A stretch of DNA of 64,000 nucleotides from an uncultured delta proteobacterium (GTDB lineage Bacteria; Desulfobacterota; Binatia; Binatales; Binataceae): positions 327,002-391,001 of the forward strand of contig CAWKCZ010000002.1 in assembly GCA_963848285.1 (NCBI GenBank). Reading direction: 5' to 3'. Positions 1 through 64,000 of this stretch are shown here, piece after piece; positions within the stretch are counted from its first letter, which is position 1; each line of letters starts with the position of its first letter. The position numbers and the translations under genes were made by a program. The notes below the pieces were generated by a model. That model ran no database searches and had not been told where the DNA came from. It saw only the letters and a list, made by a program, of their open reading frames with translations.

Positions 1-565
1 TCTCCGGGGTCGCCGAAGTTGCGCGGGAAACGGATCCGGCCTTGAAACCTCACCTCGTCCCCGAGCCGAACCCAGCGGGATGAAGGAGGGTCAGCCGAAT
101 GACGCCGTGCGCGCTTCGAGTAATTCCACTCTCCTCCGATGCACGATCGACGCTCACATACAGGCGCATCTTGTCGGGAAAGCGTTCGACCTCGCGCGTA
201 AGATGACCCTCGACAGTGAGCATGGCACCTTCCGGAAAGGCTCGGATGCTGCCCGCATCGATAGGGGGACTCATCAGGCGATGCACCGGTTCCGTCATCC
301 CACGCACGATGGTCGCGAGGGCGAAGGCCACGGCGAGTCCGGGCGCGCGAATAAGGAAAAGACCGAGCGCAACGGCGCTCAAACAGACAGCCAACTCAAA
401 GGGAACTACGAACCCGAAGTTCCCTAGCGCATCGCCCACAACGACTGCGATGGCGACCGCATAGATCGGCGGGCAACGCACGAACCATAGAGCCCGCGCG
501 CGCCGGATAATTTCATCGCGCTCTGGAACAACCAGGTTGGGAACCGAAGCGGAAAGCGCCGCCAT
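1..565 (-). CDS. comEC: ComEC/Rec2-family competence protein, N-terminal part (partial at window edge, frame change near 55)
   Basis: ORF 50..565 begins with hydrophobic helices (IYAVAIAVVVGDALGNFGFVVPFELAVCLSAVALGLFLI) followed by MLTVEGHLTREVERFPDKMRLYVSV. After the stop at ~50 the adjacent frame continues GDEVRFQGRIRFPRNFGDPGE, as in the ComEC N-terminal domain. Confidence 0.55.
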
Positions 566-650
566 CGCGGTCTAGCATCCTGTCTGTCAGATTCGAACTT
601 CATCGAATAGCGAAGTGCGCGACTTGATGACAGTCGGCCGTGACCCTCGG

Positions 651-1001
651 TCAGCGCTTTTCTTCCACCACGGCGCGGATCCGATCGATAATCACATCCC
701 AATGCGTCGAGATCTGGTCCAGGTAGCTCCGAATCTGCGCGAGTTGGGTGGTGCGAAGTTCCCAGACCCGTTCGCGCCCGTTGCGCGAATCGCGTGCCAG
801 GCCGGCCCCTTCCAGGACCCGCAAATGCTTGGTGACTGCCTGACGCGAGACCTTCGCACCGTATGCGAGGCTCACAATCGATTGCGGTCCCTCCTCGCAC
901 AACTTGGCGACGATGCGTAAGCGGGTCCGATCACCCAACGCCGCAAACAGCGGCGCGGCCGCAGTCAGGTTCGACCCGCATGGAGCATGCTTGCGTGTCA
1001 T
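651..1001 (-). CDS. ArsR/SmtB-family transcriptional regulator
   Basis: Last 116 codons of ORF 651..1286, from an internal Met. LFAALGDRTRLRIVAKLCEEGPQSIVSLAYGAKVSRQAVTKHLRVLEGAGL is a typical ArsR winged-helix HTH. Confidence 0.8.
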   Translation of the reverse strand: MTRKHAPCGSNLTAAAPLFAALGDRTRLRIVAKLCEEGPQSIVSLAYGAKVSRQAVTKHLRVLEGAGLARDSRNGRERVWELRTTQLAQIRSYLDQISTHWDVIIDRIRAVVEEKR

Positions 1002-1017
1002 ACCCGGGACCCTGCGC

Positions 1018-1513
1018 TCATGACCCGAGTGCAAGGATATTTTTCCACCAGCCGGACCTGCGCGGTCCAGCCTTCTTCGTTGCGCGCAAATGCCTCGGCG
1101 CGGCGCTTGATGTCGGAATTCCGTCGAAGCCGGATTCGTAATGGTCAGCAGCGTACCGTCTGCAACTTCCGCGATTTCGGAAACCACCAGCGTCGAGGGT
1201 TCTTTCGGATAGTCGATAGCGGAGTCGACCGCATAAGGATGCCATCGGAAGGAAAACAGCCGCATCGGCTCAATGCGATCCACCACCAGCTCGAAGGATT
1301 ATCCCGCATACGGCTCCTGGCTCTTCGCGACTTCGGGATCCGCAGTGGTTGGAACAATCCGTCCGAGCATCCTGGCGTCCGGGGCAAATGGGCCGTCAAA
1401 TTCCACCCGAACCAGCTGCCGAATTGCTTCGCGTCGCAGATTGCGCGCCAGACCCGCTCGCGAGGCGCACGCAATACGACTTTCTTCTCGATGCGATCGG
1501 TACCTGAAGACAT
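1018..1513 (-). CDS. SRPBCC/AHSA1-domain protein, split over about 4 frames
   Basis: MSSGTDRIEKKVVLRAPRERVWRAICDAKQFGSWFG lies in the frame of ORF 1145..1744. It continues as VRVEFDGPFAPDARMLGRIV (ORF 1299..1565), IEPMRLFSFRWHPYAVD..GTLLTIT (ORF 651..1286) and ESGFDGIP (ORF 1018..1245). ArsR + SRPBCC is a common gene pairing. Confidence 0.6.
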
Positions 1514-1586
1514 ACGCAACCTCTGGGTTGCATATAAAGTAGCGCTGCACCGGATCAACATGCAACCAATTAGTTGCGTATGATTC

Positions 1587-3794
1587 TTAGTGCGATGAAG
1601 GGTCGGGGTCGAATCCGTTCTTTTGTTGATCTGGAATTTCTGCTGGTTCCGCTGTCGGCGCCGTCGGCGATTCTTCGAGTGGCGCCACGGTTTCCTGCTC
1701 CGCATCGGCAATTTCTTCGCGATCGAGCAGCGCCGACATCTCATCGAGGTGCGCGCGGATTTTCATCGCCAGGTCGCGATTCATCCCTTTCACCTGCGCG
1801 ATGTCCTCGACCGTCGCGTCGCGGATGCGCCGCAGGCTGCCGAAATGGCGCAGCAGCGCGCGCCGCTTCACCGGACCGATACCCTCGATATCGTCGATGG
1901 CCGAGCGCAACCGCGCGCGCTTGCGCAATTCGCGGTTGTAGGTGATCGCGAAGCGATGCGCCTCGTCGCGGATGCGCACCAGCAGGAACAGCGCGGTGGA
2001 ATTTTTCGGCAGCACGATAGGGTCCTTGCGATTGGGCAGGAACACGCGCTCCTCGGATTTCACCACCGTCTCCTCGAGGCCATCGTTCAGGACGTGCTGC
2101 TTGGCGAGCGAGACCACATCGAGCTGGTCGAGCAGATTGAACTCGCTGCAGCACCTCGATCGCGACGTTGAGCTGACCCTTGCCGCCGTCGATGACCCAC
2201 AGGTCGGGAAATTCGTTTTCCGCAACCGCGCGCGTGAGGCGCCGCTTCAGCACCTCGTACATGCTCGCGAAATCGTCCTGGCCCTCGAAGCTGCGAATCC
2301 GGTAGCGCCGATAGAGGTCCTTGCGCGGCTCACCTTCATCGAAGGTGACCTGCGAGCCGACCACCATCGTGCCCTGCAGATTCGAAATGTCGTAGCACTC
2401 CATGCGCTTGGGCGTGTTCTTCAGATGCAGCTTGGTGCGAAGATCGTCGAGCATCTTCTCGCGCGTGACCTCGTTGTCGCGGCGCGAGGCGAAACTCTGA
2501 CGCGCATTCTCGATCGCCATTTCGAGCAGGCGCAGCTTGTCGCCGCGCTGCGGCACGAGGAACTCGACTTTCTTTTCGCGCTTCTCGGTGAGCAGCTCGG
2601 CGCGCACCTCGGCGTCCTCGAGCGCGACCGGCACGATGACCTCGTCGGGAATGTTGCGCGCGCCCGAGTAATACTGCGTGAGCAAATCGGCGAGCACGTC
2701 CTGGTCGGCGAATTCGAGGTCCTGGAAATCCCAGCTATGGGTGCTGGTCAGCTTGCCGCCGCGCACCATCAGCACGATCGCCTCGATGAATCCGCCCTCG
2801 CGATAGAGCCCGAAGACATCCTGATCGATTCCCCAATGATGCAGCACGGTCTGGCGCTCGACGGTCTTTTCGATCGCGCGAACGCGATCGCGCATGCGCG
2901 CCGCGTCTTCGAATTCGAGGCGGTCGGCATGCGCCTTCATCTGCTCGCGCATCTCGCGCAAGCAGCTCCAGGTTCTTGCCTTCGAGCAGCATCGTCGCAG
3001 CGTGCAGATGCTGCCCATACTCGTCGCGATCGACCGGCAGACAACACGGCCCGAGGCATCGCTTGATCTGATATTCGAGGCACGGGCGCGCGCGATTCTT
3101 GAATACCGCATCGGAACAGGTGCGGAGCGGGAAAACCTTGCGGATGACATCGATGGTTTCGCGCAGGCCATCCGCGGAGCCGAACGGACCGAAATATTTG
3201 CCGCCGTCCTTGATGATCTTGCGGGTCACCATGATGCGGGGCCACGCATGATTGGTGACCTTGGCGCTCAGGTAGGATTTGTCGTCTTTGAGGCGGATGT
3301 TGTAGCGCGGCTTGTACTGCTTGATGAGGTTGTTTTCGAGGATCAGCGCTTCTTTCTCACTGCGCGTCACCAGGGTGTCGAAGTCGCGCACCCGCCGCAT
3401 CAGGAAGCGCACCTGGAAGCGCTCGTCGCCGCCGTCGCGGAAATAGGCGCGCACGCGCGAGCGCAGCGACTTCGCCTTGCCCGACGTAGAGGACCTTGCC
3501 GCGCTTGTCCTTTAGAAGGTAGACGCCCGGCTCGGGCGGAATCGCATCGAGCTTGCGATCGATCTCGTCGGAGGAATCTCGGCTCCGGAGGTTTTTCGTC
3601 GGACCGCCGTGGCTCGCTCGGGATAACTCAACCAACGAGTCGAAGCGCGGACCCTCCGGAGTGGACGGGTCCGCCTCTGCCGAAATGGGCTCACGGCGCG
3701 GTCGGCTTTTCTCCTCCGCGATCAGAAAACCCTTGCCGGCGGCGCGGGTCATCATCTGCGCGCTGCGGCTGTTATTTGGCGTGAGCTTCGGCAT
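1587..3794 (-). CDS. uvrC: Excinuclease ABC subunit C, split over at least 4 frames; start uncertain
   Basis: GIY-YIG N-terminus PGVYLLKDKRGKVLYVG (ORF 3357..3794). LILENNLIKQYKPRYNIRLKDDKSYL and CLEYQIKRCLGPC (ORF 2735..3454). UVR and middle domain in ORF 1741..3171. C-terminal HhH segment IEGIGPVKRRALLRHFGSLRRIRDATVEDIAQVKGM (ORF 1587..2225). Confidence 0.9.
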
Positions 3795-3892
3795 TGGAGG
3801 GATTGATTATAGCATCCGATTCGAACCGTTACCCGCATCGCGCGATTCCTTGCTATTCAGAGGTTCAACTCGACCGATGAAGGAGACCTCCG

Positions 3893-4808
3893 ATGGGCAA
3901 GCTGGATGGAAAAGTTGCGGTTATAACCGGCGCTGCGAGCGGGATGGGACGCGCGACGGCGATCCGTTTTGCGCAGGAAGGCGCCGCAGTCGTCGTCGCG
4001 GACCTGAACTCGCAGGGCGGCGAAATGGTGGTATCGGAAATCGCCGCGGCGAAGGGACGCGCGGTTTTTCAGCGCACCGATGTGATCAGCGAGGACGACA
4101 TCAAGGCGCGTCATCAATCGCGCGGTGAAGGAATTCGGCCGCCTCGACATCACCTACAACAACGCCGGCGTCGGCGGCGCGACCGGAAGAATCGAGGACA
4201 TCAAATCCGAGGATTGGGACAAGACGTTCCACATCCTGACGCGCGCGGTGTTCCTCGGCATCAAGTATTCGGTCGCGCCGATGCGCAAGGCTGGCGGCGG
4301 CTCGATCATCTCGACCTCGTCGGTCGCGGGACTGCGCGGGGTCGCTGGATTGTGCGCCTACAGCGCGGCGAAAGCCGCGGTCATCAGCATCACCGAATCG
4401 GCGGCGATCGATCTCGGCCACGATCGCATCCGGGTCAACTGCATCTGCCCCGGCGGCATCGTGACGCCGCTGACGTATCGCGGGATGCCGGGCGGCGAGG
4501 AAGCCGCGGTGAAAGACATGGCGCGGATGCAGCCGATTCCGCGCGCGGGCAAGCCCGAGGATATCGCGGCGATGGCGTTGTTTCTCGCCAGCGACGACGC
4601 GGAATGGATTACCGGGACCGCGATGATCGTCGACGGCGGCATGGCGACCGGCAACTCGCGCATGAACCCAGTTCGGCAGCGGATTTTCCGGGCCGTCCTT
4701 CGAGCGCCGGCAACGCTAGCGAACGAAATACCATCGAGAGCCGGAGGACTCATGTCTTCCGGCTCTCGATTCTCACTAGTGCTGCATCTGCTTGATGTCG
4801 TCGAGTAG
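3893..4808 (+). CDS. Short-chain dehydrogenase/reductase (SDR), one frame change near 4100; true stop possibly earlier (~4717)
   Basis: KVAVITGAASGMGRATA is the TGxxxGxG motif (ORF 3893..4795). NNAG and STSSVAG...YSAAKAA (YxxxK) are in ORF 4125..4808. The last ~40 codons overlap convergent bcp and may be read-through. Confidence 0.8.
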
Positions 4809-5234
4809 TACCTTCTCGTGCCCCTGCGGATTCACCTTCTCATAGACCTTGCGCACGACGCCCTTGGGATCGATGACGAATGACGTACGGTCCCAGTATT
4901 TGTTGCCCTTGAACTCGCTCTGCCCCACCCCTGCGGCGCCTAGCAACTCGGCCTTCGGGTCCGCGAGCAGATCGATGGTGAAGCTGAACTTGTTGCAAAA
5001 GTTCTTATGCGAATCGACGTCATCCGCGCTCACGCCGAGCACCTTGATGCCGGCCGCATCGAAGTCCGATTTGGTCGCGGTGAACGACTTCCCCTGGATG
5101 GTGCATCCGGGCGTGTCGTCCTTGGGATAGACGTAGACCACCAGCCACTTGCCGGCGAAATCGCCGAGCTTCATTTCCTTGCCGTCCTGATTCTTCAGCG
5201 CAAAATTGGGAAAAGGTTTTCCTGTTTCCAGCAT
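4776..5234 (-). CDS. bcp: Peroxiredoxin, Bcp/PrxQ type
   Basis: Internal Met of ORF 4776..5342: MLETGKPFPNFALKNQDGKEMKLGDFAGKWLVVYVYPKDDTPGCTIQ, containing the PxxxTxxC peroxidatic-Cys motif. Confidence 0.85.
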   Translation of the reverse strand: MLETGKPFPNFALKNQDGKEMKLGDFAGKWLVVYVYPKDDTPGCTIQGKSFTATKSDFDAAGIKVLGVSADDVDSHKNFCNKFSFTIDLLADPKAELLGAAGVGQSEFKGNKYWDRTSFVIDPKGVVRKVYEKVNPQGHEKVLLDDIKQMQH

Positions 5235-5317
5235 CGACGCACCTGAGCCTTTCTCGCGAACGCGAGGTTGAATGTGAAAAGGAAGCGAGACTCGATAGTA
5301 CCCCAGTCGCGCAGCGC

Positions 5318-5461
5318 TCAGCCAGTGTGAGTCGAAATCCACCAGGTGTTGCCGAAGCTATCCTTCACGCCAAAAACGTCGCACACGAAGTCCGGCAGAT
5401 CGAGGTTCCCGTAGATGTAAGGTCGAACACTGCCTTTGCCATGACGAATGTGTTTGCTCAT
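5318..5461 (-). pseudogene. VOC-family remnant (N-terminal ~30 aa fused to C-terminal ~15 aa)
   Basis: MSKHIRHGKGSVRPYIYGNLDLPDFVCDVFG is joined directly to VKDSFGNTWWISTHTG. It has both ends of a VOC module but lacks the ~80-90 aa core. Confidence 0.55.
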
Positions 5462-5471
5462 ATGCCAATCC

Positions 5472-6846
5472 TCATTCGGCCGCTTCGAGGGGTTGCGTCG
5501 ACGCCACAACTTCCTCGACTTTCGCGGAAGTCGCGCGCGATGCGATCACGGTCGAGAGCATCACGATCACCGCGGCCAGCAAGTACGGCGCGCCCGGCAG
5601 ATGCCGGTCGCGATTCGGTCCGATGAAGCTGGCGAAAGTGGTCGTGAAAATGATCGGCCCGATCATGAACGCGATCCCACGGATGCTGCTCAGCGCGCCC
5701 TGCAACTGGCCCTGCTCGGTCTCTTTTACGCGGCGCGTCATCAGGCTCTGCATCGGAGGATTCGACAGGCCGCCCAATCCGCCGATCGGAATGCCGCTCC
5801 AGAACAGCAGGCCCGTCGGCGCGAGGCCATAAATGAAAAATCCCGCGACGTTGAACCACATCCCGCCGAGCATCACGCGCCGATCGCCGAACTTCGCGAC
5901 CAGCGGCTGCACCATGCCCGCGCCGACCAGCGCCGAGCATACGCCGACGGTGGCGATCGCGAGGCCGATCGTGCGCTCGTTCCAGCCGTAGCGATACATC
6001 GCGTACAGGACGAAGGTCGTCGGCAGCGCCTCATGCGCGATGCTGCTGAGAAAGTTCACCGTCGACAGCCCGAACAGCTCCGCATGCGAGCGCAGCAGCT
6101 TGATCGATCCCATCGGGTTGGCGCGCTGCCAACTGAACGCCTCGCGCCGATCGCGCGGCAGCGATTCCGGCAGCACGAACAGCCCGTACATCGCGTTGAG
6201 CAGGCTGAGTCCCGCGGCGACCCAGAACGGCAAGCGCGGATCGATGTTGCCGAGCACGCCGCCCATCGCGGGGCCGAGCACGAAGCCGAGTCCGAACGCC
6301 GCGCTGATCATGCCATAGCCGGCGGCGCGCTTCTCGGGCGGCGCGACATCGGCAATGTAGGCGCTCGCGGTCGAGAAGCTCGCCGCGGTGATGCCCGAAA
6401 TCACGCGGCCGACGAACAGCCACCAGACGGTCGGCGCCAGCGCCATCACGATGTAATCGCGCGCCGAGGCCGAAGTTGGACAGCAGGATGACCGGGCGGC
6501 GTCCGAAGCGATCGGAGAGCGCGCCCAGCACCGGCGAGAAACAGAACTGCATCGCCGCCCACACCGTCGCGAACAGGCCGACGTATTCGGCGGCGCGCGC
6601 GGTGTTGCCGTGCATGAAGTCCTCGACCAGCTTCGGCAGCACCGGCACGATCATGCCGAGCGCGAGCATATCGAGCACCACGGTGATGAAGATGAAGGCG
6701 AGCGCGGCGCGCCGCGGCTCCGCTGCGCAGTCGCCGTTCAGCTCATCGCTCTCATGCCGCACGCTACCTTCTTTCGCGTCTGACGCTTCGGTCGCGAGGC
6801 TCTTCTCTTCGTCGCGAGGTTCGACATGCTGCGCCGCTTCGTTCAT
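5472..6846 (-). CDS. MFS transporter, TetA/TCR-like efflux pump, one frame change near 6470
   Basis: N-terminus in ORF 6031..6846 carries MFS motif A (LGALSDRFGRRPVILLS). Twelve-TM-like remainder in ORF 5472..6449 (WWLFVGRVISGITAASFSTASAYIADV...). Confidence 0.8.
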
Positions 6847-7222
6847 CGCCGACGGCAGTGCGCCCGCCGAGCCGCTTCGGCGCCGACATCAGGTAGCCGT
6901 CCTTCAAAATCCCCGCGACCTCATCCCAATTGACTTTGTAGTCGAGGCGCACGCCGACCCATCCTTTGGGCCCCATGTAGGGCGGAATGAAAAAGCGCTT
7001 TCGCATCCGAGTTGACGAGAATCTCCTGCACCATCGGCGGCGCCTTCACCCATACCGCGACGTGCCCGCTGCCATGATGATTGTTGTCGGTCATCGCGAA
7101 CATGCTGCCGCCGGTGACGCGAAAGGTGCACTCGCCCCACGCCTCTTTTTCGAATGCCTCGGGCAGCGCGAGGCAGACCTCGCGCAGCCGCTTCAGCGCG
7201 GATTCGAATCGTCATACATTCG
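6764..7222 (-). CDS. MmcQ/YjbR-family protein, about 2 frame changes; ends approximate
   Basis: Reconstructed FESALKRLREVCLALPEAFEKEAWGECTFRVTGGSMFAMTDNNHHGSGHVAVWVKAPPMVQEILVNSDAK (ORF 6921..7103 plus upstream frame). Then RFFIPPYMGPKGWVGVRLDYKVNWDEVAGILKDGYLMSAPKRL (ORF 6764..7006). Confidence 0.6.
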
Positions 7223-7244
7223 TGGATGCGCCATCGAAATGTCC

Positions 7245-8292
7245 TCAGACTCGCTCGCCTTCGATGATACTCAGCCGCGCGGGCGTCGGAACAATCCTCG
7301 TAAGCTTGAACCCCGCGGCTGCGTAGAAGCGAGCGGAACTCCGCCTCGGAGCGCTGCCGGCCGCCGGTGCAGACCAGCATATTGACGTCGTTGGCCGCGG
7401 CGCCGCGCGCACTATCCGATTGATCGACGCGTGCGGGATAAACGCCCTCGGCAATGAGCAGTTTGCCGTGCGGCGGCATCGCGCGATGGATGCTGCGCAA
7501 AATCGCGGTCGCGCGTTCGTCGTTCCAGTCGTGGATGACGTGCTTGATGATGTAGGCGTCGGCGCCTGCCGGCACTTCCTTGAAAAAGTCCCCCGCGATC
7601 GCCTCGCAGCGCGACTGCAAGCCGGCCTCGGCGATTTTCGCGCGCGCCTTTTCTGCTGCATGCGGCAGGTCGAAAACGATTCCGTGCAGATGCGGATTGG
7701 CCTTCAGAATCCCGATCAGCAAAGAGCCGTTGCCGCCCCCGACATCGACGAGCTTACCGAAATGGCGAAAAATCATACGATGCGGCGATCGCGGCCGCGG
7801 TCATCGGCGCGAAGGTCGCCATCGCTTCGTCGAAGACTTCTCGCCTGCTCCGGATCATCGCCGCGATCGAACGCGAACGCGTCGGCATCGGGCGAATTGC
7901 GGCGAAACGCCGGCTCTCCGGTTTGCACGCAATACTCGAGTTCCTTCCACGAATCCTGGATCGCCGACGCCCGGCGAACAATTGCACCGAGGATCGCATC
8001 GAGCCGGGCACGCCGGTGCGCAGCAACTCGCCCATCGGCGTCAGCGCGAAGGTGCCGTTCTCGCGCTCCTCGAAAACGCCGACGCTCGCGAGCAGCCGCA
8101 TCACGCGATTGAGCGACGGCCATGGGTGCCGGTCGCTTCGCGAGGTCGTCGTAGCTGACGCGGGCCATCTTTCAGGCAGATCGGCGACGCCCAGCTTCGC
8201 GGCCAGCGCGAGCGCGCGCGAAAAATAGTGCCCGATCGCCGATTCGATAGAGCGCGAGCCCAGGCGGCTCGCCGATCGGTTGCGATATTTTG
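7245..8292 (-). CDS. Class I SAM-dependent O-methyltransferase (Methyltransf_2 / plant-type OMT family with N-terminal dimerisation domain), at least 3 frame changes
   Basis: LVDVGGGNGSL, AYIIKHVIHDWNDERA and GKLLIAEGV are in ORF 6904..7776. N-terminal wHTH part RVMRLLASVGVFEERENGTFALTPMGELL is in ORF 7754..8104. C-terminus AAGFKLTRIVPTPARLSIIEGERV is in ORF 7245..7661. Confidence 0.8.
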
Positions 8293-8700
8293 CGTTTCCA
8301 TAATGTCACTCACTTCGCGGCCTTGATAGGTCGCGATCCACCAGGTGTTGCCCGAAGTATCCTTCACGCCGCCGACGCGATCGCCCCAGGTCTCGTTCGA
8401 CCGGCTCGCGCACCGATGTGGCGCCGAGGCTCGAGCGCTTTCTTGTAGGTCGCATCGACATCGGGAACGTAAAGGTAGATCGCGGCGGCCATCGAGGAAT
8501 CGGTGAAGTAGCCGTTGCCGAGCAGCAGATGCGCGTCGCCGATTTTCGCCTCGGCGTGAAAGTTCCCGCGCCGTCGGGCGTCGGCGGATGCGTAACCTCG
8601 GCGCCGAAAGCGTTCTTGAGAAATCGAGCAGCTCGAGTTTCCCGAAGAGGTACGGCGTAATGGCGGTGAAGCCTTCCTGGATGTATTTTGTGTTGCTCAT
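8293..8700 (-). CDS. VOC-family protein, module A (frameshifted; 3' end uncertain)
   Basis: MSNTKYIQEGFTAITPYLFGKLELLDF and GDRVGGVKDTSGNTWWIATY (ORF 8101..8700). FLKNAFGAEVTHPPTPDGAGTF and LGATSVREPVERD (ORF 8306..8794). Confidence 0.65.
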
Positions 8701-8709
8701 CGGAGCTCC

Positions 8710-9190
8710 TCAGCTCGGGTTGACCATCGCCTTGAAACGTTTCTGCATTTCCTCGGGCGAAACCTCTTCGATCCGCATCGAAAGATCCCAGCAATGCCCC
8801 GACGGATCGCGCACCTGCGCGTTGCGGTCGCCATAGAACTGATCCTCGGGCTCGCGCAGCGAGGTCGCACCGGCCGCGAGCGCGCGCTTATACACCTCGT
8901 CGACATTTTCGACATAAAGATGGATCGAGACCGGCGAGCGCTTGCCGCCGAGCGATCTTGGGCGACACGAAACCCATTTCGGGAAATTCGTCGGCCAGCA
9001 TGATAGCTGCCGCCGTTGATTTTCAGTTCCGCGTGGCCGATGCGGCCGTCCGGGCTGTTTGAAGCGCATCGTTTCGGTCGCGCCGAAGACGTTTTTGTAG
9101 AAATCGATCATCTCGGCGGCGTTGCTGACGATCAGATACGGCGTCATCGCGGCACGCCCCGTCGGGAATGGGTTTGATTTTCGCTGGCAT
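8710..9190 (-). CDS. VOC-family protein, module B (frameshifted)
   Basis: ATG at 9190 is preceded by GGAGGA. AMTPYLIVSNAAEMIDFYKNVFGATETMRFKQP and VSIHLYVENVDEVYKRALAAGATSLREPEDQFYGDRNAQVRDPSGHCWDLS (ORF 8710..9402). Confidence 0.7.
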
Positions 9191-9211
9191 GATTTCCTCC
9201 TTGCGCTAGAT

Positions 9212-9632
9212 TTAGCTGCGCGAATGCGGCCGCGGCGCGTTTGCGAATTTCTTCGAGCGACAAATCTTCCTTGATGCGTCGCGATTTGCCAGATGTTGCC
9301 GAACGGATCTTTCACCGTGGCGCGCCGATCGCCATAGAACATGTCCGGCGGCTCCTCGATCGATCGTCGCGCCCGCTTCGAGCGCGCGCCGATACGCCGC
9401 ATCGGTGTCTTCGAGATAGAGATAGAGAAACGCTCGGCATCGCCTCGCGCACGCCGGCCTCGCTCACCATCACGATCGAATCGCCGATGCGAATTTCGGA
9501 TGGCCCATCGTCGCGATAAGTCGCCGGTCGCGCCGAAAGCATGCTTGAGAAACTCGACCAGCTTCGCGCATCGCTGACAAACAGTCGCGGCGTGATGCTA
9601 TGCCAGCCCTCGGGAACTGCTTTGACCGCCAT
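9212..9632 (-). CDS. VOC-family protein, module C (frameshifted; 3' end uncertain)
   Basis: MAVKAVPEGWHSITPRLFVSDA (ORF 9312..9632). C-terminus IEEPPDMFYGDRRATVKDPFGNIWQIATHQ (upstream part of ORF 8710..9402). Confidence 0.65.
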
Positions 9633-9647
9633 CGTCCTTCTCCATCG

Positions 9648-10100
9648 TCACTGCGACGCGCTTTTGAGCGGCGTCGCGATGTACCAGATGTGGCCGAACG
9701 GATCCTGCACCCCGCCGCATCGATCGCCCCACTCCTTGTCTGCCATCGGATCGACGACCTTCGATCCCGAATCGAGCGCGCGCTTGAACGCTGCGTCGGC
9801 GTCCGCGACGTAGATGTAGAGATGCAGCGGCGAGCCGCCGAAGTCGCGCGGCGTACCGGCGAATCCCTTCGCGCGATATTCCGCGGCATGCGGCGCGGTC
9901 GCGTCATCCAGCATCACGTGGGTCTCGCCGATCGCCATCTGGATGTGGCTCGGCTTGCCGTTCGGCTGCGTCACGCGATGCACCTCTCGTGCGCCGAAAA
10001 TCTTCTGGTACAACTCGAACGCCGCCTGCGGATCATCGTTGAACATGAACGGCATGATCGATCCGGGGCGCTGGCGAGGTTCGATCTCGCGCGGCGGCAT
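9648..10100 (-). CDS. VOC-family protein, module D (intact ORF; start may be Met at 10055)
   Basis: Uninterrupted 150-aa ORF: FMFNDDPQAAFELYQKIFGAREVHRV...HIQMAIGETHVML...LHLYIYVADADAAFKRALDSGSKVVDPMADKEWGDRCGGVQDPFGHIWYIATP. Confidence 0.85.
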   Translation of the reverse strand: MPPREIEPRQRPGSIMPFMFNDDPQAAFELYQKIFGAREVHRVTQPNGKPSHIQMAIGETHVMLDDATAPHAAEYRAKGFAGTPRDFGGSPLHLYIYVADADAAFKRALDSGSKVVDPMADKEWGDRCGGVQDPFGHIWYIATPLKSASQ

Positions 10101-10485
10101 CTTCGGCCGGAATCGTGAAATCGCGCAGATGCGTCGCGATGTACCATACGTTGCCGAACGGATCCTTCACGCCCGCATAGCGATCGCCATAGCCCGCGTC
10201 GACCGGCTCGTCGATGGAGATCGCGCCGGCCTCGAGCGCGCGCTGGTAGGTCGCATCGGTGTCGGGGACGTATGAGATGCAGCGCGGGCGGCATCGGCTG
10301 ATACGGCCCGTGCGCCTCGCCCATCGCGATGATCGAATCGCCGACGCGAATCTTCGCGTGATGGACACGCGCCTTCGGGGTCCTGATGGCGCTCAGACCT
10401 CCTCGGCGCCGAACGCGCGCTTGAGGAAATCGATCACCGGCGGCGCGCTCTTCGGATGCAGATACGGCGTGATGCTGTGCAGCTC
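10033..10485 (-). CDS. VOC-family module E (frameshifted); N-terminus in frame with the C-terminus of module F
   Basis: ELHSITPYLHPKSAPPVIDFLKRAFGAEEV (ORF 10393..10647). YVPDTDATYQRALEAGAISIDEPVDAGYGDRYAGVKDPFGNVWYIATH (ORF 10033..10368). Confidence 0.6.
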
Positions 10486-10921
10486 CTGCGGCGGCGGTTC
10501 CGCGTCCGCGCGATGGGTCGCGATGTACCAGTGATTGCCGAACGGGTCTTTCACGCTCGCCTCGCGATCGCCGTAGTCCTGGTCCGTCGGCTCATGAAGC
10601 GAGCGTCGCGCCCGCCTTGAGCGCGCGCGCGTAGGTCGCGTCGGCATCTTTCACGAACAGCCAAATCGCGGTCGGATTGGGCTGATACTTGTCGATCGCG
10701 TCGGCGACTTCGATCATCGAGTCTTCGATCTTCAGTTGCGCATGCGCGATTTCGTCGCCGCGCGGCACCCGGAAAATCTCCTCGGCGCCGAACGCATCGC
10801 GGAGGAACTCGATCAGCTTCGATGGCGCCGTTACCTGCAGATACGGCGTGATGCTGTGATAGCCCTCGGGCGCGCCCGCGGGCTCGGTCGCGAGGTTTCT
10901 TCGTGCGGGAGCGCTCTGCAT
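10486..10921 (-). CDS. VOC-family module F (one frame change)
   Basis: MQSAPARRNLATEPAGAPEGYHSITPYLQVTAPSKLIEFLRDAFGAEEIFRV...AHAQLKIEDSMIEV...WLFVKDADATYARALKAGA (ORF 10592..10921). HEPTDQDYGDREASVKDPFGNHWYIATH (ORF 10393..10647). Confidence 0.7.
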
Positions 10922-11622
10922 CTCGCTTCATCCACTCTTCCGCGCGACGCGTCATTTCATCCGGCGTCAGGTCTTCCTTGTGCGTCGAGACGATCCACAT
11001 ATGCCCGAAGGGATCCTGCAAGCGGCCGCTGCGGTCGCCGTAGAACTGATCGGCGATCGGGAAAATCACTTTCGCGCCCGCCGCGATGGCGCTTCTCCGC
11101 GAACGCGTCGACATCCTCGACATAGAGACCGATCGGAACCGTCGATCCGCCGAGCGACTGCGGGCTGCGATTGTAGTTGCCCGTGCTCCGGCGCGATATC
11201 GATCGGCGAATCGCCAATCTGGATCTGCGCATGAATGATGTTGCCGCTCGGATCGTCCAGCCGCATCAGCTCGGTCGCGCCGAAAGCCTGCTTTGTAGAA
11301 TTCGATCGCGCGCGGCGCATCGCGCACCACCAGGCAGGCATTCGCAGTATGAAAACCCGCCGGAATGTAGCTCGCCTTCTTCGCTGCACGGCGCCAGCGG
11401 CGTCACTCGCGCGACGAGATCCTTCTTGAGCCGCGCCTTGAAATCCTCGCTGGGCAGATCGCGCAGCTCCGACGCGATGCGCAGAATCGCGGCGATGCGG
11501 GAATTGACCCGCGGCAGCTTGCTTTCGCGATCGCTCATGATCTTATCGACCGCCTTGTCGAGCTGCTGCGCGAGCGGCGCGGGTTTGGCGATGCGCTTGC
11601 TCTTGTTGCTCGCTCGTTTCAT
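10922..11622 (-). CDS. VOC-family module G with a ~85-aa non-VOC N-terminal extension (frameshifted; 3' end uncertain); candidate anti-sigma partner
   Basis: The ATG at 11622 overlaps the sigma-factor stop (ATGA). N-terminus MKRASNKSKRIAKPAPLAQQLDKAVDKIMSDRESKLPRVNSRIAAILRIASELRDLPSEDFKARLKKDL (ORF 11266..11622). VOC part: FGATELMRLDDPSGNIIHAQIQIGDSPIDIAPEHG (ORF 11066..11389), GGSTVPIGLYVEDVDAFAEK (ORF 10957..11232) and AIAAGAKVIFPIADQFYGDRSGRLQDPFGHMWIVSTHKEDLTPDEM (ORF 10551..11330). Confidence 0.6.
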
Positions 11623-12185
11623 CGCTCACCCACCATCGTGCGCAGACTTTGCAGGCCGCGAAACTGAAGCTGCTTGATGGCGCCCTCGCTACGCCCGATG
11701 TCTTTGGCAATCTCGGCGATACTTTTCTGCTGTGCGAAACGCATGGTGATTACGCGGCGCTGATCGTCGGGAAGTTTCTCCACCAATTTGAACAGCCGCG
11801 CGCGATGCTCGACTTCCGCGAGATCGGCATCGTCTGGACGGATCCGTACTCGTGGAGCTCGCGCAGCTTGATCGCCTCGAGCTGGGCCGCGCGCTTGCCG
11901 CGATCGGCGATCGCATTGGCCGCGATGCGAAACAGCCACGCCGCAAACGGCGCGCCGCGCCATTCGAAGCGCGAAAGATTTTTCAGCGCGCTATGGAAAA
12001 CATCGGCGGTCAGATCCTGCGCCTGATCGCGATCGTGAACCCGCCGCGCGATGAAGGCATAGACGCGTTCGAAGTTGTTCTTCGTAGAGCTGGGCGAAGC
12101 AGGCGGGATCGCGCTGCGCGGCCTCGATCAAGCCGCGCTCCGGCGCATCCTTGGTTCGGCGCTTCAATGCAGGTTTCCCAGCCAC
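11619..12185 (-). CDS. ECF-type sigma-70 family RNA polymerase sigma factor (about 2 frame changes)
   Basis: Region 2: GLIEAAQRDPACFAQLYEE (ORF 11991..12185). My translation of the adjacent frame gives NFERVYAFIARRVHDRDQAQDLTADVFHSALKNLSRFEWRGAPFA. Region 4: LPDDQRRVITMRFAQQKSIAEIAKDIGRSEGAIKQLQFRGLQSLR (ORF 11619..11963). Confidence 0.85.
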
Positions 12186-12225
12186 CTTCGCCTCTAACTA
12201 TATAAACCGCCGGCGCGCGAAAAGG

Positions 12226-12254
12226 TTACGCGGCTTCGAAACCAGAGGTTTTCA
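12226..12254 (-). promoter_or_regulatory. Candidate ECF-type promoter upstream of the sigma gene (TGAAAAC-N17-CGTAA on the minus strand)
   Basis: Reverse complement of 12226..12254 reads TGAAAACctctggtttcgaagccgCGTAA. It lies ~40 nt upstream of the GTG start at 12185 and resembles AAC / CGT type ECF promoters. This is a single occurrence, with spacing one nt longer than the SigW-type consensus I remember. Confidence 0.25.
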
Positions 12255-12373
12255 ACGTTGCGGGTCGGCTGCGGTTTGTTATGAACATCCGACGCAGCGT
12301 TCAAAACGATGAAGCGGTAAGATTCACGTCGGGGTGCTCTCGCGTCTGATCGTCAGAGATGTGAGGATCACCG

Positions 12374-13102
12374 ATGCGCCGCATGACCGTCATCGTTTTC
12401 GCGCGCGAGCCGATCCCGGGCCAAACCAAGACGCGGCTCATCCCGGCGATCGGCAAGGACTATGCGGCCGCACTCGCCGATGCGTTCAATCGCGATGCCC
12501 TCGCGAAGGCCAAACGCCTCGCGCCCGCAGAATTGGTGATCGCAGGTAGCGCTCCCGGAGGCGCCAAGCGCAGCCGTTATTTCAAAACCCTCGCGCACGA
12601 ATTCGGCGCGTGGGTCTTCGAGCAGGGCACCGGACATCTCGGCGCGCGCATGGCTGCCGCGATGCGTCCGTTCACCAATGCCGGCGGCGCTTTGCTGATT
12701 GGCACCGATACGCCCTCATTGCCGATGAAGCTGCTGACCAAGAGCGCCGACCTCTTCGAGAAGCATCCGATTGTCATCGCGCCGACCCTCGACGGCGGCT
12801 ACTACCTCGTCGCTATGCGCGGGAAGCTGGCCGACATCTTCAAGCCGATGCCTTGGGGCGGTCCGGAGGTGCTCGCGATCACGTTGCAGCGTCTGCGCGA
12901 TGCGGGAGAGCCCTACTGCCTCGGGCCATGGTGGTACGACGTCGATCGGCCGATCGACTTGCAGTTTCTCATCTCGCATTTGAAGAATCGGGTAAGCGCC
13001 TTCGGTGGCCAGGCGATGGCACTCGGATCGCCGCACCCATGCCCTGCGACCGCCGCTTTTTTGAAACGCCTCGAAAAACAAACGCCGCGTCGAGTCGCTT
13101 GA
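12374..13102 (+). CDS. DUF2064 / TIGR04282-like glycosyltransferase (arsenosugar-associated family)
   Basis: Intact 242-aa ORF: VIVFAREPIPGQTKTRLIPAIG...GALLIGTDTPSLP...APTLDGGYYLVAM...PWGGPEVLAITLQRL, the typical DUF2064 pattern. Confidence 0.75.
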   Translation: MRRMTVIVFAREPIPGQTKTRLIPAIGKDYAAALADAFNRDALAKAKRLAPAELVIAGSAPGGAKRSRYFKTLAHEFGAWVFEQGTGHLGARMAAAMRPFTNAGGALLIGTDTPSLPMKLLTKSADLFEKHPIVIAPTLDGGYYLVAMRGKLADIFKPMPWGGPEVLAITLQRLRDAGEPYCLGPWWYDVDRPIDLQFLISHLKNRVSAFGGQAMALGSPHPCPATAAFLKRLEKQTPRRVA

Positions 13103-13781
13103 AGCTGTCGGTCATCGTCCCGATGTTGAATGAGGCCGCTGCGATTAGCGGCGACCCTCGAAGCGATCCGTACCGGCGCCCGCGAAGCGGAAATAATCGT
13201 AGTCGACGGCGGCAGCACCGACGCCAGCGTCGATGTGGCGCGGCCGCTATGCGATGTGCTCATCGAATCCTCGCGCGGGCGCGCGCTACAGATGAATACC
13301 GGCGCCGCGCGCGCCTCAGGTGACGTGCTGGTCTTCGTGCATGCCGACACGATTGTGCCGCTGACCTTCGGGCGCGATATCGAAACCGCGCTCGCAGAAC
13401 TCGCAGTCGTAGGCGGCCGCTTCGATGTTAGCCTCGACGACAATCATCCTCTGTGCGTGCTGATTGGCGCGCTGATCAGCCTTCGTTCGCGCATCAGCCG
13501 CACCGGTACGGGAGATCAGGCGATTTTCGTACGGAAGCATACCTTCGAGGCTCTCGGCGGATTTCCCGATATGCCGATTTGCGAGGACCTCGATTTCGCG
13601 CGCCGGATGAAACGCGCCGGCCGCGTCGCATGCCTGCGCAGCCAGCGTGATTACCTCGGCGCGGCGATGGCGCAAGGGCGGCATCATGCGCACCGTGCTG
13701 CGGATGTGGACGATTCGATTGTTGTATCTGGCGGGCGTTTCGCCGGTGCGCCTCGCGCGCATGTACTCCGACGTTCGATGA
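13099..13781 (+). CDS. GT2-type glycosyltransferase, TIGR04283-like (about 2 frame changes)
   Basis: TTG at 13099 overlaps the upstream stop. KLSVIVPMLNEAAAI (frame of ORF 12610..13323). EIIVVDGGSTDASV, RGRALQMNTGAARASGDVLVFVHADT and TGDQAIFVRKHTFEALGGFPDMPICEDLDFARRMKRAGR (ORF 13130..14074). The third frame gives VITSARRWRKGGIMRTVLRMW, ending at TGA 13779..13781. Confidence 0.75.
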
Positions 13782-13783
13782 TC

Positions 13784-14734
13784 TCAGGCGAGCGCGCCGG
13801 AGCAACTCGAACCCGCGCCCGCCGTACATCCGAAGCAATGCGAGCCGGTTGCGATGCGCGCGCCGCTCAACTCGCCCAGATCGTTGATATCGAAAATCGT
13901 CAGCGCGCGACCGTCGTCCGTGGACAACGGCATCCCGAGCATCTGATTGAAATCGCAATCGTAAAGCGTGCCCTCGTAGCCGACGCTCACCAGGTCGCGG
14001 CACATAACGGTCGAAACCGTCGTAGGATTGAAATGATTCACCAACAGCGCCATGTAGTCTCGATCGCTCCCTGAATGCCGAAGCTGATCGGCGAAGCGCT
14101 TGATCGGCATGTTGGTAATGGTGAGCAGATGGTTGAACTCGATGCCGAAACCGTCGCGCAGCTCCTGACGATAGCGCGCTTCCAGTTCGGCCTGCGCGGG
14201 CGGCAGAAACGCGAACCGACTGGATTGTAAACGAGGTCAAGAACCAATTCGCTCCCCGCCATCCCATAACCAAGTCGATTCAAGACGCCGGAGCGCCTCG
14301 ATGCTTTTCTCGAAGACTCCCCGCCGCGTTGTTTGTCCACATTCTCGGCCGTGTAGCACGGCAGTGAGCAAACCAAGTTAGCGTGATGCTCTCGATAAAA
14401 TGCAGGCAGCCAATCCATACCCGGCTGAAAGATGACTGTGAGATTGCATCGTACGATGACATCACGTCCCAGCCGGCGCGCCGACTCGACCAGGAATCCA
14501 AAATGTTCGATTCAACTCTGGCGCGCCGCCGGTGATGTCGACGATTTCGATCGACGGGCTATGCGCGAGCAACTCGATGACTCGCTCGGCCACCCGCGAA
14601 TCCATCTTCTCGGTGCGCGCCGGACCCGCATCGACGTGGCAATGATGGCACGCCTGGTTGCACACCTTGCCGACATTGACCTGCAGCGTGCGCGGCGCGA
14701 CGCGCGTCAGCGGCGCGAGACCATGACGCTGCAA
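13784..14734 (-). CDS. arsS: Arsenosugar biosynthesis radical SAM protein ArsS-like (at least 3 frame changes)
   Basis: LQVNVGKVCNQACHHCHVDAGP holds the CxxxCxxC cluster motif at 14639..14662 (ORF 14462..14734). PCYTAENVDKQRG (ORF 14038..14418). C-terminus VSVGYEGTLYDCDFNQMLGMP...IATGSHCFGCTAGAGSSCSGALA (ORF 13784..14110). Confidence 0.8.
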
Positions 14735-14760
14735 CTCGGCGTCAAATGCGCCGGGACGTG

Positions 14761-15276
14761 CTATTTCCGAAGCGCCGCCATTAGCTCAAGCTCTTCGCGG
14801 AAATCGCGCCAGGTCGCAAGAGCGCTACTTCTGGCGCGCCAGACCAGCGGCTTCTTGCCCTGCATCATTTCCATCATGCCGGTCAACTCGATTCGCGAGG
14901 GCGTAACCAGCAGAGGCCGAAATCAGGCGACTGATGCCCGCCGGGCCAGAATTGCGCCAATTCGTAGTCAAAGACCTTCCCTTCCCAGACGCGCTTTTTC
15001 TCCGCCGGCATCGTCGATGAAACGCGCGGTGCCGGTCACCGTAAGATGAACGAAGTCGGGGCCGGCCTGGTAGAAGAGTTCGACTTTGGGATTTTTCGCG
15101 ATATGCTTGCCCTTGGCGGAATTGCCGGCCGGTCGCGATCCACAGCTTCGTCGCCTTCGAATGCCGGATGCACCACGCGCACCTTGGGCTGATCGCCCGA
15201 CCGCCGTCGCGAGGTAGGCCCAGGTGGCTTTTTTCGCAGCCTCGTGAAACTTCTGCAGGGTTTCAGCGTCGCTCAT
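14761..15276 (-). CDS. Pyridoxamine 5'-phosphate oxidase-fold protein (general stress protein 26-like), frameshifted
   Basis: MSDAETLQKFHEAAKKATWAYLATA and NPKVELFYQAGPDFVHLTVTGTARFIDD (ORF 14968..15276). Reconstructed tail ...WEGKVFDYELAQFWPGG...RIELTGMMEMMQGKKPLVWRA ends at TAG 14761. Confidence 0.5.
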
Positions 15277-15422
15277 CTCAAAATGGTCTCCTTATGGACT
15301 GGCGGCGACATTAGCGAAATTGTTCGACCGGAATCCAATCCTGTGGATATGCTGCGCCGAATAGCGGTTTGACAGTCACTACGACGGATCATTAGCCTCT
15401 CGCCTTAACGCAATTCGTAACG

Positions 15423-16057
15423 ATGGAACGTACTGAACGCCGCGCCCAGGTCCTGCGCCACGCGAAGCGAATTTTCGCGCGCAAGGGCTATCATCGCACC
15501 AATGTCGCCGACATCATTGCGCGCGCCGGCATCGCGCGCGGGACTTTCTACCTCTACTTCCAGAACAAAAGGACCTTTTCGAGGAATTGCTGGAGCAGGT
15601 GGTCTCCGAGCTCCGACGCGGATTTTGCGCCTCAAAGTAGGCACCGGGAAGACGAACCCGGTCGATCAATTGCGCGACAACCTGCGGCGCGTGGTCGGCT
15701 TCGTGCTCGCATGAACGCGAGCTCACCGACATCCTGCTTAATCATTCGGTCGGATTCGATCGCGAGCTGGATGCGAAAATTCGCGAGTTCTACGATCGCA
15801 TCGCGCAGATGATCCAGCGCTCGCTCGATTTGGGAATCGAGATGAAGCTGGTGCGCAAATGCGATACCCGCGCGGTCTCGTACTGCATTCTCGGAGGAAT
15901 CAAGGAGGTCGTCGGGGTGCTGTCCCGCACCCGTCCGCGCGATACCGAAACCTTGGTGCAGGAGATCCTCGATTTCGGGTTGCGCGGAGTCGCGCGCCCC
16001 GAACTTCTCGCAGAGATCGATCGCAATTCACAAAACGCCACGCGATGCAAAAAATGA
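15423..16057 (+). CDS. TetR/AcrR-family transcriptional regulator (about 2 frame changes)
   Basis: RAQVLRHAKRIFARKGYHRTNVADIIARAGIARGTFYLYFQNK (ORF 15423..15812) is the TetR N-terminal HTH. C-terminal ligand domain in ORF 15809..16057. Confidence 0.8.
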
Positions 16058-16084
16058 GAACCATCGGCGGGCAAGCTTTTTTTA

Positions 16085-16873
16085 TTGCCCATAACTAGAA
16101 TGACATGTCAGTTCATCGAGCAAAATCTTCTCCGCAATGGCCGCCCGCAAATGCGTCGCGCCGCATTCTATGATCTCGACGGGACCCTGGTCGATCTCAA
16201 CCTCGTCCACATCACCTTGTTCGTGCTCGCCAACCTCGGCGAATGGAGCAACCGCCTGAGCTATCTCGCGGCTTTCGCCGCGCGCGCGCCGAGACTCTAC
16301 CTCGCGGAGCAGCAGGACCGGCGCAAGCTCAACATCCTGATGTTCGAGGCGTTCAAGGGAATCTCGCGCGACCGCCTGGTCGAGCTGGGACGCGAATACT
16401 GCGAGCGCGTGCTCATCGGCCATCTCTATCCCAAGGGCATCGAACTCATCGAAGCGAACCGCCGCGCCGGCCTGGAGCCGGTGCTGGTAACCGGCTCGCC
16501 CGATTGGGTAGTTGCGCCGCTCGCGCGAGCATCTCAACATCGCGGATTTTTCCGCCAACCGGATGGCGATCAGCCGCGGCCGCGCGACCGGACGGCTGCT
16601 CGAACCGATCATGGCGACGGCGGAGAAAGCGACCTGGTGCGAGCAGTACGCCAGCCGAGCACGGCATGAAGCTCGCCGATTGTTGGGGCTATCGCGGATT
16701 CGCACTACGACTTGCCGTTTCTCACCGCGCTCGGGCATCCGGTCGCGGTGAATCCTGACAAGCGGCTGCGCGCAACTGCGATGAGCCGGCAATGGCCGAT
16801 CATCCATCTGGAAAAGAATCGCAACGGCAGCAGCATCATCGCCGACAACGTGCGGCGTCTGGTTGAGGCCTAA
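16085..16873 (+). CDS. HAD-IB family hydrolase (SerB-like phosphatase fold), about 2 frame changes; likely start at Met 16151
   Basis: MRRAAFYDLDGTLV carries the DxDxT motif (ORF 16085..16669). LVTGSPDWVVAPLA. Later frames give ADSHYDLPFLTALGHPVAVNPDKRLRA, the HAD-IB motif IV region. Confidence 0.7.
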
Positions 16874-16882
16874 GGGGAATCG

Positions 16883-18523
16883 ATGGCTCGTCCGGAAGCC
16901 AAACTAAAAGAACTAAAAACCGCCGAACTGAAGCATGAGGTCGGCGCGCGCAAGGATTTGGTCATCACGACCAATCGGCGCTCCGAGCGCCGCCTCATCG
17001 CGTATGGCGACGATTTCCTGTTCGAGAAGCTGCCGGTCGGCACCCGCGTCATTTATCCGCCGCCGCCGCTGGAGCGCTCGCCGATCCCGACCAGGCGATT
17101 CGCTACGCCCTGCTCCATCCGGAAAATGCCGATCCGCTGTTCGCGCAGCTCAATCCCAACATGCGCGTGACGATCGCGATCGACGACATCAGCCTGCCGC
17201 TGCCGCCGATGCGCCGTCCCGACATTCGCGAGCGCCTGCTCAACCAGGTGATGCAGACGCTGGCCGACTACGGCGTTGACGATGTGCATCTGATCATCGC
17301 GACGTCGCTGCATCGGCGCATGACCGAGGCCGAGATTCGCCGCATGGTGGGCGAAAAAGCCTTCAAACAGTTTTGGCCGGATCGCCTCTACAACTTCGAC
17401 GCGGAAAATCGCGCCGAGCTCACGATGATGGGCAAGACCGATCACGGCGAGGAAGTGTGGCTCTCCAAGCGCGCCGCCGACTCCGACCTGGTCATCTATC
17501 TCAACATCAACCTGGTGCCGATGGACGGCGGGCATAAGTCGGTCGCGGTCGGTCTCTCGCCCTATGCGAGCCTGCGTCATCATCACAATCCGACCACGCT
17601 GCGCGATTCGCATTCGTACATGGACCCCAATCATTCGGCGCTGCATCGCTCCGCCGATCGGATGGGACGCGTAATCAACTCGCAGCTCAATGTGTTCACG
17701 CTCGAGACCGCCGTCAACAACAACATGTACGGCGGGATGCTCGACTTCCTGCATAAGAACGAAGACCGCTTCACCGACTGGGATCACGTGCGGCTGAAGG
17801 GATTTCAGTGGACGATGCGCAATCTGTCGGACGATCTGCGCCGCCAGATGCTGCGCAACTACGCCGCGCCCTACGGCATGACGGGGATCTGGGCGGGCGA
17901 GACCGAAGCGGTCCATCGCAAGGCGCTGGCGAAAGTTTTTCAGCAATACGCGGTGCCGGTGAAGGGTCAGGCCGACATTCTAATCGTCGGCGTGCCGTTC
18001 ATTTGCCCCTACAACGTCAACTCGATCATGAATCCGATCCTCGTGCAGTGCACCGGGCTCGGCTACCTGTTCAACATGTATCGCGGCAAGCCGCTGGTGC
18101 GCGAAGGCGGCACGATCATCGTCACGCCATCCGCTGCGCGACGAGTTTCACCCCGAGCATCATCCGAGCTACATCGAATTTTTCCATCGATGCCTCGCGC
18201 AAACCACCGACGCGGTCGAGCTCGCCGATCAGTTCGAGCATGAGTTCGCGCACAATCCGACTTACATCCACATGTATCGCTACGGCAATGCCTATCACGG
18301 AGTGCATCCCTTCTACATGTGGTATTGGGGCGAGCCCGCGCGTCAGCACTGCGGACGCGTGATCGCCGCCGGATGCGAGGAGCCCGAGGTTGCCGCGCGC
18401 CTCGGATGGGAAGCTGCCGACAGTCTGGATGAAGCGATCGCGATGGCGACCTCCGAACAAGGCCGCTCCGCGAGCATCACCTACTTGCATCTGCCGCCAC
18501 TGGTAATTGCCGATGTCGAATAG
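16883..18523 (+). CDS. LarA-like (lactate racemase N-terminal domain, DUF2088) protein, about 2 frame changes
   Basis: VTIAIDDISLPLPPMRRPDIRERLLNQVMQTLADYGVDDVHLIIATSLHRRMTEAEIRRMVGE and DLVIYLNINLVPMDGGHKSVAVGL (ORF 17161..18243) match the LarA N-domain pattern. C-terminus in ORF 18272..18523. Confidence 0.65.
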
Positions 18524-21500
18524 CAACGGAAACGGAAAACTGAACGGCAAACCGCGTCCGACTCCCCCGATGCCGCCGCTGGAGCAGGTGCTCCGCAAGC
18601 GCACCATCCTGCTGACCGGCGCGACCGGATTTCTCGGCAAGGTCTTTCTCTACCTGCTGCTCGCTGGCATCCGGAAATCGAGCGCGTCTACCTGCTGATT
18701 CGCGGCGACAAGAAATCCAGCCTCAACCGCTTTCGCCGCGAGGTTCTGGATTCGCCGGTGATGGGCCCGCTGCGCGAGCAACTCGGCGACGCGCTTCGAC
18801 AAATTCATCGAAGAGAAAGTCGTCGTCATTCCCGGAGACATCACCATCGAAGGGCTCGTCGGCGACGGCGGCGATCCGATCAAACGTGGCAGCCCTCGAT
18901 GCGGTCGTGCATTGCGCCGGGATGGTGAATTTCGAGGCGTCGCTCGAGAAGGCGATTTCCGTCAACACGCTCGGCGTCGCCAACGTCATCGAATACTGCA
19001 AGAAGCACGACGCCGCGATGATGCACGTCTCGACCTGCTATGCGGCCGGCGTCGCCGACGGGCATCGCTACGAAGACGACATCGCGGAAAACTGGTGCCC
19101 GATCGGCAAGCGCAACTTCAACCTGCAGCGCGAGATTCGCGAGGCGCTGGCCACCGTCGCGCGCATCGAGGCGGAATCGCGCGACCAGCTTCGCCAGGCG
19201 GAATTGATCCGGCGACGATCGAAATCGAAGCCAGTCAGCGACGACGAATCGCAAAATGGCGATGCTCATCCGCTCGCCGACGGACGCCGCAAGCGATGGG
19301 TCGATGAGCGCCTCAAGGAAGTCGGCAAGGCGCGCGCGCTCAGTTGGGGATGGCCCAACACTTACAGCTACACCAAGAGCCTCGGCGAGCAGTTGGTGTT
19401 TGCGGAGCGCAACAATCTCGAACGTCACCGTCGTGCGTCCCGCGGTCATCGAGAGCGCGCTCGCCGATCCGTTCCCCGGATGGAATCAGGGCGTCAACAC
19501 CAGCGCGCCGCTCACGTATCTCTCGGGGCGTGGCTATCGCTTCTATCCGGCAAGCGCCGAACTGGTGCTCGATATCATCCCGGTCGACCTCGCCGCGCAC
19601 GCGATGATTCCGATCCTCGCGGCACTGCTCACCAAGCGTCATCGCCCGGTCTACCAGCTCTGCACCTCCGATGTGAATCCGCTGCCGATGCGCCGGCTGG
19701 TCGAGCTGACCGCGCTCAGCAATCGCCGCGAGCATCGTAAGGAAGGCGGGGTGATGGCGAAGATCGGCCCGCACATCGAGTCGGTGGTCGTCTCGCAGAG
19801 CACCTACGACCTCGCGAGCGAAACGATGCCGCGCGTGATGAAGTATGCGGCCTCATTCGCACGCAGCGTGCTCGGCGAGGATTCGGCGCCCGCGCGAAAA
19901 ATTCGAAAGCACGGTCGACTGGATCGCGGAAGACATGGACCTCGCGCGCGAGATGATCGAGGTCTATCGCCCCTACATCCAGGAGCTAATTTATACATTT
20001 CCACGGCAACAACGTCCGCGAGCTGTACGCTGCACTGAAGCCGGCCGACGCCGTGCGCCATCCGTTCCGGCCCGACCAGATCGATTGGGCCGATTACTGG
20101 ATCAATGTGCATCTGCCCGGACTGCGACGGCACATTTTTCCGCAGCTCGATTTGCATACCAAGGGGCGGCCCGAATCTGCTCAAGCGCCATCGCTCGCTG
20201 GTCGCGATGCTCGACAACGCCGCCGACCGCTATGGATCGACGCGTCGCGCTGGTCGCGCGTCAGCCGTCCGGGCAGAAAACCAACCTGACCTATCGCGAG
20301 TTGCGCGACAGTGCGCATCGCGCGGCGCTGCTGCTGCTGAGCCGCGGCGTCAAGCCCGGCGATCGCGTGTTGCTCATCGGCGAGAACTCGCCGGATTGGG
20401 TGTTGGCGTTTTTCGCCATCGTATGCGCGGGCGCGGTTGCGGTTCCGCTCGATCATCAGATTTCTGCCGAGGAGCTCGCGCCGATTTGCGCGATTGCCGA
20501 GCCGACTGCTGCGCTGCGGTCGAACGCGACGGCGCAACGCCTCGAGGACGGGATCGCGGCGGACGGTCCCTGGAATCATCGAAATCGACTTCGCGGAGTT
20601 GTCGCGTCCATTCATCCTCGAAGAAAGGCGATCACCGCCGACGCCCGAGCCCGATCGCAAGGCGCTCGCCTCGATCGTCTTCACCTCGGGTACCACTGGC
20701 GCGCCCAAGGGCGTGATGCTCACGCACGGTAATTTCACCGCCGAGATCCAGATGCTCGGGCGCGTGTTCTCGCTCTCCGAGCGACGACCTGGTGCTCTCG
20801 CTGCTGCCGCTGCATCACACCTTCGAGTTCACTTGTGGGATGCTGCTGCCGATCGCGAGCGGCGCGACCATCGCCCATCCCGATCGGCGTCGATGCGAAG
20901 AATCTCTCGCGTACGCTGGCGGACCTGCGGCCCACCGCGCTCATCGGCGTGCCTGCGCTATGGGAAGCGATCCACCGCCGCATCCTCGATGAGATCGAAT
21001 CGCACGGCCCGTTCTTTCATGCCGCGTTTCAATCAGCTCCGCGAGCTCAACCAGCGGCTCATTCGCGATTCCGGGATCAATCTCGGTTCGATCATGTTTC
21101 CGCCAGGCGCATAGCGCCCTCGGCGGACGCCTGAAGCTCGCAGTTAGCGGCGGCGCCGCGCTGCCGAAACGGGTCGCGGATTTCTTCAAAGACATCGGGA
21201 TGCCGTTGCTCGAAGGCTACGGCCTTACCGAGGCGCGCCGGTGGTCAGCGTCGCGCATCCGGGCGAGACGAGCATCGCCGGTTCGGTTGGCAAACCGCTC
21301 TCGAAGCTCGAAGTCAAGCTCGCCGGCGAGGGTGAGGTCGGCGAGTTGCTGGTGCACGGCCCCAACGTAATGGAGGGCTACTATCGCAATCAGGCCGCGA
21401 CCGATGCGGTGCTGAAGGACGGCTGGCTTCACACCGGCGACCTCGGCCGCTTCGACAGCGAGGGGCGACTCTACATCGTCGGACGCGCCAAGGACGTCAT

Positions 21501-22910
21501 CGTCGATGCGGGCGGCAACAACATCTACATCGATGAGGTCGAAGAAGTTATACGCGCACAAATCCGACATCAAAGAGATGGCGGTGGTCGGGATGAAGCT
21601 GGGCGGCGGCGAGCAGCCTGCCGCGCTGGTGGTTCCGGCTTATGGGCGCGGCACCAGCCGGCGCACCCTCGAGGATCGGCTGCGCACGCATTTCGAGAAA
21701 GTCAGCGCCGTCGCTGAGCCCGCACAAGCGGATCAGGATTCTGCGCTTTACCGATCACGAATTGCCGCGCACTCGCACGCGCAAGGTCAAGCGCAACGAG
21801 GTTGTCGCGATCCTGCGCCAAATGCTCGAGGCGCGCGCCGGAGGAGACAAGCCTCCGCCAGCGCCGAGGTCGAGAAGTGGCTTGCGCATGCGATCGCGCA
21901 GGTTTCCAACGAAGCCACTCATATCACGCCCGCGACGCGACTCATCGAGGACCTTGGGCTCGACTCACTCGCGCTGGCGGAACTGGCTGAACATATCGGC
22001 GAGCATCTTGGACGCGATATCGCGGCCGAGGAGCTGGGGGATCTTCGTACCGTTGACGATCTGCAGAAGCTTGCGGCGAACAGCAAGGCTCCCGCGCGTA
22101 TTGCGATGCCCTCCTATGCGAAATTCGCGGAGCCCTTCACTCCGCATGCTTCCCGGCCCGCTGAAGAGCTCTGGGCCGCGCGCTGTTCCGCCGCGCGCAG
22201 AGCGCGGTCTTCGATTCATGGCTGAAGCCGCAAATCCTCGGACGCGGCAACATTCCCGCGAATTCGAACGTGCTGGTGGTCGCCAATCATTCGAGCCACG
22301 TCGATTTCGCGCTCATCAGTCATGCGCTCGGCGAGATGGGCAAAGGCCTGGTCGTGTTGGCCGCCAAGGATTACTTCTTCAACACGCCGACGCGGCGCTT
22401 CGTGGTCTCGAATCTCACGACGCTAATCCCGTTCGATCGCGAGCGGGCGCAACTCGAATCGCTCGACGAGGCACTGGCTGAACTTGCTGCCGGCCGCAGC
22501 GTGCTGCTGTTCCCCGAAGGAACCCGCTCGCCCGACGGCACCATGCAGGAATTCAAGAGCGGCGCCGGATATCTCGCGCTGCGCAGCGGATGCGAAGTTT
22601 TACCGATTCACATCAGCGGGCACTTATCGACGTGCTGGGCAAGGGCAAGCCTGATTCCGCGCTATCATCCAGTCGAGATGCGCATCGGGCGGGTGGTCTC
22701 AAATGCCGAACTGCGCGATCGTCGCGGAAAGCTTCCGAGGGCGCGGGTGCGTATCGTAAGGCCTCCGACTTCCTGCGCAAGACGGTCGAGGACCTCGCGC
22801 ATCCGCAAAAGCGGGCCCCTCAACGAACCTCGCGCAAACTCGCCGCGGATGCTCACGAAGCAGCGCCGGTCGAGAAAAACTCACGGGCGCGGCGCCACGC
22901 CAAGGGCTAG
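18507..22910 (+). CDS. Multidomain lipid enzyme: FAR-type NAD(P)-reductase + acyl-AMP/CoA ligase + ACP + PlsC-type acyltransferase (ElbD-like), split over ten or more frames
   Basis: Rossmann TGATGFLG at 18615..18638. YSYTK (YxxxK) at 19363..19377. AMP-binding core [11 protein letters not shown] at 20680..20712, plus [29 protein letters not shown] and [10 protein letters not shown]. Phosphopantetheine site GLDSL at 21956..21970. Acyltransferase HSSHVD (HX4D) at 22288..22305 and FPEGTRS at 22510..22530. Start is TTG 18507 or ATG 18513. End taken from ORF 22590..22910. Confidence 0.8.
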
Positions 22911-22917
22911 GCATCGG

Positions 22918-23776
22918 CTGCTGCGGTATCGACGTCATATCGCGCTGGTGTTGAGTGCGATGACGATCGCGATCGGTGCGAGATCCGCGAGTGCGTGGGA
23001 CAGCGCGACGCATCGGGCGATTGCGCGACTCGCAGTGGAGGCGCTTCCGCTCTCGCCGCTTAAAACTACACTCACACGCGACCAAACCGCATTGGAAGTG
23101 CATGCGGTTGAACCGGATTCCGTCCTCAAAAAGCGCTATGGCAAGGCCGAGGATCGTCGGCACTATATCGATTCAGAAATCTTCGGCAGCGATCCGTGGT
23201 CCGTGCTCGATCCTGATTTCGACAAAGATGCGCCGCCGTTTCGGCGAACATAAACTCGCACGCGCGGGAACCCTGCCGTGGACCATCGAAGCCGTCAGCG
23301 ATCAACTCGAGGACGCGTGGCGCCGCAACGACTGCGAGGCAGTGATCCGCCTTTCCGGCTACCTGGCGCATTACGTGGGCGATGCCAGCCAACCGCTTCA
23401 TTCGACGATCAAATACGATGGCTATCCTCGCGACCGCGGGATGCATGCGCGCATCGAGCTCGCAGTCGACCACTCGCTCGGCGAGCTTGAGCCGGTCGCC
23501 CATCAAGAGATTCACCTCGAAGATATCAACGACGTATGGACTCCGGTCATCGCCGAGATTCGTGACGCGAACGGGCTGGTCGGCAACGTCATCCGCGATG
23601 ACCGAGCGGCGCGCGACGCCGGCGACTACTCGGGGCGCGACTATCAGCGCGCGGTGATGCATGAGGACCGCGCAATGTTCGCGCATCAAATCGCGCGGGC
23701 AGCATCCGTGCTCGCGTCGATATGGCTCTATGAATGGCATCGCGCAGGCTCCCCTTCCACATGCGCGGCAAAGTAG
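22918..23776 (+). CDS. Secreted zinc-dependent phospholipase C / S1-P1 nuclease superfamily protein (one frame change; start uncertain)
   Basis: Signal-like RRHIALVLSAMTIAIGARSASA is followed by WDSATHRAIARLA (tail of ORF 22270..23253). GTLPWTI and LSGYLAHYVGDASQPLHSTIKYDG...GMHARIE (ORF 22976..23776). Confidence 0.5.
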
Positions 23777-23833
23777 CGCGATTTCCTAATGGTTCAGTAA
23801 CATCGCCATTCATGGTTAGATGACGGCAGTGGA

Positions 23834-24356
23834 TTGGTGGCAAAACCGCTCGCAGAACGAGGCACGCGCCCATCGCGCGACCGCCCCTCACTTGCCGAAA
23901 TCACCAGCCAGCTGCTCATCGGCGAATATCCCCGCCCGGACGACATCGGATGGCTGAAGGATGCCCATCGCATCACTGCGGTGCACAACCTTCAGGATGA
24001 CGACGATCTGCGGCTGCACGGCCTTGACCTTCAGGCGGTGCGCGCCGAATGCCACGCCAACGGTATTTCGTTCGTCCGCACCCCGATCCAGGACGGGAGC
24101 GCCGACGCGATGGGTGAGCGGCTGCGAGTCGCGATCGACGATCTCCATTCCCTGATTGCAGGCGGTAAGCGAGTCTATCTTCATTGCAACGCGGGACTCA
24201 ATCGCGCGCCGACGCTCGCCATCGGCTATCTGCGCGCGCACGGAAAAATGTCGCTCGACGAGGCGGTCGCGCACGTTAAGAAAGCATCGCGCGTGCGGAC
24301 CGTTCATGACGATCCTCGAAGACTACTTCGGCCCGCGTCACATCAAGCCGAAATGA
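23834..24356 (+). CDS. Dual-specificity (Cys-based) phosphatase, one frame change near the 3' end
   Basis: The HCNAGLNR CX5R active-site loop is at 24182..24205 (VYLHCNAGLNRAPTLAIGYL, ORF 23834..24547). The tail in ORF 24156..24356 ends at TGA 24354..24356. Confidence 0.75.
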
Positions 24357-25114
24357 AAGCGCGCGCGGTATCAGCTACGGCGATGGCCGAGACCAATGGC
24401 GGCCGCCTGTTTCTGCTGGTGTGCGCATGGGGTGTGCATCTGTATACCGCGCTCGGGCGCGGTCTTCGGCGTGCTGGCGATTCACTACGCCGGCATCGGC
24501 GACTATCGCGCATCGTTCATCGCGATGGCGGTAACCATCGCGATTGATTCCAGTGACGGCACACTTGCGCGTTACTTCAACGTCAAAAAACGCGTGCCCG
24601 GCTTCGATGGCGCGTTGCTCGACAACATCGTTGACTATCTGACTTACGTGGTCGCGCCGGTGTTCCTGGTGATCCGCGCCGCAATGGTTACCGGAACCGC
24701 CGGATTTGCGGTCGCGGGCTTCGTGCTGATCGCGAGCGCGTATCAATTTTGTCAGGCCGACGCCAAGACCGACGGACCACTTCTTTCTCGGATTTCCTTC
24801 GTACTGGAATCTGGTCGTTTTCTATCTGTACTGCCTGCACTGGGGAGCGACTGCCAACGGGGTGGTGCTCGTTCTCTTTCGCCGTGATGGTGTTCGTACC
24901 GATCAAGTACATTTATCCGAGCCGCACCAAACCTCTTCGCCCACTCACAGTCACGCTCGGGATAATCTGGGGAGTCATCACGATCGCGATGCTGCCTGCG
25001 CTTCCAGTGGTTAATCCGATCCTGCTCTACCTGTCGCTCTCCTACATCGCGTACTATTTCATCGCGTCGTTCGCGCTGCATGCGCGCGCGCTGACGACGC
25101 GCCCGGCCTCATGA
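24353..25114 (+). CDS. pcs: Phosphatidylcholine synthase (CDP-alcohol phosphatidyltransferase family), about 2 frame changes
   Basis: The ATG at 24353 overlaps the phosphatase stop (ATGA). CAWGVHLYTALG. CDP-alcohol motif DSSDGTLARYFNVKKRVPGFDGALLDNIVD at 24546..24635. My translation gives AKTDDHFFLGFPSYWNLVVFYLY, then VFVPIKYIYPSRT (ORF 24749..25114). Confidence 0.75.
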
Positions 25115-25122
25115 GCGAATAG

Positions 25123-25870
25123 ATAAATCCCGCGATCTCGCCGCCCGGTCCATGGCTGGAAATCCTGGAGGGTGATGCTCCGATTCTCCTGATCGCTCCG
25201 CATGGCGGCCGCGCGGGACAGGCGACCCGCGCAATGCTCAATCCCAAGGTCAATGATCTCCACACCGCCGCGATTACCCGCGAGCTGGCTGCGATGTTGA
25301 ATGCGCCTGCGCTGATCAACGCGCGCGATGGATCGCAATCATCTCGATCTCAACCGGCTTTCGCAGGTAAGCGCGAACGCTCCGTGGTTTCTCGAAATGA
25401 TTCTCGAACGCCTGGCTGCCATCGTCGCGCGCCATCGGTCATGCGACGATTCTTGTTGTCCACGGATGGAATGTTATCCAGGCGCGCGTCGATCTCGGGT
25501 CTGGGATTGCGCCGACATGGCGAGCAATTGCGGCCGCCCGGCGCCGCGCGAGTGTCAGCCTCCGATGCGTTCATCCATGGCCCGCTCGGCGACCTCGTTG
25601 CGCAACTCGGTCAGCGATGGAATCCTCGCCAGCTTCGGGCTGCGCTATCCGGGCGGTGGCGCACAAAATCTCTTGCAGGCGTTTACCGATCGCCATCTGG
25701 AAAGTCCGATTGCAGCGTTGCGCGAACTTTCCGCGATGGCAGCGCGCGATCAGATCGATGCGGTGCAATTGGAGCTTTCGGTCGCTTTGCGTATGCCGGG
25801 CGAACTTCGCCGCCGCTGCATCGCATGCGATCGGCGAGGTCTTCGGCGATGCGACGCGAGGCCTTCGACG
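25123..25870 (+). CDS. N-formylglutamate amidohydrolase-like (FGase fold) domain, several frame changes; no clear start codon
   Basis: My translation gives PILLIAPHGGRAGQATRAMLNPKVNDLHTAAITRELAAML. Then MDRNHLDLNRLSQV...TILVVHGWN and ILASFGLRYPGGGAQNLLQAF...IDAVQLELSVALRMPG (ORF 25328..26062). Confidence 0.4.
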
Positions 25871-26716
25871 AGCGCTCCGCTCGAGCGCAAACTGGTGGTC
25901 GTTCGTTCGCCGACTCCCAAAGCCTGCGACAACTCTGCAAAGCCGCCGCGGCGCCGGCCAGTGCCGACCGGGTCGGAATCGAACTTTTCGACCCTCCGCG
26001 CAAAATCGGTGCGATGGCGAGCTTCGATCTCGGTGCCGGAGGCGTCGGCGCGCGCATCATGATGCTGCTCAGCGGAGGTCGCGTCGCGCTGTTCACCGGT
26101 GAAGGCAAACCAAGACGCGACGGTAATCGCCTCAGCCTCGGTCCGCTCGCGCTCGAATCGCAGGGCGGCGAGATGTTGCTCAGCTTTCACGGACACGCGG
26201 TGATCGTGCCGGACGCGACGCATTATCTCAGCATCGAGCGCGCGCTGGCTTCCGGATGGCTCGACGAATCGATGGAGGTGGCGATTCGGTTGCGTCCCGG
26301 TAGCGCGGCAACGCCGGATTCGACCTCGAGCAACTCTTCGAGGCGAGCGACGAAAGCAAGCGCAGGCTCGGTTGCGCACTTCGGAAAGCTCAGCGGTCGG
26401 CGTGTATCGATGGGGTCGCGTCTGAAATCAGCGGCGTCGGCCGCAGCGGGTCTCTCATTCACCGGGCTCGGGTCCGCAACGCTTCAACTCGCGCAGAATG
26501 ATCTGGGCTTGCTTCGATGATGAGTCCGCGCCCGATCGCAATCGAGATGCGCTCGGTCTCGCGGCGAAGACAGGAGACAGCGCAGCGGTCGGATTTTGCG
26601 CAGCGACGGGATGGACGCCGTGCGCGGTCGATCAGCTCGAGGTCGAGCGCCGTCAGTCTCGATCGCCGCCGACTCGCCTGTCGGCGAAACTCGCGGACAC
26701 GCACGCATCATGCTGA
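25870..26716 (+). CDS. Hypothetical domain or protein, possibly fused to the FGase-like region; frames unresolved
   Basis: GIELFDPPRKIGAMASFDLGAGGVGARIMMLLSGGRVALFTGEGKPRRDGNRLSLGPLALESQGGEMLLSFHGHAVIVPDATHYLSIERALASGWLDESMEVAIRL (ORF 25234..26520) looks protein-like, but I recognise no family. Confidence 0.3.
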
Positions 26717-26967
26717 TGCGGCGCGGTCGAGAATTTCATTCCACTCTCGCGTCCCGGACCCGATGGCGCCCGAATTTTCACTGCGCTCGGTTTTGCGCGC
26801 TTCAGATTGGGCGACCTCGGAAGGCGCGGGAATGTTCGAATACTCGCGCCGGCCGAAGTGCTGCCGGATTCGATGGGCGACGATGACGCCGAAGACTGAA
26901 GCGCGCTCGGGCGAACTAGCTTTGACGCGCCGCCGACGGCGATGCGGCGCCTCGCTGGCCGGCGCGG

Positions 26968-27838
26968 CTAGCTTTGCGAATTCTCGCGGTTAGCATCGCC
27001 ATCGATTTGACGCGCCATCTCGATCAATTGCTTTCCAATCGGCGCATCGGCAAATTCGCTGACGAAAATCCGTCCGCGATCCGAAGATTCCGCAAAGCGC
27101 GGATCGAACGGCAGCCGCGCGACAATGGGAAGGTTCGGCCTCGCGCGCGATGCGGCTGCTCTCGCCCTGCGGGAAACAGCGGACGCACCGAGCGGCAGTT
27201 GTCGCATCCGAAGGCCACCATGTTTTCGATCGCACCAACGATGGGCGCGGCGATCTCCTTGTTCATATCGAGCGCATGGCGGATGGCGGCCGCGGCGCCT
27301 CCCGAGGTATGCGTTACCAGGATCACGCCGGTAGGGGTGAAGATGCCGCATCATTCGATAGCAGCTCTTCGATGCCGGGCGCGAGATCGATGATGAGCAG
27401 GTCGAGCGGTCCGAAGCGAGTCTGGCTCAGCATGCGGCGCAGTGCGGTCGAATGATTAAGTTGGATGCGGCGGCGCTTCGCAACCGGCGCGGGCGTCGAC
27501 TCCTCATCGAGGAAACTCATCGCCGGGCCGCTGCGCTTCGGTCAGCAGCTCGGCCGAGGCGACCCGAATTCCGAGCGGCGCCGGCGGCTGGCTCGATTCC
27601 CTCGCTCGAAAGGTAACGCAGCGGCGGCCTTGGTTCCGAGCATCTGCAGGATACTGGGTGCGTTGAGATCGGCGTCCATGATGCCGACTTTCTTGCCCGC
27701 GTGCGCCAGCGCGCCCGCGATATTCACCGCGAGCAGGCTTTTGCCGGTACCGCCCTTGGCGCTCGCAAGCACGAGCGTAGCCTTGACCGAGGCGAGATTT
27801 CGCAGGAATCGACTCCGGGTCGTGGTGCGGTTTTTCAC
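26968..27838 (-). CDS. Mrp/NBP35 (ApbC)-type P-loop ATPase, at least 3 frame changes
   Basis: LASAKGGTGKSLLAVNIAGALAHAGKKVGIMDADLNAPS is the deviant Walker A (ORF 27542..27838). LDLLIIDLAPG (ORF 27323..27520). GAIENMVAFGCDNC is the CxxC motif (ORF 27024..27326). LPFDPRF...IGKQLIEMARQI (ORF 26968..27354). Confidence 0.7.
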
Positions 27839-27933
27839 CCGTGCCGTTGCTGGCCGTGTTCCTCGAATTCGCTAAAAACCCTCATCAAGTCGATACGCTG
27901 CTTTTCGAAACGAGCGCCCCATGCAAACAGAAA

Positions 27934-27952
27934 TGCCGGATGCGTTCCGGCA
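27934..27952 (-). terminator. Candidate intrinsic terminator downstream of the DksA-like gene
   Basis: The minus strand reads TGCCGGAacgcaTCCGGCA followed by TTTCTGTTT. Confidence 0.5.
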
Positions 27953-28000
27953 CTTTGATAGGATGCCGTGTTTGGGCGCTAGGGTAAAGGTCGTCCGCGC

Positions 28001-28454
28001 TCACATGTTCTCTTCGTCGCCGTCGGTCGAGCCGACCTTGCGATACCCGCGGTCTTCGCTGTCGTAGTTGCGTTGCGATTTGGCTTCGCGCTCGCGATCC
28101 TGCTGGCAGTCGCGGCAAACGCGCGTGAACGGAAGCGCATCGAGGCGTTCTTCGCCGATTTCCAACCCGCACGATTCGCAAATGCCATAGCTCCCGTCGG
28201 CCAGCCGCGCCAGCGCATCATCGATTTCCTTGATCTTCGCGCGCTCGCGATCCGACAGGATGAAGTTGATCTCGCGGTCGCGCTCTTCGGAGGCGAGGTC
28301 GTAGGCGTCCATGCCCTCGTCCTTGTTGCCCTCGCGCTGCGCCTTTTGCTCGGTATCCATTTCCTCGAGCAGCTTGCGATTTGGTCTCGAGCATTTGCGC
28401 GCGAACCTTGTTGAGAAATTGGTTGCGGCTCACGTCAGCAGCTTTCTTAGGCAT
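28001..28454 (-). CDS. DksA/TraR-family C4 zinc-finger protein (one frame change)
   Basis: MPKKAADVSRNQFLNKVRAQMLE (ORF 28218..28508). ERAKIKEIDDALARLADGSYGICESCGLEIGEERLDALPFTRVCRDCQ carries the CxxC-N17-CxxC finger (ORF 28001..28360). Confidence 0.8.
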
Positions 28455-28482
28455 GATTGGCCACTCTCTTCTCGATATCCGC

Positions 28483-29828
28483 TTAACTCGGGGCAACGAC
28501 TCGTCCACTCAGATCGTAGGTCAGCGCCTTGTCGATACGAACCTGCACGAATTCGCCGGGGGTGGCTTCGCCCTTGAGAAATACCGAGCCATCGATCTCG
28601 GGAGCCTGCGACTGGCTGCGCCCGCGCATCCGCGTGGCGCGGCCCGGGAATAGCGACCTTCAACCAGACACTTCGATTTCGCGGCCGACGCAGGACACGA
28701 TTTTTCTTGAGCGAAATCTCTCCCTGAAGTTCCATCAGACGCGCGCGGCGTGCGCGCTTGACTCGCTCCGGAACCTGATTGCGGCAGGTCGAACGCCGCG
28801 GTGTTCTCCTCCAACGAGTAGGTAAACACGCCAACCCGATCAAATTCCTGCTCGCGGATGAAACCGGCCAGATGCCGCGAATGCCTCGTCGGTCTCGCCC
28901 GGAAATCCGACGATGAAGGAGCTGCGCAGCGCGATGCCGGGCACGCGCTTGCGGATGCGATCGAGTATTTTGCGCAGCGCTTCGCCCGAGCGCTCGCGGC
29001 GCATCGCGCGCAGGATGGCATCATCGGCATGTTGCAGCGGCATGTCGATATACTTCGTGACCTTCGGCAGCGCCGCGATCGCATCGAGGAGCTCATCGGT
29101 CACGAAGTTGGGATAGCAGTAGAGCAGCCGAATCCAGTGGATGCCGTCGACGTCGTTCAGTGCGTACAGCAGCTTCGCGAGCGACGACGGCGTATCGAGG
29201 TCGCGCCCATAGGCGGTCAGATCCTGCGCGATGAGGTTCAATTCGCGCACACCGCCGGCGGCAAGCATCCGCGCCTCGGCGACGAGGTCGTGCGATCGGG
29301 CGGCTCTCATGACGGCCGCGAATCTTCGGAATGATGCAGAACGCGCACTTGTGATTGCATCCTTCGGAAATCTTCAGGTACGAGGTGAAATAGTCGCCGG
29401 TCTTGATGCCGCGGCGCCGAATGCGACGGCAGCAGATGCGCCGCGCCGGCGTAGGGAATCGGGCGCTCCTCGGGCGCCTCGGTGCGGCGCAGCAGTTCCG
29501 GCAGCTCGAGGAAGTTTCCGGTCCCGACGAACACATCGACCTCCGGAATCTGCTCGCGCAGCTCGGCGCCATAGCGCTGCGCCATGCATCCCGCGACTAC
29601 GAGCCGCTTGCCGAGGCCGTGGCGCTTGACCTCGGCGGCCTCCATGACCGCGTCGAGCGATTCCTTCTTCGCGCTCTCGATAAAGGCGCAGGTGTTCACG
29701 ACGAGGACTTGCGCCTCATCGGGATCGAGCGTGACCTCGAATCCGGCGCCGACCAGCGCACCGAGCATCAGCTCGCTGTCGGCGAGATTCTTGGGACAAC
29801 CCAAACTGAGAAGATGAACTTTTTCCAT
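28483..29828 (-). CDS. rimO: Ribosomal protein S12 methylthiotransferase RimO (at least 4 frame changes)
   Basis: [25 protein letters not shown]...VVNTCAFI (ORF 29307..29828). Radical SAM motif [18 protein letters not shown] (ORF 29093..29572). [19 protein letters not shown] (ORF 28840..29310). TRAM-like end ...[14 protein letters not shown] to TAA 28483..28485. Confidence 0.85.
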
Positions 29829-29950
29829 CTAGCGGGAATCTCTGGGGCTACTATCTGTACCTGCGCGAGCCAACACGAGGCAATTGCTGCTACCGAACGA
29901 TGATAATGACGCTCAATGGGAATTCGTGCGGCGGCGGAGCCTTTACGATA

Positions 29951-30582
29951 TCAGCCCCCGGCAGGCGGTACGAAAGCGAAGAGCTTGTCCTCGAGCGGCG
30001 CGCCATTTTTGAAATCGGAGAAAGTCAGCTCGGTGACGTCGCCGAGAGCATCGGTCAGAGCGCAAGCGTGCGCAGATCGAGCGTCTTCGGATCGAGGCCC
30101 ATCTCGATGGCTATCGCCACCGTTTTTCGGCTTCAGCGCGATGTGCTTCAGGCCGTCGGTTGGCGCGTTCGCGGGCACCGAAGCATCGAAGTCATGCTGC
30201 ACATTTCCGATTCCGAGCAGAAACGATGCCGCACTCGAAGATCTGAACGCCTGCTCCAATGGGGTCTCGATCACCTGGTTGAGATCGGGCTGATAGCTGT
30301 AGAGCTGCTTGCCGTCGCTCACGATGAGTTCCTGATCGTCGCCCGCGAACTCCCATCGCATGCGGCCCGGCTTGCGATAGTAGACGGTGCCCTCGCGCTC
30401 GCGCTTCGCTCCGCCAGCGGGAGCGATCTCTTCCTTGAACTTCGCGGAGAACGAATTGGTCTGCTGATAGTGCTTCTGCAAGCGATCGCAATAGCGCCTT
30501 AAGCTGCGGCGACTCGTCGCGACCGATACGAGCTACAACGCGAAAATCAAGCGGCAACGAGGATCCGGAAATGGCTTCTCAT
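29951..30582 (-). CDS. lolA: Outer-membrane lipoprotein carrier protein LolA (at least 1 frame change near the N-terminus)
   Basis: The ATG at 30582 overlaps the ftsK stop (ATGA). Signal-like [30 protein letters not shown]...[17 protein letters not shown]...[20 protein letters not shown] (ORF 29951..30481). Confidence 0.75.
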
Positions 30583-32830
30583 TTGATTTTGCGCAGCCGC
30601 ACTTCGCGAGGCCGCGCGCCATCGGGCGGAGCGACGATGCCCTCGCGCTCCATCTGCTCGACCATCCGCGCCGCGCGGTTGTAGCCGATGCGCAGGCGCC
30701 GCTGGATCATCGAGATCGACGCCTGCCCGGTCTCCATCACGATGTTGACCGCCTCGTCGTAATTCTCGTCGCGCTCGTAATCCTCGCCGCATATCCTCGC
30801 TCGGCGGCTTGGTGTCGAGGATTTCCATCCGATAGTCGGGCGTGCCTTGCGCGCGAAGAAAATCCGCGAGCTTGCGCGTCTCGATTTCCGACACGAACGG
30901 GCCATGCAGGCGCACCAGCTTCGCGCTGCCCGGCGGCATGAAGAGCATGTCGCCCGCGCCGAGCAGACGTTCCGCGCCAATCGAATCGAGAATCGTGCGC
31001 GAGTCGACGCGCGAGGTCACCTGCAGCGAGATGCGCGCGGGCAGGTTGGCCTTGATGAGCCCGGTGATGACGTCGACCGACGGCCGCTGGGTCGCGAGGA
31101 TCAGATGGATTCCCGACGCGCGCGCCTTTTGCGCCAGCCGCGTGATATCGCGCTCGACGGTTTTGCCCTCGCTCAGCAGCAGGTCGGCGAGCTCATCGAT
31201 GATGATGACGATTTTCGGCAGCTTGCGATGCTCGATCTTCGGCGGCGCATCGGCACCATCGATCGGCGGCTCGACGCCATCGCTGATTTGGTTCGCCGGC
31301 TTGAGCTCGACCACCGGCGCGCCGGAGCTGAGCGCGCGATTGTAGCCGTCGATGTTGCGCACGCCGAGGTCGCGCATCATCGCGTAGCGGGTTTCCATTT
31401 CCTGCGTCGCCCACAGCAGCGCCGACGCCGCCTTGTCGGGATCGACGACGACCGGCACCAGCAGATGCGGAATATTCTCGTAGGTCGAGAGCTCCAGCAT
31501 CTTGGGATCGATCATGATGAAGCGCACATCGTCGGCGGTCGCATTGAACAGCACCGACGCGATCATGGTGTGCAGCGAAACCGATTTGCCGGTGCCGGTC
31601 GCGCCCGGCGATCAGCAGATGCGGCATCTGGCGAGGTCGGCCGCCATCGGACGGCCCGCGATATCCTTGCCGAGCGCGATGGTGAGCTGGCTTTGCGCGC
31701 CGGCGAACTCGTCGGATTCGAGAATCTCGCGCAGATAGATCATCTCGCGCTTGCGATTCGGCACCTCGATACCGACCACGGCCTCGCCCGGCACCGGCGC
31801 CTGGATTCGCACCGCAGCCGCTCTCAGAGCCATCGAGAGATCATCGGCAAGGTTGACGATCTGGCTTACCTTGATGCCGGAGCCGGGCTCGAACTTGTAC
31901 ATCGTGACGACCGGGCCGGGCTGCACCTCGACCACGCGGCCATCGACGCCGAAATCGGCGAGCTTCTGTTCGAGCACGCGCGCGCTGCGCTCCAGCGCGA
32001 CCTCATCGATCTGCGCATGCTCGGCGGGCGGGATATCGAGCAGCGAAAGCGGCGGCAATTTGAAGCTTCCGCGATTGCGCGACTTGGCTCGTTCTTGTCC
32101 TTTTTGTCGCGCGAAGCGATCGACGCGGCTCGATGCGCCGCACCTTGAGCGGCGTCGGGCGCAATCGCGCGCGGAGTTTTGCCACCGTCCACCGCGACGG
32201 CAGCGATTGGAGTCGCTCTCGTCCAGTGGGATCCGCGAGTTCGATTGCTTGCTCGCGCTCGGAGCGGCATCGACGGCTTCAGTTTTCGCGCCGCGGCCGA
32301 GGCGAGATCGGTCGGCGCGCGTTTCAGCATCAGCGCGACGCCGCTAATCAGCGCGAAACCACCGCGAGATATCCGCCGCCGATGTTGAGCGACGCTGCGA
32401 GGAGGCTGCGCGATTCGCGTGCCGATCATCCCGGCGATCGCGACGTCGCCCGGCCGCCAGAGTCCCAAGCGCCGTGGCGATCGCGACGATGACAATCGCG
32501 CCTGCGCCAATTTCGCGCGCGAGGTCATTCCAGTTGACAGCCGGACCAGATTCGCACGCCGAGCATCACCAGCAGCGCGATTAGCGGATACGCGCCGTAG
32601 CCGAACAGCCGCGCGAGGCCGCCGGCCACTGCGCCTCCCACCGGGCCGCCGAGATTGTGCCGCTGATGGCCGAGGTGCAGCGAGACGAGGCTGACCGTCG
32701 CGAATGCCGCCACCGCGAGCAGCGCCAGCGCGCCCAGTTCGCGCGCGATACGGTTGTCGCGCAGCGCTTCCAGCCTCGCGGTGCCACGACCGGGGCGAGT
32801 TCCACCGGCGACGATTTCAGCTGCCGCGCG
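30579..32830 (-). CDS. ftsK: DNA translocase FtsK (at least 5 frame changes; 5' end approximate)
   Basis: Membrane N-terminus [18 protein letters not shown]...[23 protein letters not shown] (ORF 32525..32713). Alpha/beta domains in ORF 31612..32058. Walker A, by my translation: [25 protein letters not shown] and [19 protein letters not shown] (ORF 30547..31566). Gamma domain [28 protein letters not shown] (ORF 30579..30980). Confidence 0.9.
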
Positions 32831-32834
32831 ATGG

Positions 32835-34530
32835 CTACGGAACCTCCATCACGTGGACCATGATGAACGGGCGCTTACCTACATTATGGATGAAATAATG
32901 TCGCAGTGTACGTACGACTTCATCCTTGATGCGCGCGTCGTCGGGATGGTACGGGACGCGGAATCGCGTCGAGCCGCTGCTGAACTTCCTCGCGCCCGCG
33001 CCGCAGATGCGCCGAGGTTCCGTTGCCCGAAACGAAGCCGCGCGAGAAGATATCCGGGCCACCGACGATAGTTCCGCTGCTGGCCGACACCGCGATCATC
33101 GCGATCACGGTGCCGTCGCGCGCGAGGCTGCGGCGCTCGCCGATCAGCGCGATGTCTTCGGCCTCGCCCGCCTCCATCAGGATGCGGCCGGTGTGCGCCT
33201 TGCGGCTGCGATAGGCTTCCGCGCCGGTCAGCATCAGCGAGTCGCCATCCTCGAGCAGGAAGCAGTTGCGCTCGGGAATTCCCGCCTCGACCGCGAGCGC
33301 GAGGTGACGGCTCAGATGCCGATACTCGCCGTGAATCGGGACGAAGTAGCGCGGCTTCACCAGCGCAATCAAATCCGCGAGCTCGTCGCGGCTCGCGTGT
33401 CCGGAGACGTGCACCGGCGCGACCGCGTCGTAAATCACCTCGGCGCCGAGCTTGTAGAGCTGATTGACGAGGCTGTTGATCGAGCGCTCGTTGCCGGGAA
33501 TGAAGCGCGACGAGAGCACCACCATGTCGCCATTCTCGACGTGCACGCGCGGATGATTGTCGATCGCGAGCTTCGCCAGCGCGGAAAACGGCTCGCCCTG
33601 GCTGCCGCTCGCGAGGTAGGTCAACTTGCGCGGCTCGATAAAGTCCGCCTCCTCGGGCTCGATGAAAGTTCCGGGCGCGAACGACAAGCTGCCCGGTTTC
33701 CATGCCGAGGCGCACGCTCTCGGCCATCCGGCGTCCGAGCGGCAACGACGCGGCGGCCGACTTCCTTGCGAAACTTCCGCAACCTGCCGAATGCGATGGA
33801 TGTGCGAGGAAAACGCCGACAGAAAAAAACGATTCTTGGTGCGCGAAATCAGCTCGCGAAGAATTGGTTTGAGCGAGCTTTCCGAACCGGAGCGCCCTTC
33901 CCGCTCGACGTTGGTGGAATCGGAAAGCAGCAGCTCGACGCCTTCCTCGCCCGAGCGCCGCGAAGGCTTCGGTATCGAATTTCTGCCCATCAACCGGAGC
34001 GTCATCAATCTTGAAATCGCCGCTATGCACGATGATGCCGGCGGGGGTGCGAATCGCGAGCGCGATCGAATCCGGCGTCGAATGAGTGACTCGCAGTGGC
34101 TCGATCGTAAACGGACCGACCGCGAAACTCTTGCCGCGGCTCGATCGCGATTCAGATCCTGTTTCGCGCGTGGAGGCCAGCTTCTTCGAGGCGGCGGCGC
34201 ACGAACGCCAGCGTGATCGCGCTGCCATAAACCGGCACCTGGAATTTGCGCAGCAGGTACGGCAGCGCGCCGATGTGATCCTCATGCGCATGGGTCAGGA
34301 CGACCGCATCGATGGGCACGCGCTTTTCGATCAGTTCGGAAAAATCGGGGACGTAAACGCCGTTGCCGAGCAGGCGCTCCTCGGGGAACATCACGCCGCA
34401 ATCGATGACGAGACCGTGCCCGGCGCATTCGAGCACCATCAGGTTGAGGCCGATCTCCCCCAAACCGCCGAGGGCAAACAGTTTTACGGGAGTGCGTTTT
34501 GGAATTACCTGCCCCCATCGACACCTTCAC
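32835..34530 (-). CDS. rnj: Ribonuclease J (at least 4 frame changes)
   Basis: LGEIGLNLMVLECAGHGLVIDCG and VVLTHAHEDHIGALPYLL form the HxHxDH metallo-beta-lactamase motif (ORF 34152..34463). FVPIHGEYRHL (ORF 32920..34008). C-terminus DEVVRTLRHYFIHNVGKRPFIMVHVMEV (ORF 32835..33062). Confidence 0.85.
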
Positions 34531-34885
34531 CGCCGCGACGCGGGTTCAGTATACAAAGCGTCAACTGGAGGCGAAAGATCGACCATTTGTAGGGTTTGAT
34601 GGCTCGAATCGCGGCGGATGGAAATCTGCGGGCGCATTTTGGAAAAGATCAACATCTACAAGGATTTAATGGGTTTGTTTTCGCGATTTTTCGAATATCG
34701 ACCAGTTCCCGATGCATCCTTGAGGCGCCACTTCGCGGCTCATGCCAACCCTCATTATTTCCCAATCGACGCGGCAAGGATACGCTGGGGATAGACGATT
34801 GCGCGGTGCGAGGCCGTTTTCCACAGCTAAGGCTTGCGCTCATAATCGGCTGTCGCGATTAGGTTCGCTTCGGAGGTGGCGGAAG

Positions 34886-35307
34886 ATGTCAGTTAATAAG
34901 GTGATTTTGCTCGGAAACCTGGGGCGCGACCCTGAGGTGCGGCACCTCCCGACCGGAATGAAGGTCGCCAATTTCTCCCTCGCGACCAGCATGAAGCGCA
35001 AAGACCGGCGAGACCAGACCGAATGGCACAACATCGTCGCGTTCGACCGCCTCGCCGACCTCGCCGAGAAGTATCTGCGCAAGGGCAAACAGATCTACCT
35101 CGAAGGCCGGCTGCAGACTCGCCAATGGGAGGCGAAGGACGGCAGCGGCAAACGTCAGCGCACCGAGATCATCATGAGCGAGATGCAGTTCATCGGCAGT
35201 GCGTGGCGATAGGCGGCGGCGATTATGCGGGAGCTGGTGCAGGTAGCGCGGGCGGCGGCGCCGATATGCCATCGGCACCCATCGACGATGAAGATATTCC
35301 CTTTTAA
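34886..35307 (+). CDS. ssb: Single-stranded DNA-binding protein (one frame change near 35200)
   Basis: GGAGGTGG lies upstream of ATG 34886. MSVNKVILLGNLGRDPEVRHLPTGMKVANFSLAT...TEWHNIVAF (ORF 34742..35212). The Gly-rich tail ends in the canonical acidic tip DDEDIPF (ORF 35023..35307). Confidence 0.9.
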
Positions 35308-35721
35308 GGATCCGAAAGCTGGCTTCGATTCCTTCAGCTTCTCTCCCATAGTTGGGAGAGACAAGAGTGAGGGCAGTCGCTTCAGCTCTGGCGGTGTTGG
35401 CAGGCGTTCGCCTTTGAGCGCGATCGCGAAGAAATCTTTGAGCGCGTCGCGCAATTCGCCGAGCGCGAGGCCCATGTGCTCAGCCGGAAGATGATCGAGT
35501 TTCGCCGATGCCTTCGCATACATTGATGCGGCGCCGGTCAGATTGCCGCGTTGCGCGTGCAGGATCGCGACCGCGGCCTGGATGATTCCCTGGTAGAAAA
35601 GTTTCTCCTCACCCGCGCTGCGCTTCCAGACTTCTTCCCACGCCTCGTGGCATTCGAAGAATTTGCCTTCGTTGAAGAGATCGATCCCTTCCTCGAAGAA
35701 TTCCACGAGTGGCCTCAGCAT
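35155..35721 (-). CDS. DUF309-domain protein; the last ~50 codons are antisense to ssb and probably spurious
   Basis: GIDLFNEGKFFECHEAWEEVWKRSAGEEKLFYQGIIQAAVAILHAQRGN is the DUF309 hallmark (ORF 35155..35721). Confidence 0.65.
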   Translation of the reverse strand: MLRPLVEFFEEGIDLFNEGKFFECHEAWEEVWKRSAGEEKLFYQGIIQAAVAILHAQRGNLTGAASMYAKASAKLDHLPAEHMGLALGELRDALKDFFAIALKGERLPTPPELKRLPSLLSLPTMGEKLKESKPAFGSLKGNIFIVDGCRWHIGAAARATCTSSRIIAAAYRHALPMNCISLMMISVR

Positions 35722-35780
35722 GGAATCGCTTCGCGGAGGCCCTTCGCTCGCTCAGGATGACTCGGACTGCGGGATGACAG

Positions 35781-36449
35781 CTACAAAATGATGCGCTCGG
35801 TGGTGATGATGAACTTCGCATCCTCGGCGAGGAAATTCGGCTCATCGGCGAGCACCGCTTTGTACTGCGGCGTGTCGGCGTTCGAGCGCATCGCATCTTC
35901 GCTATCGAACCATACTTCCGCGACGCCATCCCACAGCGGCGTCCTGCCCATTCTTGTATGACGACATCAGCGGATGCGATTGCACATAGCGTCGCGCGCC
36001 CGGCACCGCCGCGCCGAGTTTGCCATGCGGCAGAATTCCAATGTGCCTGAAACTGCTCGACCGAAAGCTCGGGACGCTTTTTCAGGAACGCCACCATCTT
36101 CGGCATGCCGGCCTCGACGGGATTTTCCTTCTGCACGCGCTCCTTCGTCAGGATGAAGGCGAACTTCGACATGTCGAGGAACTTCTCGTTGTCGGCGAGC
36201 GTCTCGCGGCTGATGGGCGTGTCGGCGGTCTTGCGCATATCGTCGAGGTTCTCGTACCACAGCTCCGCGATGCCATCGTAAATCGGCTCGTGTTTGCGAT
36301 ATCCGGCATCCATCGTGTGCGATTGCACATACTTCACGAGGCCGGGAACCTTGAGCACCAGCGCGGCGTGCTCCTCGAGCCAATATTTGCGGAAGTCCTC
36401 GAGCGCCATGCCCGGGTTTTCGTTTGATGAAATAAATTGCCTTGATCAT
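35781..36449 (-). CDS. EthD-domain protein with two tandem EthD modules (at least 2 frame changes)
   Basis: Module 1: MIKAIYFIKRKPG (ORF 35967..36572) + MALEDFRKYWLEEHAALVLKVPGLVKYVQSHTMD...YDGIAELWYENLDDMRKT (ORF 35609..36409). Module 2: MPKMVAFLKKRPELSVEQFQAHW, then by my translation ...RRYVQSHPL...WDGVAEVWFDSEDAMRSNADTPQYKAVLADEPNFLAEDAKFIITTERIIL, ending at TAG 35781. Confidence 0.55.
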
Positions 36450-36558
36450 TCCCCGCCCTCGCCCGCTGATTACTCTGCTCTCGCGCCGTAACGCAACTGA
36501 AAGAAAAAGCCCGCCGGAAATCCGACGGGCTTTTGTCGATTCACTATCGGATTGGCGA

Positions 36559-38258
36559 TCAAGCCGCGCCATGACGCAGCAGCCGGCCCGCCATGTTGCC
36601 GGTCTCCTTGCCGTCTTCCATCGTCATCTGGCCGTTGACGAAGAGATAGCGGTAGCCTTCCGCCTTCTGTACGCGACGCCATTCGCCGCCCGGGAAATCA
36701 TGCGCGATTTCCATCGGACCCATCGCCAGCTTGTCGTAGTCGTAGACCACGATGTCGGCGGGCGCGCCTTCGCGTAGCGTGCCGCGATCGCGGAAGCCCG
36801 CGCATAGCGAGGGCAGCGTCGAGAGCCGCCAATGCGCTTCCTCGAGCGACAACATCTGATGCTCGCGGACCAGCTTGGTCAGGAACTCGGTCGGATAGCG
36901 TCCGCCGGTGAAAAACTTGGTGTGCGCGCCGCCATCGGAGACGCCGGGAATCAGCCACGGATAGTCGAGCATCTCCTTCATGTAGTCCATGTTCTGATTG
37001 GGTCCGGGCGCGTAGAACTCGGTGCGCAGATCGTCGGCCACCGCGAGATCGAGCATCACGTCCACCGGATGCTTGCCGTCTTTCTCCGCGGCCTCGCGCA
37101 GCGTCAGGCCTTCGTAGTGCTTCATGTCCTCGCGGGTGACGCCGGTAATGAAGATCTTGTCGAACTCCTCGGTGATGATGCGCGGAACCTGCGCGCGCAG
37201 CGCCTCGCGACGCGCGGGATCGCCGAGCTTCTGCTTTGCGCTCGGCGGTAGTGCCGGTGGTCGCATCGCACCAGGCCTGGACCTCGTCGAAGAGATTCCA
37301 GTCGGTGAAGCTGAAAGTCATGTTGGTGTCGCTGGTGACTGCCTGTCCATAGACGCGCAGCCCGCGCTGACGGCATGAATCCAGCCATGCGATGGTCCCG
37401 CGATGGATGAACGGCATCGAGTCGCGCGGCTGCACGACGTTGAAGAGAATCGGGCGTCCGCTGATGTCGGCGAGCTTTTCGAAATGCTGCGGGATCCTTG
37501 CTCGGATCGGCGGAAACCAGCGTCATCTGCATGAAGCCCTCGTTGCGGCGTCCGAGCACGCGCGCGAGCGCATAGCAGGTGTCATCGGTCATGAGATCGG
37601 AAACCATCGGAGTGCCGTCGTAGTCGCGCTGCACGCATGCGGGGCCTTTCGGATCGAGGCGCTGCGCGGACCATCCGCACGCGCCGGCATCCATCGCCTC
37701 GTCGAGGAGGCGGCAAATCTCGCGCTCCTCCTGCTCGGTCGGCGGACGATTCTTCGCGTCCTCGATGCCCATCACGTAAGTGAGCAGCGGCGAGACCGAA
37801 ACATACGGCAGGATGTTCACCGCCTTGGGACGGCGATCGATGCTGTCGAGGAATTCGGGAAAGGTCGTCCAATCCCACGGCATGCCAGCTTTCATCGCGG
37901 CGTAAGGAATCGCCTCGACCCGCGTCATCGTGAGCATCGCGCGCTCGCGCGCTTCCGGCTTCACCGGCGCGAAGCCGAAGCCGCAGTTGCCGATCACGAT
38001 CGAGGTGACGCCGTGCCAGCTCGAAATCGAGCAGTAGGGATCCCAGAAAAGTTGCGCGTCGTAATGGGTGTGGAGGTCGACGAATCCCGGCGCGACGATA
38101 TGCCCTGAGGCATCGACGTTTTTGGCGGCATCGCTCGCGCGCAGTCTTCCGATCTTCGCGATGCGACCGTTCTTGATTCCGATATCAGCGCGGAAACGCG
38201 GCATCCGCGTTCCATCGATCACCATCCCGTCCTTGATGATGAGGTCGTATTCCGGCAT
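36559..38258 (-). CDS. Amidohydrolase-superfamily N-acyl-D-amino-acid deacylase (D-aminoacylase)-like enzyme (at least 2 frame changes)
   Basis: MPEYDLIIKDGMVIDGTRMP...GRIAKIG...ASGHIVAPGFVDLHTHYD contains the HxH metal site (ORF 37122..38321). PGVSDGGAHTKFF...GTLREGAPADIVVYD (ORF 36559..37266). Confidence 0.7.
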
Positions 38259-38371
38259 GAGCACCCTCCTCCTCGCGTTAGCCGCCGACGCTGCCATCAC
38301 GCATCGCATCGCGAAGCGCATCGGCTGTCAAGGATAAGCGCGCGCTTACCGGGTGAGAAGTCGCTACCTAA

Positions 38372-38914
38372 TCAAAGTTTGGTGACGCCGGGTTCAACCT
38401 CGACCCCGAGCGGAACCAGGATACGAACCACCATGTTGTAGAATGCTACATTCTGTACGAGTTCCATCAGGCGGCGAGTCCCGAGCGATTTCTGCAACGC
38501 CTCAAAGGTGGCGTCGGTGACCTTCACGTTCGTGGTGGCCTCGAACGCGTAACGCATCACGATGCGTTCCTGCTCGTTGAACAGCGACGATGTCTCAAAA
38601 TCAGCAAGATGCTCGAGTTGCTCGCGAGAGACGCCTACGTGCCGCGCGAGGTTCCAATGATGAGTGAACTCATACTCCGCCTCGGTGATGCGACCGACCG
38701 TCATCAGCGCGAGTTCGCGCAGCTTCGGGTCGAGTTCGGTGCCGTTGCGCAGCTCGCCGCCGAGCGCGAGGAAACGGCGCAGCAGATTCGGCGTATGGGC
38801 AAGCATTCGAAAGATGTTGCCGACCGGATTTTTGCGCTCCTCGATCAGGCGATCGAAAATTTCGCGATCAGCTTCGGCCAGGTCTTCTCTCTTTAGATAC
38901 GGCAGCCGCGCCAT
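38372..38914 (-). CDS. Carboxymuconolactone decarboxylase (AhpD-like) family protein
   Basis: Uninterrupted 180 codons at the end of ORF 38372..39604: MARLPYLKREDLAEADREIFDRL...LRELALMTVGRITEAEYEFTHHWNLARHVGVSREQL. Confidence 0.65.
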   Translation of the reverse strand: MARLPYLKREDLAEADREIFDRLIEERKNPVGNIFRMLAHTPNLLRRFLALGGELRNGTELDPKLRELALMTVGRITEAEYEFTHHWNLARHVGVSREQLEHLADFETSSLFNEQERIVMRYAFEATTNVKVTDATFEALQKSLGTRRLMELVQNVAFYNMVVRILVPLGVEVEPGVTKL

Positions 38915-38946
38915 GTTGGATGACTCCTGGTTCGAGGTTACGCGAA

Positions 38947-40639
38947 CAGCATCTCGGACATGCCGCCGCCCGGAGGAATCATCGGCATCACCGCTTCCTC
39001 CTTCGGGATCACGACGTCGATGAGCACCGGGCCCGGGCGTCGCGAAGGCATCCTTCATCGTCTTGCGCGAGGTCCTTGGTCTTCTCGATGCGGAATCCAT
39101 GCGCGCCGTATGCTTCCGCGAGCTTGACGAAGTTCGGCACCGACATCGCCGAGTAGGAATAGCGCTCCTGAGTAGAAGCGCTCCTGCCATTGCCGCACCA
39201 TCCCGAGGAAATAGTTGTTGAGGATGATCACCTTGATGTCGACGTTGTACTGCACCGCGGTGCCGAGCTCCTGGATGTTCATCTGGATCGAGCCGTCGCC
39301 GGAGACCACCACCACTTTGCGATCGGGCGCCGCGAAGGTCGCGCCGATTCCCGCCGGCAGTCCATAACCCATCGTGCCCAGTCCACCCGAGGTCAGCCAT
39401 GAGCGCGGCTTCATGAAGGGAAACATCTGCGCGACCCACATCTGATGCTGCCCGACGTCGGTCGCGACAATCGCATCGCCCTTGGTCAGGTTCGCCATCT
39501 CTTCGATGACGTGCTGCGGGCTGATGTTCTCGCCGCGCTTGTTGTTTTCGTAAAGCGGCTTTTCCTTCTGCCATTTCAGGATCTGCTGATGCCACTTGGC
39601 CCATACCGCGCGCCGCTTGCCGATACTCTCGTGTCCCTTCACCGCTTCGAGCATGTCGTTGAGCACGCTCTTGATGTCGCCGACGATCGGAACGTCAACT
39701 TTGACGTTCTTCGAAATCGACGACGGATCGATATCGATATGGATGATGGTCTCGGCCTTGGGCGCGAAATCCTTGATGCGTCCGGTGACGCGATCGTCGA
39801 AGCGCGCGCCCACCGCGATGAGGCAATCGGTGTTGCATACCGCGGTATTGGTGCCGTACGAGCCGTGCATGCCGAGCATCCCGAGCCGCAAAGAATCGTT
39901 CGCCGGAATCGAGCCCAGCGCCATCAGCGTTTCGGTGACCGGAATTCCGAGGCCTTTCACGAGCTGCATGAAGCTCGGGCGCCGCGCCCGACCATTGCAC
40001 GCCACCGCCGACATAAAAGAGCGGCTTCTCACTTTTCTCGATCGCCTCGATGGCGCGCTCGATTTGGCGCGGATTGCCCTTGAAGGTCGGTTTGTAGCCG
40101 CGCAGGTCGGCCTTGTCACTGAGCTTGAATGCGTGCTCGGCCTGCTGCACATCTTTCGGAAGATCGACCAGCACCGGGCCGGGGCGGCCACTGCCCGCGA
40201 TGTAGAATGCCTCGCGAATCACGCGCGAGATGTCGCCGACTTCCTTGACCAGAAAGTTATGCTTGGTGCACGGCCGCGTGATGCCGACGATATCGACTTC
40301 CTGGAACGCATCATTACCGATCATGCTGGTCGGAACCTGCCCGGTCAGCACCACCATCGGGGTCGAATCCATGTATGCGTCGGCGATGCCGGTCACCGCG
40401 TTGGTCGCGCCCGGCCCCGAGGTCACCAGCACCACGCCGGGACGTCCACTGACGCGCGCATAGCCTTCCGCCATATGCGTCGCGCCTTGCTCATGGCGAA
40501 CGAGGATGTGCTTGATTTTGGAATCGAGCAGCGCGTCGTAGGTGGGTAGAATCGCGCCTCCGGGGTAGCCGAAAATGATGTCGACGCCTTCGGCGATAAG
40601 AGTCTCGATAACGATTTGCGCTCCGGTAAGTTTCTTCAC
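38947..40639 (-). CDS. ilvB: Acetolactate synthase large subunit-type ThDP enzyme (at least 2 frame changes)
   Basis: GAQIVIETLIAEGVDIIFGYPGGAILPTYDAL...HILVRHEQGATHMAEGYARVSGRPGVVLVTSGPGATNAVTGIADAYMDSTPMVVLTGQV (ORF 39695..40639). ThDP motif GGLGTMGYGLPAGIGA...VVVVSGDGSIQMNIQELGT...IILNN (ORF 39055..40191). Confidence 0.85.
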
Positions 40640-40725
40640 GGTTTTCCATTCCGGCGCACATCGCGAGTGCCAACCACATCGATTGTGTTCGCACGGCAGC
40701 CAGGTCGTTTTTGGATTTTCTAGAG

Positions 40726-40753
40726 GGTATATCAGCTATGCCGAGCGGTACAA
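40726..40753 (-). promoter_or_regulatory. Candidate sigma70-type promoter for ilvB (TTGTAC-N16-TATACC on the minus strand)
   Basis: Reverse complement of 40726..40753 is TTGTACcgctcggcatagctgaTATACC, ~85 nt upstream of ATG 40639. Pattern match only. Confidence 0.25.
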
Positions 40754-40762
40754 TTGGCCTCG

Positions 40763-41074
40763 CTAGATAGAAGATTTGGCCGGTTTCGAGGCCAACGTCA
40801 GCTCGTCCATCTCGTCGAAAAAACGCACCGACTCGGGCAACGGCCCCGGCAACTTCATCGCGATGAGCCCCGGCTGCGCCGCATCCCACGCCACGCGGCT
40901 TTCCCATCGCCCGATGCCATAGAAATGTTCGCGATTCTTGGCGCTGCGCAGCATCATGCTGCCGTACGAGGCTGCGAACTCCTCGCGGATGCGGCGGGTG
41001 CCGGCGTCCCAGTTGCGCATGAACTCTTCCTCGTGTCCCGGCTTGACAGTCCATCGATACATCACGCGAATCAT
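40763..41074 (-). CDS. Antibiotic-biosynthesis-monooxygenase (ABM, ferredoxin-like) domain protein
   Basis: Intact 103-aa ORF: MIRVMYRWTVKPGHEEEFMRNWDAGTRRIREEFAASYGSMMLRSAKNREHFYGIGRWESRVAWDAA. Confidence 0.55.
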   Translation of the reverse strand: MIRVMYRWTVKPGHEEEFMRNWDAGTRRIREEFAASYGSMMLRSAKNREHFYGIGRWESRVAWDAAQPGLIAMKLPGPLPESVRFFDEMDELTLASKPAKSSI

Positions 41075-41160
41075 GCTGACGACCTCCGAGGTGGCGATGT
41101 GAATTCATTCTACACCAGATAGACGTTCGGATTACCGTCACGAATGGTAGACTGATCGAT

Positions 41161-41628
41161 GTGCGTATCCATAAGCTTGAACGAACCCAGGTGGTACCGA
41201 TTCCGATCGCGGAAGCATTCGAGTTTTTCTCCAACCCCCGCAACCTGGAGCGCCTGACGCCGGATTTCGTGCACTTCCAGTTCCTTAAGGCGCCTCCGGA
41301 GAAGGTTTCGCCGGGCACCATCCTGGAATATCGCTTGCGCATCTATGGACTACCGGTCAAGTGGCGCACGCGAATCGAGAGCGTCGAGCCTCCTGACCGC
41401 TTCGTTGATGTACAGGACCAAGGACCGTACGCGATGTGGCGCCACACTCACAGTTTTCACGAAGTGGACGGCTCCCATACGGAAATTCGCGACCAGGTCG
41501 AATTCGCGATGCCACTGGGGCCGCTCGGCGAAATCGCTTATCGATTTATGGTCGCCGGCAGCCTGCGCGAGATTTTCGACTATCGCGCGGCCGCCCTGCG
41601 CCGCCTGTTCCCGGAGGCTGCGTCGTAA
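41161..41628 (+). CDS. SRPBCC (cyclase/dehydrase-like) family protein
   Basis: Intact 155-aa ORF: VPIPIAEAFEFFSNPRNLERLTPDFVHFQFL...YRLRIYGLPVKWRTRIESVEPPDRFVDVQDQGPYAMWRHTHSF. Confidence 0.6.
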   Translation: MRIHKLERTQVVPIPIAEAFEFFSNPRNLERLTPDFVHFQFLKAPPEKVSPGTILEYRLRIYGLPVKWRTRIESVEPPDRFVDVQDQGPYAMWRHTHSFHEVDGSHTEIRDQVEFAMPLGPLGEIAYRFMVAGSLREIFDYRAAALRRLFPEAAS

Positions 41629-41788
41629 TTCTGTCGCCGTTCGGCGTTCACTCGTGCACGGCCAGGCACACAAACCTACCGCTGGGCGAGTTTCGCTCGC
41701 ACACTGCGACCGGGCAGGCCACCTTCAGTTTATGGTTGCGGCGCCTTTACCCGGTGCGATCGATGCTCGACCCCTCCGAGGGCCGCGG

Positions 41789-42214
41789 CTAATAATGTTT
41801 TTCGTCGACACTTTCTTCGACACTCATCACTTCGAAGGTGCGGTCCAGTGGCGCAAACATCCCAAAGACAGTGAGAGTTTGGCCCGGTTTTATTTTCCCG
41901 AAGGTCTCCGAATCCTTACCCTGCACCACGAAGTTCGGATTGAACTGGTTGACGTACTGCCAGATGTCGGGCCATCGAATCTTTGGATGATTGGTGTAGG
42001 CATCCTTGAGAATGAATTTGTAATTTTTGCCATTGACGCCCATCGTGACCACGGTCTTATTGCCATATATCTCGTCCGGCGCCGGCTTGGTCACGATGAT
42101 CGTGGTTGGAATTGGCGGCCCCATCGCGGGCAAACCCTGGGCGCATGAAACCTGCGGGAATGCGAGCAGAATAATTCCGATGGAGGCCATGGTAGCATTT
42201 CGTAGGGTTCTCAT
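41789..42214 (-). CDS. Hypothetical secreted protein (orphan; AT-richer than its surroundings)
   Basis: Internal Met of ORF 41789..42268. Signal peptide MRTLRNATMASIGIILLAFPQVSCAQG, then 115 aa with no motif I recognise. Confidence 0.5.
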   Translation of the reverse strand: MRTLRNATMASIGIILLAFPQVSCAQGLPAMGPPIPTTIIVTKPAPDEIYGNKTVVTMGVNGKNYKFILKDAYTNHPKIRWPDIWQYVNQFNPNFVVQGKDSETFGKIKPGQTLTVFGMFAPLDRTFEVMSVEESVDEKHY

Positions 42215-42326
42215 CTTTGGTCTCCTGTTCGCATCGAGTGTTCTCCGCGCGAAATGGTAAAAGCACATTTACTGTTGACGCCTAACTACTGTACGATAGG
42301 CAGACATTAACGATTCCGGAGGATTG

Positions 42327-43680
42327 ATGATGGTTAAGTTGCGTGCATTAGCGCTGCTGCTGGTCAGCGGCCTGCGTGGGTCGGCCCCGCTCGCCGCGAC
42401 CGTGAAGCCGGGCGACTTCATTACCAAGGATAACGCATCCAGGTGAAGGATCTGCTGAGCCCCGGAAATTACGTCCTGGTGCTAGCAAGGGATGCGACTG
42501 AACATCGTTCCGACCAGCAAACTCGACTGGCCACCGCCTTTCAAGAGCGCGACTGAAAAATATTCGCCTCAGGTGGTCCTCAATCCGGACGGCACCCTGA
42601 AGAACTATGTCGCCGGGCAACCGTTTCCGCTGCTGGATCCCAACGATCCGCAGATGGCCACCAAGCTGATGTGGAATTTCAGCTTCCGTCCGCTTTACAC
42701 CGATGACGTGGATCTGCGGTTTCCGGAAATCGCCAGCTATGTCGGCGGATCCAAGGACCTGGAGCCGCTGAGCTATTTCACGGTCGGCCATTTTGCCTTT
42801 TACAACAACGTCGGGCGAATCGAAGTTCCGCCGGTGCCCGACCAGTCCGGATTTCGCAGCGAGCGGAATCCGCTATAAATTCGCATTTTATCCCTTTCTC
42901 GAGCCTGCGGGACTGCGCGGATATGGCTTAATCCGCAACCGCCAGCATGGATCCCGAACATCGAAGACAACTCCTGGGTGTTCAATCCCGGGCCCGACGA
43001 ATTCGGCGTCAGTCGCCGGAGATTCTTGCAGATGCGATCGGCGGGCTGCCCGGGTTTTCCGATGGCGGCGGTGGCGGCGGCTACGGCGGCGCGGGCTGGG
43101 AGTCTCCGGCGGGACCAGCGAGGTACAAGCACCATCGATCCCGATTCCTATTTCGGTTTCTCGGCCAAGATCGAAGACTTCACCTACAAATATCTCGGCG
43201 AGAAGCAGATGCTCGCTTGCGTGCACGCCAAGTTTTCCCCCGAGCAGCCCTGCCCCGCCGACGGCGGACATTCAATATGTCCCGAAGACTGGGAAATGCG
43301 TCACATGTACATCGTCGAAGCTGACGAGAAGCCGGGACATCACTTCTGCGATTCCGAAGCGCATTTTTTACATTGATTCCGAAGGATGGCTGATCACCGC
43401 ATCCGACCAGTACTGGCGAGACGGCAAGATCTGGAAGACGCTGGTCGCTGTACAATACGTTATCGCGATCGTCCGATCCCCGATGCGCAGGTCGCCATCT
43501 ATCCTTACAAGCGAATTTTCCAGCTCGGGTTGGTCGACGCGAACATCCAGGACCACTCCTCAACCGTGGTCTTTCATGCCGGGACGCCATTCTCCCGAAC
43601 ACGAATGCTGGTACATCGACATGGGCGTAGTCGATCCGGGATTCTTCAATCCCAATTCGATGCAGAACGCCGGCCACTAA
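42327..43680 (+). CDS. DUF1329-family (LolA-like fold) periplasmic/outer-membrane-associated protein (at least 3 frame changes)
   Basis: GGAGGA lies upstream of ATG 42327. Signal MMVKLRALALLLVSGL. ITKDNA..VKDLLSPGNYVLV. KLDWPPPFKSATEKYSPQVVLNPDGTLKNYVAGQPFPLLDPNDPQMATKLMWNFSFRP (ORF 42492..42878). YIDSEGWLITASDQYWRDGKIWKTL and the C-terminus are in ORF 42793..43680. Confidence 0.6.
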
Positions 43681-43698
43681 GAGTCACCCACAACAACA

Positions 43699-43731
43699 AT
43701 GCGGCGATCCTCGCTGAGGGGATCGCCGCAT
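43699..43731. terminator. Bidirectional hairpin between convergent genes
   Basis: ATGCGGCGATCC-tcgctgagg-GGATCGCCGCAT is a perfect 12-bp stem. It is followed by CTATTTCG on the plus strand and TTGTTGTTG on the minus strand. Confidence 0.7.
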
Positions 43732-43758
43732 CTATTTCGTCTGCGAAGTCCCGATTAT

Positions 43759-44840
43759 CTATGGCCGCTTGAGATCCTGCAAAATCTCCTTCAGCACGCC
43801 GCGATCGTGATCATTGCGCATCGGCATATCGAAGCTCAGGCGATTGACGCCCGGCGAAGCGTTTCTTCATCACCGAGGCGATCTCGTCATAGGTTCCGAC
43901 CGCCGCAAAAGCATGCACCATGTCTTCGCTTACCAGTTGCGACATCTCGCGCCATTTCTGCTGCACCGAAAGCTTATGCAGATGGTCGGCGGTGTCGCCC
44001 CATCCGTCGAGCTCGAAACTGGAGCGATACGACCGCGTCGAGCCATAAAACGCGATGGTCGATTTGAGCCCCTCGACCGCCTTCGCGAGCGCATCCTTGT
44101 TCGGCGCGGCGCACAGGAACCCGCCGCCGCCGATCTGGTAGTTGCTCCCATTCAGATTGCGGCCGCCCGCTCTTCGCGAAGCCCTTCTTCAAATTCGGAA
44201 ACGCGATCTGATCGAGGTATTTGCGCGTCACGATGCCATGCAGCCGCACGCCCTCGCAGACTTCGCCCGCCACTTGCAGCATCCGCTCCTGCACCGCCGC
44301 GATCAGCACCGGAATGTGCGGATTGCTCACTGGCGGTGGCGCGAAGTTCGGCGTCATCAGCGATAGATTGTAGTGCTCGCTATGAAAGTTCAGCGGCTCG
44401 CCGGTCTGCCAGCTCTTCCACACCGCGCGCATCGCACCCACGTAATCCTTCATGCGCTGCGCCGGCTTGCTCCACGGCATCCCGAAGCGTCGCATCACGT
44501 GACCCTTCACCTGCGAACCGAGCCCGAGCACCAGCCGTCCCCCGCTCATGCGTTGCAGATCCCACGCGGTGTAGGCGGTCGCGACCGGGCTCTTGGTGAA
44601 TGCCAGCGCGATGCCGGTACCGAGCTCGATGCTTCGACGGCTCTTGCGCCGCGATCGCGAGCATCAGGTACGGGTCGTCCTGGGTCTCGACTGCAATCGC
44701 CGTGTCATATCCGAGCGCCTCGGCCTCGCGAACCTGATCGCGCAGCGTCTCCAGGTCGGCTCAGGCTTTTTGCCTTGCTGCATATCGGGCGTATAGGGCA
44801 CGCCGAGATTCAATGCGCGTTCAACTTTGATGGTAGCCAT
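43759..44840 (-). CDS. Luciferase-like monooxygenase (LLM) class flavin/F420-dependent oxidoreductase (at least 4 frame changes)
   Basis: MATIKVERAL (ORF 44664..44876). By my translation: EAEALGYDTAIAVETQDDPYLMLAIAAQ. MSGGRLVLGLGSQVKGHVMRRFGMPWSKPAQRMKDYVGAMRAVWKSW...IPVLIAAVQERMLQVAGEVCEGVRLH (ORF 43974..44549). Confidence 0.7.
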
Positions 44841-44904
44841 GGGGCGGTTATCGCGTCCGCCGCGCCGCGCTGTCAAGGTTCCGATGCCCGGCGGTCATTG
44901 CAAC

Positions 44905-44928
44905 AAAAAGGCGGCCTCGCGAGCCGCC
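44905..44928 (-). terminator. Intrinsic terminator at the 3' end of the polysaccharide operon
   Basis: The minus strand reads GGCGGCtcgcgagGCCGCC followed by TTTTTGTTG, 46 nt after the stop of the last operon gene (44974). Confidence 0.7.
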
Positions 44929-44973
44929 TCTTCCGCCTGACTGATTGTAATGTTTACCTGCCGGACGATGACC

Positions 44974-45912
44974 TCAACCGATGTCGGAAGCTGCCAGCGT
45001 CACGTAAGACCATGGCTCATTGGTAGTGCTGCGCTCGTGGGCTGGAGTCGCAAAAAACCGGAATTGCCGATCCAGACCGCGCGGCTTGAATAGCATTCGT
45101 GGCCGGCAAAGCGACGCCGTCGAGTCTTGCGCCGGCCATGGAACCAGGGTCGGACTGAGCCACGCCCCGGGCGGCCCATCACGCCACAAATCCGCTCCCT
45201 GCCAATCGACCGCGAGCCATACCAGCGGCATCCGAAACCTGCGGCGCACGTAGTAACCGAGCAGGCGGTCGCCATCCAGCCAGCCGAAGAGCTCGTAGTG
45301 ATGAATGGGGTGATCGAGGAATCGCCATTTGAGAAATGCGCAATCAACCGCCAGCGCCGGTGAGCCAAGGGTGCGGCGCCAGTCATCGAGCGCGCTCAGA
45401 TCGCAGCTCGCGAGGATCGCCTCGGAAAGCCGCACCGCTTGGCCGCTCCTCCATCGCGAGCGGCGCAAGAGCGGCAAGCGCACGCGCACATCGTCGACGG
45501 TGCGAAAGACCATCTTCGTACGATGCCAACCCGGAGTCGCGCTCTCATTCGGATGGCCAATCAACCACTCATCGGTTCGTTGCCGTTCTTGATTGACCGC
45601 CAGGATCATTCGGACGAAAAGATTGCGCCCGCGACATTTCGGATGCACCAGCACGTGAACCACCGCGACCGTATCGATGATCGCGCTACCATTGGTCATC
45701 CGAAACGGAATCAATGCCATCATGCCGACGTAGGAGCCATCGCCATCGAGAGCCAACGCGATGCGACATTCGCCGTTCGGATTTCGCCGGTAAAGCCAAT
45801 CCAGATAGTCGACCCGCCGCACCGGATCGCCGTCGGGATAATAAGTCGCGGCGAGCGCGAGCACCCGATCCATTGAGCATTCGGCAATCGGTCTTACGAC
45901 GATTTCTTCCAT
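44974..45912 (-). CDS. GNAT-like (possibly FemAB-related) acyltransferase
   Basis: Intact 312-aa ORF. VGMMALIPFRM...VAVVHVLVHPKCRGRNLFVRMI resembles the GNAT acyl-CoA-binding motif. Located inside the polysaccharide operon. Confidence 0.45.
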   Translation of the reverse strand: MEEIVVRPIAECSMDRVLALAATYYPDGDPVRRVDYLDWLYRRNPNGECRIALALDGDGSYVGMMALIPFRMTNGSAIIDTVAVVHVLVHPKCRGRNLFVRMILAVNQERQRTDEWLIGHPNESATPGWHRTKMVFRTVDDVRVRLPLLRRSRWRSGQAVRLSEAILASCDLSALDDWRRTLGSPALAVDCAFLKWRFLDHPIHHYELFGWLDGDRLLGYYVRRRFRMPLVWLAVDWQGADLWRDGPPGAWLSPTLVPWPAQDSTASLCRPRMLFKPRGLDRQFRFFATPAHERSTTNEPWSYVTLAASDIG

Positions 45913-45942
45913 GCCGAGAGGAATCAGCTTGCCGTCCCAGCG

Positions 45943-46827
45943 TCACTCGAGCCCGAGGGTGCGATTGACCGCGGTCTTCACCGAGATTCCCAGCGCGGAA
46001 TCCTTGAGCCGAAGCAAATCCGCGGAACCGTCGAGCAGCGCCTTGAAGTAACGCATGCCGAAGTCCTCGACGTTATAGCGATGCAGTCGCATCGGATGAA
46101 GCGGCGACAAATTGGTGCCCGCGACACCGGTGAAACATAGTTGATAGCCGGCGCGGCGGATGACGTCTTCGGTCGCGTCGTCGAAATCGCCGTACCCGCC
46201 GTTGGGGTAAGCGAAAGCGCGAACCGTCGCCCCCAAACCGCGCTCCAGTTTCAACTTCGACTCGAAGATTTCATTTTCGATTTCCCACCCCGACAGGCGC
46301 GTGAGGATTCGATGGGAACCGCCGTGCGAGCCGATCTCGAAGACCTCGCGCATCCCGGCAAGCTCTTCGTAGCTCAGCACCCGATCCTGCTCATCGAGTA
46401 CCCGATCATGCGGAAGGGTACCGCCGTCAACGTAATCGGTCGGCACGAACATCATCGCGCGATGCCCGAGCGCCTTCAGGATCGGATAGGCATTTTTGTA
46501 AACGCTGGTGTAGCCATCATCGAAGGTCAGCAGCACCGCCCGCTCGGGCAACGAGGTCCCGAGCGCGACGTGCTCGGCGAGAGTCTCCGGGGAAATCACC
46601 TGATAGTTCGCGGCGAGGTACTCCTGCTGGCGACGGAACAACTCGGTGCCGACTGCGATGATGTTCGGACGAGCGTCGGAAACCTTGTGATATGCGAGGA
46701 TGCGCAGGCTGTTGGCGCGCGCCGCCAATCCTCGCAGCGCGGTGATTCCGACGATTCGGGGCAGTTCGGCTGCGCCTCCATACAGCAGGTATTTCAAGGA
46801 ATGCCTGATCTGGAATGCAATCGCCAT
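45943..46827 (-). CDS. Polysaccharide deacetylase (NodB-homology, CE4) family protein
   Basis: Intact 294-aa ORF: AVLLTFDDGYTSVYKNAYPILKALGHRAMMFV...IGSHGGSHRILT...FAYPNGGY. Confidence 0.8.
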   Translation of the reverse strand: MAIAFQIRHSLKYLLYGGAAELPRIVGITALRGLAARANSLRILAYHKVSDARPNIIAVGTELFRRQQEYLAANYQVISPETLAEHVALGTSLPERAVLLTFDDGYTSVYKNAYPILKALGHRAMMFVPTDYVDGGTLPHDRVLDEQDRVLSYEELAGMREVFEIGSHGGSHRILTRLSGWEIENEIFESKLKLERGLGATVRAFAYPNGGYGDFDDATEDVIRRAGYQLCFTGVAGTNLSPLHPMRLHRYNVEDFGMRYFKALLDGSADLLRLKDSALGISVKTAVNRTLGLE

Positions 46828-46830
46828 CTG

Positions 46831-48033
46831 TTACCGGATCGATGCGGTCGAGCGTGCATCGCCCGCAAGTTGGGTCTGATCGGTTGTTCTGCGGCTTTGT
46901 TTGGCGGCGGCTGAGCCTTCGACCAATTCTTCGAAAAGATCGCTGAATCCGGTGGCCATGAGCTCGCGCGAATAGTTTTCGCGAATCCGGTCGCGCGCTG
47001 CCGCGCTCAAGGATTGGTGTCGATTGCCGAGCATCTGCAGGCACGCCTCGGCGAGCGCCGCGGGGTCGCGCGGCGCTACGATTTTTCCGGTGTCCCCGAC
47101 GATACGCGCCGAGTCACCGATATTGGTCGCAACACATGGCACGCCGCAGGCCATCGCTTCGATCAGCACGGTCGGACAGGACTCGCCGAACGCGGACGCC
47201 AGCACGAACAGGTCCGTCCCCGCGAGGATCGCTTGAAGGTCGCGGCGCAGTCCCAGCATATGCACTCGGTCGCGGATACCGAGCTGACGCGCCAACGCGT
47301 CCAGCTCGCGATTGTCGGCGCTAACATTCACGCCCGCCATCACCGCATGCGCATCGGGAATTTTCCGGCTCACTCTGGCGAAGGCGCGCATGAACGTCGG
47401 ATAGTCCTTTTGGGGATGGAAGCGGCCGGCGGTGCCGAGGATTAACGCATTCGACGACAGCCCCAGTTCGCTCCTCAATCTCGCGCCTGCAATGGAATCC
47501 GGTCGAAAGGTGTCGGTATCGACGCCAGCCGGTATACATCGCCAGCTGCGAGGTTTAAATCCGAGACTCGTATGCCAATCCTTTGCAACCTGTGCGGTGC
47601 ACACGATCGCATCCGGGAGCGACGACAACCGCGCGTTCAATTTGAACAGCAGCTTGAGACCAATCGAATAGGTCGAAAAGTCCAGCTCGCTCGAATGCAC
47701 GCTCCACACCAACGGCACATCGATGGTCCTGGTCGCTGCCAGCCCCATCAAATTGGAGTGATACATCCAGGTCTGCACCACGTCGGGCCGGCCTTCTTTG
47801 ATCAACCGCACAAGACGGGGCACTGCCGCGAGGGCGGAGGCCGTCCCGCGAATATCGAGCGTCTCGGTGCCAATTCCCAGTTGGTGTAAATCGGCGGCGA
47901 AGGTGTCGATGCGCAAGAGCGAGACCAGACTATTTTCAAATCGATCCCGGTCCATTCCCTGCAGCAAACGCACCAGCATCAACTCCGCGCCCCCGGTCCC
48001 GAGACTATTTACGATGTGCAGAACCTTGATCAT
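46831..48033 (-). CDS. Glycosyltransferase family 4
   Basis: MIKVLHIVNSLGTGGAELMLVRL and the E-x7-E region SAFGESCPTVLIEAMACGVPCVATNIGD (ORF 46831..48165). Confidence 0.85.
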   Translation of the reverse strand: MIKVLHIVNSLGTGGAELMLVRLLQGMDRDRFENSLVSLLRIDTFAADLHQLGIGTETLDIRGTASALAAVPRLVRLIKEGRPDVVQTWMYHSNLMGLAATRTIDVPLVWSVHSSELDFSTYSIGLKLLFKLNARLSSLPDAIVCTAQVAKDWHTSLGFKPRSWRCIPAGVDTDTFRPDSIAGARLRSELGLSSNALILGTAGRFHPQKDYPTFMRAFARVSRKIPDAHAVMAGVNVSADNRELDALARQLGIRDRVHMLGLRRDLQAILAGTDLFVLASAFGESCPTVLIEAMACGVPCVATNIGDSARIVGDTGKIVAPRDPAALAEACLQMLGNRHQSLSAAARDRIRENYSRELMATGFSDLFEELVEGSAAAKQSRRTTDQTQLAGDARSTASIR

Positions 48034-48046
48034 CTGACGCGGCGCA

Positions 48047-48835
48047 TTACTTGACAAGCTGTCTTCCGGTAGGATCGATGTATCGTAGCGGCGTTGCGAT
48101 ATTCCGCGCGCGTAAAAATTCGTCCACTGCTTTGCGCGCGCCGGCCCACGCCCCGTAATCGTCAATCTGCAGGATCGCGCCGGGACTTAGCCGCTCCCAC
48201 AGCAGTTCCAAGCATACGCGTATGCTTTCGTACCAATCGCCATCGAGATGCAGGAGGGCAATCGGCCCCGCCTGCCATCGCGGCAGAGTTTCCTGGAAAG
48301 TTCCCTTGACGCATTCGGTAAGCTCGGCGACCCCCAGACGGCAAAACAGCGCGCGCACCTCAGCCTCGTCTCCGCGACATTGGCCGGTCCAATGCCGTGC
48401 TAACTCATAGTCAGGATCGTCGGCGGTCGGCGCAGGCAAGCCTGCAAAAGTGTCGAAGGCAAAAATTCTTCGAGTAAGATCGGAATCGCGGCCCACGCGG
48501 CGCATGCTTTGCAGCGTGAGCGCCATCAGCGCGACACTGCCCCCACGCGCAACTCCACATTCGACAATGTCTCCGGGAATGTCGTTGGCAACGACCTGAC
48601 GTACGCCCTCGTACAACGCGCGCGCCCTCGAATGATTGAGCATCGTGTAAGGCCGCACCACAGCGTAGAGGTCGCTGAATTCGTCACCCACGATGAGATC
48701 ACGCATCTTGCGCGCGACCCGCGGCACATCGCGCGCGCGCAGCCTGACGATCCGCTTCCACAGTGGATACTGCGCGTAGGCAACCGACGCGGCGGGCAGC
48801 TGCTCGCCGGCGTTCATCGAGTTCGCCCGATTCAT
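48047..48835 (-). CDS. TylF/MycF-type class I SAM-dependent (O-)methyltransferase
   Basis: GDIVECGVARGGSVALMA and ALLHLDGDWYESIRVCLELLWERLSPGAILQIDDYG (ORF 48047..49246, internal Met at 48835). The start overlaps the flippase stop by 4 nt. Confidence 0.7.
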   Translation of the reverse strand: MNRANSMNAGEQLPAASVAYAQYPLWKRIVRLRARDVPRVARKMRDLIVGDEFSDLYAVVRPYTMLNHSRARALYEGVRQVVANDIPGDIVECGVARGGSVALMALTLQSMRRVGRDSDLTRRIFAFDTFAGLPAPTADDPDYELARHWTGQCRGDEAEVRALFCRLGVAELTECVKGTFQETLPRWQAGPIALLHLDGDWYESIRVCLELLWERLSPGAILQIDDYGAWAGARKAVDEFLRARNIATPLRYIDPTGRQLVK

Positions 48836-50205
48836 GTGGTCAGCGGCTGGCGCAGCCGTGCGATGAAAGTCCGCGCGACCGGCGCCGAATCGCTGATGCC
48901 TAGGATCGAAGTCCAGATTCCAAGTTCGCGCCTGACCACCACCAGCATCGCGAGATTCTGGGCGCCGTATCCGATCGCTGCGCCGACTGCGACCCCTAAC
49001 CCGCCATAGCGCCTCACGAGGACGAGTTTTACCGCGAGCGCAAGCAGTGCACCGCCCAACGAAATCCACAGCACCTGGCTGCCACGCCCAGTCATCATGA
49101 GCGCCAAACCGCACGCGCCGGTCGCTACGTCTGTGAGTGCCGAAGCTCCCCAGATCAGCAGGATGGCGTTCGCGTCGGCATAGAATGGACCATAGAGAGC
49201 CGCGAGCAATGCCCTTCCTTCGAAAACAAATATTCCGAGCACGCACACGGTCGGCAGCATCGCGGCGGTCGCAGCCGCCCGCAGCATCAACTCGAGGTCG
49301 CGAGTTCGCCCACCTCCGTGCAGCTCCGCAATAAATGGCGGCACTACTGCGTTCACCACCATCAGCGGCATCGCGGCGAGCGCCGCCAGTCTGACCGCGC
49401 CGCCATAAAGCGCGATTTCATGCCGCGGACGAAACATGCCGAGCACCCAAATGTCGTTCTCGCGTCCGAGCGTCCACACCATCAGCGCGCCCCACAGTGG
49501 CCACGCGATACGCATCAGCTCGCCGAACGAAACCGAGTCGGACCCCGAGCGCGACGGGCCCATCCGGATACGCAGCCCCATCCCCGCGATACAAACATCG
49601 AGGATCCCCGCCACCATCGATATCCACAGCGCGTCGGCCAGCGACGCGTGGCCGGTCCCGTGCCAAATCGCCGCGAACCCGATCACCGAGAGGATCGTAC
49701 TCAGCAGTCCCGAATGGAGGGTTGCCCCGGAAAGGTCTTTCAACGCGCGAAAAATCTCGGCCAGTAATGTTTGCAATCCCCGCACCGCGAGCCATGCCGC
49801 GGTCAGTTTGATTGCGCTGCCGGTCATCGGCGAATGAAAGATACACTCTGCGAGCGTATGGCCGAGGACGAGTAGCGCGAGCGCCGCCAGGATAATCATC
49901 GCCGAAGCCGCCACCAGCGTAGTTCGAATCGCTCCGCGCACGCGCCCCGGTTGACGCCGCGCGACCGCTTCGCCAATCAGATTCACGAGCGCCAGCGGCA
50001 AGCCCAATTGCGAAAGCGATGCGGCCGTAGCTACCACGCTGAAGATGAGGAAGAATGCTCCCACTTGGTCCGGCCCGAGGATGCGCGTCAGCAGCGCATT
50101 CATCAGCATCAGGCTCGCGACCGCGCCGCATCTCCCGCCGAGCGCCCATCCGCCGCCGCGAACGATTTGGGAGAACATCGAGACGGTCTCGCGGCTCCGC
50201 ATCAC
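48832..50205 (-). CDS. Wzx-type oligosaccharide flippase (MOP superfamily)
   Basis: Intact 457-aa ORF, hydrophobic throughout (about 12-14 helices). N-terminus FSQIVRGGGWALGGRCGAVASLMLMNALLTRILGPDQVGAFFL is typical of polysaccharide biosynthesis (Wzx) proteins. Confidence 0.7.
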   Translation of the reverse strand: MMRSRETVSMFSQIVRGGGWALGGRCGAVASLMLMNALLTRILGPDQVGAFFLIFSVVATAASLSQLGLPLALVNLIGEAVARRQPGRVRGAIRTTLVAASAMIILAALALLVLGHTLAECIFHSPMTGSAIKLTAAWLAVRGLQTLLAEIFRALKDLSGATLHSGLLSTILSVIGFAAIWHGTGHASLADALWISMVAGILDVCIAGMGLRIRMGPSRSGSDSVSFGELMRIAWPLWGALMVWTLGRENDIWVLGMFRPRHEIALYGGAVRLAALAAMPLMVVNAVVPPFIAELHGGGRTRDLELMLRAAATAAMLPTVCVLGIFVFEGRALLAALYGPFYADANAILLIWGASALTDVATGACGLALMMTGRGSQVLWISLGGALLALAVKLVLVRRYGGLGVAVGAAIGYGAQNLAMLVVVRRELGIWTSILGISDSAPVARTFIARLRQPLTT

Positions 50206-50969
50206 CGGCTCCCGTCAGCTCGCGGCTCGAGGACGAACACACTGCATGCCGAGCCCAACACCCGCGCCAACTTGCGGCGCGCTGAAAGCCCCAGCCATGG
50301 CATCAGCGCTGAGCCGGTATAGAAGAGTCCGCTGTAGCGCTCGGTGACGATCCTGAACCCGAGGGCGACGAACATTCGATGCCATCGGGCGCGGCGAAAC
50401 GCGAACAACTCGGTTAACGCATTCGGGTAGGCGCCATGCGGTCCCGGTACTACCATTCGCGCCACCGTGGCGATGAATCCACGCCGGCGCAGCACGCTTC
50501 GCACCTCCGGCGAATGGCCGCCGAACACCGCGCGGCGTCCGAACAGGTACCGCAAACAAAACGGATAATGACTCAGGCTTGCCCAGAACCGCCACATCGC
50601 GGTGGGCACGAGGCATACCACCCGGCCTTCCGGTTTGAGCGCACGCCGCACCTCCTCCAGCAGCGGACGCAAGCGAGCGCTTTCGACGTGCTCCAACACA
50701 TTGGAGGTGAACACCAGGTCAATCGAATTCGCCTGGACCGGCAGGCTTATCCCGTCGTACAAAACGCCCGCACAAGGACTTGCGCTGGGCGCAAACGCAA
50801 CCTCCAGCGCAATTACCGCGCATCCCCACGACGCGATTATGTCCGCCTGGAAGCCGCTGCCCGCGCCGATTTCCAGCACTCTCGATTGGGGCGCAAACCA
50901 CCTCCGAACCCCTTCCAGCTCCATCGCACGGGCTGCCTCCAGACCGAAGGATCCTGCTCCGCGGTTCAT
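50202..50969 (-). CDS. Class I SAM-dependent methyltransferase
   Basis: RVLEIGAGSGFQA (motif I), DLVFTSNVLEHV and LKPEGRVV (ORF 50202..51227, Met at 50969). 4-nt overlaps with both neighbours. Confidence 0.65.
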   Translation of the reverse strand: MNRGAGSFGLEAARAMELEGVRRWFAPQSRVLEIGAGSGFQADIIASWGCAVIALEVAFAPSASPCAGVLYDGISLPVQANSIDLVFTSNVLEHVESARLRPLLEEVRRALKPEGRVVCLVPTAMWRFWASLSHYPFCLRYLFGRRAVFGGHSPEVRSVLRRRGFIATVARMVVPGPHGAYPNALTELFAFRRARWHRMFVALGFRIVTERYSGLFYTGSALMPWLGLSARRKLARVLGSACSVFVLEPRADGSR

Positions 50970-52939
50970 AGCTCCGAGGAGCTCGCCGCGCGCGGCCGCC
51001 GCGTTATCGGCCGATTTTCCGACGCATATGCTTCCGCTTCGCGCGGCGCAGCATCGATAAAGGTTCGATGCCACATTTCCAGCATCAGCAGCATCCATAG
51101 CTGATGCTGGCGATCGCGAACGCCCCCGACGTGCTCGTCGATGACGCGCGCGACTGCCGCGGGGGCAAAATATCCGCGTTCGAGCGCGCGGCTGCTGAGC
51201 AGAATCTCGCGGACGATTTCGATCCATGCGGAGCCGCGAAACCAGTATTCCAGCGGGACGCCAAAACCCATCTTGCGCCGCTTGAGGATTGCGTCGGGAA
51301 GCATCCCATGCAGAGCCTTCTTGAAGATGCGCTTGCGATCGAACAGGTTGAGCTTGAAGTGGGCCGGCAACCGCGCGGCGAACTCCATCAGCTCCCGATC
51401 AAGCAGCGGCGAGCGCGCTTCCAGCGAGGCCGCCATGGTGGCGCGGTCCACTTTGACCAGACAGTCCTCCGGCAGATAGAGGTTCACGTCGACGCTCAAG
51501 GTCTGGTCGATTGCGTTGTCGGCCGCAGCGTTGGCATATGCCGCAAGCAAGAGCTCCTCGGTCGCGGCCCCCAAGGACGTCTCGGCGAACTCCGGAGTAT
51601 ACAGCTGGGCCTTCTCCCGGTCGCCGAACCACGCCAGCATCCGAGCGTAACCGGCGCGCCAGTCGCTGCCCATTACTTCCTCGAGGATGCGCAGCCGACT
51701 GGCGATTCGCCGATTGTGCCCGGCCGCCCCATAGCCGTGACTGACCAGCGCACCGATAATTTTCCGGATTGCGGGAGGAATCGGCTCGGTATAACTGGCC
51801 AGCGCGCTTACGCTATAGCGCCGGTATCCTGCGAAGTTCTCGTCGCCTCCATCGCCCGTCAGCGCCACGGTGACATGCTCGCGCGTCATCTTGGCGAGGT
51901 ACCAGGTCGCAATCGCCGACGAATCCGCGTACGGCTCGTCGTAGTGCCACGCCAGCGTGTTCAACAGTTCGAGGCCGTCGTCCGGCTCGACGATGAACTG
52001 GTGATGCTCGCAGTGAAAACGCTTGGCGACCGCCCTCGCCCATCGCGTTTCATCGTATTCGCCTTGCTGAAACCCGATGGAGAAGGTTTTCACCGGCGCC
52101 GAGCTCAACTCGCTCATCATTGCGACCACCGCACTCGAGTCGACCCCGCCGCTCAGGAACGCGCCCAGCGGAACGTCGGCAATCATGCGCATCCTGACCG
52201 CCTCGTAGAGCAGGCGCAGCAACTCCTCGCATGCTTCACGCTCGTCGATCGCAACTTTAGGCAGGTAGTTAAGGCGCCAATACCGCGTGAGCGCCAGCTT
52301 GCCGTCGCGGTAGGTCAGATAATGCGCCGGCGGAAGCTTGCTGATCCCGCGAAAGCCCGATCGATGCGGCGGGACGTAACCATAAGTCATGTAATGGCTT
52401 ATCGAATGATGATCGGGCTCGCGCGCACCCGCCACCGTCAGCAGTGCTTTGCACTCCGAGGCGAAAGCCAACCGGGTATCGTCGACGGTGTAGTAAAGCG
52501 GTTTCTTGCCGGCAGGGTCGCGCGCCAGGAAAAGACTCCGATCCCGTTGATCCCAAATGGCGAAGGCGAACATCCCGCGCATGCGGTCGAGGCATCGCAC
52601 GCCGTGTTCCTCGTACAAATGCACGATGACCTCGGTGTCGGTTTCGGAACGAAAGCGATGGCCGGCGTCCTGCAACTCACGACGCAATTCCCGATAGTTG
52701 TAAACTTCCCCGTTGAAGACGATCCAAATCGACTCGTCCTCGTTGCTCAACGGCTGACGTCCGTCCGGGCTGAGATCGATGATCGACAGCCTGCGATGAC
52801 CCAGCCCAACCCCCGCCCCGAGGTAGACGCCGCAATCGTCGGGACCCCGATGGATCAAGGTGTCGCGCATCCGCACCAGCGTTTCGAGCTCGATCGGATA
52901 ATGCGCCGACGCGCCCACCACACCGCATATCCCGCACAT
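50966..52939 (-). CDS. asnB: Asparagine synthase (glutamine-hydrolysing), AsnB-type, polysaccharide-locus paralogue
   Basis: Intact 657-aa ORF. Ntn glutaminase start MCGICGV...HRGPDD...FNGEVYNY. Synthetase part contains the PP-loop LSGGVDSS. Confidence 0.85.
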   Translation of the reverse strand: MCGICGVVGASAHYPIELETLVRMRDTLIHRGPDDCGVYLGAGVGLGHRRLSIIDLSPDGRQPLSNEDESIWIVFNGEVYNYRELRRELQDAGHRFRSETDTEVIVHLYEEHGVRCLDRMRGMFAFAIWDQRDRSLFLARDPAGKKPLYYTVDDTRLAFASECKALLTVAGAREPDHHSISHYMTYGYVPPHRSGFRGISKLPPAHYLTYRDGKLALTRYWRLNYLPKVAIDEREACEELLRLLYEAVRMRMIADVPLGAFLSGGVDSSAVVAMMSELSSAPVKTFSIGFQQGEYDETRWARAVAKRFHCEHHQFIVEPDDGLELLNTLAWHYDEPYADSSAIATWYLAKMTREHVTVALTGDGGDENFAGYRRYSVSALASYTEPIPPAIRKIIGALVSHGYGAAGHNRRIASRLRILEEVMGSDWRAGYARMLAWFGDREKAQLYTPEFAETSLGAATEELLLAAYANAAADNAIDQTLSVDVNLYLPEDCLVKVDRATMAASLEARSPLLDRELMEFAARLPAHFKLNLFDRKRIFKKALHGMLPDAILKRRKMGFGVPLEYWFRGSAWIEIVREILLSSRALERGYFAPAAVARVIDEHVGGVRDRQHQLWMLLMLEMWHRTFIDAAPREAEAYASENRPITRRPRAASSSEL

Positions 52940-52947
52940 AGGTTCGC

Positions 52948-54096
52948 TCAGCTATCCAACACTTGCTGATAAAGATTGGTGGTGTCGCGGACCAGCCGCG
53001 GCACCGAGAACTCGTGCCGTACCGCGCGGCGGCGCGCTTCCGGCAAACCGCAGCGCGAGGCCACGCGGGCGAGCGCCGCCGCGAACGCCTCGACATTGCC
53101 CGACGGCACCAACTCGCCGTCGAGCCCATCGATCACGACGTCGCGGACCCCGCCCACATCGGTGGCGACTACCGGCAACCCGGCTGCCATCGCCTCGATC
53201 AGCGCCACCGGCGTCCCTTCGTTGAGCGAGCTGAGACAGACCAGGTTGAGGTCGCTGTAGATGCGCGCACGATCCATTTCCCATCCCGCGAAATGAATCC
53301 GCGCCGCGATGCCCATCTGTCGCGCCTGGTGTTCCAGCGCGGTCCGCAGTGCACCGTCGCCAAACAGCACCAGATGAGCGTCGCTACGCGAGTCGTGCAG
53401 GAACTTGCGAAATCCTTCCTGCGCCATCGCAAGGTGCTTAACTTCGGTGAACCGTCCGACGCTTCCGATGATTGCGCAGGCGGAGGGAATCCCAAGTTTT
53501 GCCCGCAACCATCCGCGGTTGGACGAAAGCCGTGCTGTCCACTCGAAGTCAAAACCCAATGGAATGATGTGAACCTTCTCCGGCCGTGCAATCCGGTACT
53601 TCTCCGTGAGGTCGCGCTTGACGCCGGCGCTGACCACCACGATCGCGTCGCTCAAACGTGCCAGGCTGCGCTCCGCCATCACGATGGCGCGGCTCGTGTA
53701 CGGTCCGAAATAACCGTCGAAGACGTGCCCGTGAAAGGTATGGACCAGGCGCGGACGCCACTTTCGTCGCAGCCCCCCGAACATACCCGCAATCCGCCCG
53801 AGGCCGCCGGCCTTCGCGGTATGGGTATGCAACAGGTGCGGGCGAATCTCGACCAGCAACCGCCGAATCTCGAGCAGCGCGCGCACATCGATCATCCCCG
53901 GCCGGCGCTGCAGTGTCTCGATACAGATCGGCTCGATACCCATGGCGCGCGCGAACTCGACGTTGGGGCGCTCGTCGCTGGCAGACCGGCCGCAGGCAAG
54001 CCAACTGGTGAAATCGCGCCGCTCCAGGTTGGCCGTCAGCAGGCATACGTTGTGCGCCGGCCCTCCGACGATCAGGCGGCTGACCAACCGCAGCAC
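52948..54096 (-). CDS. Glycosyltransferase family 4
   Basis: Intact 382-aa ORF (GTG start): LVSRLIVGGPA...THTAKAGGLG and SSLNEGTPVALIEAMAAGLPVVATDVGG. Confidence 0.85.
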   Translation of the reverse strand: MLRLVSRLIVGGPAHNVCLLTANLERRDFTSWLACGRSASDERPNVEFARAMGIEPICIETLQRRPGMIDVRALLEIRRLLVEIRPHLLHTHTAKAGGLGRIAGMFGGLRRKWRPRLVHTFHGHVFDGYFGPYTSRAIVMAERSLARLSDAIVVVSAGVKRDLTEKYRIARPEKVHIIPLGFDFEWTARLSSNRGWLRAKLGIPSACAIIGSVGRFTEVKHLAMAQEGFRKFLHDSRSDAHLVLFGDGALRTALEHQARQMGIAARIHFAGWEMDRARIYSDLNLVCLSSLNEGTPVALIEAMAAGLPVVATDVGGVRDVVIDGLDGELVPSGNVEAFAAALARVASRCGLPEARRRAVRHEFSVPRLVRDTTNLYQQVLDS

Positions 54097-54182
54097 CCGG
54101 ATCGGACCGCTGCCGATACCGCCTCCAAAGACCGGGCGGCTCCGCGAAGGTTCAGCGGTAAGGTAGGTCGCGCTGATGGGAG

Positions 54183-55878
54183 TTAGCTGGAGATACCGGC
54201 TCTACGAATGGGAATGACCGCGGCGCCACGACGCGAAGTTATCGCCTCCTCCGCGCTGTAGGCGGGAACCTCATCCGGGATCGCCTCAGGCGGTGCGGCC
54301 TCGGACGCAGATAGGCGTTCCGACTCCGCATGGTGCTGTTCAAAGAGATGCTCCATCACACGAAATGACAGCCGCGCACCGAGCGTCAGGGTCGCGAGCA
54401 AGTACGCGTCGAGAAGGACCGCACGCAAGCTGATCCCGAGCGATGGCACCAAGGTGGACGCCAATAGAGATGACACGGCAGCCCACCCGACTGCCTTGGC
54501 CATCGGAAGCAGCTCGTCCGCTCCCGCCGATCGCAGCGGACTCTGGTAGAGCCCACTGGCAGCAAAGGCCACGGCCTGCAAAATCGCAAGTGCCGCAATC
54601 GATAGCGTGAATGAACTGCGAGTTGAGAAATTAGCGCCATCTTCGATCAGCGTGGCGCCCGCAATGCTCACTAAAATCGTGAACAGATCGGCGACCAGTT
54701 CAAAGCTCCTGGGCACCGCTCCGCGCACAAATGCGATCGGTTGAAGCAGTAGCAGTAACAAACCGGATTGCATCGCCCTGAATTCCGGGTACCCCAACCA
54801 TCGCACCCCACCCATTACAGCAATCGCGAAACAGCCCCAAAACGCCACCGAGGAGACCTCGCTATGAACCGTCAACAGCCATGCGGCAGCGCAACTCGCA
54901 CCCCCTACGAGATAAAGCAGCAGCACCGATCGGCGATGGCCGATGCCGCGCGCCAGCAACCGATGATGTATGTGGTCGCGATCGGGGCGAAAGAGCGCGG
55001 GACGGCCGATCATACGCAATCGATAGCGATGCGCTCCGCGGTCGCCTCCGACCACCCTGACCCCGCGCAGAAAACGCCGCATGATGGTGAGCGTCAGTTC
55101 TGCCAGCGGCAACCCGAGCAACAGGAACGGCGCGAATGCCGGGGACGATGCCACCGGACATCCTTTGCGAGGTCGAAATGGTCGCGGTCGCCGCCAGGAA
55201 TCCCAACAGCAGCGCGCCGGAGTCGCCGAGAAAGATCCGCGCTGGATGAAAATTGTGAGGTAGAAATCCCGCCGTCGCACCGCATAGCGCAGCCAGGCCC
55301 GATAAACCGACGCGCTCGCTATGCGCCAGATTCAGCACCATGAGCATCGAGGCGATTACCAGGCATAGGCCGACCGCAAGCCCGTCCAACCCGTCGACGA
55401 GGTTTACCGCGTTGATGACCGCGACGATCAGCAAGATGCTCAGCGGGACCGCGAGCACGCCGAAATGCCACGATCCAAGCGATTCGAGTCGATAGCCGCC
55501 CGACACCGCGACTGCGGCCGCTCCAATTTCGACCAACAACTTGACGATCGGTCGCAACCCTCGCACATCGTCGATCGCTCCCATCGTGACGATCATCAGT
55601 GCGGCAAGTGCGAGCCCGTCCGAGCCGCGCATCCCCGAAAGCATAGCTCCGTTCAGTTGCGGAGAAATCGCCGCACCAATCCGCGAGCCGACAAATAAGC
55701 CTCCAAATACCGCGAGGAAGATCGCGGGTCCGCCCAACCGCGGCGTCGCAATCACATGGATGCGGCGCTCACCTGGATGGTCCATGGCGCCGATGTTCAC
55801 GGCTATCCTGCACGCCAGCGGAGTCAACCCCAGCGCCAGGCCCATCGCGAGCAAAAACGGAATCGCAAGACTAGCCAT
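54183..55878 (-). CDS. WecA/MraY-family polyprenyl-phosphate sugar-1-phosphate transferase with an extra ~220-aa C-terminal membrane domain (one frame change near 55130)
   Basis: HPGERRIHVIATPRLGG, MGAIDDVRGL, NAVNLVDGLDGLA and FLGDSGALLLGF (ORF 54862..55878). The hydrophobic C-terminal extension is in ORF 54183..55280. Confidence 0.75.
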
Positions 55879-55890
55879 GACAAAAAGGTT

Positions 55891-57231
55891 TCAAGCGGCA
55901 ACTATCGGAGAATTGCGCAGCCGCCGGCCCAGGTACAGTAATAGCCCGAGCAGCAAGGGGAGAATCTGAGCCCGATAACGAACCGCGGTACCGAAGTTCT
56001 GGCTCGATACGAACGCATAAATCAGCGCCCAAATGATCACCACCGCGAGCGCCCAAATCACCAATGGGTCGGTCAAGTCGCGAATCTGGAGGCGGGCTGC
56101 CGCCCTCATCAGTAGACCAAGCAGAATGAGATCCTCGAGGCTCGCAACTATCCCGAATGCGTTCATGACGTCGCCCGGAAGCGGACGAAACAGCGCGCTG
56201 AACATGCCCAATGGGGCATACCTGACGAGGTCGCCGGGACCATCGAGCACCAACACCGCGCCCGCCGATTCGCCGAGATTGAACCGCCCCGAGATGGTCG
56301 CGATTTGCTCGGTGATATCCTGCGCGGCCTGGAGATAGAACGCCTCCATTATAAATGGCAGCGCAGCCATCACTGCCGCGCCGATCGCGACGGTGGTAAC
56401 AACTCGGCTGAGAATTCCGCGCTCCAGGGCGTATACCAGCGCGATCATCGGGACCACCAGGATGCCGGCCATCCAGGTCCGAATCAGGCTCGCTATCAGG
56501 ACCCCGACCAGACTTGCCAGCAGCGGTCGGGCCCGTCCGCTTCGCCACCACGTGATGATTCCATAAGCATAGAGCCCCACCGCGAACGTCATCACCGATT
56601 CCTTGCCCACCCCAGCGGTCCAGAAAGTCAGCGACGGTTCGAACATCAGGAGGTAGAAAATCCAGCGGCTGGAGAATCCCAGGAACGCCTCACTCGCGAT
56701 ATAGAACCAGTACATGCCGACCATGCTCAGCAAAGCGAAGCTGAGGTTCATCGCGTGAAAGGAATCCGGGATGACCCGGTTAATCAACCATACCAACGCA
56801 ATGATGTTCTGGGTGCCGTACTCGAAGCCTATTTGATGCAAATCGGGAAGCGTGCCACGGCTGCCGAAGTATAGGTACGGATCCAGCGAATCGTAGTGAT
56901 GGTAAAATGGCAGCGCGACGACTAGCGCCACCAACGCACGAAACAGCCAGGCCCATAACAATGGCATCTTCATGGTGCCGCGCACCGGCCAAAATGGAAT
57001 GGTGAATGCTACCAGGGCCGCCCATATCATCCCCTCCGCATAATCGAGGGTCTGCCCGCTCGCCCGCACATAGACGCTTTGCGCCGCGCCCCACTGGATC
57101 AGATACGGGACGCCGCAGGCCGCCAGCAGCGCCACCCCGACTAAACCGCCACCGGCGAGACTCATCGCGCGCCCATCGCGCGAAGTGAGGGCGCGCGGCG
57201 CCAAGCGATTCATCATGTGACTGGCGGTCAA
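55891..57231 (-). CDS. Multi-pass membrane protein, candidate Wzy-type polysaccharide polymerase
   Basis: Intact 446-aa ORF with ~10 or more hydrophobic helices and no soluble domain. It sits between the initiating transferase and the Wzz-like gene. Assignment is by context only. Confidence 0.4.
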   Translation of the reverse strand: MTASHMMNRLAPRALTSRDGRAMSLAGGGLVGVALLAACGVPYLIQWGAAQSVYVRASGQTLDYAEGMIWAALVAFTIPFWPVRGTMKMPLLWAWLFRALVALVVALPFYHHYDSLDPYLYFGSRGTLPDLHQIGFEYGTQNIIALVWLINRVIPDSFHAMNLSFALLSMVGMYWFYIASEAFLGFSSRWIFYLLMFEPSLTFWTAGVGKESVMTFAVGLYAYGIITWWRSGRARPLLASLVGVLIASLIRTWMAGILVVPMIALVYALERGILSRVVTTVAIGAAVMAALPFIMEAFYLQAAQDITEQIATISGRFNLGESAGAVLVLDGPGDLVRYAPLGMFSALFRPLPGDVMNAFGIVASLEDLILLGLLMRAAARLQIRDLTDPLVIWALAVVIIWALIYAFVSSQNFGTAVRYRAQILPLLLGLLLYLGRRLRNSPIVAA

Positions 57232-58181
57232 TTCGGTCCCGTGGGACGCTCCGGCGCGGCGGCGGCTTGCAGTGCGGAGTCGGAGCGATCGAGGCCGTTG
57301 GCCCGCGGCATGCTCGCGGCGGATTGCTCGCGGATGAAAGTCCGCGAGCGCTCGAATGCGACCAGAAACGCGAACAGTAGAATCGGCATCGCGGCGATAG
57401 TCACTCCCGCGTACAGCAATGGCCGCGGCTGATAGGGCTCGCGCGGCACGAAAGGCTCCTCGATGATCCGAAAAGTCGTCAGCGCGGAGGCCTCCGCGGT
57501 GGTCAGTTGCTCCATCCGCTTGGCGATGATCTCGTAGATATCCGCGCGCAACAATTCGTCCGAGGTCCGGTTCGCGTGGTCCTGCAGCGACTTGATTTGC
57601 GCCGAGTAGTTAGCAATGTCGCGGTCGCGAACATTGGCAATCAAGTCGTCGACCACGATGGTCAACATCTTCAGCGCCGTATCGCGATCCCCGGCTACAT
57701 ATCGAAGCCTGAGCATCCCTCCCGAATTGTCATAGTACGATGTCAGCCTGCGCGAGATTCTTTGGTAAGCCTTCCACTCGACGTCCGCCGGCGATCGCGC
57801 ACGCAGGTCGGCCAGCTCGACCGGCGAGAACAGCATCGGGTAGACCGCGGGATTATGCTGCACCACCCATTTGGCGAAGGTGAAGCTCTGGAGCATCGCC
57901 ACGTATTCTTTGGCCTGGTCCGCGATGTTCTGCCCGAGCGCACTCGAGAGATGCTGGAACATCGTTATTTCGGTCAGGTTGCTCTGGGTGGGAAGCGGCT
58001 TGATCGAAGCCTCGGCGCAAAATGACTGCGGTATCAGCGTCGCGGAAACCCCCAGGGTGAGCAGCGCCGCCGCCGCGCTGCATATCATGATGCTGCGCCA
58101 CCATTGCTGAAGCAGACGCCAATGGAAGGCGAGATAGTGCGGCTCTGCGTCCGCATGTGGCATCGCAATGGAGCCATTCAT
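57228..58181 (-). CDS. Wzz/PCP-type chain-length determinant protein (no kinase domain)
   Basis: Intact 317-aa ORF. N-terminal TM (IMICSAAAALLTLGVSATLI), a ~230-aa helical periplasmic part, the proline-rich EPFVPREPYQPRP immediately before the C-terminal TM (LLYAGVTIAAMPILLFAFLVAF). Confidence 0.55.
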   Translation of the reverse strand: MNGSIAMPHADAEPHYLAFHWRLLQQWWRSIMICSAAAALLTLGVSATLIPQSFCAEASIKPLPTQSNLTEITMFQHLSSALGQNIADQAKEYVAMLQSFTFAKWVVQHNPAVYPMLFSPVELADLRARSPADVEWKAYQRISRRLTSYYDNSGGMLRLRYVAGDRDTALKMLTIVVDDLIANVRDRDIANYSAQIKSLQDHANRTSDELLRADIYEIIAKRMEQLTTAEASALTTFRIIEEPFVPREPYQPRPLLYAGVTIAAMPILLFAFLVAFERSRTFIREQSAASMPRANGLDRSDSALQAAAAPERPTGPN

Positions 58182-58198
58182 CGCGCGACCATGCGACC

Positions 58199-59518
58199 CT
58201 ATGCGAGCACCACCGGGTCGCCTTGCTTGCGGAAGGGGCCGGTCGCGTTGCGGGTGTCGATCACCAACTGTGCGTGGCGCAAGACGAAGCCATAGTCGAC
58301 GTCGCTATGGTCGGTGACGATTATCACCGCGTCGGCGGACTCCACCTCGTCGCGAGTCAGTTCGACGCTATGCATCTCATGCTCGAGGTGGCGCGAGCGC
58401 AGCAGCGGAACATGCGGATCGTGATACCTAACCCGCGCCAGCCGCTGCTCCAATAGACCGATAATGCTCAACGCCGGTGACTCGCGAATATCCTCGATGT
58501 CGCGCTTGTAGGCGACGCCCAGGATCATAATGTCCGCGCCGTTGAGCGCCCTGCCCCGGCGGTTGAGGCCGTCGGCGACCTGCTCCACCACGTGCGCCGG
58601 CATCGCGGCGTTGATCTCGCCGGCCAACTGGATGAAGCGGGTTGCGAAGTTGTACTGGCGCGCCTTCCAGGTCAGATAGAACGGGTCGATTGGGATGCAA
58701 TGTCCTCCCAGGCCCGGTCCGGGATAAAACGGAGTGAAGCCGAACGGCTTGGTCGCGGCCGCATTGATGACCTCCCACGCATCGATATCCATCCGCTCGA
58801 ACAGCAGCTTGAGCTCGTTGACCATCGCGATATTGACGCATCGATAGATGTTCTCGAGCAGCTTGGCCGACTCCGCGACCCGCGCCGAGGACACCGGGAC
58901 CACTTTGTCCACCACCAGTCCATAAGCCTTGCACGCAACCTGGAGGCAGGTGGGAGTGATGCCGCCGACGATTTTGGGGATGGTTTTGGTGTGAAAGCAT
59001 GGATTGCCGGGATCCTCGCGCTCCGGCGAATACGCCATGAACAGATCCTCGCCCAGGCGCAGCTTGCAATCGGAAAACAGCGGCAGCACGACCTCCTCGG
59101 TGGTGCCCGGATAGGTCGTGCTTTCGAGCACGATGAGCATCCCCTGGTGAACATGCGCGCGCACCGTCCGCGCGGTCGCCATGACGTATTCGAGGTTGGG
59201 CGAAGAACCCTCACCCAGGGGCGTCGGCACGCACATGATGGCGACGTCGCAATCGGCGATGCGCGCCATTTCGGCGCTCGGCAGAAACTGCCCGCTGCGC
59301 ACCAGACCCGCGATGTGGTCACTGGCAATGTGGCCGATGTAACTTCGGCCATTGGCCAGTTCGGCGATTTTGTATTGGTCAATGTCGAGGCCAATCGTTC
59401 TGAATCCGGCCTCGGCGAAGCGGCAGGCCAGCGGCAACCCGGCATAACCCATCCCGAGGACCCCGACCGTCGCGGTCCGCTCGCCGAGCCTGCTCATCAG
59501 TTGATCAGCGATCTTCAT
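58199..59518 (-). CDS. UDP-sugar 6-dehydrogenase family (UDP-GlcNAc/ManNAc dehydrogenase-like) nucleotide-sugar dehydrogenase
   Basis: Intact 439-aa ORF: VGVLGMGYAGLPLA (Rossmann), IMCVPTP, and FYPGPGLGGHCIPIDP with the catalytic Cys. Confidence 0.85.
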   Translation of the reverse strand: MKIADQLMSRLGERTATVGVLGMGYAGLPLACRFAEAGFRTIGLDIDQYKIAELANGRSYIGHIASDHIAGLVRSGQFLPSAEMARIADCDVAIMCVPTPLGEGSSPNLEYVMATARTVRAHVHQGMLIVLESTTYPGTTEEVVLPLFSDCKLRLGEDLFMAYSPEREDPGNPCFHTKTIPKIVGGITPTCLQVACKAYGLVVDKVVPVSSARVAESAKLLENIYRCVNIAMVNELKLLFERMDIDAWEVINAAATKPFGFTPFYPGPGLGGHCIPIDPFYLTWKARQYNFATRFIQLAGEINAAMPAHVVEQVADGLNRRGRALNGADIMILGVAYKRDIEDIRESPALSIIGLLEQRLARVRYHDPHVPLLRSRHLEHEMHSVELTRDEVESADAVIIVTDHSDVDYGFVLRHAQLVIDTRNATGPFRKQGDPVVLA

Positions 59519-59895
59519 TGGGTCCCCTCTTCAAGAATGTCGGTGGTTGCGGATATTTGACGAAACCGGTCCCCGCGTGCGACCGGCGACTCGGCAGCTT
59601 GCGTTGTATGCGTCCGCCATCCCGTGAAAGCGGGTGACAGATGGAATACCGGTCCGCCGGGAGGCAATTTTCCGTCCAGAGACGGACGGACATCAGACCG
59701 GCAATGTCTCACTCGCCGACGCCGATCGAGTATTCACTGGCAGCATCGGTCAGGTTAACTATCTGTTATGGGCGCGAGTCTGCGTCAGAGGGTTAGTTGG
59801 GTCAAGGCGCCTAGTCGAATTAGGCAAAATTTGTGCTATTCGGACGGTCGTTCCTTCATCGGCGGGCGGGAGGGCATGCAGATAGACAGAGGAGC

Positions 59896-59940
59896 GAAGC
59901 CAACGCGGATTCATCGGGTCGTTCGCGAACGACCCCTACG
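59896..59940. repeat. 45-bp inverted-repeat unit, left copy, containing the 20-bp perfect palindrome GGGTCGTTCGCGAACGACCC (59916..59935)
   Basis: GAAGCCAACGCGGATTCATCGGGTCGTTCGCGAACGACCCCTACG. The reverse complement of 60102..60146 differs at one position. Confidence 0.9.
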
Positions 59941-60101
59941 GCTCGCACTAACACGGCGATCTTTTTGAGTTGGCTGATCTTTCGACTAGTTGAGAAGGTC
60001 AGTGTCTCCCGAGGGATCGTCTAACATGCGAAGTTCGGGTTGCCTTATTGCGGATCGCGGATTCAAGCATATCGAAAAAAGAGCCACCCCACGTTTCGAA
60101 T

Positions 60102-60146
60102 CGTAGGGGTCGTTCGCGAACGACCCGATGAATCCTCGTTGGCTTC
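60102..60146. repeat. 45-bp inverted-repeat unit, right copy (palindrome at 60107..60126)
   Basis: CGTAGGGGTCGTTCGCGAACGACCCGATGAATCCTCGTTGGCTTC matches the left copy at 44 of 45 positions in inverse orientation. The two copies are 161 bp apart. Confidence 0.9.
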
Positions 60147-60303
60147 GGTACCAAAGCTCTCGGCGGGAGAATGACCACATCCCCGCCGAGTGCAACGAAA
60201 TACCTCAAAGCCGACGAGGTCGGGTTATCAAAAGCCGGGCACAACGCCGGCGACGCATCGACGCTGATCCTCTACCACCTACATGGCGCCGGGCGGCATC
60301 TCA

Positions 60304-60327
60304 CTCCCACACGTCGACGTGGGGGAG
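60304..60327. repeat. Near-perfect 24-nt palindrome CTCCCACACGTCGACGTGGGGGAG
   Basis: 11 of 12 positions pair. It shares the arm CTCCCCCACG/CGTGGGGGAG with the hairpin at 60498..60521. Confidence 0.8.
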
Positions 60328-60376
60328 TCCGGGCGGCGCGAGGCTTGCCATGGCTGCGAAGCAAGCCGCGTGACGC

Positions 60377-60449
60377 GCGGGTGGGGGTGCAGCCCGAATG
60401 CCGCCATCTTCGCGAGGTCGGTGGCCCTCGCATCTGCACCCCCTCCCGC
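60377..60449. repeat. 16-nt inverted repeat GCGGGTGGGGGTGCAG ... CTGCACCCCCTCCCGC with a 41-nt spacer
   Basis: The arms at 60377..60392 and 60434..60449 are complementary at 15 of 16 positions. Confidence 0.75.
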
Positions 60450-60497
60450 TTGGCACGATGGTCGCGCAGCCAAAGAGCGACCATCACGCCAACCGGG

Positions 60498-60521
60498 CTC
60501 CCCCACGAAGACGTGGGGGAG
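60498..60521. repeat. Hairpin CTCCCCCACG-aaga-CGTGGGGGAG, followed by three copies of GGGGGAGCGG (to ~60547)
   Basis: Perfect 10-bp stem. Direct repeats GGGGGAGCGG at 60515, 60524 and 60538. It lies 35-85 nt downstream of the phoR stop on the opposite strand. Confidence 0.8.
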
Positions 60522-60581
60522 CGGGGGGAGCGGATGTGGGGGAGCGGGACCGGTGTGGAGGTGTGGGGCAAAGAAAGAGCG

Positions 60582-61988
60582 TCAGGCGCCGGCGGCCGGT
60601 AACGCGACCGTCACCGTCGTCCCCTCGCCAATCCGGCTCTCGATGTTCATCGTCCCCTGATGGAGCTGCACGATGTGTTTGACGATCGCCAACCCCAGGC
60701 CGGTGCCGCCTAACTCGCGCGAACGCGCCCGATCGACCCGATAGAAACGCTCGGTCAGGCGTGGAATGTCGGCGGCCGGAATTCCCTCGCCGGTATCGAT
60801 CACCTTCATTTCGATCATCGGCACCCCATTCTCGCCCGGTCGCTGAACGGCGAGGATCGCCTGCAAGGTGATTTTTCCATCGCGCGGCGTGTATTTGATC
60901 GCGTTGTCGATCAGGTTCACGAACACCTGATGCATCTTGTCGCGATCGGCACGAATCGGCGGCAACTGATCCTCACCCTCGATAAGCAGATTGATGCCGC
61001 CGCGGTCGGCGCGCTCGCGCATCAACTCGGCCGCATCTTCAAGGATGGTTTGTGGCGCGACCTCTTCGAGCTTGAGCGGAGTCAGCCCGCGTTCGAGATT
61101 GGATAGCGACAGCAGGTCATCGACCAAACGCGCAAGCCGTTTGGCCTGACGTTCGATGATGCCGAGGAAGCGTTTCTCGGTTTCAGGATCCTCAACCCCA
61201 TGTTCCAGGGTCTCGGCATAGCCATACAGCGCGGAGAGCGGAGTGCGGATCTCGTGGGTCAGGTTGGCCACGAAATCCGCGCGCATAGTTTCGTAGGTCT
61301 TGAGCTGCGTGATGTCGTGGAAAACGAACAGCCATGCGATGCCGTTTCCGCTGCCGCGCTTGACCGGCGCTGCGCTCACTGCGAGATAGCGCAGCGAAGG
61401 ATTCTGGATATGCACTTCGGCCGCGGTTATCGCGCCATTGGCCGAACCGGTCGAGCGGGCGACAAATTCCTGCAGGCGCGGATCGCGGCATAGCTCGATG
61501 AAGTCGCGGCCCGCGTAGTTGGCCTCGGCATTCAACGCGAAGGTCTTACGGGCCTGCCCGTTGAGCAGAATGACTTCGCCGCGGGTGCCGGTGACGACCA
61601 CCGCCTCGGTCATGCTGCGCAGGATCGCCTCCAGCTCATCGCGCTGTTCGGTCAGGGCGCCGATTTCCGCAATCACAGTATCTGCGCTTTGTAGCAGATT
61701 GCGCTCGGCGCGGCTCATCACGTCGCCGTCGTCGGGAATGACGTGGCCGGGCTGCCGGTGCGCGCGCAATGCGGCCGCCAGCGCCTCGATTCGTTCAGCA
61801 CGCCCGATGACGGAATCAGAAATCGCCCATACCGCAACACTGCCAGCTATCAGGCCGGTCATTATCGCGATTAGGCCCCACACGGGATAAAAAACGCCGG
61901 CGGTCATCATGACGACGAGCGCCAGCGCTGGAGGCAGGAAGCCGGCCGCCACCGCCGCGGCCGTTCGCAGGAAGACCGACCTAGTCAA
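60582..61988 (-). CDS. phoR: Phosphate-regulon sensor histidine kinase PhoR-like
   Basis: Intact 468-aa ORF with two N-terminal TM helices, a PAS-like region, the H-box FVANLTHEIRTPLSALYGYAETL, and HATPase N/G boxes (VNLIDNAIKYTP, DTGEGI, GGTGLGLAIVKH). It lies downstream of phoB, phoU and pstB. Confidence 0.8.
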   Translation of the reverse strand: MTRSVFLRTAAAVAAGFLPPALALVVMMTAGVFYPVWGLIAIMTGLIAGSVAVWAISDSVIGRAERIEALAAALRAHRQPGHVIPDDGDVMSRAERNLLQSADTVIAEIGALTEQRDELEAILRSMTEAVVVTGTRGEVILLNGQARKTFALNAEANYAGRDFIELCRDPRLQEFVARSTGSANGAITAAEVHIQNPSLRYLAVSAAPVKRGSGNGIAWLFVFHDITQLKTYETMRADFVANLTHEIRTPLSALYGYAETLEHGVEDPETEKRFLGIIERQAKRLARLVDDLLSLSNLERGLTPLKLEEVAPQTILEDAAELMRERADRGGINLLIEGEDQLPPIRADRDKMHQVFVNLIDNAIKYTPRDGKITLQAILAVQRPGENGVPMIEMKVIDTGEGIPAADIPRLTERFYRVDRARSRELGGTGLGLAIVKHIVQLHQGTMNIESRIGEGTTVTVALPAAGA

Positions 61989-62731
61989 GCGCCTCGGGGT
62001 TGAAGCGATATCCGACGCTGCGCACGGTCAGGATCAGCTCCGGATTGGCGTCATCCTTTTCGATGTGCTGGCGCAGACGGCGCACATGGACATCGACGGT
62101 GCGCGGTTCGACGAAGGTATCGCGGCCCCATACCAGGTCCAGCAGTTGCTCACGCGAATAGACGCGCATCGGATGCTCGACGAAGAAGCGCAGCAGCTCG
62201 AACTCGCGCAGCGCGAGCTCATGCTTCTTGCTATCGACGAAGACCTGGTAGGTGTCGAAGTCCATGCGGAGGCGCCCGCGCTCCCACATGCCCGGACTTG
62301 GGCGCCGCGACATCGGGATTGGCGCGCCGCAGCACCGCCTTCACGCGTGCGATCAGCTCGCGCGGACTAAAAGGTTTGACGACGTAATCGTCGGCGCCCA
62401 TCTCCAGGCCGAGGACTTTGTCGACCTCGGTGCCCTTGGCGGTGACGATCAGGATCGGCAAGGATGCGGTTTCCTTGGCGCTGCGCAGCACCCGGCAGAT
62501 TTCGAGGCCGGGCATGCCGGGCAGCATCAGGTCGAGCAGGATCAGGTCGGGCTGGCGGCGTTTGATGCGATCGAGGCCCTCGGCGCCGGTGGCCGCTTCC
62601 TCGACCGCATAGCCATCCTGCTCGAGGTTGAACTTGATCAGCTCGCGGATATCGGCGTCGTCCTCGATGATGAGGATCTTCTGACGCGGACCACGACTGG
62701 TTTGGGTCTGTACAGCTTCAGCCATTGCCAT
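61981..62731 (-). CDS. phoB: Phosphate-regulon response regulator PhoB-like (OmpR family; one frame change near 62290)
   Basis: Receiver domain KILIIEDDADIRELIKFNLEQDGY...DLILLDLMLPGMPGLEICR...ILIVTAKG...GADDYVVKPFSPRELIARV (ORF 62231..62731). Winged helix LALREFELLRFFVEHPMRVYSREQLLDLVWG...RTVDVHVRRLR...TVRSVGYRF (ORF 61981..62313). Confidence 0.85.
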
Positions 62732-62736
62732 GATGT

Positions 62737-63447
62737 TTACTCGTGGGTGCGATCTTTTTTGTCCATGTGTTTGATCATCTTGCCCTTCACCATGAAGGTC
62801 ACCATCTCGGCGATGTTCTCGGCATGGTCCGCGATTCGCTCCAGATATTTCGAGATGAACAAAATCCGCGTCGCACGCGCGATCAGGCGCGGATCTTCCG
62901 CCATGTAACTCAGCAGCTCGCGATAGACCTGGCGATTGAGGCCGTCAACTTCGTCGTCGCGCTCGCGCACCTGATCGGCCAGCTCGGTATCCTGGCGCAT
63001 GAAGGCGTCGATGCTGTCCTTGACCATCGACTGCGCGATCGAAGCCATCCGCGGGATATCGATGTAGGGTTTGATCTGTGGCTCTTCGTTCAATTCCAGC
63101 ACCCGTTCGGCGATATTCACCGCGTTATCGCCGATGCGCTCCAGATCGGTGGTGATCTTTAAACCAGTGGTGATGAAGCGCAGGTCGCTGCCGGCCGGCT
63201 GATGAAGCGCGAGCAGGCGGATGCAGGTCTCGTCGGTCTCGACATCCATGCGGTTGACTTCTTTGTCGCGCGCGATGACCTGGTTGGCTAACTCGGTGTC
63301 ACGATTGACCAGCGCATCGATGGCCTCGGCGATTTGCCGTTCGACCAGCCCGCCCATCTTGAGCAGGGTCGCGCGCAGGCCACGAAGCTCCTCCTCATAG
63401 CGCAAATTGGTATGCAGCGATTGCGGCTGATCCATGGCATCCCTCAC
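62737..63447 (-). CDS. phoU: Phosphate signalling complex protein PhoU
   Basis: Intact 236-aa ORF with two PhoU repeats (ANQVIARDKEVNRMD...DLERIGDNAVNIAERV and ADQVRERDDEVDGLN...YLERIADHAENIAEMV). Confidence 0.9.
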   Translation of the reverse strand: MRDAMDQPQSLHTNLRYEEELRGLRATLLKMGGLVERQIAEAIDALVNRDTELANQVIARDKEVNRMDVETDETCIRLLALHQPAGSDLRFITTGLKITTDLERIGDNAVNIAERVLELNEEPQIKPYIDIPRMASIAQSMVKDSIDAFMRQDTELADQVRERDDEVDGLNRQVYRELLSYMAEDPRLIARATRILFISKYLERIADHAENIAEMVTFMVKGKMIKHMDKKDRTHE

Positions 63448-63454
63448 AGGGCGC

Positions 63455-64000
63455 TCATCCGAAGCGCCCGGTTATATAGTCTTCGGTCTCCCGCCGGTTG
63501 GGGTTGGTAAAAATTTGCCGGGTTTCGCCGTACTCGATCAGCTCGCCGGCGTAGAAGAACGCGGTCATGTCCGCTGTACGTGCCGCCTGCTGCATATTGT
63601 GCGTCACTATCACGATAGTGTAGTTGGCTTTCAGCTCTATCAATAGCTCCTCGATGCGCGCGGTCGAGATCGGATCGAGCGCCGAGCACGGCTCATCCAT
63701 CAGCAGGACCTCGGGCTCGACGGCGAGGGCGCGCGCGACGCATAGACGCTGCTGCTGACCGCCGGAAAGGCTACCGCCGGGGACGCGCAGGCGATCCTTC
63801 ACCTCTTCCCAGAGGGCCGCCTGTTTGAGACATCGCTCTACAACCTGATCCTTTTCGGAGCGGCTAAGGCTGATGCCATTGAGTTTGAGGCCGGCAGCGA
63901 CATTATCCTCGATCGACATAGTGGGGAATGGCGTCGGTTTTTGGAAAACCATCCCGATTCGGCGCCGAACCTGCACCGGATCAACTTCGGTATGCGTAGA
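63455..64000 (-). CDS. pstB: Phosphate ABC transporter ATP-binding protein PstB (5' end outside the window)
   Basis: [24 protein letters not shown], signature [14 protein letters not shown], Walker [12 protein letters not shown], and C-terminus [10 protein letters not shown] (ORF 63455..63976). The frame stays open to 64000. Confidence 0.9.

Follow-up and report, generated by a model that had tools for sequence, protein, structure and literature searches.

A sigma-led VOC operon in uncultured Binataceae with a candidate anti-sigma head joined to a tandem VOC array

The block described here occupies positions 5318-12254 of a 64-kb window, which is the whole stretch of DNA that was analysed and to which all coordinates refer, from an uncultured soil Binataceae bacterium. 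All of its genes are on the minus strand. An earlier note, made from the sequence alone, had placed there an ECF sigma gene, VOC modules, an O-methyltransferase, a YjbR/MmcQ protein, an efflux pump and a VOC remnant, and every one of these genes lies on the strand and at the coordinates assigned to it. The operon is real and densely packed: in intact Binataceae relatives the order is sigma, head-VOCx4, VOC138, VOC158, VOC129, O-methyltransferase, YjbR and TetA-like MFS pump. The intergenic gaps do not exceed 20 nt, no sigma-70-like promoters were found inside the operon, and one conserved ECF-type motif precedes the sigma gene; the proposal that the block is a single, ECF sigma-led unit is thus supported. 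The block is flanked, in the window and in the relatives, by arsenosugar genes, an SDR gene, uvrC and F420 genes. The array is commonplace among uncultured Binataceae. The earlier note had been aware of no described system of this kind, and we likewise found no characterisation of the array in the literature.

The sigma gene (11619..12185, minus strand) encodes a protein of 187 aa with a GTG start once three 1-bp insertions near 12082, 11848 and 11833 are removed. It matches Pfam Sigma70_r2, r4 and r4_2 and exceeds the cut-off of the NCBIfam superfamily model TIGR02937 (92.8 against 42.9 bits). Containing only the sigma2 and sigma4 domains and falling within the 170-200 aa size range, it is an ECF (group 4) factor. 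Its homologues at 73-92% identity number more than 100, the named ones coming from Candidatus Binataceae, and identity across phyla is 53-68%. The best NCBIfam model is TIGR02952, the BldN family, which is ECF121 in the 2021 classification; membership of that family was rejected, as the score of 134.5 bits is below the cut-off of 206.45. About 18 nt upstream of the GTG start lies an ECF-type promoter-like motif, CGTAACCTTTT-N12-GTTTAT (12204..12230, minus strand), of which the whole 64-kb window holds one copy. The motif occurs once upstream of sigma in each of twelve relatives (L001-L012), despite unrelated upstream genes.

Frameshifts break every gene in the block. When the block is aligned to the relative L001, its 6.8 kb show 54 insertions, each isolated and 1 bp long; only 11 adjoin an identical base, and most lie outside homopolymers. 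They are scattered at random at a density of ~1 per 125 bp, and breaks of the same type occur outside the block in uvrC, the SDR gene and a LarA-like gene. Amino-acid identity flanking the breaks stays at 85-98%, and with the insertions removed the proteins read through at that same level, without substitution decay. Scattered single-base insertions that also hit genes outside the block and come without such decay therefore carry the signature of long-read error, and, judged from the alignments, the frame breaks are insertion noise, present throughout this part of the window, rather than gene decay or lost function. It is very improbable that the block is decaying in this genome and that the frameshifts are genuine. 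This explanation can draw on all block genes being out of frame, on one VOC gene with a genuine internal deletion (see below) and on the occurrence of a broken 118-aa ORF, from a 1.16-Mb contig, in the deposited assembly and in public protein sets; against it, nearly all of the breaks are random single-base insertions, uvrC and other outside genes are affected too, and the corrected proteins are highly identical to their orthologues.

The second gene (9648..11622, minus strand) begins inside the end of the sigma gene, with the ATGA overlap read in the earlier note present at 11622-11619. It encodes an N-terminal head and four VOC domains in one polypeptide of 651 aa; the intact orthologous ORFs in L001-L005 and L009 measure 648-659 aa, and more than 100 orthologues were listed. 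One stop remains in the corrected product, near 10390-10398, and is an alignment artefact. Pfam finds four PF00903 stretches in the polypeptide, and AF2 predicts four confident VOC domains (pLDDT ~90). These are module 1 (10965..11360), module 2 (10501..10870), module 3 (10114..10494) and module 4 (9651..10064), the last being the only one with an unbroken frame in the window. They are followed by three single-domain genes, also on the minus strand: module 5 (9211..9632; 138 aa), which alone among the free-standing VOC genes is retained in every Binataceae variant examined, module 6 (8710..9190; 158 aa), whose closest solved relative is TioX, and module 7 (8310..8700; 129 aa). By tblastn, the seven modules are confined to 11360-8310 in the whole window. 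The description of seven tandem VOC modules thus holds for the number, but modules 1-4 form one ORF in the relatives and not four genes. The eight C-terminal VOC signatures quoted in the earlier note all read as quoted in three-frame translation. Had the modules been unrelated, HMM searches would have scattered them among families; instead, all seven pass PF00903, and the Foldseek matches are VOC proteins, a superfamily built from paired beta-alpha-beta-beta-beta modules. They are 31-61% identical pairwise and are therefore old paralogues, in accordance with the old expansion suggested earlier.

Downstream of module 7 lies a SAM-dependent aromatic O-methyltransferase of 349 aa (7245..8301, minus strand), with Pfam matches to Methyltransf_2 (PF00891, 1e-48) and Dimerisation (PF08100, 6e-13). 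Its best PDB matches are 6C5B (8.5e-85), CalO6, AlpH, DtpM, MmcR (8.5e-61) and CalO1. These matches place it in the natural-product aromatic O-methyltransferase family, in accordance with the earlier call of an O-methyltransferase. The next gene (6743..7234, minus strand) encodes a YjbR/MmcQ-family protein with a variable C-terminal tail, which passes the Pfam YjbR model PF04237 (4e-15; 56.6 against a cut-off of 30.1 bits) and has no PDB sequence match. The YjbR/MmcQ family is linked to the mitomycin cluster. An MFS_1 efflux pump of ~427 aa follows (5472..6755, minus strand). Its best NCBIfam model is Tet(A/B/C), and since the score of 318 bits is below the cut-off of 475, assignment as a Tet(A), Tet(B) or Tet(C) determinant was rejected and the protein is termed TetA-like. 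Last comes the 47-codon remnant of an eighth VOC gene (5318..5461, minus strand), already noticed as such. It matches both ends of an intact 127-aa VOC directly after the pump in the relative L091, compared with which its middle ~240 nt are genuinely deleted; the remnant alone has no Pfam match.

The VOC homologues are named 'PhnB protein' or 'VOC family protein' in the source databases, and Pfam gives At5g48480-like and weak PhnB/YjdN matches. To our knowledge, no ligand has been described for this PhnB/TioX/At5g48480-like subfamily. By sequence the closest match is TioX (2e-11), which also leads the single-domain structural matches (28% identity, TM 0.78); it is a proposed drug-sequestering protein, of a kind that the earlier note had listed under the VOC fold. 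The modules share conserved His, Gly-Asp-Arg and Asp-Pro-Phe-Gly-His/Asn-x-Trp motifs, which could form a catalytic rather than a binding site. In E. coli GloA the metal ligands of glyoxalase I are His5, Glu56, His74 and Glu122. Scored against them, as the earlier note had suggested, the eight modules carry T/N/M/R, A/E/T/G, variable residues and Y/I/Q/N/W at the four positions in an approximate alignment. With none of the four positions conserved in this approximate alignment, glyoxalase I identity was rejected; the missing metal site is consistent with binders of the BlmA/Mrd/TioX type, which have none and take up a drug stoichiometrically.

These data also bear on the idea that the modules are enzymes (isomerases, or ring-cleaving or thiol-dependent lyases) and that the block is an aromatic catabolic or tailoring pathway or belongs to a natural-product cluster as its resistance-and-tailoring end. 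Many VOC members are indeed enzymes, glyoxalase I and extradiol dioxygenases are among the structural neighbours, a His and a Gly-Asp-Arg motif are conserved, and antibiotic clusters typically contain O-methyltransferase and YjbR/MmcQ genes, the latter being linked to the mitomycin cluster. We nevertheless regard this explanation as improbable, given that the glyoxalase metal positions are not kept (approximate alignment), that the structural match of highest identity is the non-enzymatic binder TioX, and that no biosynthetic core genes were found within 10 kb, in the window or in the relatives.

The head (11388..11622, minus strand) is the part of the second gene that is coupled to the ECF sigma gene. 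The region before the first VOC domain spans ~75 aa, within which a module of ~57 aa is conserved with the consensus LIEQLDxAVxAI..(~10)..LLRIAAELRDLPRxDFKARLKADL. AF2 predicts three short helices (17-30, 41-52 and 59-70) at low confidence (pLDDT 45-55), joined by low-confidence linkers and followed by a disordered tether that leads to VOC domain 1. Residues 1-77 of the head in the window contain no Cys or His, and hence no zinc motif, and the head has no transmembrane segment. No Pfam family matched it at E <= 0.01, anti-sigma models included; a profile of 36 heads retrieved no solved anti-sigma structure from the PDB at E <= 10, and there was no PDB sequence match. The ZAS members of the class I anti-sigma domain are marked by an HxxxCxxC zinc motif. 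This class (zf-HC2/RskA/ChrR) was rejected for the head, which shows neither a profile match nor that motif. HMMER found the head in 120 representative proteins, nearly always at residues ~5-62, and behind it Pfam recognises VOC domains, cupin domains or nothing, some members carrying two cupins after the same head.

We further surveyed head loci by a DNA-pattern scan, with one genome per species, which returned at least 119 loci; as it was seeded with a pattern derived from the head itself and its counts cover the matches listed, these are lower bounds and not frequencies. Among the loci listed, 0, 1, 2, 3, 4 and 6 VOC modules follow the head in 11, 11, 41, 46, 9 and 1 cases, respectively. 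An ECF sigma ORF ends 4-8 nt inside the head start in 103 of the 105 testable loci among the matches listed, the end lying at -8 nt from the head start in 83 and at -4 nt in 7. An anti-sigma factor is by definition a neighbour of its sigma gene, co-transcribed with it, whose product binds and inhibits the sigma; the loci listed show the adjacency and the overlap of start and stop. Of 103 loci, again among the matches listed, 79 have the sequence CGTAAC-N17/18-GTT[TA] no more than 160 nt upstream of sigma. The sigma/head-(VOC)n pair and the promoter motif are found in well over 100 species, mainly of Acidobacteriota and Binatia, and we found no description of it in the literature searched. What the different phyla have in common is the sigma gene together with head-(VOC)n, usually without methyltransferase, YjbR or pump. 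Because of this, modules 1-4 more probably act as an anti-sigma factor's sensor than as members of the 'battery' of VOC effectors that the earlier note had proposed, although the VOC, methyltransferase and pump content of the operon does fit such a battery.

The block might also be simply a detoxification operon that depends on the sigma factor or is just co-transcribed with it. The head would then serve a multi-VOC effector as a tether or for oligomerisation or localisation, and the sigma factor would be controlled in another way. The operon content agrees with this, and so do the absence of similarity between the head and known anti-sigma domains and the low confidence of its predicted fold. 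We consider it unlikely all the same, since the position of the head and its 4-8-nt overlap with sigma are kept at nearly all testable loci listed, in several phyla, while the domains behind the head vary in number and fold, from VOC to cupin, and most loci lack the methyltransferase and the pump. The head is conserved with sigma independently of the payload, and the pattern is therefore that of a regulator and not of a tether. The coupling of the sigma and head genes could still reflect a co-function other than inhibition.

Taken together, the comparisons suggest that the head is probably an undescribed anti-sigma module, and we regard as probable, on balance, an autoregulated ECF sigma operon that has a cytoplasmic anti-sigma head with a VOC array as its sensor. 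The head would keep sigma inactive in the cytoplasm, and the VOC or cupin domains behind it would sense a ligand. Sigma would be freed once a small compound, aromatic or electrophilic, is bound, and would in turn raise transcription of its own operon. In Binataceae the operon would further provide VOC paralogues to bind or modify compounds of that class, a methyltransferase to O-methylate them and a pump for their export; the target class named in the earlier note, 'electrophile or genotoxin', is a guess. We put forward more tentatively, as a possibility at slightly less than an even chance, that the head founds a new family of soluble ECF anti-sigma factors with tandem VOC or cupin sensors, widespread in Acidobacteriota and Binatia, and that in Binataceae the sensor was copied out as free-standing binders, so that one module both detects and neutralises the compound.

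Few bacterial signalling devices are as abundant as ECF sigma factors, and for many ECF groups we know of neither the anti-sigma factor nor the signal. The locus offers a candidate case, in which a short helical head accompanies a single type of sigma factor in different phyla and is connected to domains of the ligand-binding VOC or cupin kind. The 2021 ECF reclassification noted that soluble anti-sigma factors without similarity to known ones had probably been missed (PMC7826278). If the proposed reading is right, the VOC fold would be a signal-input domain for sigma-factor control, and the large PhnB/TioX-like VOC branch, whose members are abundant in dominant uncultured soil lineages (Acidobacteriota, Binatia), would gain a first clue to its function. 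The predicted promoter makes the anti-sigma idea directly testable in a heterologous reporter; should it fail, an ordinary uncharacterised stress or detoxification operon remains.

Several known systems share single features with this one. PhnB, YjdN and At5g48480-like proteins resemble the modules in homologue names and Pfam matches (weak for PhnB/YjdN), but they are one- or two-domain proteins with no known link to sigma factors. KbpA and Rv0577, each with two VOC domains, bind a Ser/Thr kinase and inhibit it, and so also use the fold as a regulator rather than an enzyme. Rv0577 is the top Foldseek match, but at only 18% identity, and the structures superpose poorly overall (RMSD ~20 A); for KbpA there is a weak NCBIfam match. 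Their partner is a kinase and not a sigma factor, and they have no N-terminal head. BlmA, Mrd, TioX and TnmS1-3 are VOC-fold proteins that confer self-resistance by sequestering antibiotics, and in the tiancimycin cluster several VOC paralogues stand side by side, such proteins being associated with transporters (PMC6804068). They share the fold with the modules described here, but each has a single domain, is encoded within a producer's biosynthetic cluster and lacks a sigma-coupled head, whereas the present operon has seven modules, of which four share one chain, and no biosynthetic genes nearby.

Two anti-sigma systems come closer to the proposed arrangement. The class III anti-sigma domain consists of three flexibly linked helices that bind sigma2 and sigma4. 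Its Streptomyces example, RsbN with BldN (PDB 6C03), has three helices and flexible linkers in the first 91 residues of RsbN, which lacks sequence similarity to other anti-sigma factors, is membrane-anchored and is reported to be limited to Streptomyces (PMC6101532). For the head described here, too, the prediction is of three short, flexibly linked helices (pLDDT 45-55), and the best NCBIfam model of the sigma is the BldN family, though below its cut-off (134 against 206 bits). Unlike RsbN, to which the head has no detected sequence similarity, the present protein is a soluble one from Acidobacteriota and Binatia; we offer the resemblance as an analogy and not as a claim of homology. In Rhodobacter sphaeroides, the RpoE partner ChrR combines a class I zinc anti-sigma domain with a C-terminal cupin sensor. 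As in ChrR-RpoE, a soluble partner is encoded directly after the ECF sigma gene, a small helical N-terminal head is followed by a ligand-binding domain of the beta-barrel type, and some members of the family described here carry two cupins behind the head. In contrast to ChrR, the head lacks Cys and His, a zinc motif and any anti-sigma match in Pfam or among solved structures, AF2 predicts three helices instead of four, and the usual sensor would be a tandem VOC array.

The block comprises an uninterrupted run of genes on the minus strand of the window, from 12230 to 5318, in which all reading frames are broken. Its true gene structure was taken from intact relatives, fetched around homologues of the sigma factor, and mapped back. 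In this reconstruction, an ECF sigma factor (12185-11619; 187 aa in relatives) is followed by a long protein with an N-terminal head and four VOC domains (11622-9648; 648-651 aa in relatives), and the stop of the former and the start of the latter share an ATGA overlap at 11622-11619. Then come the single-domain genes VOC138 (9632-9211), VOC158 (9190-8710) and VOC129 (8700-8310), of 138, 158 and 129 aa, an O-methyltransferase (8301-7245; 349 aa), YjbR (7234-6743; 155-179 aa in relatives) and an MFS pump (6755-5472; 427 aa in relatives), with every gap between block genes at or below 20 nt. Beyond the pump, an opposite-strand SDR gene and uvrC are found in the relatives and the window alike. 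The gene order, ATGA overlap and seven VOC modules described in the earlier note are indeed in the sequence, with corrections: seven modules exist, but the first four form one 648-651-aa protein in relatives rather than separate modules. All eight C-terminal VOC signatures that it quoted are visible in three-frame translation. The C-terminal tail of YjbR (6743-6860) is poorly conserved, with 155 versus 179 aa among relatives, and is in frame with an annotated pump ORF start at 6846; the coordinates of the YjbR stop and the pump start are approximate.

The broken frames could mean that the block genes are real pseudogenes carrying genuine frameshifts. Alignment of the window with L001, a Binataceae relative, is colinear at 84% DNA identity, and the window block carries 54 isolated single-base insertions relative to L001 and very few isolated deletions; an identical base adjoins just 11 of the 54 insertions. 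When the insertions were taken out, full-length proteins were regained. Similar breaks occur in uvrC, SDR, TetR and LarA-like genes outside the block, with 85-98% aa identity between breaks. Such a pattern is what read errors, rather than decaying genes, would be expected to produce. Pseudogenisation was rejected as the cause because the 1-bp insertions are scattered and also lie in genes outside the block, and we consider it highly improbable. Public protein sets contain the broken 118-aa ORF at 11266-11622 as well, with a 1.16-Mb contig as its source, and therefore the errors sit in the deposited assembly. Overlapping same-strand ORFs arising from single-base breaks were seen across window positions 1-~45000, for example in uvrC (1656-3794), SDR (3893-4716), TetR (15420-16090) and the LarA-like gene (16883-18520). 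Given this insertion-type noise, ORF-based reading of positions 1-~45000 needs frameshift-aware methods.

Pfam analysis placed all seven modules in PF00903: the long protein accounts for four of these stretches, and each of the single-domain proteins adds one. With two modules as tblastn queries, VOC-like segments were detected at 11360-8310 only, plus a short match at 5371-5330. The modules are 31-61% identical to each other, so the paralogue expansion is old, in agreement with the earlier reading. TioX is their best solved relative by sequence (2e-11) and also the best single-domain structural match (28% identity, TM 0.78); TioX, BlmA, Mrd and TnmS1-3 are described as antibiotic-sequestering proteins (PMC6804068). 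An alternative is that the VOC modules are enzymes. When the whole 651-aa model was searched with Foldseek, the matches were mostly multi-domain VOC enzymes of a generic kind that superposed poorly overall and were uninformative about the head. The four glyoxalase-I metal-ligand positions were not consistently conserved in the modules, as judged from an approximate alignment with GloA. An enzymatic role appears unlikely, and we favour small-molecule binding as the proposed function of the modules.

In the relative locus L091, the pump is followed by an intact VOC gene of 127 aa, and the 47-codon ORF at 5461-5318 matches the two ends of this gene, with ~240 nt of the middle gone. The comparison identifies the ORF as what a real deletion has left of an eighth VOC gene, and a VOC remnant after the pump is thereby borne out. 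The O-methyltransferase contains Methyltransf_2 and Dimerisation domains (Pfam) and is nearest to natural-product aromatic O-methyltransferases (6C5B, CalO6, AlpH, DtpM, MmcR and CalO1). YjbR and the pump were assigned by Pfam to YjbR and MFS_1, and the pump is nearest to Tet(A/B/C) in NCBIfam, with a score below cut-off. Directly after the remnant, on the same strand, lies a PrxQ/Bcp-type thiol peroxidase gene (4776-5234), which is present at that spot in the Binataceae loci L004 and L005 and absent from L001; it could be transcribed with the operon or separately.

Immediately 5' of the sigma gene, the motif CGTAACCTTTT-N12-GTTTAT is common to the window and 12 of 12 Binataceae loci, despite unrelated upstream genes among those twelve, and it occurs as a single copy within the 64-kb window. 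The more general form CGTAAC-N17/18-GTT[TA] was found at most 160 nt upstream of the sigma start in 79 of the 103 genome loci listed, usually 13-32 nt away and nearly always as the sole copy in 8 kb on both strands. This motif fits a predicted autoregulated ECF promoter. No sigma-70-like promoters were found within the block; together with the short gaps and the ECF-type motif ahead of the sigma gene, this upholds the earlier proposal of a single sigma-led unit. Divergent from the sigma promoter is an arsenosugar-type gene set (12374-14779), named from NCBIfam scores of the L001 orthologues: TIGR04282 (12374-13102, plus strand) and TIGR04283 (13130-~13780, plus strand) glycosyltransferases and the radical SAM protein ArsS (14779-13787, minus strand). 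Further along, at 16883-18520 on the plus strand, is an NPN (nickel-pincer cofactor)-dependent hydroxyacid isomerase of the LarAH14/15/16 family (828 bits for the L001 orthologue), to which the window copy is 91-98% identical.

The ECF sigma assignment of the leading gene was confirmed by Pfam matches to Sigma70_r2 and r4. The stitched sigma protein has more than 100 homologues at 73-92% identity, the named ones being Candidatus Binataceae, and identity between Binataceae and distant phyla is 53-68%. Its nearest NCBIfam model is the BldN family, with a score under cut-off, and the closest solved sigma is PDB 6DXO. An identification of 6DXO as the RsbN-BldN complex was dropped, since the paper gives 6C03 (PMC6101532).

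The head, the first ~75 residues of the long protein, had no match in Pfam or among solved structures. AF2 modelling of a full-length orthologue gave four confident VOC domains, preceded by short helices at residues 17-30, 41-52 and 59-70 at low confidence and then a disordered tether. A word-index search of proteins for the head gave 12 short fragments and nothing else, and full HMMER against 1.84 billion representative proteins gave 120 matches, nearly always to residues ~5-62, in proteins of 60-640 aa. Pfam analysis of 86 of these found VOC families in 16-19 and cupins in 8, and many short ones without a domain. A genome survey, using a hand-made degenerate DNA pattern encoding LRDLPxxxFKARL and one genome per species, recovered at least 119 loci; those listed are mostly from Acidobacteriota (Terriglobia, Blastocatellia and Thermoanaerobaculia) and Binatia, with a few from Verrucomicrobiia, Methylomirabilota and Eremiobacterota. 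Because the loci were picked by a motif inside the head, head versus VOC conservation across phyla is uninformative.

Among the matches listed, 105 loci had sufficient upstream sequence, and in 103 of them a same-strand ECF sigma ORF ends right at the head start, with an offset of -8 nt in 83 loci and -4 nt in 7; a chance pattern match accounts for one of the two uncoupled loci. At locus L027, with positions counted from the head start as assigned, the sigma ORF covers -547 to +74; sigma and head may be fused there, the start may be wrongly placed, or a frameshift may be responsible. A natural fusion, if true, would inform the binding hypothesis.

What follows the head varies. Across the 119 loci listed, 0, 1, 2, 3, 4 and 6 VOC modules lie behind it in 11, 11, 41, 46, 9 and 1 loci, respectively. 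The complete ~360-aa head proteins without VOC have two cupin domains (L040, L074, L077 and L083), and one protein (L107) has two cupins and one VOC. For the double-cupin head proteins, too, the coupled partner is this type of sigma; the layout resembles that of ChrR but has no zinc motif. In sigma relatives of 77-83% identity, the unit is just sigma, a head with one VOC, and VOC138; other relatives have sigma, a head with four VOC domains, more VOC genes and a methyltransferase. For the 79 listed species loci with sufficient downstream sequence, the array contains 2 or 3 modules in 62, 7 in two and 9 in one, and is followed by a methyltransferase in 8, YjbR in 4 and an MFS pump in 4. The widespread core therefore consists of two genes, which Binataceae have elaborated into the arrangement seen in the window. 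The nine-module array, the largest among the listed loci, is that of L117 (Binataceae), where a 907-aa ORF holds the head and six VOC modules in one polypeptide, with three more VOC genes, a methyltransferase, YjbR and an MFS pump downstream. Multi-VOC proteins reach ~1000 aa (990-998 aa in metagenomes) and are annotated just as 'VOC family protein' or 'PhnB protein'.

The head thus stays with the sigma, whereas its payload varies in number and even in fold. On these grounds we propose that the head is a cytoplasmic anti-sigma; an N-terminal, helical, soluble segment translationally coupled to the sigma is how an anti-sigma domain would behave. We infer sigma binding, a ligand and induction: the head would hold the sigma, the VOC (or cupin) domains would sense a small molecule, and the regulon in the window lineage would add paralogous VOC binders, O-methylation and efflux. 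Alternatively, the head may be inert and the operon may simply be one for detoxification. The sigma-controlled detoxification interpretation in the earlier note is in part supported, as old VOC paralogues, an O-methyltransferase and a pump do lie in one unit, but the head-VOCx4 protein is read here as an anti-sigma and sensor, and an inert head is rather unlikely. What makes the proposed anti-sigma and sensor system interesting is, above all, its wide distribution and its direct testability.

In a targeted literature search, mostly outside subscription journals, no account of an ECF sigma with a VOC-domain protein as its partner came to light, nor, in the literature searched, a mechanism assigned to this sigma group, which may already be numbered in the ECF Hub. 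The text of the 2021 ECF reclassification mentions no glyoxalase, VOC or cupin partners, and states that soluble anti-sigmas with no resemblance to known ones probably go unnoticed (PMC7826278). The system is best filed, from its sequence features, as a proposed ECF sigma/anti-sigma type with a new kind of head and sensor. Its closest structural analogy for the head is RsbN, which has three helices and flexible linkers and is without similarity to other anti-sigmas (PMC6101532), and its closest architectural precedent is ChrR, a helical head plus cupin; homology of the head was detected to neither.

Follow-up and report, generated by a model that had tools for sequence, protein, structure and literature searches.

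A conserved head domain paired with a BldN-like ECF sigma factor: a candidate soluble anti-sigma factor carrying four VOC modules in Binatia

The window, by which we mean the whole stretch of 64,000 nucleotides that was analyzed, carries on its minus strand a gene for an ECF sigma factor, directly followed by a gene for a protein that begins with a head of its own kind and continues into VOC modules. The open reading frame downstream of the sigma gene starts MKRASNKSKRIAKPAPLAQQLDKAVDKIMSDRESKLPRVNSRIAAILRIASELRDLPSEDFKARLKKDLVARVTPL. The features of the locus are listed in Table 1.

Table 1. Features of the sigma-head locus in window coordinates
Feature	Position	Strand	Details
ECF-type promoter CGTAAC-N16-GGTTTA	12203..12230	-	-35 at 12230..12225, -10 at 12208..12203
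ECF sigma gene	11619..12185	-	GTG start at 12185, TGA at 11621..11619; ~187 aa
ATGA overlap of sigma stop and partner start	11619..11622	-	Partner ATG is 11622..11620
N-terminal head, residues 1-76; proposed anti-sigma domain	11395..11622	-	Family profile and AF2
Disordered linker and VOC module 1	10925..11394	-	PF00903 at residues 93-205 of the orthologue
VOC modules 2-4, same protein	9648..10921	-	Stop at 9650..9648
VOC modules 2, 3, and 4 individually	about 10921-10500, 10485-10120, and 10100-9651	-	PF00903 stretches
Co-directional block downstream	5530..9640	-	Three single-module VOC genes, O-methyltransferase, YjbR, MFS transporter

The overlap of the sigma stop with the partner start, to which the preliminary description of this DNA had drawn attention, is seen on the minus strand at 11619..11622. 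The same 4-nt overlap occurs at L014, L016, L098, and L125, the Binatia loci whose junctions were read, and one of 8 nt (ATGCCTAA or ATGGCTAG) is present in 74 of 79 GTDB-species loci, mostly from Acidobacteriota. When overlaps of any length are counted, 76 of the 79 GTDB-species loci having upstream sequence have kept one, and so the ATGA overlap in the window is not due to chance. The 8-nt junction, which lies near positions 3001-3008 in loci L050-L128, shows far stronger conservation than the codons adjacent to it. The frame offset is conserved as well; no locus with sigma and head in one frame was found among those examined. A CGGN four-letter reading that would link the sigma and head frames was dropped as artificial, and no suitable locus for it was found.

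Reading frames in this part of the window are heavily interrupted, with at least 13 frame breaks within 9650-12190, and nearly every gene within 5000-14500 is affected. Alignment of the window DNA with two same-genus relatives placed extra single bases in the sigma gene (12082, 11847, and 11833), in VOC1 (11290, 11177, and 11091), at the VOC1/VOC2 boundary (10925), and in the VOC2-4 part (10604, 10394, 10368, and 10273). The head and VOC1 are themselves split by a frame change near 11396, where there is one extra base in a linker of variable length; this is the frame change that had been reported between head and VOC domain, and it is present as described, although as an artifact that it shares with many further insertions. 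So many breaks could be taken to mean that the frame breaks are real and that the locus is a decaying pseudogene array in which no functional sigma factor or partner is made. We regard that as highly improbable, however, since the indels called against both relatives are all single-base insertions, bar one in-frame 3-base difference, and each frame segment is 80-97% identical in amino acid sequence to intact orthologues. Over 5.5-12.2 kb, moreover, about 45 one-base insertions stand against about 14 one-base deletions (three same-genus relatives, ~6.8 kb aligned), and the assembly, although it consists of only 7 contigs, scores just 69% "complete". The stretch from 5000 to 14500 therefore looks like insertion-prone, unpolished assembly and not like gene decay, and the broken frames are treated here as assembly errors, of which single-base insertions are typical.

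A corrected gene model follows from the relatives. The orthologue of the head protein is a single open frame of 649-656 aa, made up of the head and four VOC modules, in six same-genus genomes; these six proteins are 80-87% identical to the stitched window sequence, and relatives at the family level have 627-695 aa. The intact orthologue P0001 has 651 aa, and the sigma factor encoded next to it, P0002, is likewise intact, with 187 aa and the ATGA overlap. In public records the orthologues are called "PhnB protein" or "VOC family protein", with Candidatus Binataceae given as one of the sources. The proposed fusion of the head to a VOC domain thus stands, but not its restriction to a first module, since the intact frame has four; the possibility that the extension and the VOC domain were separate genes falls away, because the relatives have them in one open frame.

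The four modules correspond to four PF00903 stretches in P0001 (182 bits in total), which places them in the VOC superfamily. They are modeled by AF2 in the full-length protein with pLDDT values of 85-98, and Foldseek returned VOC matches for them. Module 1 is closest to TioX (3ITW; 40.5 bits), with a per-module TM of 0.76 and an rmsd of 3.0. Close relatives differ in module number, from two to about seven, as in P0005, P0007, P0052, and P0206 (361, 488, 502, and 878 aa, against a usual length of ~650), and this variation suggests that VOC modules are often gained and lost via recombination between repeats. Downstream, the window is colinear with locus L014 over 5530-12232, and the intact orthologues at L014 have Pfam matches to PF00903 (three times), PF00891, PF04237, and PF07690. 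Together with the sigma gene and the gene for the head protein, this set looks like a response for binding, modifying, and exporting a small toxic molecule.

The head comprises ~76 non-VOC residues, somewhat fewer than the ~85 first estimated, and the Pfam Glyoxalase match begins at about residue 93-96. It contains neither Cys nor His and therefore has no HxxxCxxC motif, and no Pfam zf-HC2 match was obtained. The head protein also lacks a transmembrane helix: the highest 19-residue hydropathy is 1.1 in the intact orthologue, compared to 2.1 for the membrane helix of a relative of the TonB_C type. On both of these points the preliminary description was correct. The layout of the head is a basic tail followed by amphipathic helices at residues 17-30, 41-54, and 59-73, with the motif LRDLP-x3-F-x3-L-x3-L. 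Conservation is concentrated in the hydrophobic faces of the helices (L21/A24/V25/I28; I43/I46/L47/A50/L53; F61/L65/L69) and in the turn LRDLP.

Modeled alone from 76 diverse sequences, the head was predicted by AF2 as three helices with a pLDDT of 74 and a pTM of 0.45, values that convey moderate confidence only. The three helices recur in the model of the full-length protein at a pLDDT of 50-65, and linker residues 71-81 fall below 50. In this model the disordered linker sets the three-helix head apart from the well-folded VOC modules, so that no packing of the head against them is predicted. Neither the window copy nor the orthologue nor any of 21 family members gave a match to the head in Pfam or NCBIfam at E<=10. 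A search of every PDB chain sequence with the head profile (E<=10) retrieved four unrelated chance chains, and the RsbN chain of 6DXO was not among them. Foldseek with the head-alone model returned nothing below E = 4.8 and no anti-sigma structure, although such an isolated model may differ from the bound state. [quoted passage not shown]

A profile built from 14 heads and run on 1.84 billion representatives matched 308 representative proteins at E<=0.001, with a matched core of ~57 residues located at or near the N-terminus. As judged by these matches, the head is a real protein family, one that Pfam and NCBIfam do not contain. What follows the head varies: 2-7 VOC modules, one or two cupins, cupins together with VOC, or a membrane helix and TonB_C. 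The TonB_C form accounts for at least 3,462 proteins, most of them named "energy transducer TonB". Within the family, a head with a membrane helix and TonB_C, in Acidobacteriota, is the commonest form, and the window protein is a soluble variant. The exchange can be seen within Binatia alone: some genera have four VOC modules behind the head and others have two cupins, and the sigma factor upstream is the same throughout. A constant module combined with variable sensor or anchor domains, as expected of the partner in an anti-sigma pair, is thus what the head family presents.

Whether homologues of the extension lie beside ECF sigma genes was a check that the preliminary description had proposed. 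In Binatia and Acidobacteriota they do so at 112 of 113 loci, the exception starting at a contig edge. At all 30 Binatia loci identified with the head profile, the end of the sigma gene, an orthologue of P0002 (58-85% identical), coincides with the start of the head. A sigma orthologue (50-88% identical) is directly upstream on the same strand at 79 of the 80 GTDB-species loci, mostly Acidobacteriota/Terriglobia, and all three loci of the TonB_C type have the same sigma upstream (53-60% identical), with the same overlap and promoter. Because flanking genes differ at the latter, the sigma factor and the head protein are the only conserved unit there. A survey of 301 Binatia genomes, in which sigma orthologues were accepted at E<=1e-35, found the head in 37 genomes, all but one of which also have the sigma orthologue (36 genomes); the head of the odd genome is at a contig edge. 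The partner gene therefore both adjoins the ECF sigma gene and is co-transcribed with it, as is required of an anti-sigma pair. Distances among sigma factors and among heads are correlated (Mantel r = 0.80), which is expected of any two linked genes and is given no weight, because linked genes share their phylogeny.

Several individual loci deserve mention. One Binatia genome, G090, has two sigma-head pairs (C31:383325-384054 and C14:519390-520132), with head proteins of 629 and 432 aa, and such paralogous pairs in one cell would need mutual insulation. The loci of the TonB_C type are L130, L132, and L134 (gene at 3001-4074 or 3001-4101), together with the P0118 family. Members of the P0118 family, which go by the names "energy transducer TonB" or "TonB family protein", have the same head, a single membrane helix, and TonB_C, and their appearance is that of membrane anti-sigma factors, not of TonB energy transducers. 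At L098 (CAVVEB010000007.1), the sigma factor is 88% identical to P0002 and the head protein has an N-terminus of the Binataceae type, and the label "uncultured delta proteobacterium" attached to this locus is probably an outdated taxonomic assignment.

The sigma factor has Pfam matches to Sigma70_r2 and r4 only and is a minimal ECF protein of 180-187 aa with no regulatory extension. Its best NCBIfam match is TIGR02952, the BldN family, at 134.8 bits, which is below the cut-off of 206.45, and the closest PDB chain is BldN in 6DXO, at 81.6 bits. On these scores we describe the sigma factor as BldN-like and not as a BldN equivalog. The promoter agrees with this relationship: the motif CGTAAC(C/T)TTT-N12-14-(C/G)GTT(T/A)A is kept upstream of the orthologous sigma genes in Binatia and Acidobacteriota, and the BldN promoter motif, CGTAAC-N16-CGTTGA, resembles the CGTAAC-N16-GGTTTA of the window (PMC2375139), as do ShbA/SigD sites (PMC12019637). 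Only a single copy of the motif in its stringent form is present in the 4.7-Mb genome from which the window comes; each of four same-genus genomes likewise has one copy, which lies at this position every time. Since it is found once per genome, at the sigma gene itself, the regulon probably consists of this operon only, which would make it unusually small, and the operon is probably autoregulated.

Considering these observations together, we think it likely that the head is the sigma-binding domain of a noncanonical soluble anti-sigma factor that would inhibit the paired BldN-like ECF sigma. This reading draws on the strict one-to-one co-occurrence of the head with a minimal ECF sigma to which it is translationally coupled, on a head that stays constant as the C-terminal part is exchanged (VOC, cupin, or membrane helix with TonB_C), as in anti-sigma architecture, and on the commonest form of the family, in which a head, one membrane helix, and a periplasmic domain follow each other. 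Also in its favor are the tethered head of the full-length model, the control of BldN by the three-helix domain of RsbN, the single promoter per genome, and the likeness of VOC1 to TioX. Against it stand the empty searches of PDB sequences, the RsbN chain included, and of structures by Foldseek, as well as the moderate confidence of the head-alone model. An anti-sigma role for the extension had been put forward in the preliminary description, and the pairing and the exchange of C-terminal parts lend it support; the "first VOC module" fusion has had to be given up. Physical binding and inhibition of the sigma factor by the head are what we infer from these sequence relationships.

The following course of events would, in our view, best account for the locus. 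The BldN-like sigma factor would be transcribed from its own CGTAAC-N16-GGTTTA promoter and translationally coupled to one soluble protein of ~650 aa, in which a flexibly tethered three-helix head of ~75 residues precedes four VOC modules. The head would bind the sigma factor and keep it inactive, and the VOC modules would take the place of the membrane and periplasmic part. Binding of a ligand to the VOC modules would then free the sigma factor, which would turn on only its own operon: the sigma gene, the gene for the head with four VOC modules, three VOC genes, the O-methyltransferase, YjbR, and the MFS pump. The VOC modules are plausible as a ligand sensor that releases the sigma factor because of the analogy to the cupin of ChrR, the TioX-like module, and the neighboring methyltransferase and pump; that ligand binding is the releasing signal is the more speculative part of the scheme, argued from analogy.

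The proximity of the two genes has other possible explanations. In an autoregulated operon, the first gene would lie beside the sigma gene in any case. The head might be just an N-terminal segment of that gene, the first that the sigma factor transcribes, serving oligomerization, targeting, or stability, and the sigma factor might be controlled solely through transcription of its own gene or else by an unlinked factor. Such a segment would hardly be expected to behave as the head does, however. It stays with the sigma factor while VOC, cupin, and membrane helix with TonB_C are swapped behind it, it is gained and lost jointly with the sigma factor across the 301 genomes, and it forms with the sigma factor the only conserved unit at the loci of the TonB_C type; a targeting tag, in particular, is not expected to follow one sigma orthologue so strictly. 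We therefore consider a role unconnected with regulation unlikely. The strictness of the association does not by itself give the sign of the interaction, as one-to-one co-occurrence and translational coupling would suit any obligate partner. The head could in principle bind the sigma factor and act positively, as a co-factor, tether, or chaperone for its activity or stability, and here the fold class of the head, which was matched to no known structure (Foldseek; AF2 pTM of 0.45), leaves some room. The succession of head, membrane helix, and periplasmic domain is, on the other hand, the architecture of an anti-sigma factor, as in RsbN, and we know of no ECF system that requires a co-transcribed N-terminal helical partner for activity. 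A positive partner thus seems to us very unlikely, and inhibition of the sigma factor by the head remains the reading that we prefer.

A wider and more tentative proposal is that the head may be an unrecognized anti-sigma domain, either a fourth class or a distant and widespread relative of the RsbN class III, whose partners would be a group of BldN-like ECF sigma factors found in Acidobacteriota and Binatia by the thousand; in its soluble VOC and cupin forms it might sense a small molecule directly, so that the protein sequestering a toxic compound would be the switch of its own operon. We regard this as possible, though not yet as probable. Pairs of ECF sigma and anti-sigma factors are a major form of bacterial signaling. 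Our searches of the literature for anti-sigma factors linked to VOC, glyoxalase, or TonB_C domains, or for an ECF group having them, returned nothing relevant, the ECF classification being covered through its main text. The curators of that classification note that soluble anti-sigma factors unlike the known ones are probably being missed (PMC7826278). As it stands, a domain of ~60 residues that is absent from Pfam and NCBIfam follows one sigma orthologue without exception in two phyla of soil bacteria that are abundant and for the most part uncultured. If this is an anti-sigma domain, thousands of entries that now go under "energy transducer TonB", "PhnB", or "VOC family protein" would be misdescribed, and the BldN-type branch of sigma factors would gain a family of partners outside Streptomyces. 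The VOC array would then be a new kind of anti-sigma sensor, in a switch of one promoter and one operon that is testable and reusable.

Comparison with known systems brings out both shared and divergent features. ChrR of Rhodobacter sphaeroides, whose complex with sigmaE has been solved (PDB ID 2Q1Z), is a soluble protein in which a class I zinc anti-sigma domain is fused to a cupin sensor. The window protein, too, is proposed to be a soluble anti-sigma factor that binds its sigma through the N-terminus and has a domain of small-molecule type at the C-terminus, and some Binatia relatives of the head have two cupins in place of VOC modules. Unlike ChrR, however, the head has no HxxxCxxC motif, no Cys or His, and no Pfam zf-HC2 match, and it is predicted to have three helices and not four.

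For the VOC part, the nearest counterpart is the thiocoraline-binding protein TioX (3ITW), one of the VOC-fold antibiotic-binding proteins. VOC module 1 of the window protein is like it in sequence and in modeled structure, and the neighboring O-methyltransferase, YjbR, and MFS pump would fit a drug response. The arrangement differs from that of TioX in that four modules are joined in one chain behind an anti-sigma-like head.

The head itself is also found at the front of the Acidobacteriota "energy transducer TonB" proteins of the P0118 family, which score 63-77 bits against the head profile and have the same sigma factor, overlap, and promoter. They differ from the window protein in having a membrane helix and a periplasmic TonB_C domain in place of VOC, and their public name covers only this C-terminal domain.

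[quoted passage not shown] Its anti-sigma domain is N-terminal and consists of three helices with flexible linkers; a single membrane helix comes next, and then a domain on the outside. RsbN has been reported as restricted to Streptomyces. The window protein departs from it in being soluble and in having VOC modules, and the head profile did not retrieve RsbN at E<=10. The TonB_C-type relatives of the head, on the other hand, share the RsbN layout of three predicted helices, a membrane helix, and an outside domain. The head of the window protein is likewise predicted to have three helices, with packing of low confidence in the AF2 models. On the side of the partner, BldN is the nearest solved relative of the window sigma factor, and the promoters of the two are alike.

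Follow-up and report, generated by a model that had tools for sequence, protein, structure and literature searches.

The region is best read as an operon of eight genes, headed by tetR, on the chromosome of an uncultured soil member of the Binataceae (Binatota). On balance, we consider it probable that the operon directs the co-regulated synthesis of alkyl-ether glycerolipids and phosphocholine head groups, plausibly giving ether-linked phosphatidylcholine (ether-PC), and that the frameshifts interrupting its genes are errors. The 5' half corresponds to the core that elb ether-lipid clusters of other bacteria have conserved, and the 3' half is specific to Binataceae among the loci compared and lies at the position taken elsewhere by elbE.

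Gene order, junctions and upstream region

The whole stretch of DNA analysed (64 kb, hereafter the window) contains the following features of the locus.

15369..15397, plus strand: promoter-like element 5' of tetR (-35 TTGACA at 15369-15374; conserved CATTAGCC block at 15390-15397)
15405..15420, no strand assigned: imperfect palindrome TTAACGCAATTCGTAA, candidate TetR operator, 3' of the promoter and 5' of the tetR ATG
15423..16098, plus strand: TetR-family regulator, first operon gene (at least 3 frameshifts; TetR_N, E = 4e-17; TetR_C_24)
16105..16873, plus strand: ElbB-type HAD-IB phosphatase, DxDxT (at least 3 frameshifts; PF12710, E = 1e-29)
16883..18523, plus strand: ElbC-type protein of the LarA superfamily (nickel-pincer nucleotide family), 546 aa (2 frameshifts; Lar_N)
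18513..22910, plus strand: ElbD megaenzyme, about 1450 aa (about 22 frame changes; Pfam domains on the stitched protein)
18513-20175 (approximate), plus strand: FAR-type reductase domain of ElbD (NAD_binding_4/Sterile)
20192-21851 (approximate), plus strand: acyl-AMP ligase domain of ElbD (AMP-binding)
21866-22144 (approximate), plus strand: ACP domain of ElbD (PP-binding)
22165-22722 (approximate), plus strand: AGPAT-type acyltransferase domain of ElbD (Acyltransferase)
22930..23776, plus strand: tri-zinc phosphodiesterase of the phospholipase C (PLC)/P1 nuclease fold, accessory (start uncertain; 1 frameshift)
23820..24356, plus strand: Cys-based dual-specificity-type phosphatase, HCNAGLNR (1-2 frameshifts; DSPc, E = 1.6e-14)
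24353..25114, plus strand: Pcs-family CDP-alcohol phosphatidyltransferase (phosphatidylcholine synthase-like; at least 2 frameshifts)
25111..26899, plus strand: eighth gene, 593-aa two-domain protein (heavily frameshifted; tblastn against the L004 protein)

An earlier note on this DNA had listed seven co-directional plus-strand genes at 15423-25114. These seven were recovered in the order claimed, with family calls made on frame-stitched proteins, but none is an intact reading frame in the window, and the list was incomplete, the eighth gene (25111-26899) having been overlooked. The number of frame changes that stitching took was 3 for TetR and likewise for the HAD protein, 2 for the LarA-like protein, about 22 (at least 20) for the megaenzyme, 1 for the PLC-like protein, 1 (1-2) for the phosphatase and 2 (or more) for pcs.

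The junctions along the locus are short or overlapping. The 9-nt spacer between the HAD and LarA-like genes (16874-16882) and the ATGA overlap of the phosphatase gene with pcs (24353-24356) were found as described, and the overlap of the LarA-like gene with the megaenzyme gene, previously given as 11-17 nt, is 11 nt (18513-18523). The start of the eighth gene forms a second ATGA overlap, with the pcs stop. Two spacers had to be revised. The 27 nt given between tetR and the HAD gene resulted from a frameshift; homology puts the end of TetR at 16098 and the HAD ATG at 16105, which leaves 6 nt. The spacer of about 7 nt after the megaenzyme gene does not hold either: the megaenzyme stop lies at 22908-22910, and the start of the PLC-like gene is ambiguous, with homology from 22939 and candidate in-frame starts at 22948, 22951 and 22960.

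Upstream of tetR, TTTGACA was invariant across six aligned related upstream regions; the promoter-like element at 15369..15397 was not called by a simple sigma-70 scan. TTCGTAA-containing repeats resembling TTAACGCAATTCGTAA occur at the equivalent place in two related loci (L003 and L009), and we only infer that this palindrome may be the TetR operator. The operator site previously proposed at 16058-16084 falls within the tetR coding region, since by homology that gene runs to 16098. Relatives carry an intact tetR of 215-226 aa at the equivalent position, and the C terminus of the window TetR (AFFIAHN, then the stop) agrees with that of L004, an intact relative.

The equivalent gene array was found intact in 17 non-redundant Binataceae loci, a recurrence that makes it more than a chance arrangement. 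ElbD and the Cys-phosphatase were each encoded in 15/15 of these loci, Pcs in 14/15 and the HAD protein in 17/17. As expected of the single operon claimed earlier, the block behaves as a conserved unit across the Binataceae loci compared, and its co-transcription is predicted from spacing and conservation only.

The ElbB, ElbC and ElbD homologues

The earlier note left open whether the myxobacterial elb cluster also has the HAD and LarA-like partners. It does, as elbB and elbC, respectively. The Myxococcus xanthus order is elbB (HAD), elbC (unknown), elbD and elbE (NAD-epimerase), and elbE affects ether-lipid yield there (PMC9131029). In the window, as in 17/17 Binataceae loci, the HAD and LarA-like genes lie immediately upstream of the megaenzyme gene; a HAD gene also directly precedes the LarA homologue in 48/60 other loci. 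Corallococcus, Anaeromyxobacter, Pyrinomonadaceae and Gemmatimonadales all have the HAD, LarAH and ElbD genes side by side, with ElbE following in 32/35 loci, which agrees with the M. xanthus order; the triad is found in both Myxococcota and Acidobacteriota. Identities to the Corallococcus orthologues were 39% for ElbB, 54% for ElbC and 38% for ElbD.

Compared with M. xanthus elbABCDE (MIBiG BGC0000871; Lorenzen et al. 2014, as given in PMC9131029 and PMC13012113), the Binataceae operon has the elbB-elbC-elbD order and the ElbD architecture in common but is headed by a TetR gene, has no elbA or elbE (SDR) at the locus or in the window, and carries three to four 3' additions (the Cys-phosphatase, Pcs, the FGase/AttH protein and, in some loci, a Zn phosphodiesterase). 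A tblastn search of the 64-kb window with Corallococcus ElbE gave no match at E <= 0.01. Across loci, elbE was present in 0/15 from Binataceae versus 32/35 from other phyla, whereas the phosphatase gene was present in 15/15 versus 0/35; only Binataceae loci had genes for TetR, the Cys-phosphatase, Pcs and the 593-aa protein or for the optional Zn phosphodiesterase. The elb-like clusters of Acidobacteriota (subdivision 4/Pyrinomonadaceae) and sponge symbionts likewise have the elbB-elbC-elbD core in common, but in the Pyrinomonadaceae loci ElbE is retained, and none of the Pcs, phosphatase and 593-aa genes lies within 10 kb.

The megaenzyme, called ElbD-like in the earlier note, is an ElbD orthologue. 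Pfam places the FAR, ACS, ACP and AT domains in that order within one protein, both in the window protein and in Corallococcus ElbD, and intact homologues of the megaenzyme are 1437-1471 aa long (88% identity). Aligned end to end with the ElbD of Corallococcus llansteffanensis, which served as the reference in place of M. xanthus ElbD, the intact L004 orthologue was 38% identical over 1455 columns (E = 0). In M. xanthus ElbD, fatty-acid adenylation and loading of its own ACP have been demonstrated, and the reductase and acyltransferase activities never have (PMC9131029). By analogy, the adenylation domain would activate a fatty acid and load it onto the enzyme's own ACP, the FAR-type domain would then presumably reduce the thioester, and the AGPAT-type domain would presumably act on a glycerol-phosphate backbone. 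ElbB and ElbC, judged by synteny, may be fixed partners of ElbD in the ether-forming steps.

The window HAD protein scored 105 bits against TIGR01490 (cut-off, 98.3). The LarA-like protein scored 832 bits against NF052592 (LarAH14/15/16; cut-off, 740) and matched 9q2u/9q3k, a [quoted passage not shown], in a PDB profile comparison (E = 9e-68). Its membership in the LarA superfamily is further indicated by H144, K219 and H235, which are at least 90% conserved and align with LarA His108, Lys184 and His200; we take Lys184 to be the cofactor-tethering residue and His200 to bind nickel. The second catalytic His of two-base racemisation (LarA His174) was absent from the alignment of 10 family members, the aligned residue being Asn or Thr in 9/10 and Arg in the divergent P0121, in an HMM alignment that may slip by a few residues. 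ElbC also differs from LarA in being about 120 residues longer and in its genomic context, which is one of lipid synthesis rather than of hydroxy-acid metabolism. LarAH14 was inactive on the 2-hydroxy acids tested (Desguin et al. 2020, PMC7583248), and elbC was still marked "unknown" in a 2022 review (PMC9131029). No other protein of the locus is as constrained as ElbC, which is also the most conserved in every elb locus examined. The idea of ElbC as a catalyst of the ether pathway was prompted by this top conservation and by the absence, by alignment, of the second racemase His.

The genes downstream of elbD

The PLC-like protein had been assigned a head-group step, but its gene is accessory rather than part of core biosynthesis, because only 7/15 Binataceae loci carry it. 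Its scores were 33.8 bits for Zn_dep_PLPC (cut-off, 26.8) and 29.6 bits for S1-P1_nuclease (cut-off, 29.5, thus barely above), and its HYVGDASQPLH (HYxGDxxQPxH) and H..E segments align with Bacillus cereus PLC. In the window protein, as in 7/7 relatives, a hydrophobic leader ends immediately before a Trp, so that the predicted tri-zinc ligands include an N-terminal Trp that would be exposed on signal-peptide cleavage. Because of this signal-peptide-like N terminus the protein is probably exported, with lipid or nucleic acid as the candidate substrate.

The Cys-phosphatase has the HCx5R loop and the DSPc fold, and no hydrophobic leader or signal peptide is visible at its N terminus. Its nearest solved relatives are the plant glucan phosphatases LSF2 (E = 7e-22) and SEX4 rather than lipid phosphatases, and the lipid head-group role suggested for it is not supported.

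The assignment of the last of the seven genes to the Pcs family was borne out by NCBIfam and by the JGI label of its homologues (phosphatidylcholine synthase). Five NCBIfam Pcs models matched at E = 7e-61 to 5e-35, the Legionella Pcs model at 7e-61 over nearly the full length, and were favoured over pssA (1e-9). All five scores lay below the respective equivalog cut-offs (best, 205.9 bits versus 440 for NF045886), which is weak evidence against membership because the models are clade-specific. The motif DSSDGTLARYFNVKKRVPGFDGALLDNIVD fits DGx2ARx12Gx3Dx3D, the x12 spacing of which we take to be typical of Pcs. The enzymes of Sinorhizobium, Legionella, Pseudomonas and Borrelia have the family and the extended motif in common with it; the window Pcs differs in sitting in an ether-lipid operon, translationally coupled to the phosphatase and the 593-aa protein.

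The 593-aa protein has an FGase-fold N terminus and an AttH/CrtC-like beta-barrel C terminus (AlphaFold pLDDT, 82; Foldseek matches, 9g4c, 2ich, 7a0t and 2q7s), along with a weak DUF7064 match. AttH-like hydratases work on ether-lipid tails (bioRxiv 10.1101/2025.10.20.683597), and the modelled barrel points to a hydratase or lyase of lipid tails. In the proposed scheme, Pcs, coupled to the Cys-phosphatase, would most likely join a CDP-activated glycerolipid (ether-linked or diacyl) to choline to form the phosphatidylcholine (PC) head group, the 593-aa protein, coupled to Pcs, could act on the lipid tails as such a hydratase or lyase, and about half of the lineages would add the probably exported tri-zinc phosphodiesterase.

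Alternative readings and significance

Ether-PC as the specific product is something we infer from sequence. Counted against an ether-PC operon are the absence of elbE from locus and window, the Pcs score (206 bits against a cut-off of 440) and the glucan-phosphatase-like character of the phosphatase. Moreover, the "complete module" of the earlier note cannot be upheld, elbE being missing from 15/15 Binataceae loci and from the 64-kb window and no cdsA-type step being encoded among the eight genes.

A less likely reading, although one that deserves weight, is that two independent modules share one transcript without any deliberate synthesis of ether-PC. The elbBCD genes would then make ether lipids of the neutral or PE type, like those of myxobacteria, and the phosphatase, Pcs and 593-aa protein, with or without the phosphodiesterase, would serve choline salvage and PC synthesis on diacyl CDP-diacylglycerol (CDP-DAG), possibly from external PC by way of phosphocholine and choline back to PC. 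Pcs enzymes do use the general CDP-DAG pool and free choline, the phosphodiesterase is optional and bears a signal-peptide-like leader, and no elb locus outside Binataceae has the 3' genes, which means that the elb core can do without them. However, in 14 of the 15 Binataceae loci for which enough sequence is available, the two halves adjoin and run in the same direction behind a single TetR gene, and this holds even where ElbD identity is 57%; the 3' half lies exactly at the elbE position of other phyla, and no locus of this sample has both elbE and the 3' half; and the phosphatase, having no visible signal peptide, would have no access to periplasmic phosphocholine.

A bolder version of the ether-PC reading, which we regard as rather unlikely, holds that ElbC is the catalyst still missing from aerobic, AGPS-independent ether-lipid synthesis and that the 3' genes replace ElbE, giving a self-contained ether-PC route. 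The nickel-pincer cofactor of ElbC could transiently oxidise the C2 hydroxyl of acyl-glycerol-phosphate, which would allow exchange with a fatty alcohol or aldehyde, and ElbC would then reduce the product back.

It is more doubtful still that the Binataceae ElbD-like enzyme, lacking ElbE, yields fatty aldehydes or alcohols and esters such as wax esters or acylglycerols instead of ether lipids. FAR-type domains in other systems produce fatty alcohols for wax esters, elbE is missing, and neither the FAR nor the AT activity of ElbD has been demonstrated biochemically (PMC9131029). Nevertheless, the four-domain architecture is identical to that of ElbD and homologous end to end, ElbC is under the strongest constraint at the locus, and synteny with elbB and elbC is kept, both of which accompany elbD in phyla with reported ether lipids.

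The frameshifts are most likely sequencing errors rather than gene decay, because they are mostly single-base insertions, affect housekeeping genes too and leave ElbC with high amino acid identity. Against L004, the window showed 140 indel events in 12.9 kb, with 82 single-base insertions versus 26 single-base deletions, and the events listed lay mostly outside homopolymer runs; parA, miaB and ftsK in the window had an indel density equal to that of the operon. ElbC was 95-99% identical to L004 in amino acids over its three HSPs at 92% nucleotide identity, and the stitched proteins keep all catalytic motifs, including DxDxT, HCNAGLNR and the Pcs motif. That the locus is a decayed pseudogene cluster with genuine frameshifts is therefore highly improbable, even though all genes of the block are interrupted, the more so as in-frame stretches remain highly identical and the genes are intact in all relatives examined.

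Bacterial ether lipids bear on membrane biology, on the "lipid divide" debate and on soil and sediment lipid biomarkers, and the aerobic elb pathway still awaits a solution of its enzymology. That elb clusters can have varying head-group neighbours is, as a general idea, already published. In the sections consulted of bioRxiv 10.64898/2026.06.23.733905, CDP-alcohol phosphatidyltransferase neighbours are described for some sponge-symbiont elb clades, and elbD homologues and alkyl-ether lipids with phosphocholine head groups are reported for subdivision-4 Acidobacteria; no description of the phosphatase-Pcs-FGase/AttH trio was found in those sections, nor any report of elbD or ether lipids in Binatota in the literature searched. 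New here, as judged from gene content, is the joining of the elb core to a Pcs gene set in Binataceae, a variant of the known cluster. The elb core is extended to Binatota, a widespread uncultured soil phylum, and elbC, its most constrained part, is placed in a specific LarA (nickel-pincer) subfamily. The lineage-specific swap of elbE for the phosphatase-Pcs-FGase/AttH set provides a hypothesis joining ether backbones to phosphocholine head groups. If ElbC were indeed the catalyst and the ether-PC route real, the abundant soil Binatia would be an unrecognised bacterial source of ether lipids.

Gene content of the operon and its frameshifts

The operon region lacks a long intact ORF: its plus strand carries fragments that overlap one another and use each of the three frames, and seven proteins were stitched across reading frames before family assignment. 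Frequent indels, mostly single-base insertions, apparently break essentially every gene across the window, housekeeping genes included, and any ORF-based reading of the window requires frameshift-tolerant methods.

Genes of the operon and its flanks (window coordinates)
12374-13102, plus strand: DUF2064 gene, upstream neighbor
13130-13778, plus strand: family-2 glycosyltransferase, upstream neighbor
13787-14779, minus strand: radical SAM + DUF3641 protein, upstream neighbor
14830-15276, minus strand: PNPOx-like protein, upstream neighbor divergent from tetR
15423-16098, plus strand: tetR (TetR_N and TetR_C_24)
16105-16873, plus strand: elbB, HAD (PF12710; TIGR01490, HAD-IB, above its cut-off)
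16883-18523, plus strand: elbC, LarA homologue (Lar_N; NCBIfam NF052592 "LarAH14/15/16 family," 832 bits versus a cut-off of 740)
18513-22910, plus strand: elbD, about 1440 aa (NAD_binding_4/Sterile, AMP-binding(+C), PP-binding and Acyltransferase, in that order)
about 22930-23776, plus strand: PLC-like gene (marginal matches to Zn_dep_PLPC and S1-P1_nuclease)
23820-24356, plus strand: phosphatase gene (DSPc)
24353-25114, plus strand: pcs, CDP-alcohol phosphatidyltransferase (best matches, five Pcs models, E values 7e-61 to 5e-35, all under their cut-offs)
25111-26899, plus strand: eighth gene, encoding a 593-aa protein
26916-27885, minus strand: parA, broken by indels
28450-29828, minus strand: miaB, broken by indels
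30582-32698, minus strand: ftsK, broken by indels

All catalytic motifs were found in the stitched proteins, including DxDxT, HCNAGLNR and DGx2ARx12Gx3Dx3D. In the corrected gene map, the 9-nt spacer between the HAD and LarA-like genes, the 11-nt overlap of the latter with the megaenzyme gene, and the ATGA overlap of the phosphatase gene and pcs were as an earlier note had described them. The 27-nt spacer claimed between TetR and HAD was a frameshift artifact near the 3' end of tetR, the true spacer being 6 nt. The pcs stop and the start of the eighth gene also overlap as ATGA, and parA, on the opposite strand, converges immediately past 26899.

The window was colinear with the metagenomic contig L004, an intact relative, across 12.9 kb at 83% nucleotide identity. 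Relative to L004, there were 140 indel events in the window, comprising 82 single-base insertions and 26 single-base deletions among others; most of the events listed lay outside homopolymer runs, and the downstream parA, miaB and ftsK genes were damaged likewise. ElbC shared 95-99% amino acid identity with its L004 counterpart over three HSPs, at 92% nucleotide identity. The stitched megaenzyme had hundreds of intact homologues of 1410-1490 aa, the best at 88% identity, and all of those that were named came from Candidatus Binataceae or Binatus. The indel pattern, the damage to parA, miaB and ftsK, and the very high in-frame conservation fit an unpolished assembly rather than gene decay as the source of the operon frameshifts.

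Conservation and upstream region in Binataceae

An intact array, TetR-HAD-Lar_N-ElbD-[S1-P1/PLC]-DSPc-(244-252 aa)-(592-596 aa), was present in contigs with 67-88% ElbD identity, and 3' of it, on the opposite strand, Binataceae relatives carry parA, dksA, miaB, lolA and ftsK. Among 17 nonredundant Binataceae-type loci, for which denominators vary since some contigs end early, HAD was found in 17/17, ElbD and the phosphatase each in 15/15, and Pcs in 14/15, the single locus without Pcs stopping at a contig edge. The PLC-like gene (7/15) was either present or cleanly missing at loci that are colinear in other respects, and the alignment of the window with the related locus L009 was interrupted in this region, at 22791..23787 (L009 15882-16033). 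At another related locus, L010, about 1.9 kb of different sequence lies between ElbD and the PLC-like gene.

Upstream of tetR, alignment of six related loci revealed an invariant TTGACA at 15369-15374 and a conserved CATTAGCC block common to the same loci, with an imperfect palindrome between these elements and the tetR ATG. Simple promoter and terminator scans yielded about as many hits as shuffled sequence does and did not pick out the conserved -35. We infer that both halves of the operon are cotranscribed from a promoter upstream of tetR. The TetR operator previously proposed at 16058-16084 falls within the tetR coding sequence once the frame is corrected. The upstream neighbors at 12374-15276 are conserved in related Binataceae contigs. 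Farther upstream, at 9651-10927 on the minus strand, three tandem domain copies ending in DPFGxxWYIAT resemble VOC/glyoxalase-type (PhnB-like) units, either repeats or paralogues, as judged from translation alone.

Orthology of the 5' half to elbBCD

The Myxococcus xanthus operon comprises elbA (NAD-epimerase), elbB (HAD), elbC (unknown function), elbD (FAR-ACS-ACP-AT) and elbE (NAD-epimerase) (PMC9131029), and both alkyl and vinyl ether lipids of this organism need elbD (PMC9131029; PMC13012113). The LarA-like family was searched over one genome per species with a profile from a 10-sequence alignment, since the diversity of a 37-sequence LarAH alignment made it unsuitable for a genome scan. 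The family was found in Binataceae, Myxococcota (Corallococcus, Anaeromyxobacter, Minicystis and Polyangiaceae), Acidobacteriota (mostly Pyrinomonadaceae, i.e., subdivision 4), Planctomycetota and Gemmatimonadales. Among 68 non-Binataceae loci, a HAD gene lay immediately upstream of the LarA-like gene in 48/60, an ElbD homologue downstream of it in 38/47, and an ElbE-type SDR after ElbD in 32/35. Four ORFs of Corallococcus llansteffanensis have exactly the published elb domain content, and the ElbD of this species shares 38% identity with the Binataceae megaenzyme in an end-to-end alignment. The HAD protein, the LarA-like protein and the megaenzyme are therefore ElbB, ElbC and ElbD, respectively. 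The earlier note had left open whether the HAD and LarA-like partners are shared with the elb cluster, which they are, and its ElbD-like assignment of the megaenzyme was borne out by architecture, homology and synteny. No paper linking Binatota to elbD was found in the literature searched.

ElbE was absent from 15/15 Binataceae loci and throughout the 64-kb window. HMMs built from the Binataceae PLC-like, phosphatase, Pcs and 593-aa proteins had no match within 10 kb of elbC at the 68 non-Binataceae loci, the TetR HMM had two weak matches only, and tblastn placed none of these five proteins near elbC in non-Binataceae loci. ElbE and the Binataceae 3' genes were thus mutually exclusive in the examined sample. 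The elbB-elbC pair, apparently the most stable unit, occurred without elbD within 10 kb at eight loci of Myxococcota and Planctomycetota (L020, L025, L029, L039 [Minicystis rosea], L041, L049, L054 and L060), in agreement with a published remark that elbD/elbE may be unlinked from elbB/elbC. At the Gemmatimonadales locus L061 (7557-15468), the region downstream of elbC holds ElbD-like reductase and acyltransferase sequences and the region upstream just a weak ligase-like match (26% identity), possibly an ElbD variant that has been split or rearranged.

No other gene of the locus was nearly as constrained as the one for ElbC (16883-18523), its neighbors being clearly more diverged relative to L004. 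Across phyla, ElbC was also the most conserved of the three proteins, with a median identity of 56%, compared to 42% for ElbB and 35%, 42% and 39% for the reductase, ligase and acyltransferase domains of ElbD. Among solved structures, ElbC is best matched by [quoted passage not shown] of about 500 aa (9q2u/9q3k and 9q3j; profile E value, 9e-68). LarA His108, Lys184 (the cofactor tether) and His200 (Ni binding) are kept in ElbC as H144, K219 and H235. The position aligned with the second catalytic histidine of LarA, His174, is Asn or Thr in 9/10 aligned members. LarAH14, the tested member of the same NCBIfam group, was inactive on every 2-hydroxy acid tried (PMC7583248). These observations suggest that ElbC may be a nickel-pincer enzyme other than a simple racemase. 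A 2022 review still termed ElbC a protein of unknown function (PMC9131029), and the figure legend of a 2026 PNAS paper gives no function for it (PMC13012113).

The 3' proteins and the proposed lipid products

In 7/7 relatives and in the window, the PLC-like protein has a hydrophobic leader that ends right before a Trp. The mature N-terminal Trp binds zinc in the tri-zinc PLC/P1 nuclease fold, which the leader boundary fits, and the HYxGDxxQPxH and H..E segments align with Bacillus cereus PLC. These features indicate that the protein is probably exported, with lipid or nucleic acid as its putative substrate. No hydrophobic leader was visible at the phosphatase N terminus. The closest solved relatives of the phosphatase are the plant glucan phosphatases LSF2 (7e-22) and SEX4 (1.6e-8), and the match to the lipid phosphatase PTPMT1 was marginal (E value, 0.0056). 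Since LSF2 and SEX4 match far better and Pcs models are clearly the closest ones to the synthase, a PTPMT1-like phosphatidylglycerophosphate phosphatase acting with a "Pcs" that makes a phosphorylated head group was not supported. The x12 motif spacing of the Pcs-like protein is what we take to be the extended form typical of Pcs; its homologues are named phosphatidylcholine synthase by JGI and family member only by NCBI.

Homologues of the 593-aa protein were named only as hypothetical, and all organism-labeled matches were from Binataceae or Binatus. Sequence and profile searches of the PDB were without a match, and the fold search alone was informative. The AlphaFold model (pLDDT, 82; pTM, 0.84) has two domains, an N-terminal N-formylglutamate-amidohydrolase fold (2q7s) and a C-terminal AttH/CrtC-like barrel matching 25-phosphosteroid lyase, AttH, kievitone hydratase and Fsa2/Phm7 proteins. 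AttH-like enzymes hydrate double bonds of lipophilic substrates, archaeal ether lipids included (bioRxiv 10.1101/2025.10.20.683597).

By analogy with myxobacteria, the elbBCD half would build alkyl-ether glycerolipid backbones, to which Pcs would add a choline head group. The main rival explanation is that the phosphatidylcholine half acts on ordinary diacyl lipids and is merely coregulated with elbBCD. Ether-linked phosphatidylcholine has some precedent in that, according to a preprint, ether lipids of subdivision-4 Acidobacteria carry phosphocholine head groups and CDP-alcohol phosphatidyltransferase genes neighbor the elb clusters of sponge symbionts (bioRxiv 10.64898/2026.06.23.733905). 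Ether-phosphatidylcholine would be among the products of the Binataceae operon.

Follow-up and report, generated by a model that had tools for sequence, protein, structure and literature searches.

A probable ElbD ortholog encoded in a frameshift-rich stretch of a Binataceae genome

A 64,000-nt stretch of an uncultured Binataceae genome (hereafter, the window) contains a 4.4-kb coding region in which the motifs of several lipid enzymes follow one another across many broken reading frames. Does this region encode a single multidomain protein and, if so, to which family does the protein belong? We estimate a probability of about 80% that it represents one functional gene, an ortholog of elbD, from a Binataceae (Binatia) genome whose assembly contains many single-base indel errors. 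The features of the locus are listed in Table 1.

Table 1. Coordinates of the ElbD-like gene, its domains and its neighbors in the window
Feature	Position (nt)	Strand	Evidence
TetR-family regulator, frameshifted, first of the conserved Binataceae block	15423..16021	+	tblastn of intact L001 protein, 3 frame switches
HAD-IB phosphatase, ElbB-like, frameshifted	16196..16870	+	tblastn; intact L001 copy: Pfam HAD 2.3e-25, NCBIfam TIGR01490 HAD-IB
LarA-family (nickel-pincer nucleotide) homolog, ElbC-like, frameshifted	16883..18523	+	Pfam Lar_N 1.6e-28 on window fragment
ElbD-like CDS	18513..22910	+	~1456 codons, with roughly 25 single-base corrections applied to the frame
FAR-type reductase Rossmann domain NAD_binding_4	18612..19606	+	PF07993 aa 32-362, 2.3e-47
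FAR C-terminal 'Sterile' domain	19944..20139	+	PF03015 aa 475-539, 2.2e-7, 31.4 bits, just under 35.4 gathering score
Acyl-AMP/acyl-CoA-ligase-type adenylation domain	20213..21785	+	PF00501 aa 564-952, 4e-83; PF13193 (AMP-binding_C) aa 1003-1085, 1e-9
Acyl carrier domain PP-binding	21878..22063	+	PF00550 aa 1116-1177, 1.8e-7, 31.7 bits, over 20.8 gathering score
PlsC/AGPAT/GNPAT-type acyltransferase, HX4D (HSSHVD) and FPEGTRS	22240..22617	+	PF01553 aa 1236-1361, 7e-25
Zn-dependent phospholipase C / S1-P1-like, variable cluster member	22993..23770	+	Pfam Zn_dep_PLPC 4e-7 (intact L001 copy, above gathering score), weak on window fragment
Dual-specificity phosphatase	23912..24353	+	Pfam DSPc 1.5e-13 (also 1.9e-15)
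CDP-alcohol phosphatidyltransferase, phosphatidylcholine-synthase-like	24353..25111	+	Pfam CDP-OH_P_transf
593-aa protein, C-terminal DUF7064	25150..26896	+	tblastn, 7 frame switches; Pfam DUF7064 1.5e-5

Continuity of the gene and origin of the frame breaks

Using frameshift-aware DP against an intact homolog of 1456 aa (P0001), we obtained a corrected path from 18519 to 22907 that encodes 1456 aa, contains zero stop codons and is 90% identical to P0001 over the full length. This path requires 25 single-base corrections, 23 modelled as +1 and 2 as -1. Ungapped tblastn with P0001 yielded 22 colinear HSPs separated by 19 frame switches, and the chaining of these HSPs indicates that there are at least 19 switches; gapped tblastn with the same protein crossed wrong frames (49% identity). 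Twelve of the switch points were also found without homology by a GC3 phase tracker, an HMM that is valid for switch points inside the gene and whose noise and strand confusions bar the comparison of frameshift density between regions. One uninterrupted elbD ORF of at least 1380 codons is present in 76 of the 84 related Binataceae loci, and the dN/dS of the window gene is 0.10 (relative to L002). The preliminary description, made from the sequence alone, had proposed a single continuous gene despite the frame breaks, and both the single-ORF homologs and the stop-free path bear this out. Its boundaries of 18507-22910 were correct for the stop codon (22908-22910), but translation most likely starts with the ATG of position 18513 (MSNSNG..., also found in P0001) and not with the TTG of position 18507.

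Errors of sequencing or assembly, and not decay of the gene, account for the frame breaks. By tblastn, frame switches were detected in 15 of the 16 genes located between 12.3 and 32.8 kb (1-8 per kb), including FtsK, MiaB-like, LolA and ParA-like genes. Genes such as FtsK and the MiaB-like gene are broken equally, which therefore indicates assembly noise rather than a pseudogene. The alternative is a decaying pseudogene, whose breaks would be real mutations and whose four-domain protein would not be made. About 25 frame-disrupting indels within 4.4 kb are compatible with decay, as is the uneven frameshift density along the window, where several unbroken ORFs of 400-660 aa lie at 46.8-54.2 kb. 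However, the corrected path is stop-free with 90% amino-acid identity to an intact ortholog, the dN/dS is low, essential neighbors are broken at least as densely, and 23 of the 25 indels are single-base insertions unaccompanied by substitutional decay. We consequently regard gene decay as very improbable.

Two other origins of the breaks were considered and rejected. Programmed frameshifting would involve about 25 events, their slippery context is not shared, and unrelated neighbors are broken likewise. A split between the reductase and adenylation parts of elbD is known in Poribacteria and Acidobacteria, but a naturally split gene does not agree with the stop-free corrected path and with closest relatives that carry single ORFs. 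With roughly 1-8 indel errors per kb, this part of the window does not lend itself to reliable ORF-based readings.

Domain architecture and relation to ElbD

The frame-corrected protein presents the Pfam domains NAD_binding_4, Sterile, AMP-binding, AMP-binding_C, PP-binding and Acyltransferase, in this order. The four domains proposed in the preliminary description (reductase, ligase, ACP and PlsC) were all matched by their HMMs, although the FAR C-terminal Sterile domain had been overlooked. The ten motifs that it had reported were all recovered on the + strand at the same positions: TGATGFLG (18615) and YSYTK (19363) in the reductase; an 11-residue motif (20680), GYGLTE (21215), HTGDLG (21430), GRAKD (21481) and a 10-residue motif (21765) further along; and GLDSL (21956), HSSHVD (22288) and FPEGTRS (22510) in the carrier and acyltransferase domains. 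This set of motifs and domains is far beyond chance expectation. The eukaryote-type FAR layout (NAD_binding_4 followed by FAR_C/Sterile) is confined to the N-terminal part, where the Sterile match is just below the gathering score; of six divergent relatives examined, four (P0136, P0152, P0157 and P0179) exceed this score. In agreement with a FAR identity, P0001 (residues 28-538) matches nearly the full length of the 532-aa FAR chain of PDB 7eoz (residues 16-507; 2e-43). The adenylation domain carries stretches of 28 and 10 residues that accompany its Pfam matches, and its top PDB and NCBIfam matches are fatty-acyl-CoA synthetases. The predicted phosphopantetheine serine of the ACP lies within GLDSL (21956-21970).

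The catalytic motifs of every domain are intact. Across the alignment A2 of 14 divergent members (30-45% identity), we observed invariant residues in the Rossmann GxxGxxG motif (G-x-x-G-F) and the YxxxK motif (Y and K) of the reductase, in the adenylation core, in the D-S pair of the ACP with its DSL serine, and in the HX4D motif (H and D) and PEGTR of the acyltransferase.

ElbD of Myxococcus xanthus (MXAN_1528, ABF88003.1/Q1DC43; Lorenzen et al. 2014, as cited in PMC9131029) consists of an N-terminal FAR1-like domain followed by ACS, ACP and AGPAT-like acyltransferase domains (PMC9131029). The window protein shares these four or five domains, identically ordered, and has a similar length (~1456 aa, against 1475 aa for the Corallococcus counterpart), but it belongs to a clade that differs at the phylum level. 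The reductase-first order, which had been called unusual, is so only in comparison with CAR and NRPS enzymes: it is the normal order of the ElbD family, canonical in M. xanthus ElbD and in every divergent representative tested. Indeed, all six divergent representatives (30-45% identity) present the order NAD_binding_4, Sterile, AMP-binding, AMP-binding_C, PP-binding and Acyltransferase; they were searched with residues 1-1185 only, and their acyltransferase domain was therefore confirmed separately by Pfam.

Alignment with a protein of Corallococcus praedator extends from one end of the window protein to the other (1454 columns, 38.4% identity, 888 bits). The Corallococcus protein shares the ElbD domain order by Pfam and is flanked by a LarA homolog upstream and an NAD-epimerase downstream, as in the elbC-elbD-elbE layout. 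The orthology with M. xanthus ElbD is drawn through this Corallococcus protein, itself identified by architecture and synteny. A DNA-pattern search for WGWPN[TI]YTYTK listed cultured Myxococcaceae such as Corallococcus and Citreicoccus among its matches, and M. xanthus was not among the matches listed. For 10 distant representatives, the cluster members yielded a single organism name, a Myxococcota bacterium. Identity to the Myxococcales and Polyangiaceae proteins ranges from 36 to 39%. A quick NJ tree, built with no support values, places the Binataceae proteins on a separate branch whose sister is a group of Myxococcota and Acidobacteriota subdivision 4. The preliminary description had cited ElbD as a phylogenetic reference without recognizing the gene as its ortholog.

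It had instead implied a CAR/NRPS-like natural-product module with a novel, rearranged order. The logic of activating, tethering and reducing the substrate is indeed common to both, adenylation, carrier and reductase domains are all present, and the elb cluster is listed as a BGC by antiSMASH/MIBiG-type tools (bioRxiv 10.64898/2026.06.23.733905). In CAR and NRPS enzymes, however, the R domain is a short SDR located C-terminal to the carrier, whereas the window protein has a full eukaryote-type FAR (NAD_binding_4 and Sterile, aa 32-539) that precedes the adenylation domain (aa 564-1085) and the ACP (aa 1116-1177), with an acyltransferase after the carrier. In addition, CAR (5mso) matches the adenylation part only, and weakly, the order is conserved across phyla as in ElbD, and the neighboring genes belong to lipid metabolism and encode no condensation or KS domains. 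The domain and synteny results thus contradict such a module, which we regard as very improbable.

Other known enzymes resemble the window protein in part. Like the mammalian FAR1 and GNPAT pair (acting with AGPS), it combines a FAR1-type N-terminal half with a C-terminal GNPAT/AGPAT-type HX4D acyltransferase, but it fuses an adenylation domain and an ACP to them, and its substrate is therefore presumably ACP-bound rather than a CoA ester; no AGPS homolog was found among the window genes examined. [quoted passage not shown] Finally, Aas also fuses a PlsC-type acyltransferase to an acyl-AMP-forming ligase, and NCBIfam Aas models match in part (216 bits against a cutoff of 1221), but the acyltransferase of Aas is N-terminal and accompanied by neither a reductase nor an internal ACP.

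Gene neighborhood in Binataceae and other phyla

The preliminary description overlooked the conserved elbB/elbC neighbors of the gene. Directly upstream, the window carries the elbB (HAD) and elbC context that is shared with M. xanthus, the stop of the ElbC-like gene overlapping the start of elbD by 11 nt. The HAD gene was found in 73/73 Binataceae loci, the LarAH gene in 75/75, and the TetR gene in 71/71 of the loci with enough flanking sequence (TetR_N/TetR_C_24 by Pfam in the homologous contigs). HAD and LarAH genes also lie directly upstream of the ElbD gene in the Bradymonadaceae, Polyangiaceae, Myxococcales, Pyrinomonadaceae and Acidobacteriota loci examined. The LarAH copies that immediately precede ElbD in Corallococcus (L240) and in other phyla are 51-58% identical, and ElbC is more conserved than ElbD itself.

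The ElbC described in the literature as of "unknown function" is a LarA-family (nickel-pincer) homolog: the intact L001 copy passes the NCBIfam model NF052592 LarAH14/15/16 with 832 bits (cutoff of 740).

Downstream, the cluster differs from that of M. xanthus: it has no linked elbE or elbA and contains DSPc, Pcs-like, DUF7064 and variable Zn-PLC-like genes, in addition to the TetR gene upstream. These genes are present in most Binataceae loci (DSPc in 62/74, the CDP-alcohol transferase in 56/66 and DUF7064 in 52/60), with the exception of the Zn-PLC-like gene (29/77). The CDP-alcohol transferase reaches up to 222 bits with NCBIfam phosphatidylcholine synthase models, under their cutoffs. No elbE was found in the 64-kb window or in the 84 Binataceae loci, and it may have another genomic location; in L086-L091, L093, L094, L096 and L240, ElbD is followed by ElbE-like genes. 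A downstream elbE is a feature of the context and not of the protein. Among the window ORFs sampled, we found no lar cofactor genes, AGPS or elbE, and the window contains no tRNA or Rfam family.

Proposed function and significance

These features point to a pathway in which the central adenylation domain would activate a long-chain fatty acid as acyl-AMP, and the acyl group would then be loaded, as a thioester, on the phosphopantetheine arm that the GLDSL serine of the internal ACP carries. From this ACP-bound acyl, the FAR1-type NAD(P)H reductase at the N terminus would produce a fatty aldehyde or alcohol, the future ether-linked chain, and the C-terminal PlsC/GNPAT-type acyltransferase would transfer acyl to an acceptor of the glycerol-phosphate or DHAP type. 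With the participation of the co-transcribed ElbB-like HAD phosphatase and ElbC-like LarA-family protein, the pathway would yield a 1-O-alkyl glycerolipid, to which the downstream CDP-alcohol transferase probably adds a head group in this clade. The chemistry put forward in the preliminary description (activation, loading on the internal ACP, then reduction or transfer) is essentially the published ElbD working model. Adenylation and ACP loading in vitro, and the loss of ether lipids in elbD mutants, have been shown for the M. xanthus ElbD alone (PMC9131029). Our literature search returned no paper pairing "Binatia" with "ether lipid".

It is also conceivable, although we consider it unlikely, that this ElbD-family protein has no role in ether lipids and supplies fatty aldehyde or alcohol, acylates glycerol-phosphate, or both, for another product, for example storage lipids of the wax-ester type, a signalling lipid or an unusual ester phospholipid. 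Several observations are in line with such a role: elbE, which M. xanthus reportedly requires to form ether lipids, is not linked in the Binataceae clusters, and the downstream set (DSP phosphatase, Pcs-like transferase, DUF7064 and the variable Zn-PLC-like gene) differs. Moreover, elbD homologs occur in organisms without detectable ether lipids, such as Pontiella (PMC11868695), and the FAR and acyltransferase activities have not been demonstrated for any ElbD (PMC9131029). However, the elbB-elbC-elbD core is strictly kept and syntenic with ether-lipid-linked clusters of Myxococcota and Acidobacteriota, the catalytic motifs are all conserved, and the acyltransferase is of the PlsC/GNPAT type rather than the wax-synthase/DGAT type. 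This evidence favors the ether-lipid reading, under which Binataceae would make ether lipids.

A more speculative proposal, to which we give little credence, concerns ElbC. As a nickel-pincer LarA-family protein, it could transiently oxidize the sn-2 hydroxyl of acyl-glycerol-phosphate to a DHAP-type ketone by hydride shuttling, with the FAR-made alcohol replacing the acyl group, and the elbE-less Binataceae cluster, with its Pcs-like transferase and DSP phosphatase, could lead to a distinct ether phospholipid such as an alkyl-ether phosphatidylcholine. If true, ElbC would supply the missing chemistry of an AGPS-independent elb route.

The ElbD architecture was described in 2014 and is widespread, and the window gene, as a Binataceae copy of this already-described protein, matters little as a finding in itself. 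The mildly new points are the Binataceae clade and a cluster that lacks a linked elbE but contains DSP-phosphatase, Pcs-like and DUF7064 genes, i.e., a variant with head-group and phosphatase genes. Homologs of elbD serve as markers in metagenomic surveys of ether-lipid potential, and Binataceae are a common uncultured lineage of soil and peat. Our results extend the elb core (HAD, LarA-like and ElbD) to Binataceae, all of whose examined loci contain it, a result that bears on the search for bacterial producers of ether lipids and of brGDGT-type proxies. Finally, the placement of ElbC in the nickel-pincer LarA superfamily offers a testable handle on the ether-bond-forming step of the elb pathway.

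Coding path and frame breaks

Between positions 18400 and 23000 the window lacks any long open reading frame; the ORF listing and a three-frame translation revealed an unbroken sense path that switches frame every ~200 bp. The preliminary description had proposed a reductase, acyl-AMP ligase, ACP and PlsC acyltransferase, in this order, from ten motifs. All ten motifs were recovered on the + strand at the positions it reported, and the domain HMM search confirmed the order, with reductase, AMP-binding, PP-binding and Acyltransferase models all matched in succession by a hand-stitched protein.

Features of the window; domains are listed in order as matched by Pfam on the hand-stitched 1404-aa protein
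Feature	Window position	Strand	Details
LarA-superfamily (nickel-pincer nucleotide) homologue, elbC position	16883-18523	+	intact copies L001:4268-5908 (Binataceae), L240:750-2360 (Corallococcus praedator)
LarA-like stop/ElbD-like ATG overlap	18513-18523	+	11 nt
ElbD-like CDS	18513-22910	+	start most likely ATG 18513; stop 22908-22910
1st, NAD_binding_4			7e-49
2nd, Sterile/FAR_C			2e-7, under gathering score
3rd, AMP-binding			8e-83
4th, AMP-binding_C			
5th, PP-binding			1.8e-7
6th, Acyltransferase			7e-25
Binataceae downstream gene set	22993-26896	+	compared with L001-L084 (Binataceae loci)
GT4 ORF	46834-48186	-	unbroken
TylF-type methyltransferase ORF	48050-49417	-	unbroken
AsnB-type ORF, 661 aa	50969-52951	-	unbroken
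GT4 ORF	52951-54201	-	unbroken

Ungapped tblastn of an intact 1456-aa homologue (P0001) against the window yielded 22 colinear segments and 19 frame switches. A frameshift-aware dynamic-programming alignment required 25 single-base corrections (23 extra and 2 missing bases in the best models), which span positions 18660-22733 and lie mostly outside homopolymer runs. The corrected path (18519-22907) contains zero stop codons and is 90% identical to P0001. Twelve of the same switch points were recovered by a GC3 phase tracker that used no homology. Such insertion-biased frame errors are atypical of nanopore deletion errors and look more like uncorrected insertion-type noise.

We mapped 16 intact proteins of the syntenic Binataceae contig L001 onto window 12.3-32.8 kb. 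Frame switches were found in 15 of these 16 neighbor genes at 1-8 per kb, including those encoding FtsK, a MiaB-like enzyme, LolA and a ParA-like ATPase. Relative to the orthologue of the intact contig L002, the corrected coding sequence presented a dS of 0.58 and a dN of 0.059 (dN/dS 0.10). In 76 of 84 related Binataceae loci, one frame runs uninterrupted over 1380 codons or more; the others are cut by contig ends (four loci) or come from long-read MAGs with a break (four loci). Together, the broken neighbors, the dN/dS of 0.10, the stop-free path and the intact Binataceae loci indicate that the ElbD-like gene is functional and that its frame is broken by noise from assembly or sequencing. 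We place the probability that this gene is orthologous to ElbD and that sequence errors alone account for its breaks at about 0.9.

The error density is uneven along the window: in the 46.8-54.2 kb interval, several ORFs (400-660 aa) have no frame break. Local coverage or polishing may be the cause. The surrounding region (44977-57609, - strand) encodes two GT4 glycosyltransferases, a TylF-type O-methyltransferase and a glutamine-dependent AsnB-type amidotransferase and is probably a polysaccharide or glycoconjugate cluster; its GC skew is markedly negative (about -0.06 to -0.10) and its AT skew positive. ARAGORN detected no tRNA or tmRNA in window 1-64000, and no Rfam family reached its gathering threshold there; indel noise could hide some of these.

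Family membership and distribution

The N-terminal reductase had initially been regarded as unusual relative to NRPS/CAR enzymes. This did not hold: ElbD of Myxococcus xanthus presents the identical order, beginning with a FAR1-like domain at the N-terminus and continuing with acyl-CoA-synthetase, ACP and AGPAT-like acyltransferase domains (PMC9131029), and an N-terminal reductase is therefore the norm of the family.

A database search with the 1404-aa query returned 1395 matches. Nearly all of the best 120 are single proteins of ~1410-1490 aa that match the query in their Pfam set; the top relative shows 90% identity over 100% coverage, and the named ones among these 120 belong to Candidatus Binataceae/Binatus. 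When residues 1-1185 were searched exhaustively against 1.84 billion protein representatives, all Binataceae fell into one representative, and dozens more representatives of 1400-1700 aa were colinear at 30-45% identity; shorter forms without the FAR domain were also present. Domain order was identical in six of six divergent representatives, and the catalytic residues of every domain were invariant in a 14-member alignment. NCBIfam holds no ElbD-specific model, and the only names given to the protein are "AMP-binding protein" and "long-chain acyl-CoA synthetase". PDB relatives cover individual domains only (FAR 7eoz over aa 28-538; many acyl-CoA ligases over the middle).

Scans of GTDB species genomes revealed full-length relatives in Bradymonadaceae, Polyangiaceae, Myxococcales, Pyrinomonadaceae (Acidobacteriota subdivision 4), other Acidobacteriota and Phycisphaerae, and a motif-pattern search added cultured Myxococcaceae (e.g., Corallococcus praedator and Citreicoccus). 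The Corallococcus protein (1475 aa) shares the Pfam order of the window protein and 38.4% identity with it (1454 columns, 888 bits), and its gene has a LarA homologue on its 5' side and an NAD-epimerase on its 3' side. In a quick neighbor-joining tree built without support values, the Binataceae proteins formed one branch, sister to a Myxococcota and Acidobacteriota subdivision-4 group with an elbB-C-D-E context. A more distant group of four-domain ElbD-like proteins (Phycisphaerae, other Acidobacteriota; loci L092 and L095; ~30% identity) lacks the LarA-like neighbor and has the HAD gene downstream rather than upstream, so the partnership with ElbC is not universal in the wider family.

Homologues of elbD were previously reported from many phyla. 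Our literature search found no paper joining "Binatia" and "ether lipid", and none of the top ten matches listed by a broader search including "Binatota" contained that term. The architecture is thus already known, and the Binataceae gene is a further ElbD-type member within a clade-specific cluster variant.

The Binataceae cluster

The M. xanthus operon comprises elbA (NAD-epimerase), elbB (HAD), elbC (unknown), elbD and elbE (NAD-epimerase) (PMC9131029). In eight loci of other phyla, HAD and LarA-like genes lie directly 5' of the ElbD gene and an ElbE-like epimerase directly 3'. Among Binataceae loci with enough flank, ElbD is accompanied by TetR (71/71), HAD-IB (73/73) and LarAH (75/75). 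The 64-kb window and all 84 Binataceae loci were searched for an ElbE-like gene, and none was found. Thus, in contrast to the elb loci of Myxococcota and Acidobacteriota, where elbE is directly 3' of ElbD, the Binataceae cluster lacks a linked elbE and carries in its place genes for a DSPc phosphatase (62/74 loci), a CDP-alcohol transferase resembling phosphatidylcholine synthase (56/66) and a DUF7064 protein of 593 aa (52/60); a Zn-phospholipase-C-like gene is a variable member (29/77, ~38%). On the 5' side of TetR, a trio conserved and syntenic with the homologue contigs (12374-14779) encodes DUF2064 (+), a family-2 glycosyltransferase (+) and a radical-SAM/DUF3641 protein (-).

In Binataceae, Myxococcota and Acidobacteriota alike, the LarA-like gene is conserved directly 5' of ElbD, and its cross-phylum identity (51-58%) exceeds that of ElbD (36-39%). 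The overlap of the two genes, also called in L002 (8371..10011 and 10001..14362), suggests that elbC and elbD are translationally coupled. The ElbC-position protein matches NCBIfam NF052592 (NPN-dependent hydroxyacid isomerase, LarAH14/15/16 family; 832 bits, cutoff 740), and its nearest PDB relatives belong to the single-catalytic-histidine LarA subfamily, which was recently described and whose substrate is unknown (PMC12611868). Our literature search found no paper joining "lactate racemase" and "ether lipid".

Putative role in ether lipid formation

For the window gene, domain presence, order and integrity are directly established. ElbD of M. xanthus performs adenylation and ACP loading in vitro. 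Alkyl and vinyl ether lipids are lost when elbD is mutated, and iso-15:0 aldehyde is present in the wild type and absent from the mutant; neither FAR-alcohol nor acyltransferase activity was detected (PMC9131029). The fatty acid would be converted to acyl-AMP and then acyl-S-ACP, which the FAR domain may reduce to an aldehyde or alcohol; the PlsC-type domain may acylate glycerol-phosphate or DHAP as its acceptor, and ElbB and ElbC would finish the 1-O-alkyl glycerolipid. Because elbE is unlinked and elbD homologues are known in organisms without detectable ether lipids (PMC11868695), we are less confident of this role than of orthology, and only lean toward the gene making ether lipids in its organism. 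The position of the LarA-like gene beside ElbD suggests that a nickel-pincer hydride shuttle could provide the ketone intermediate required for AGPS-independent ether formation.
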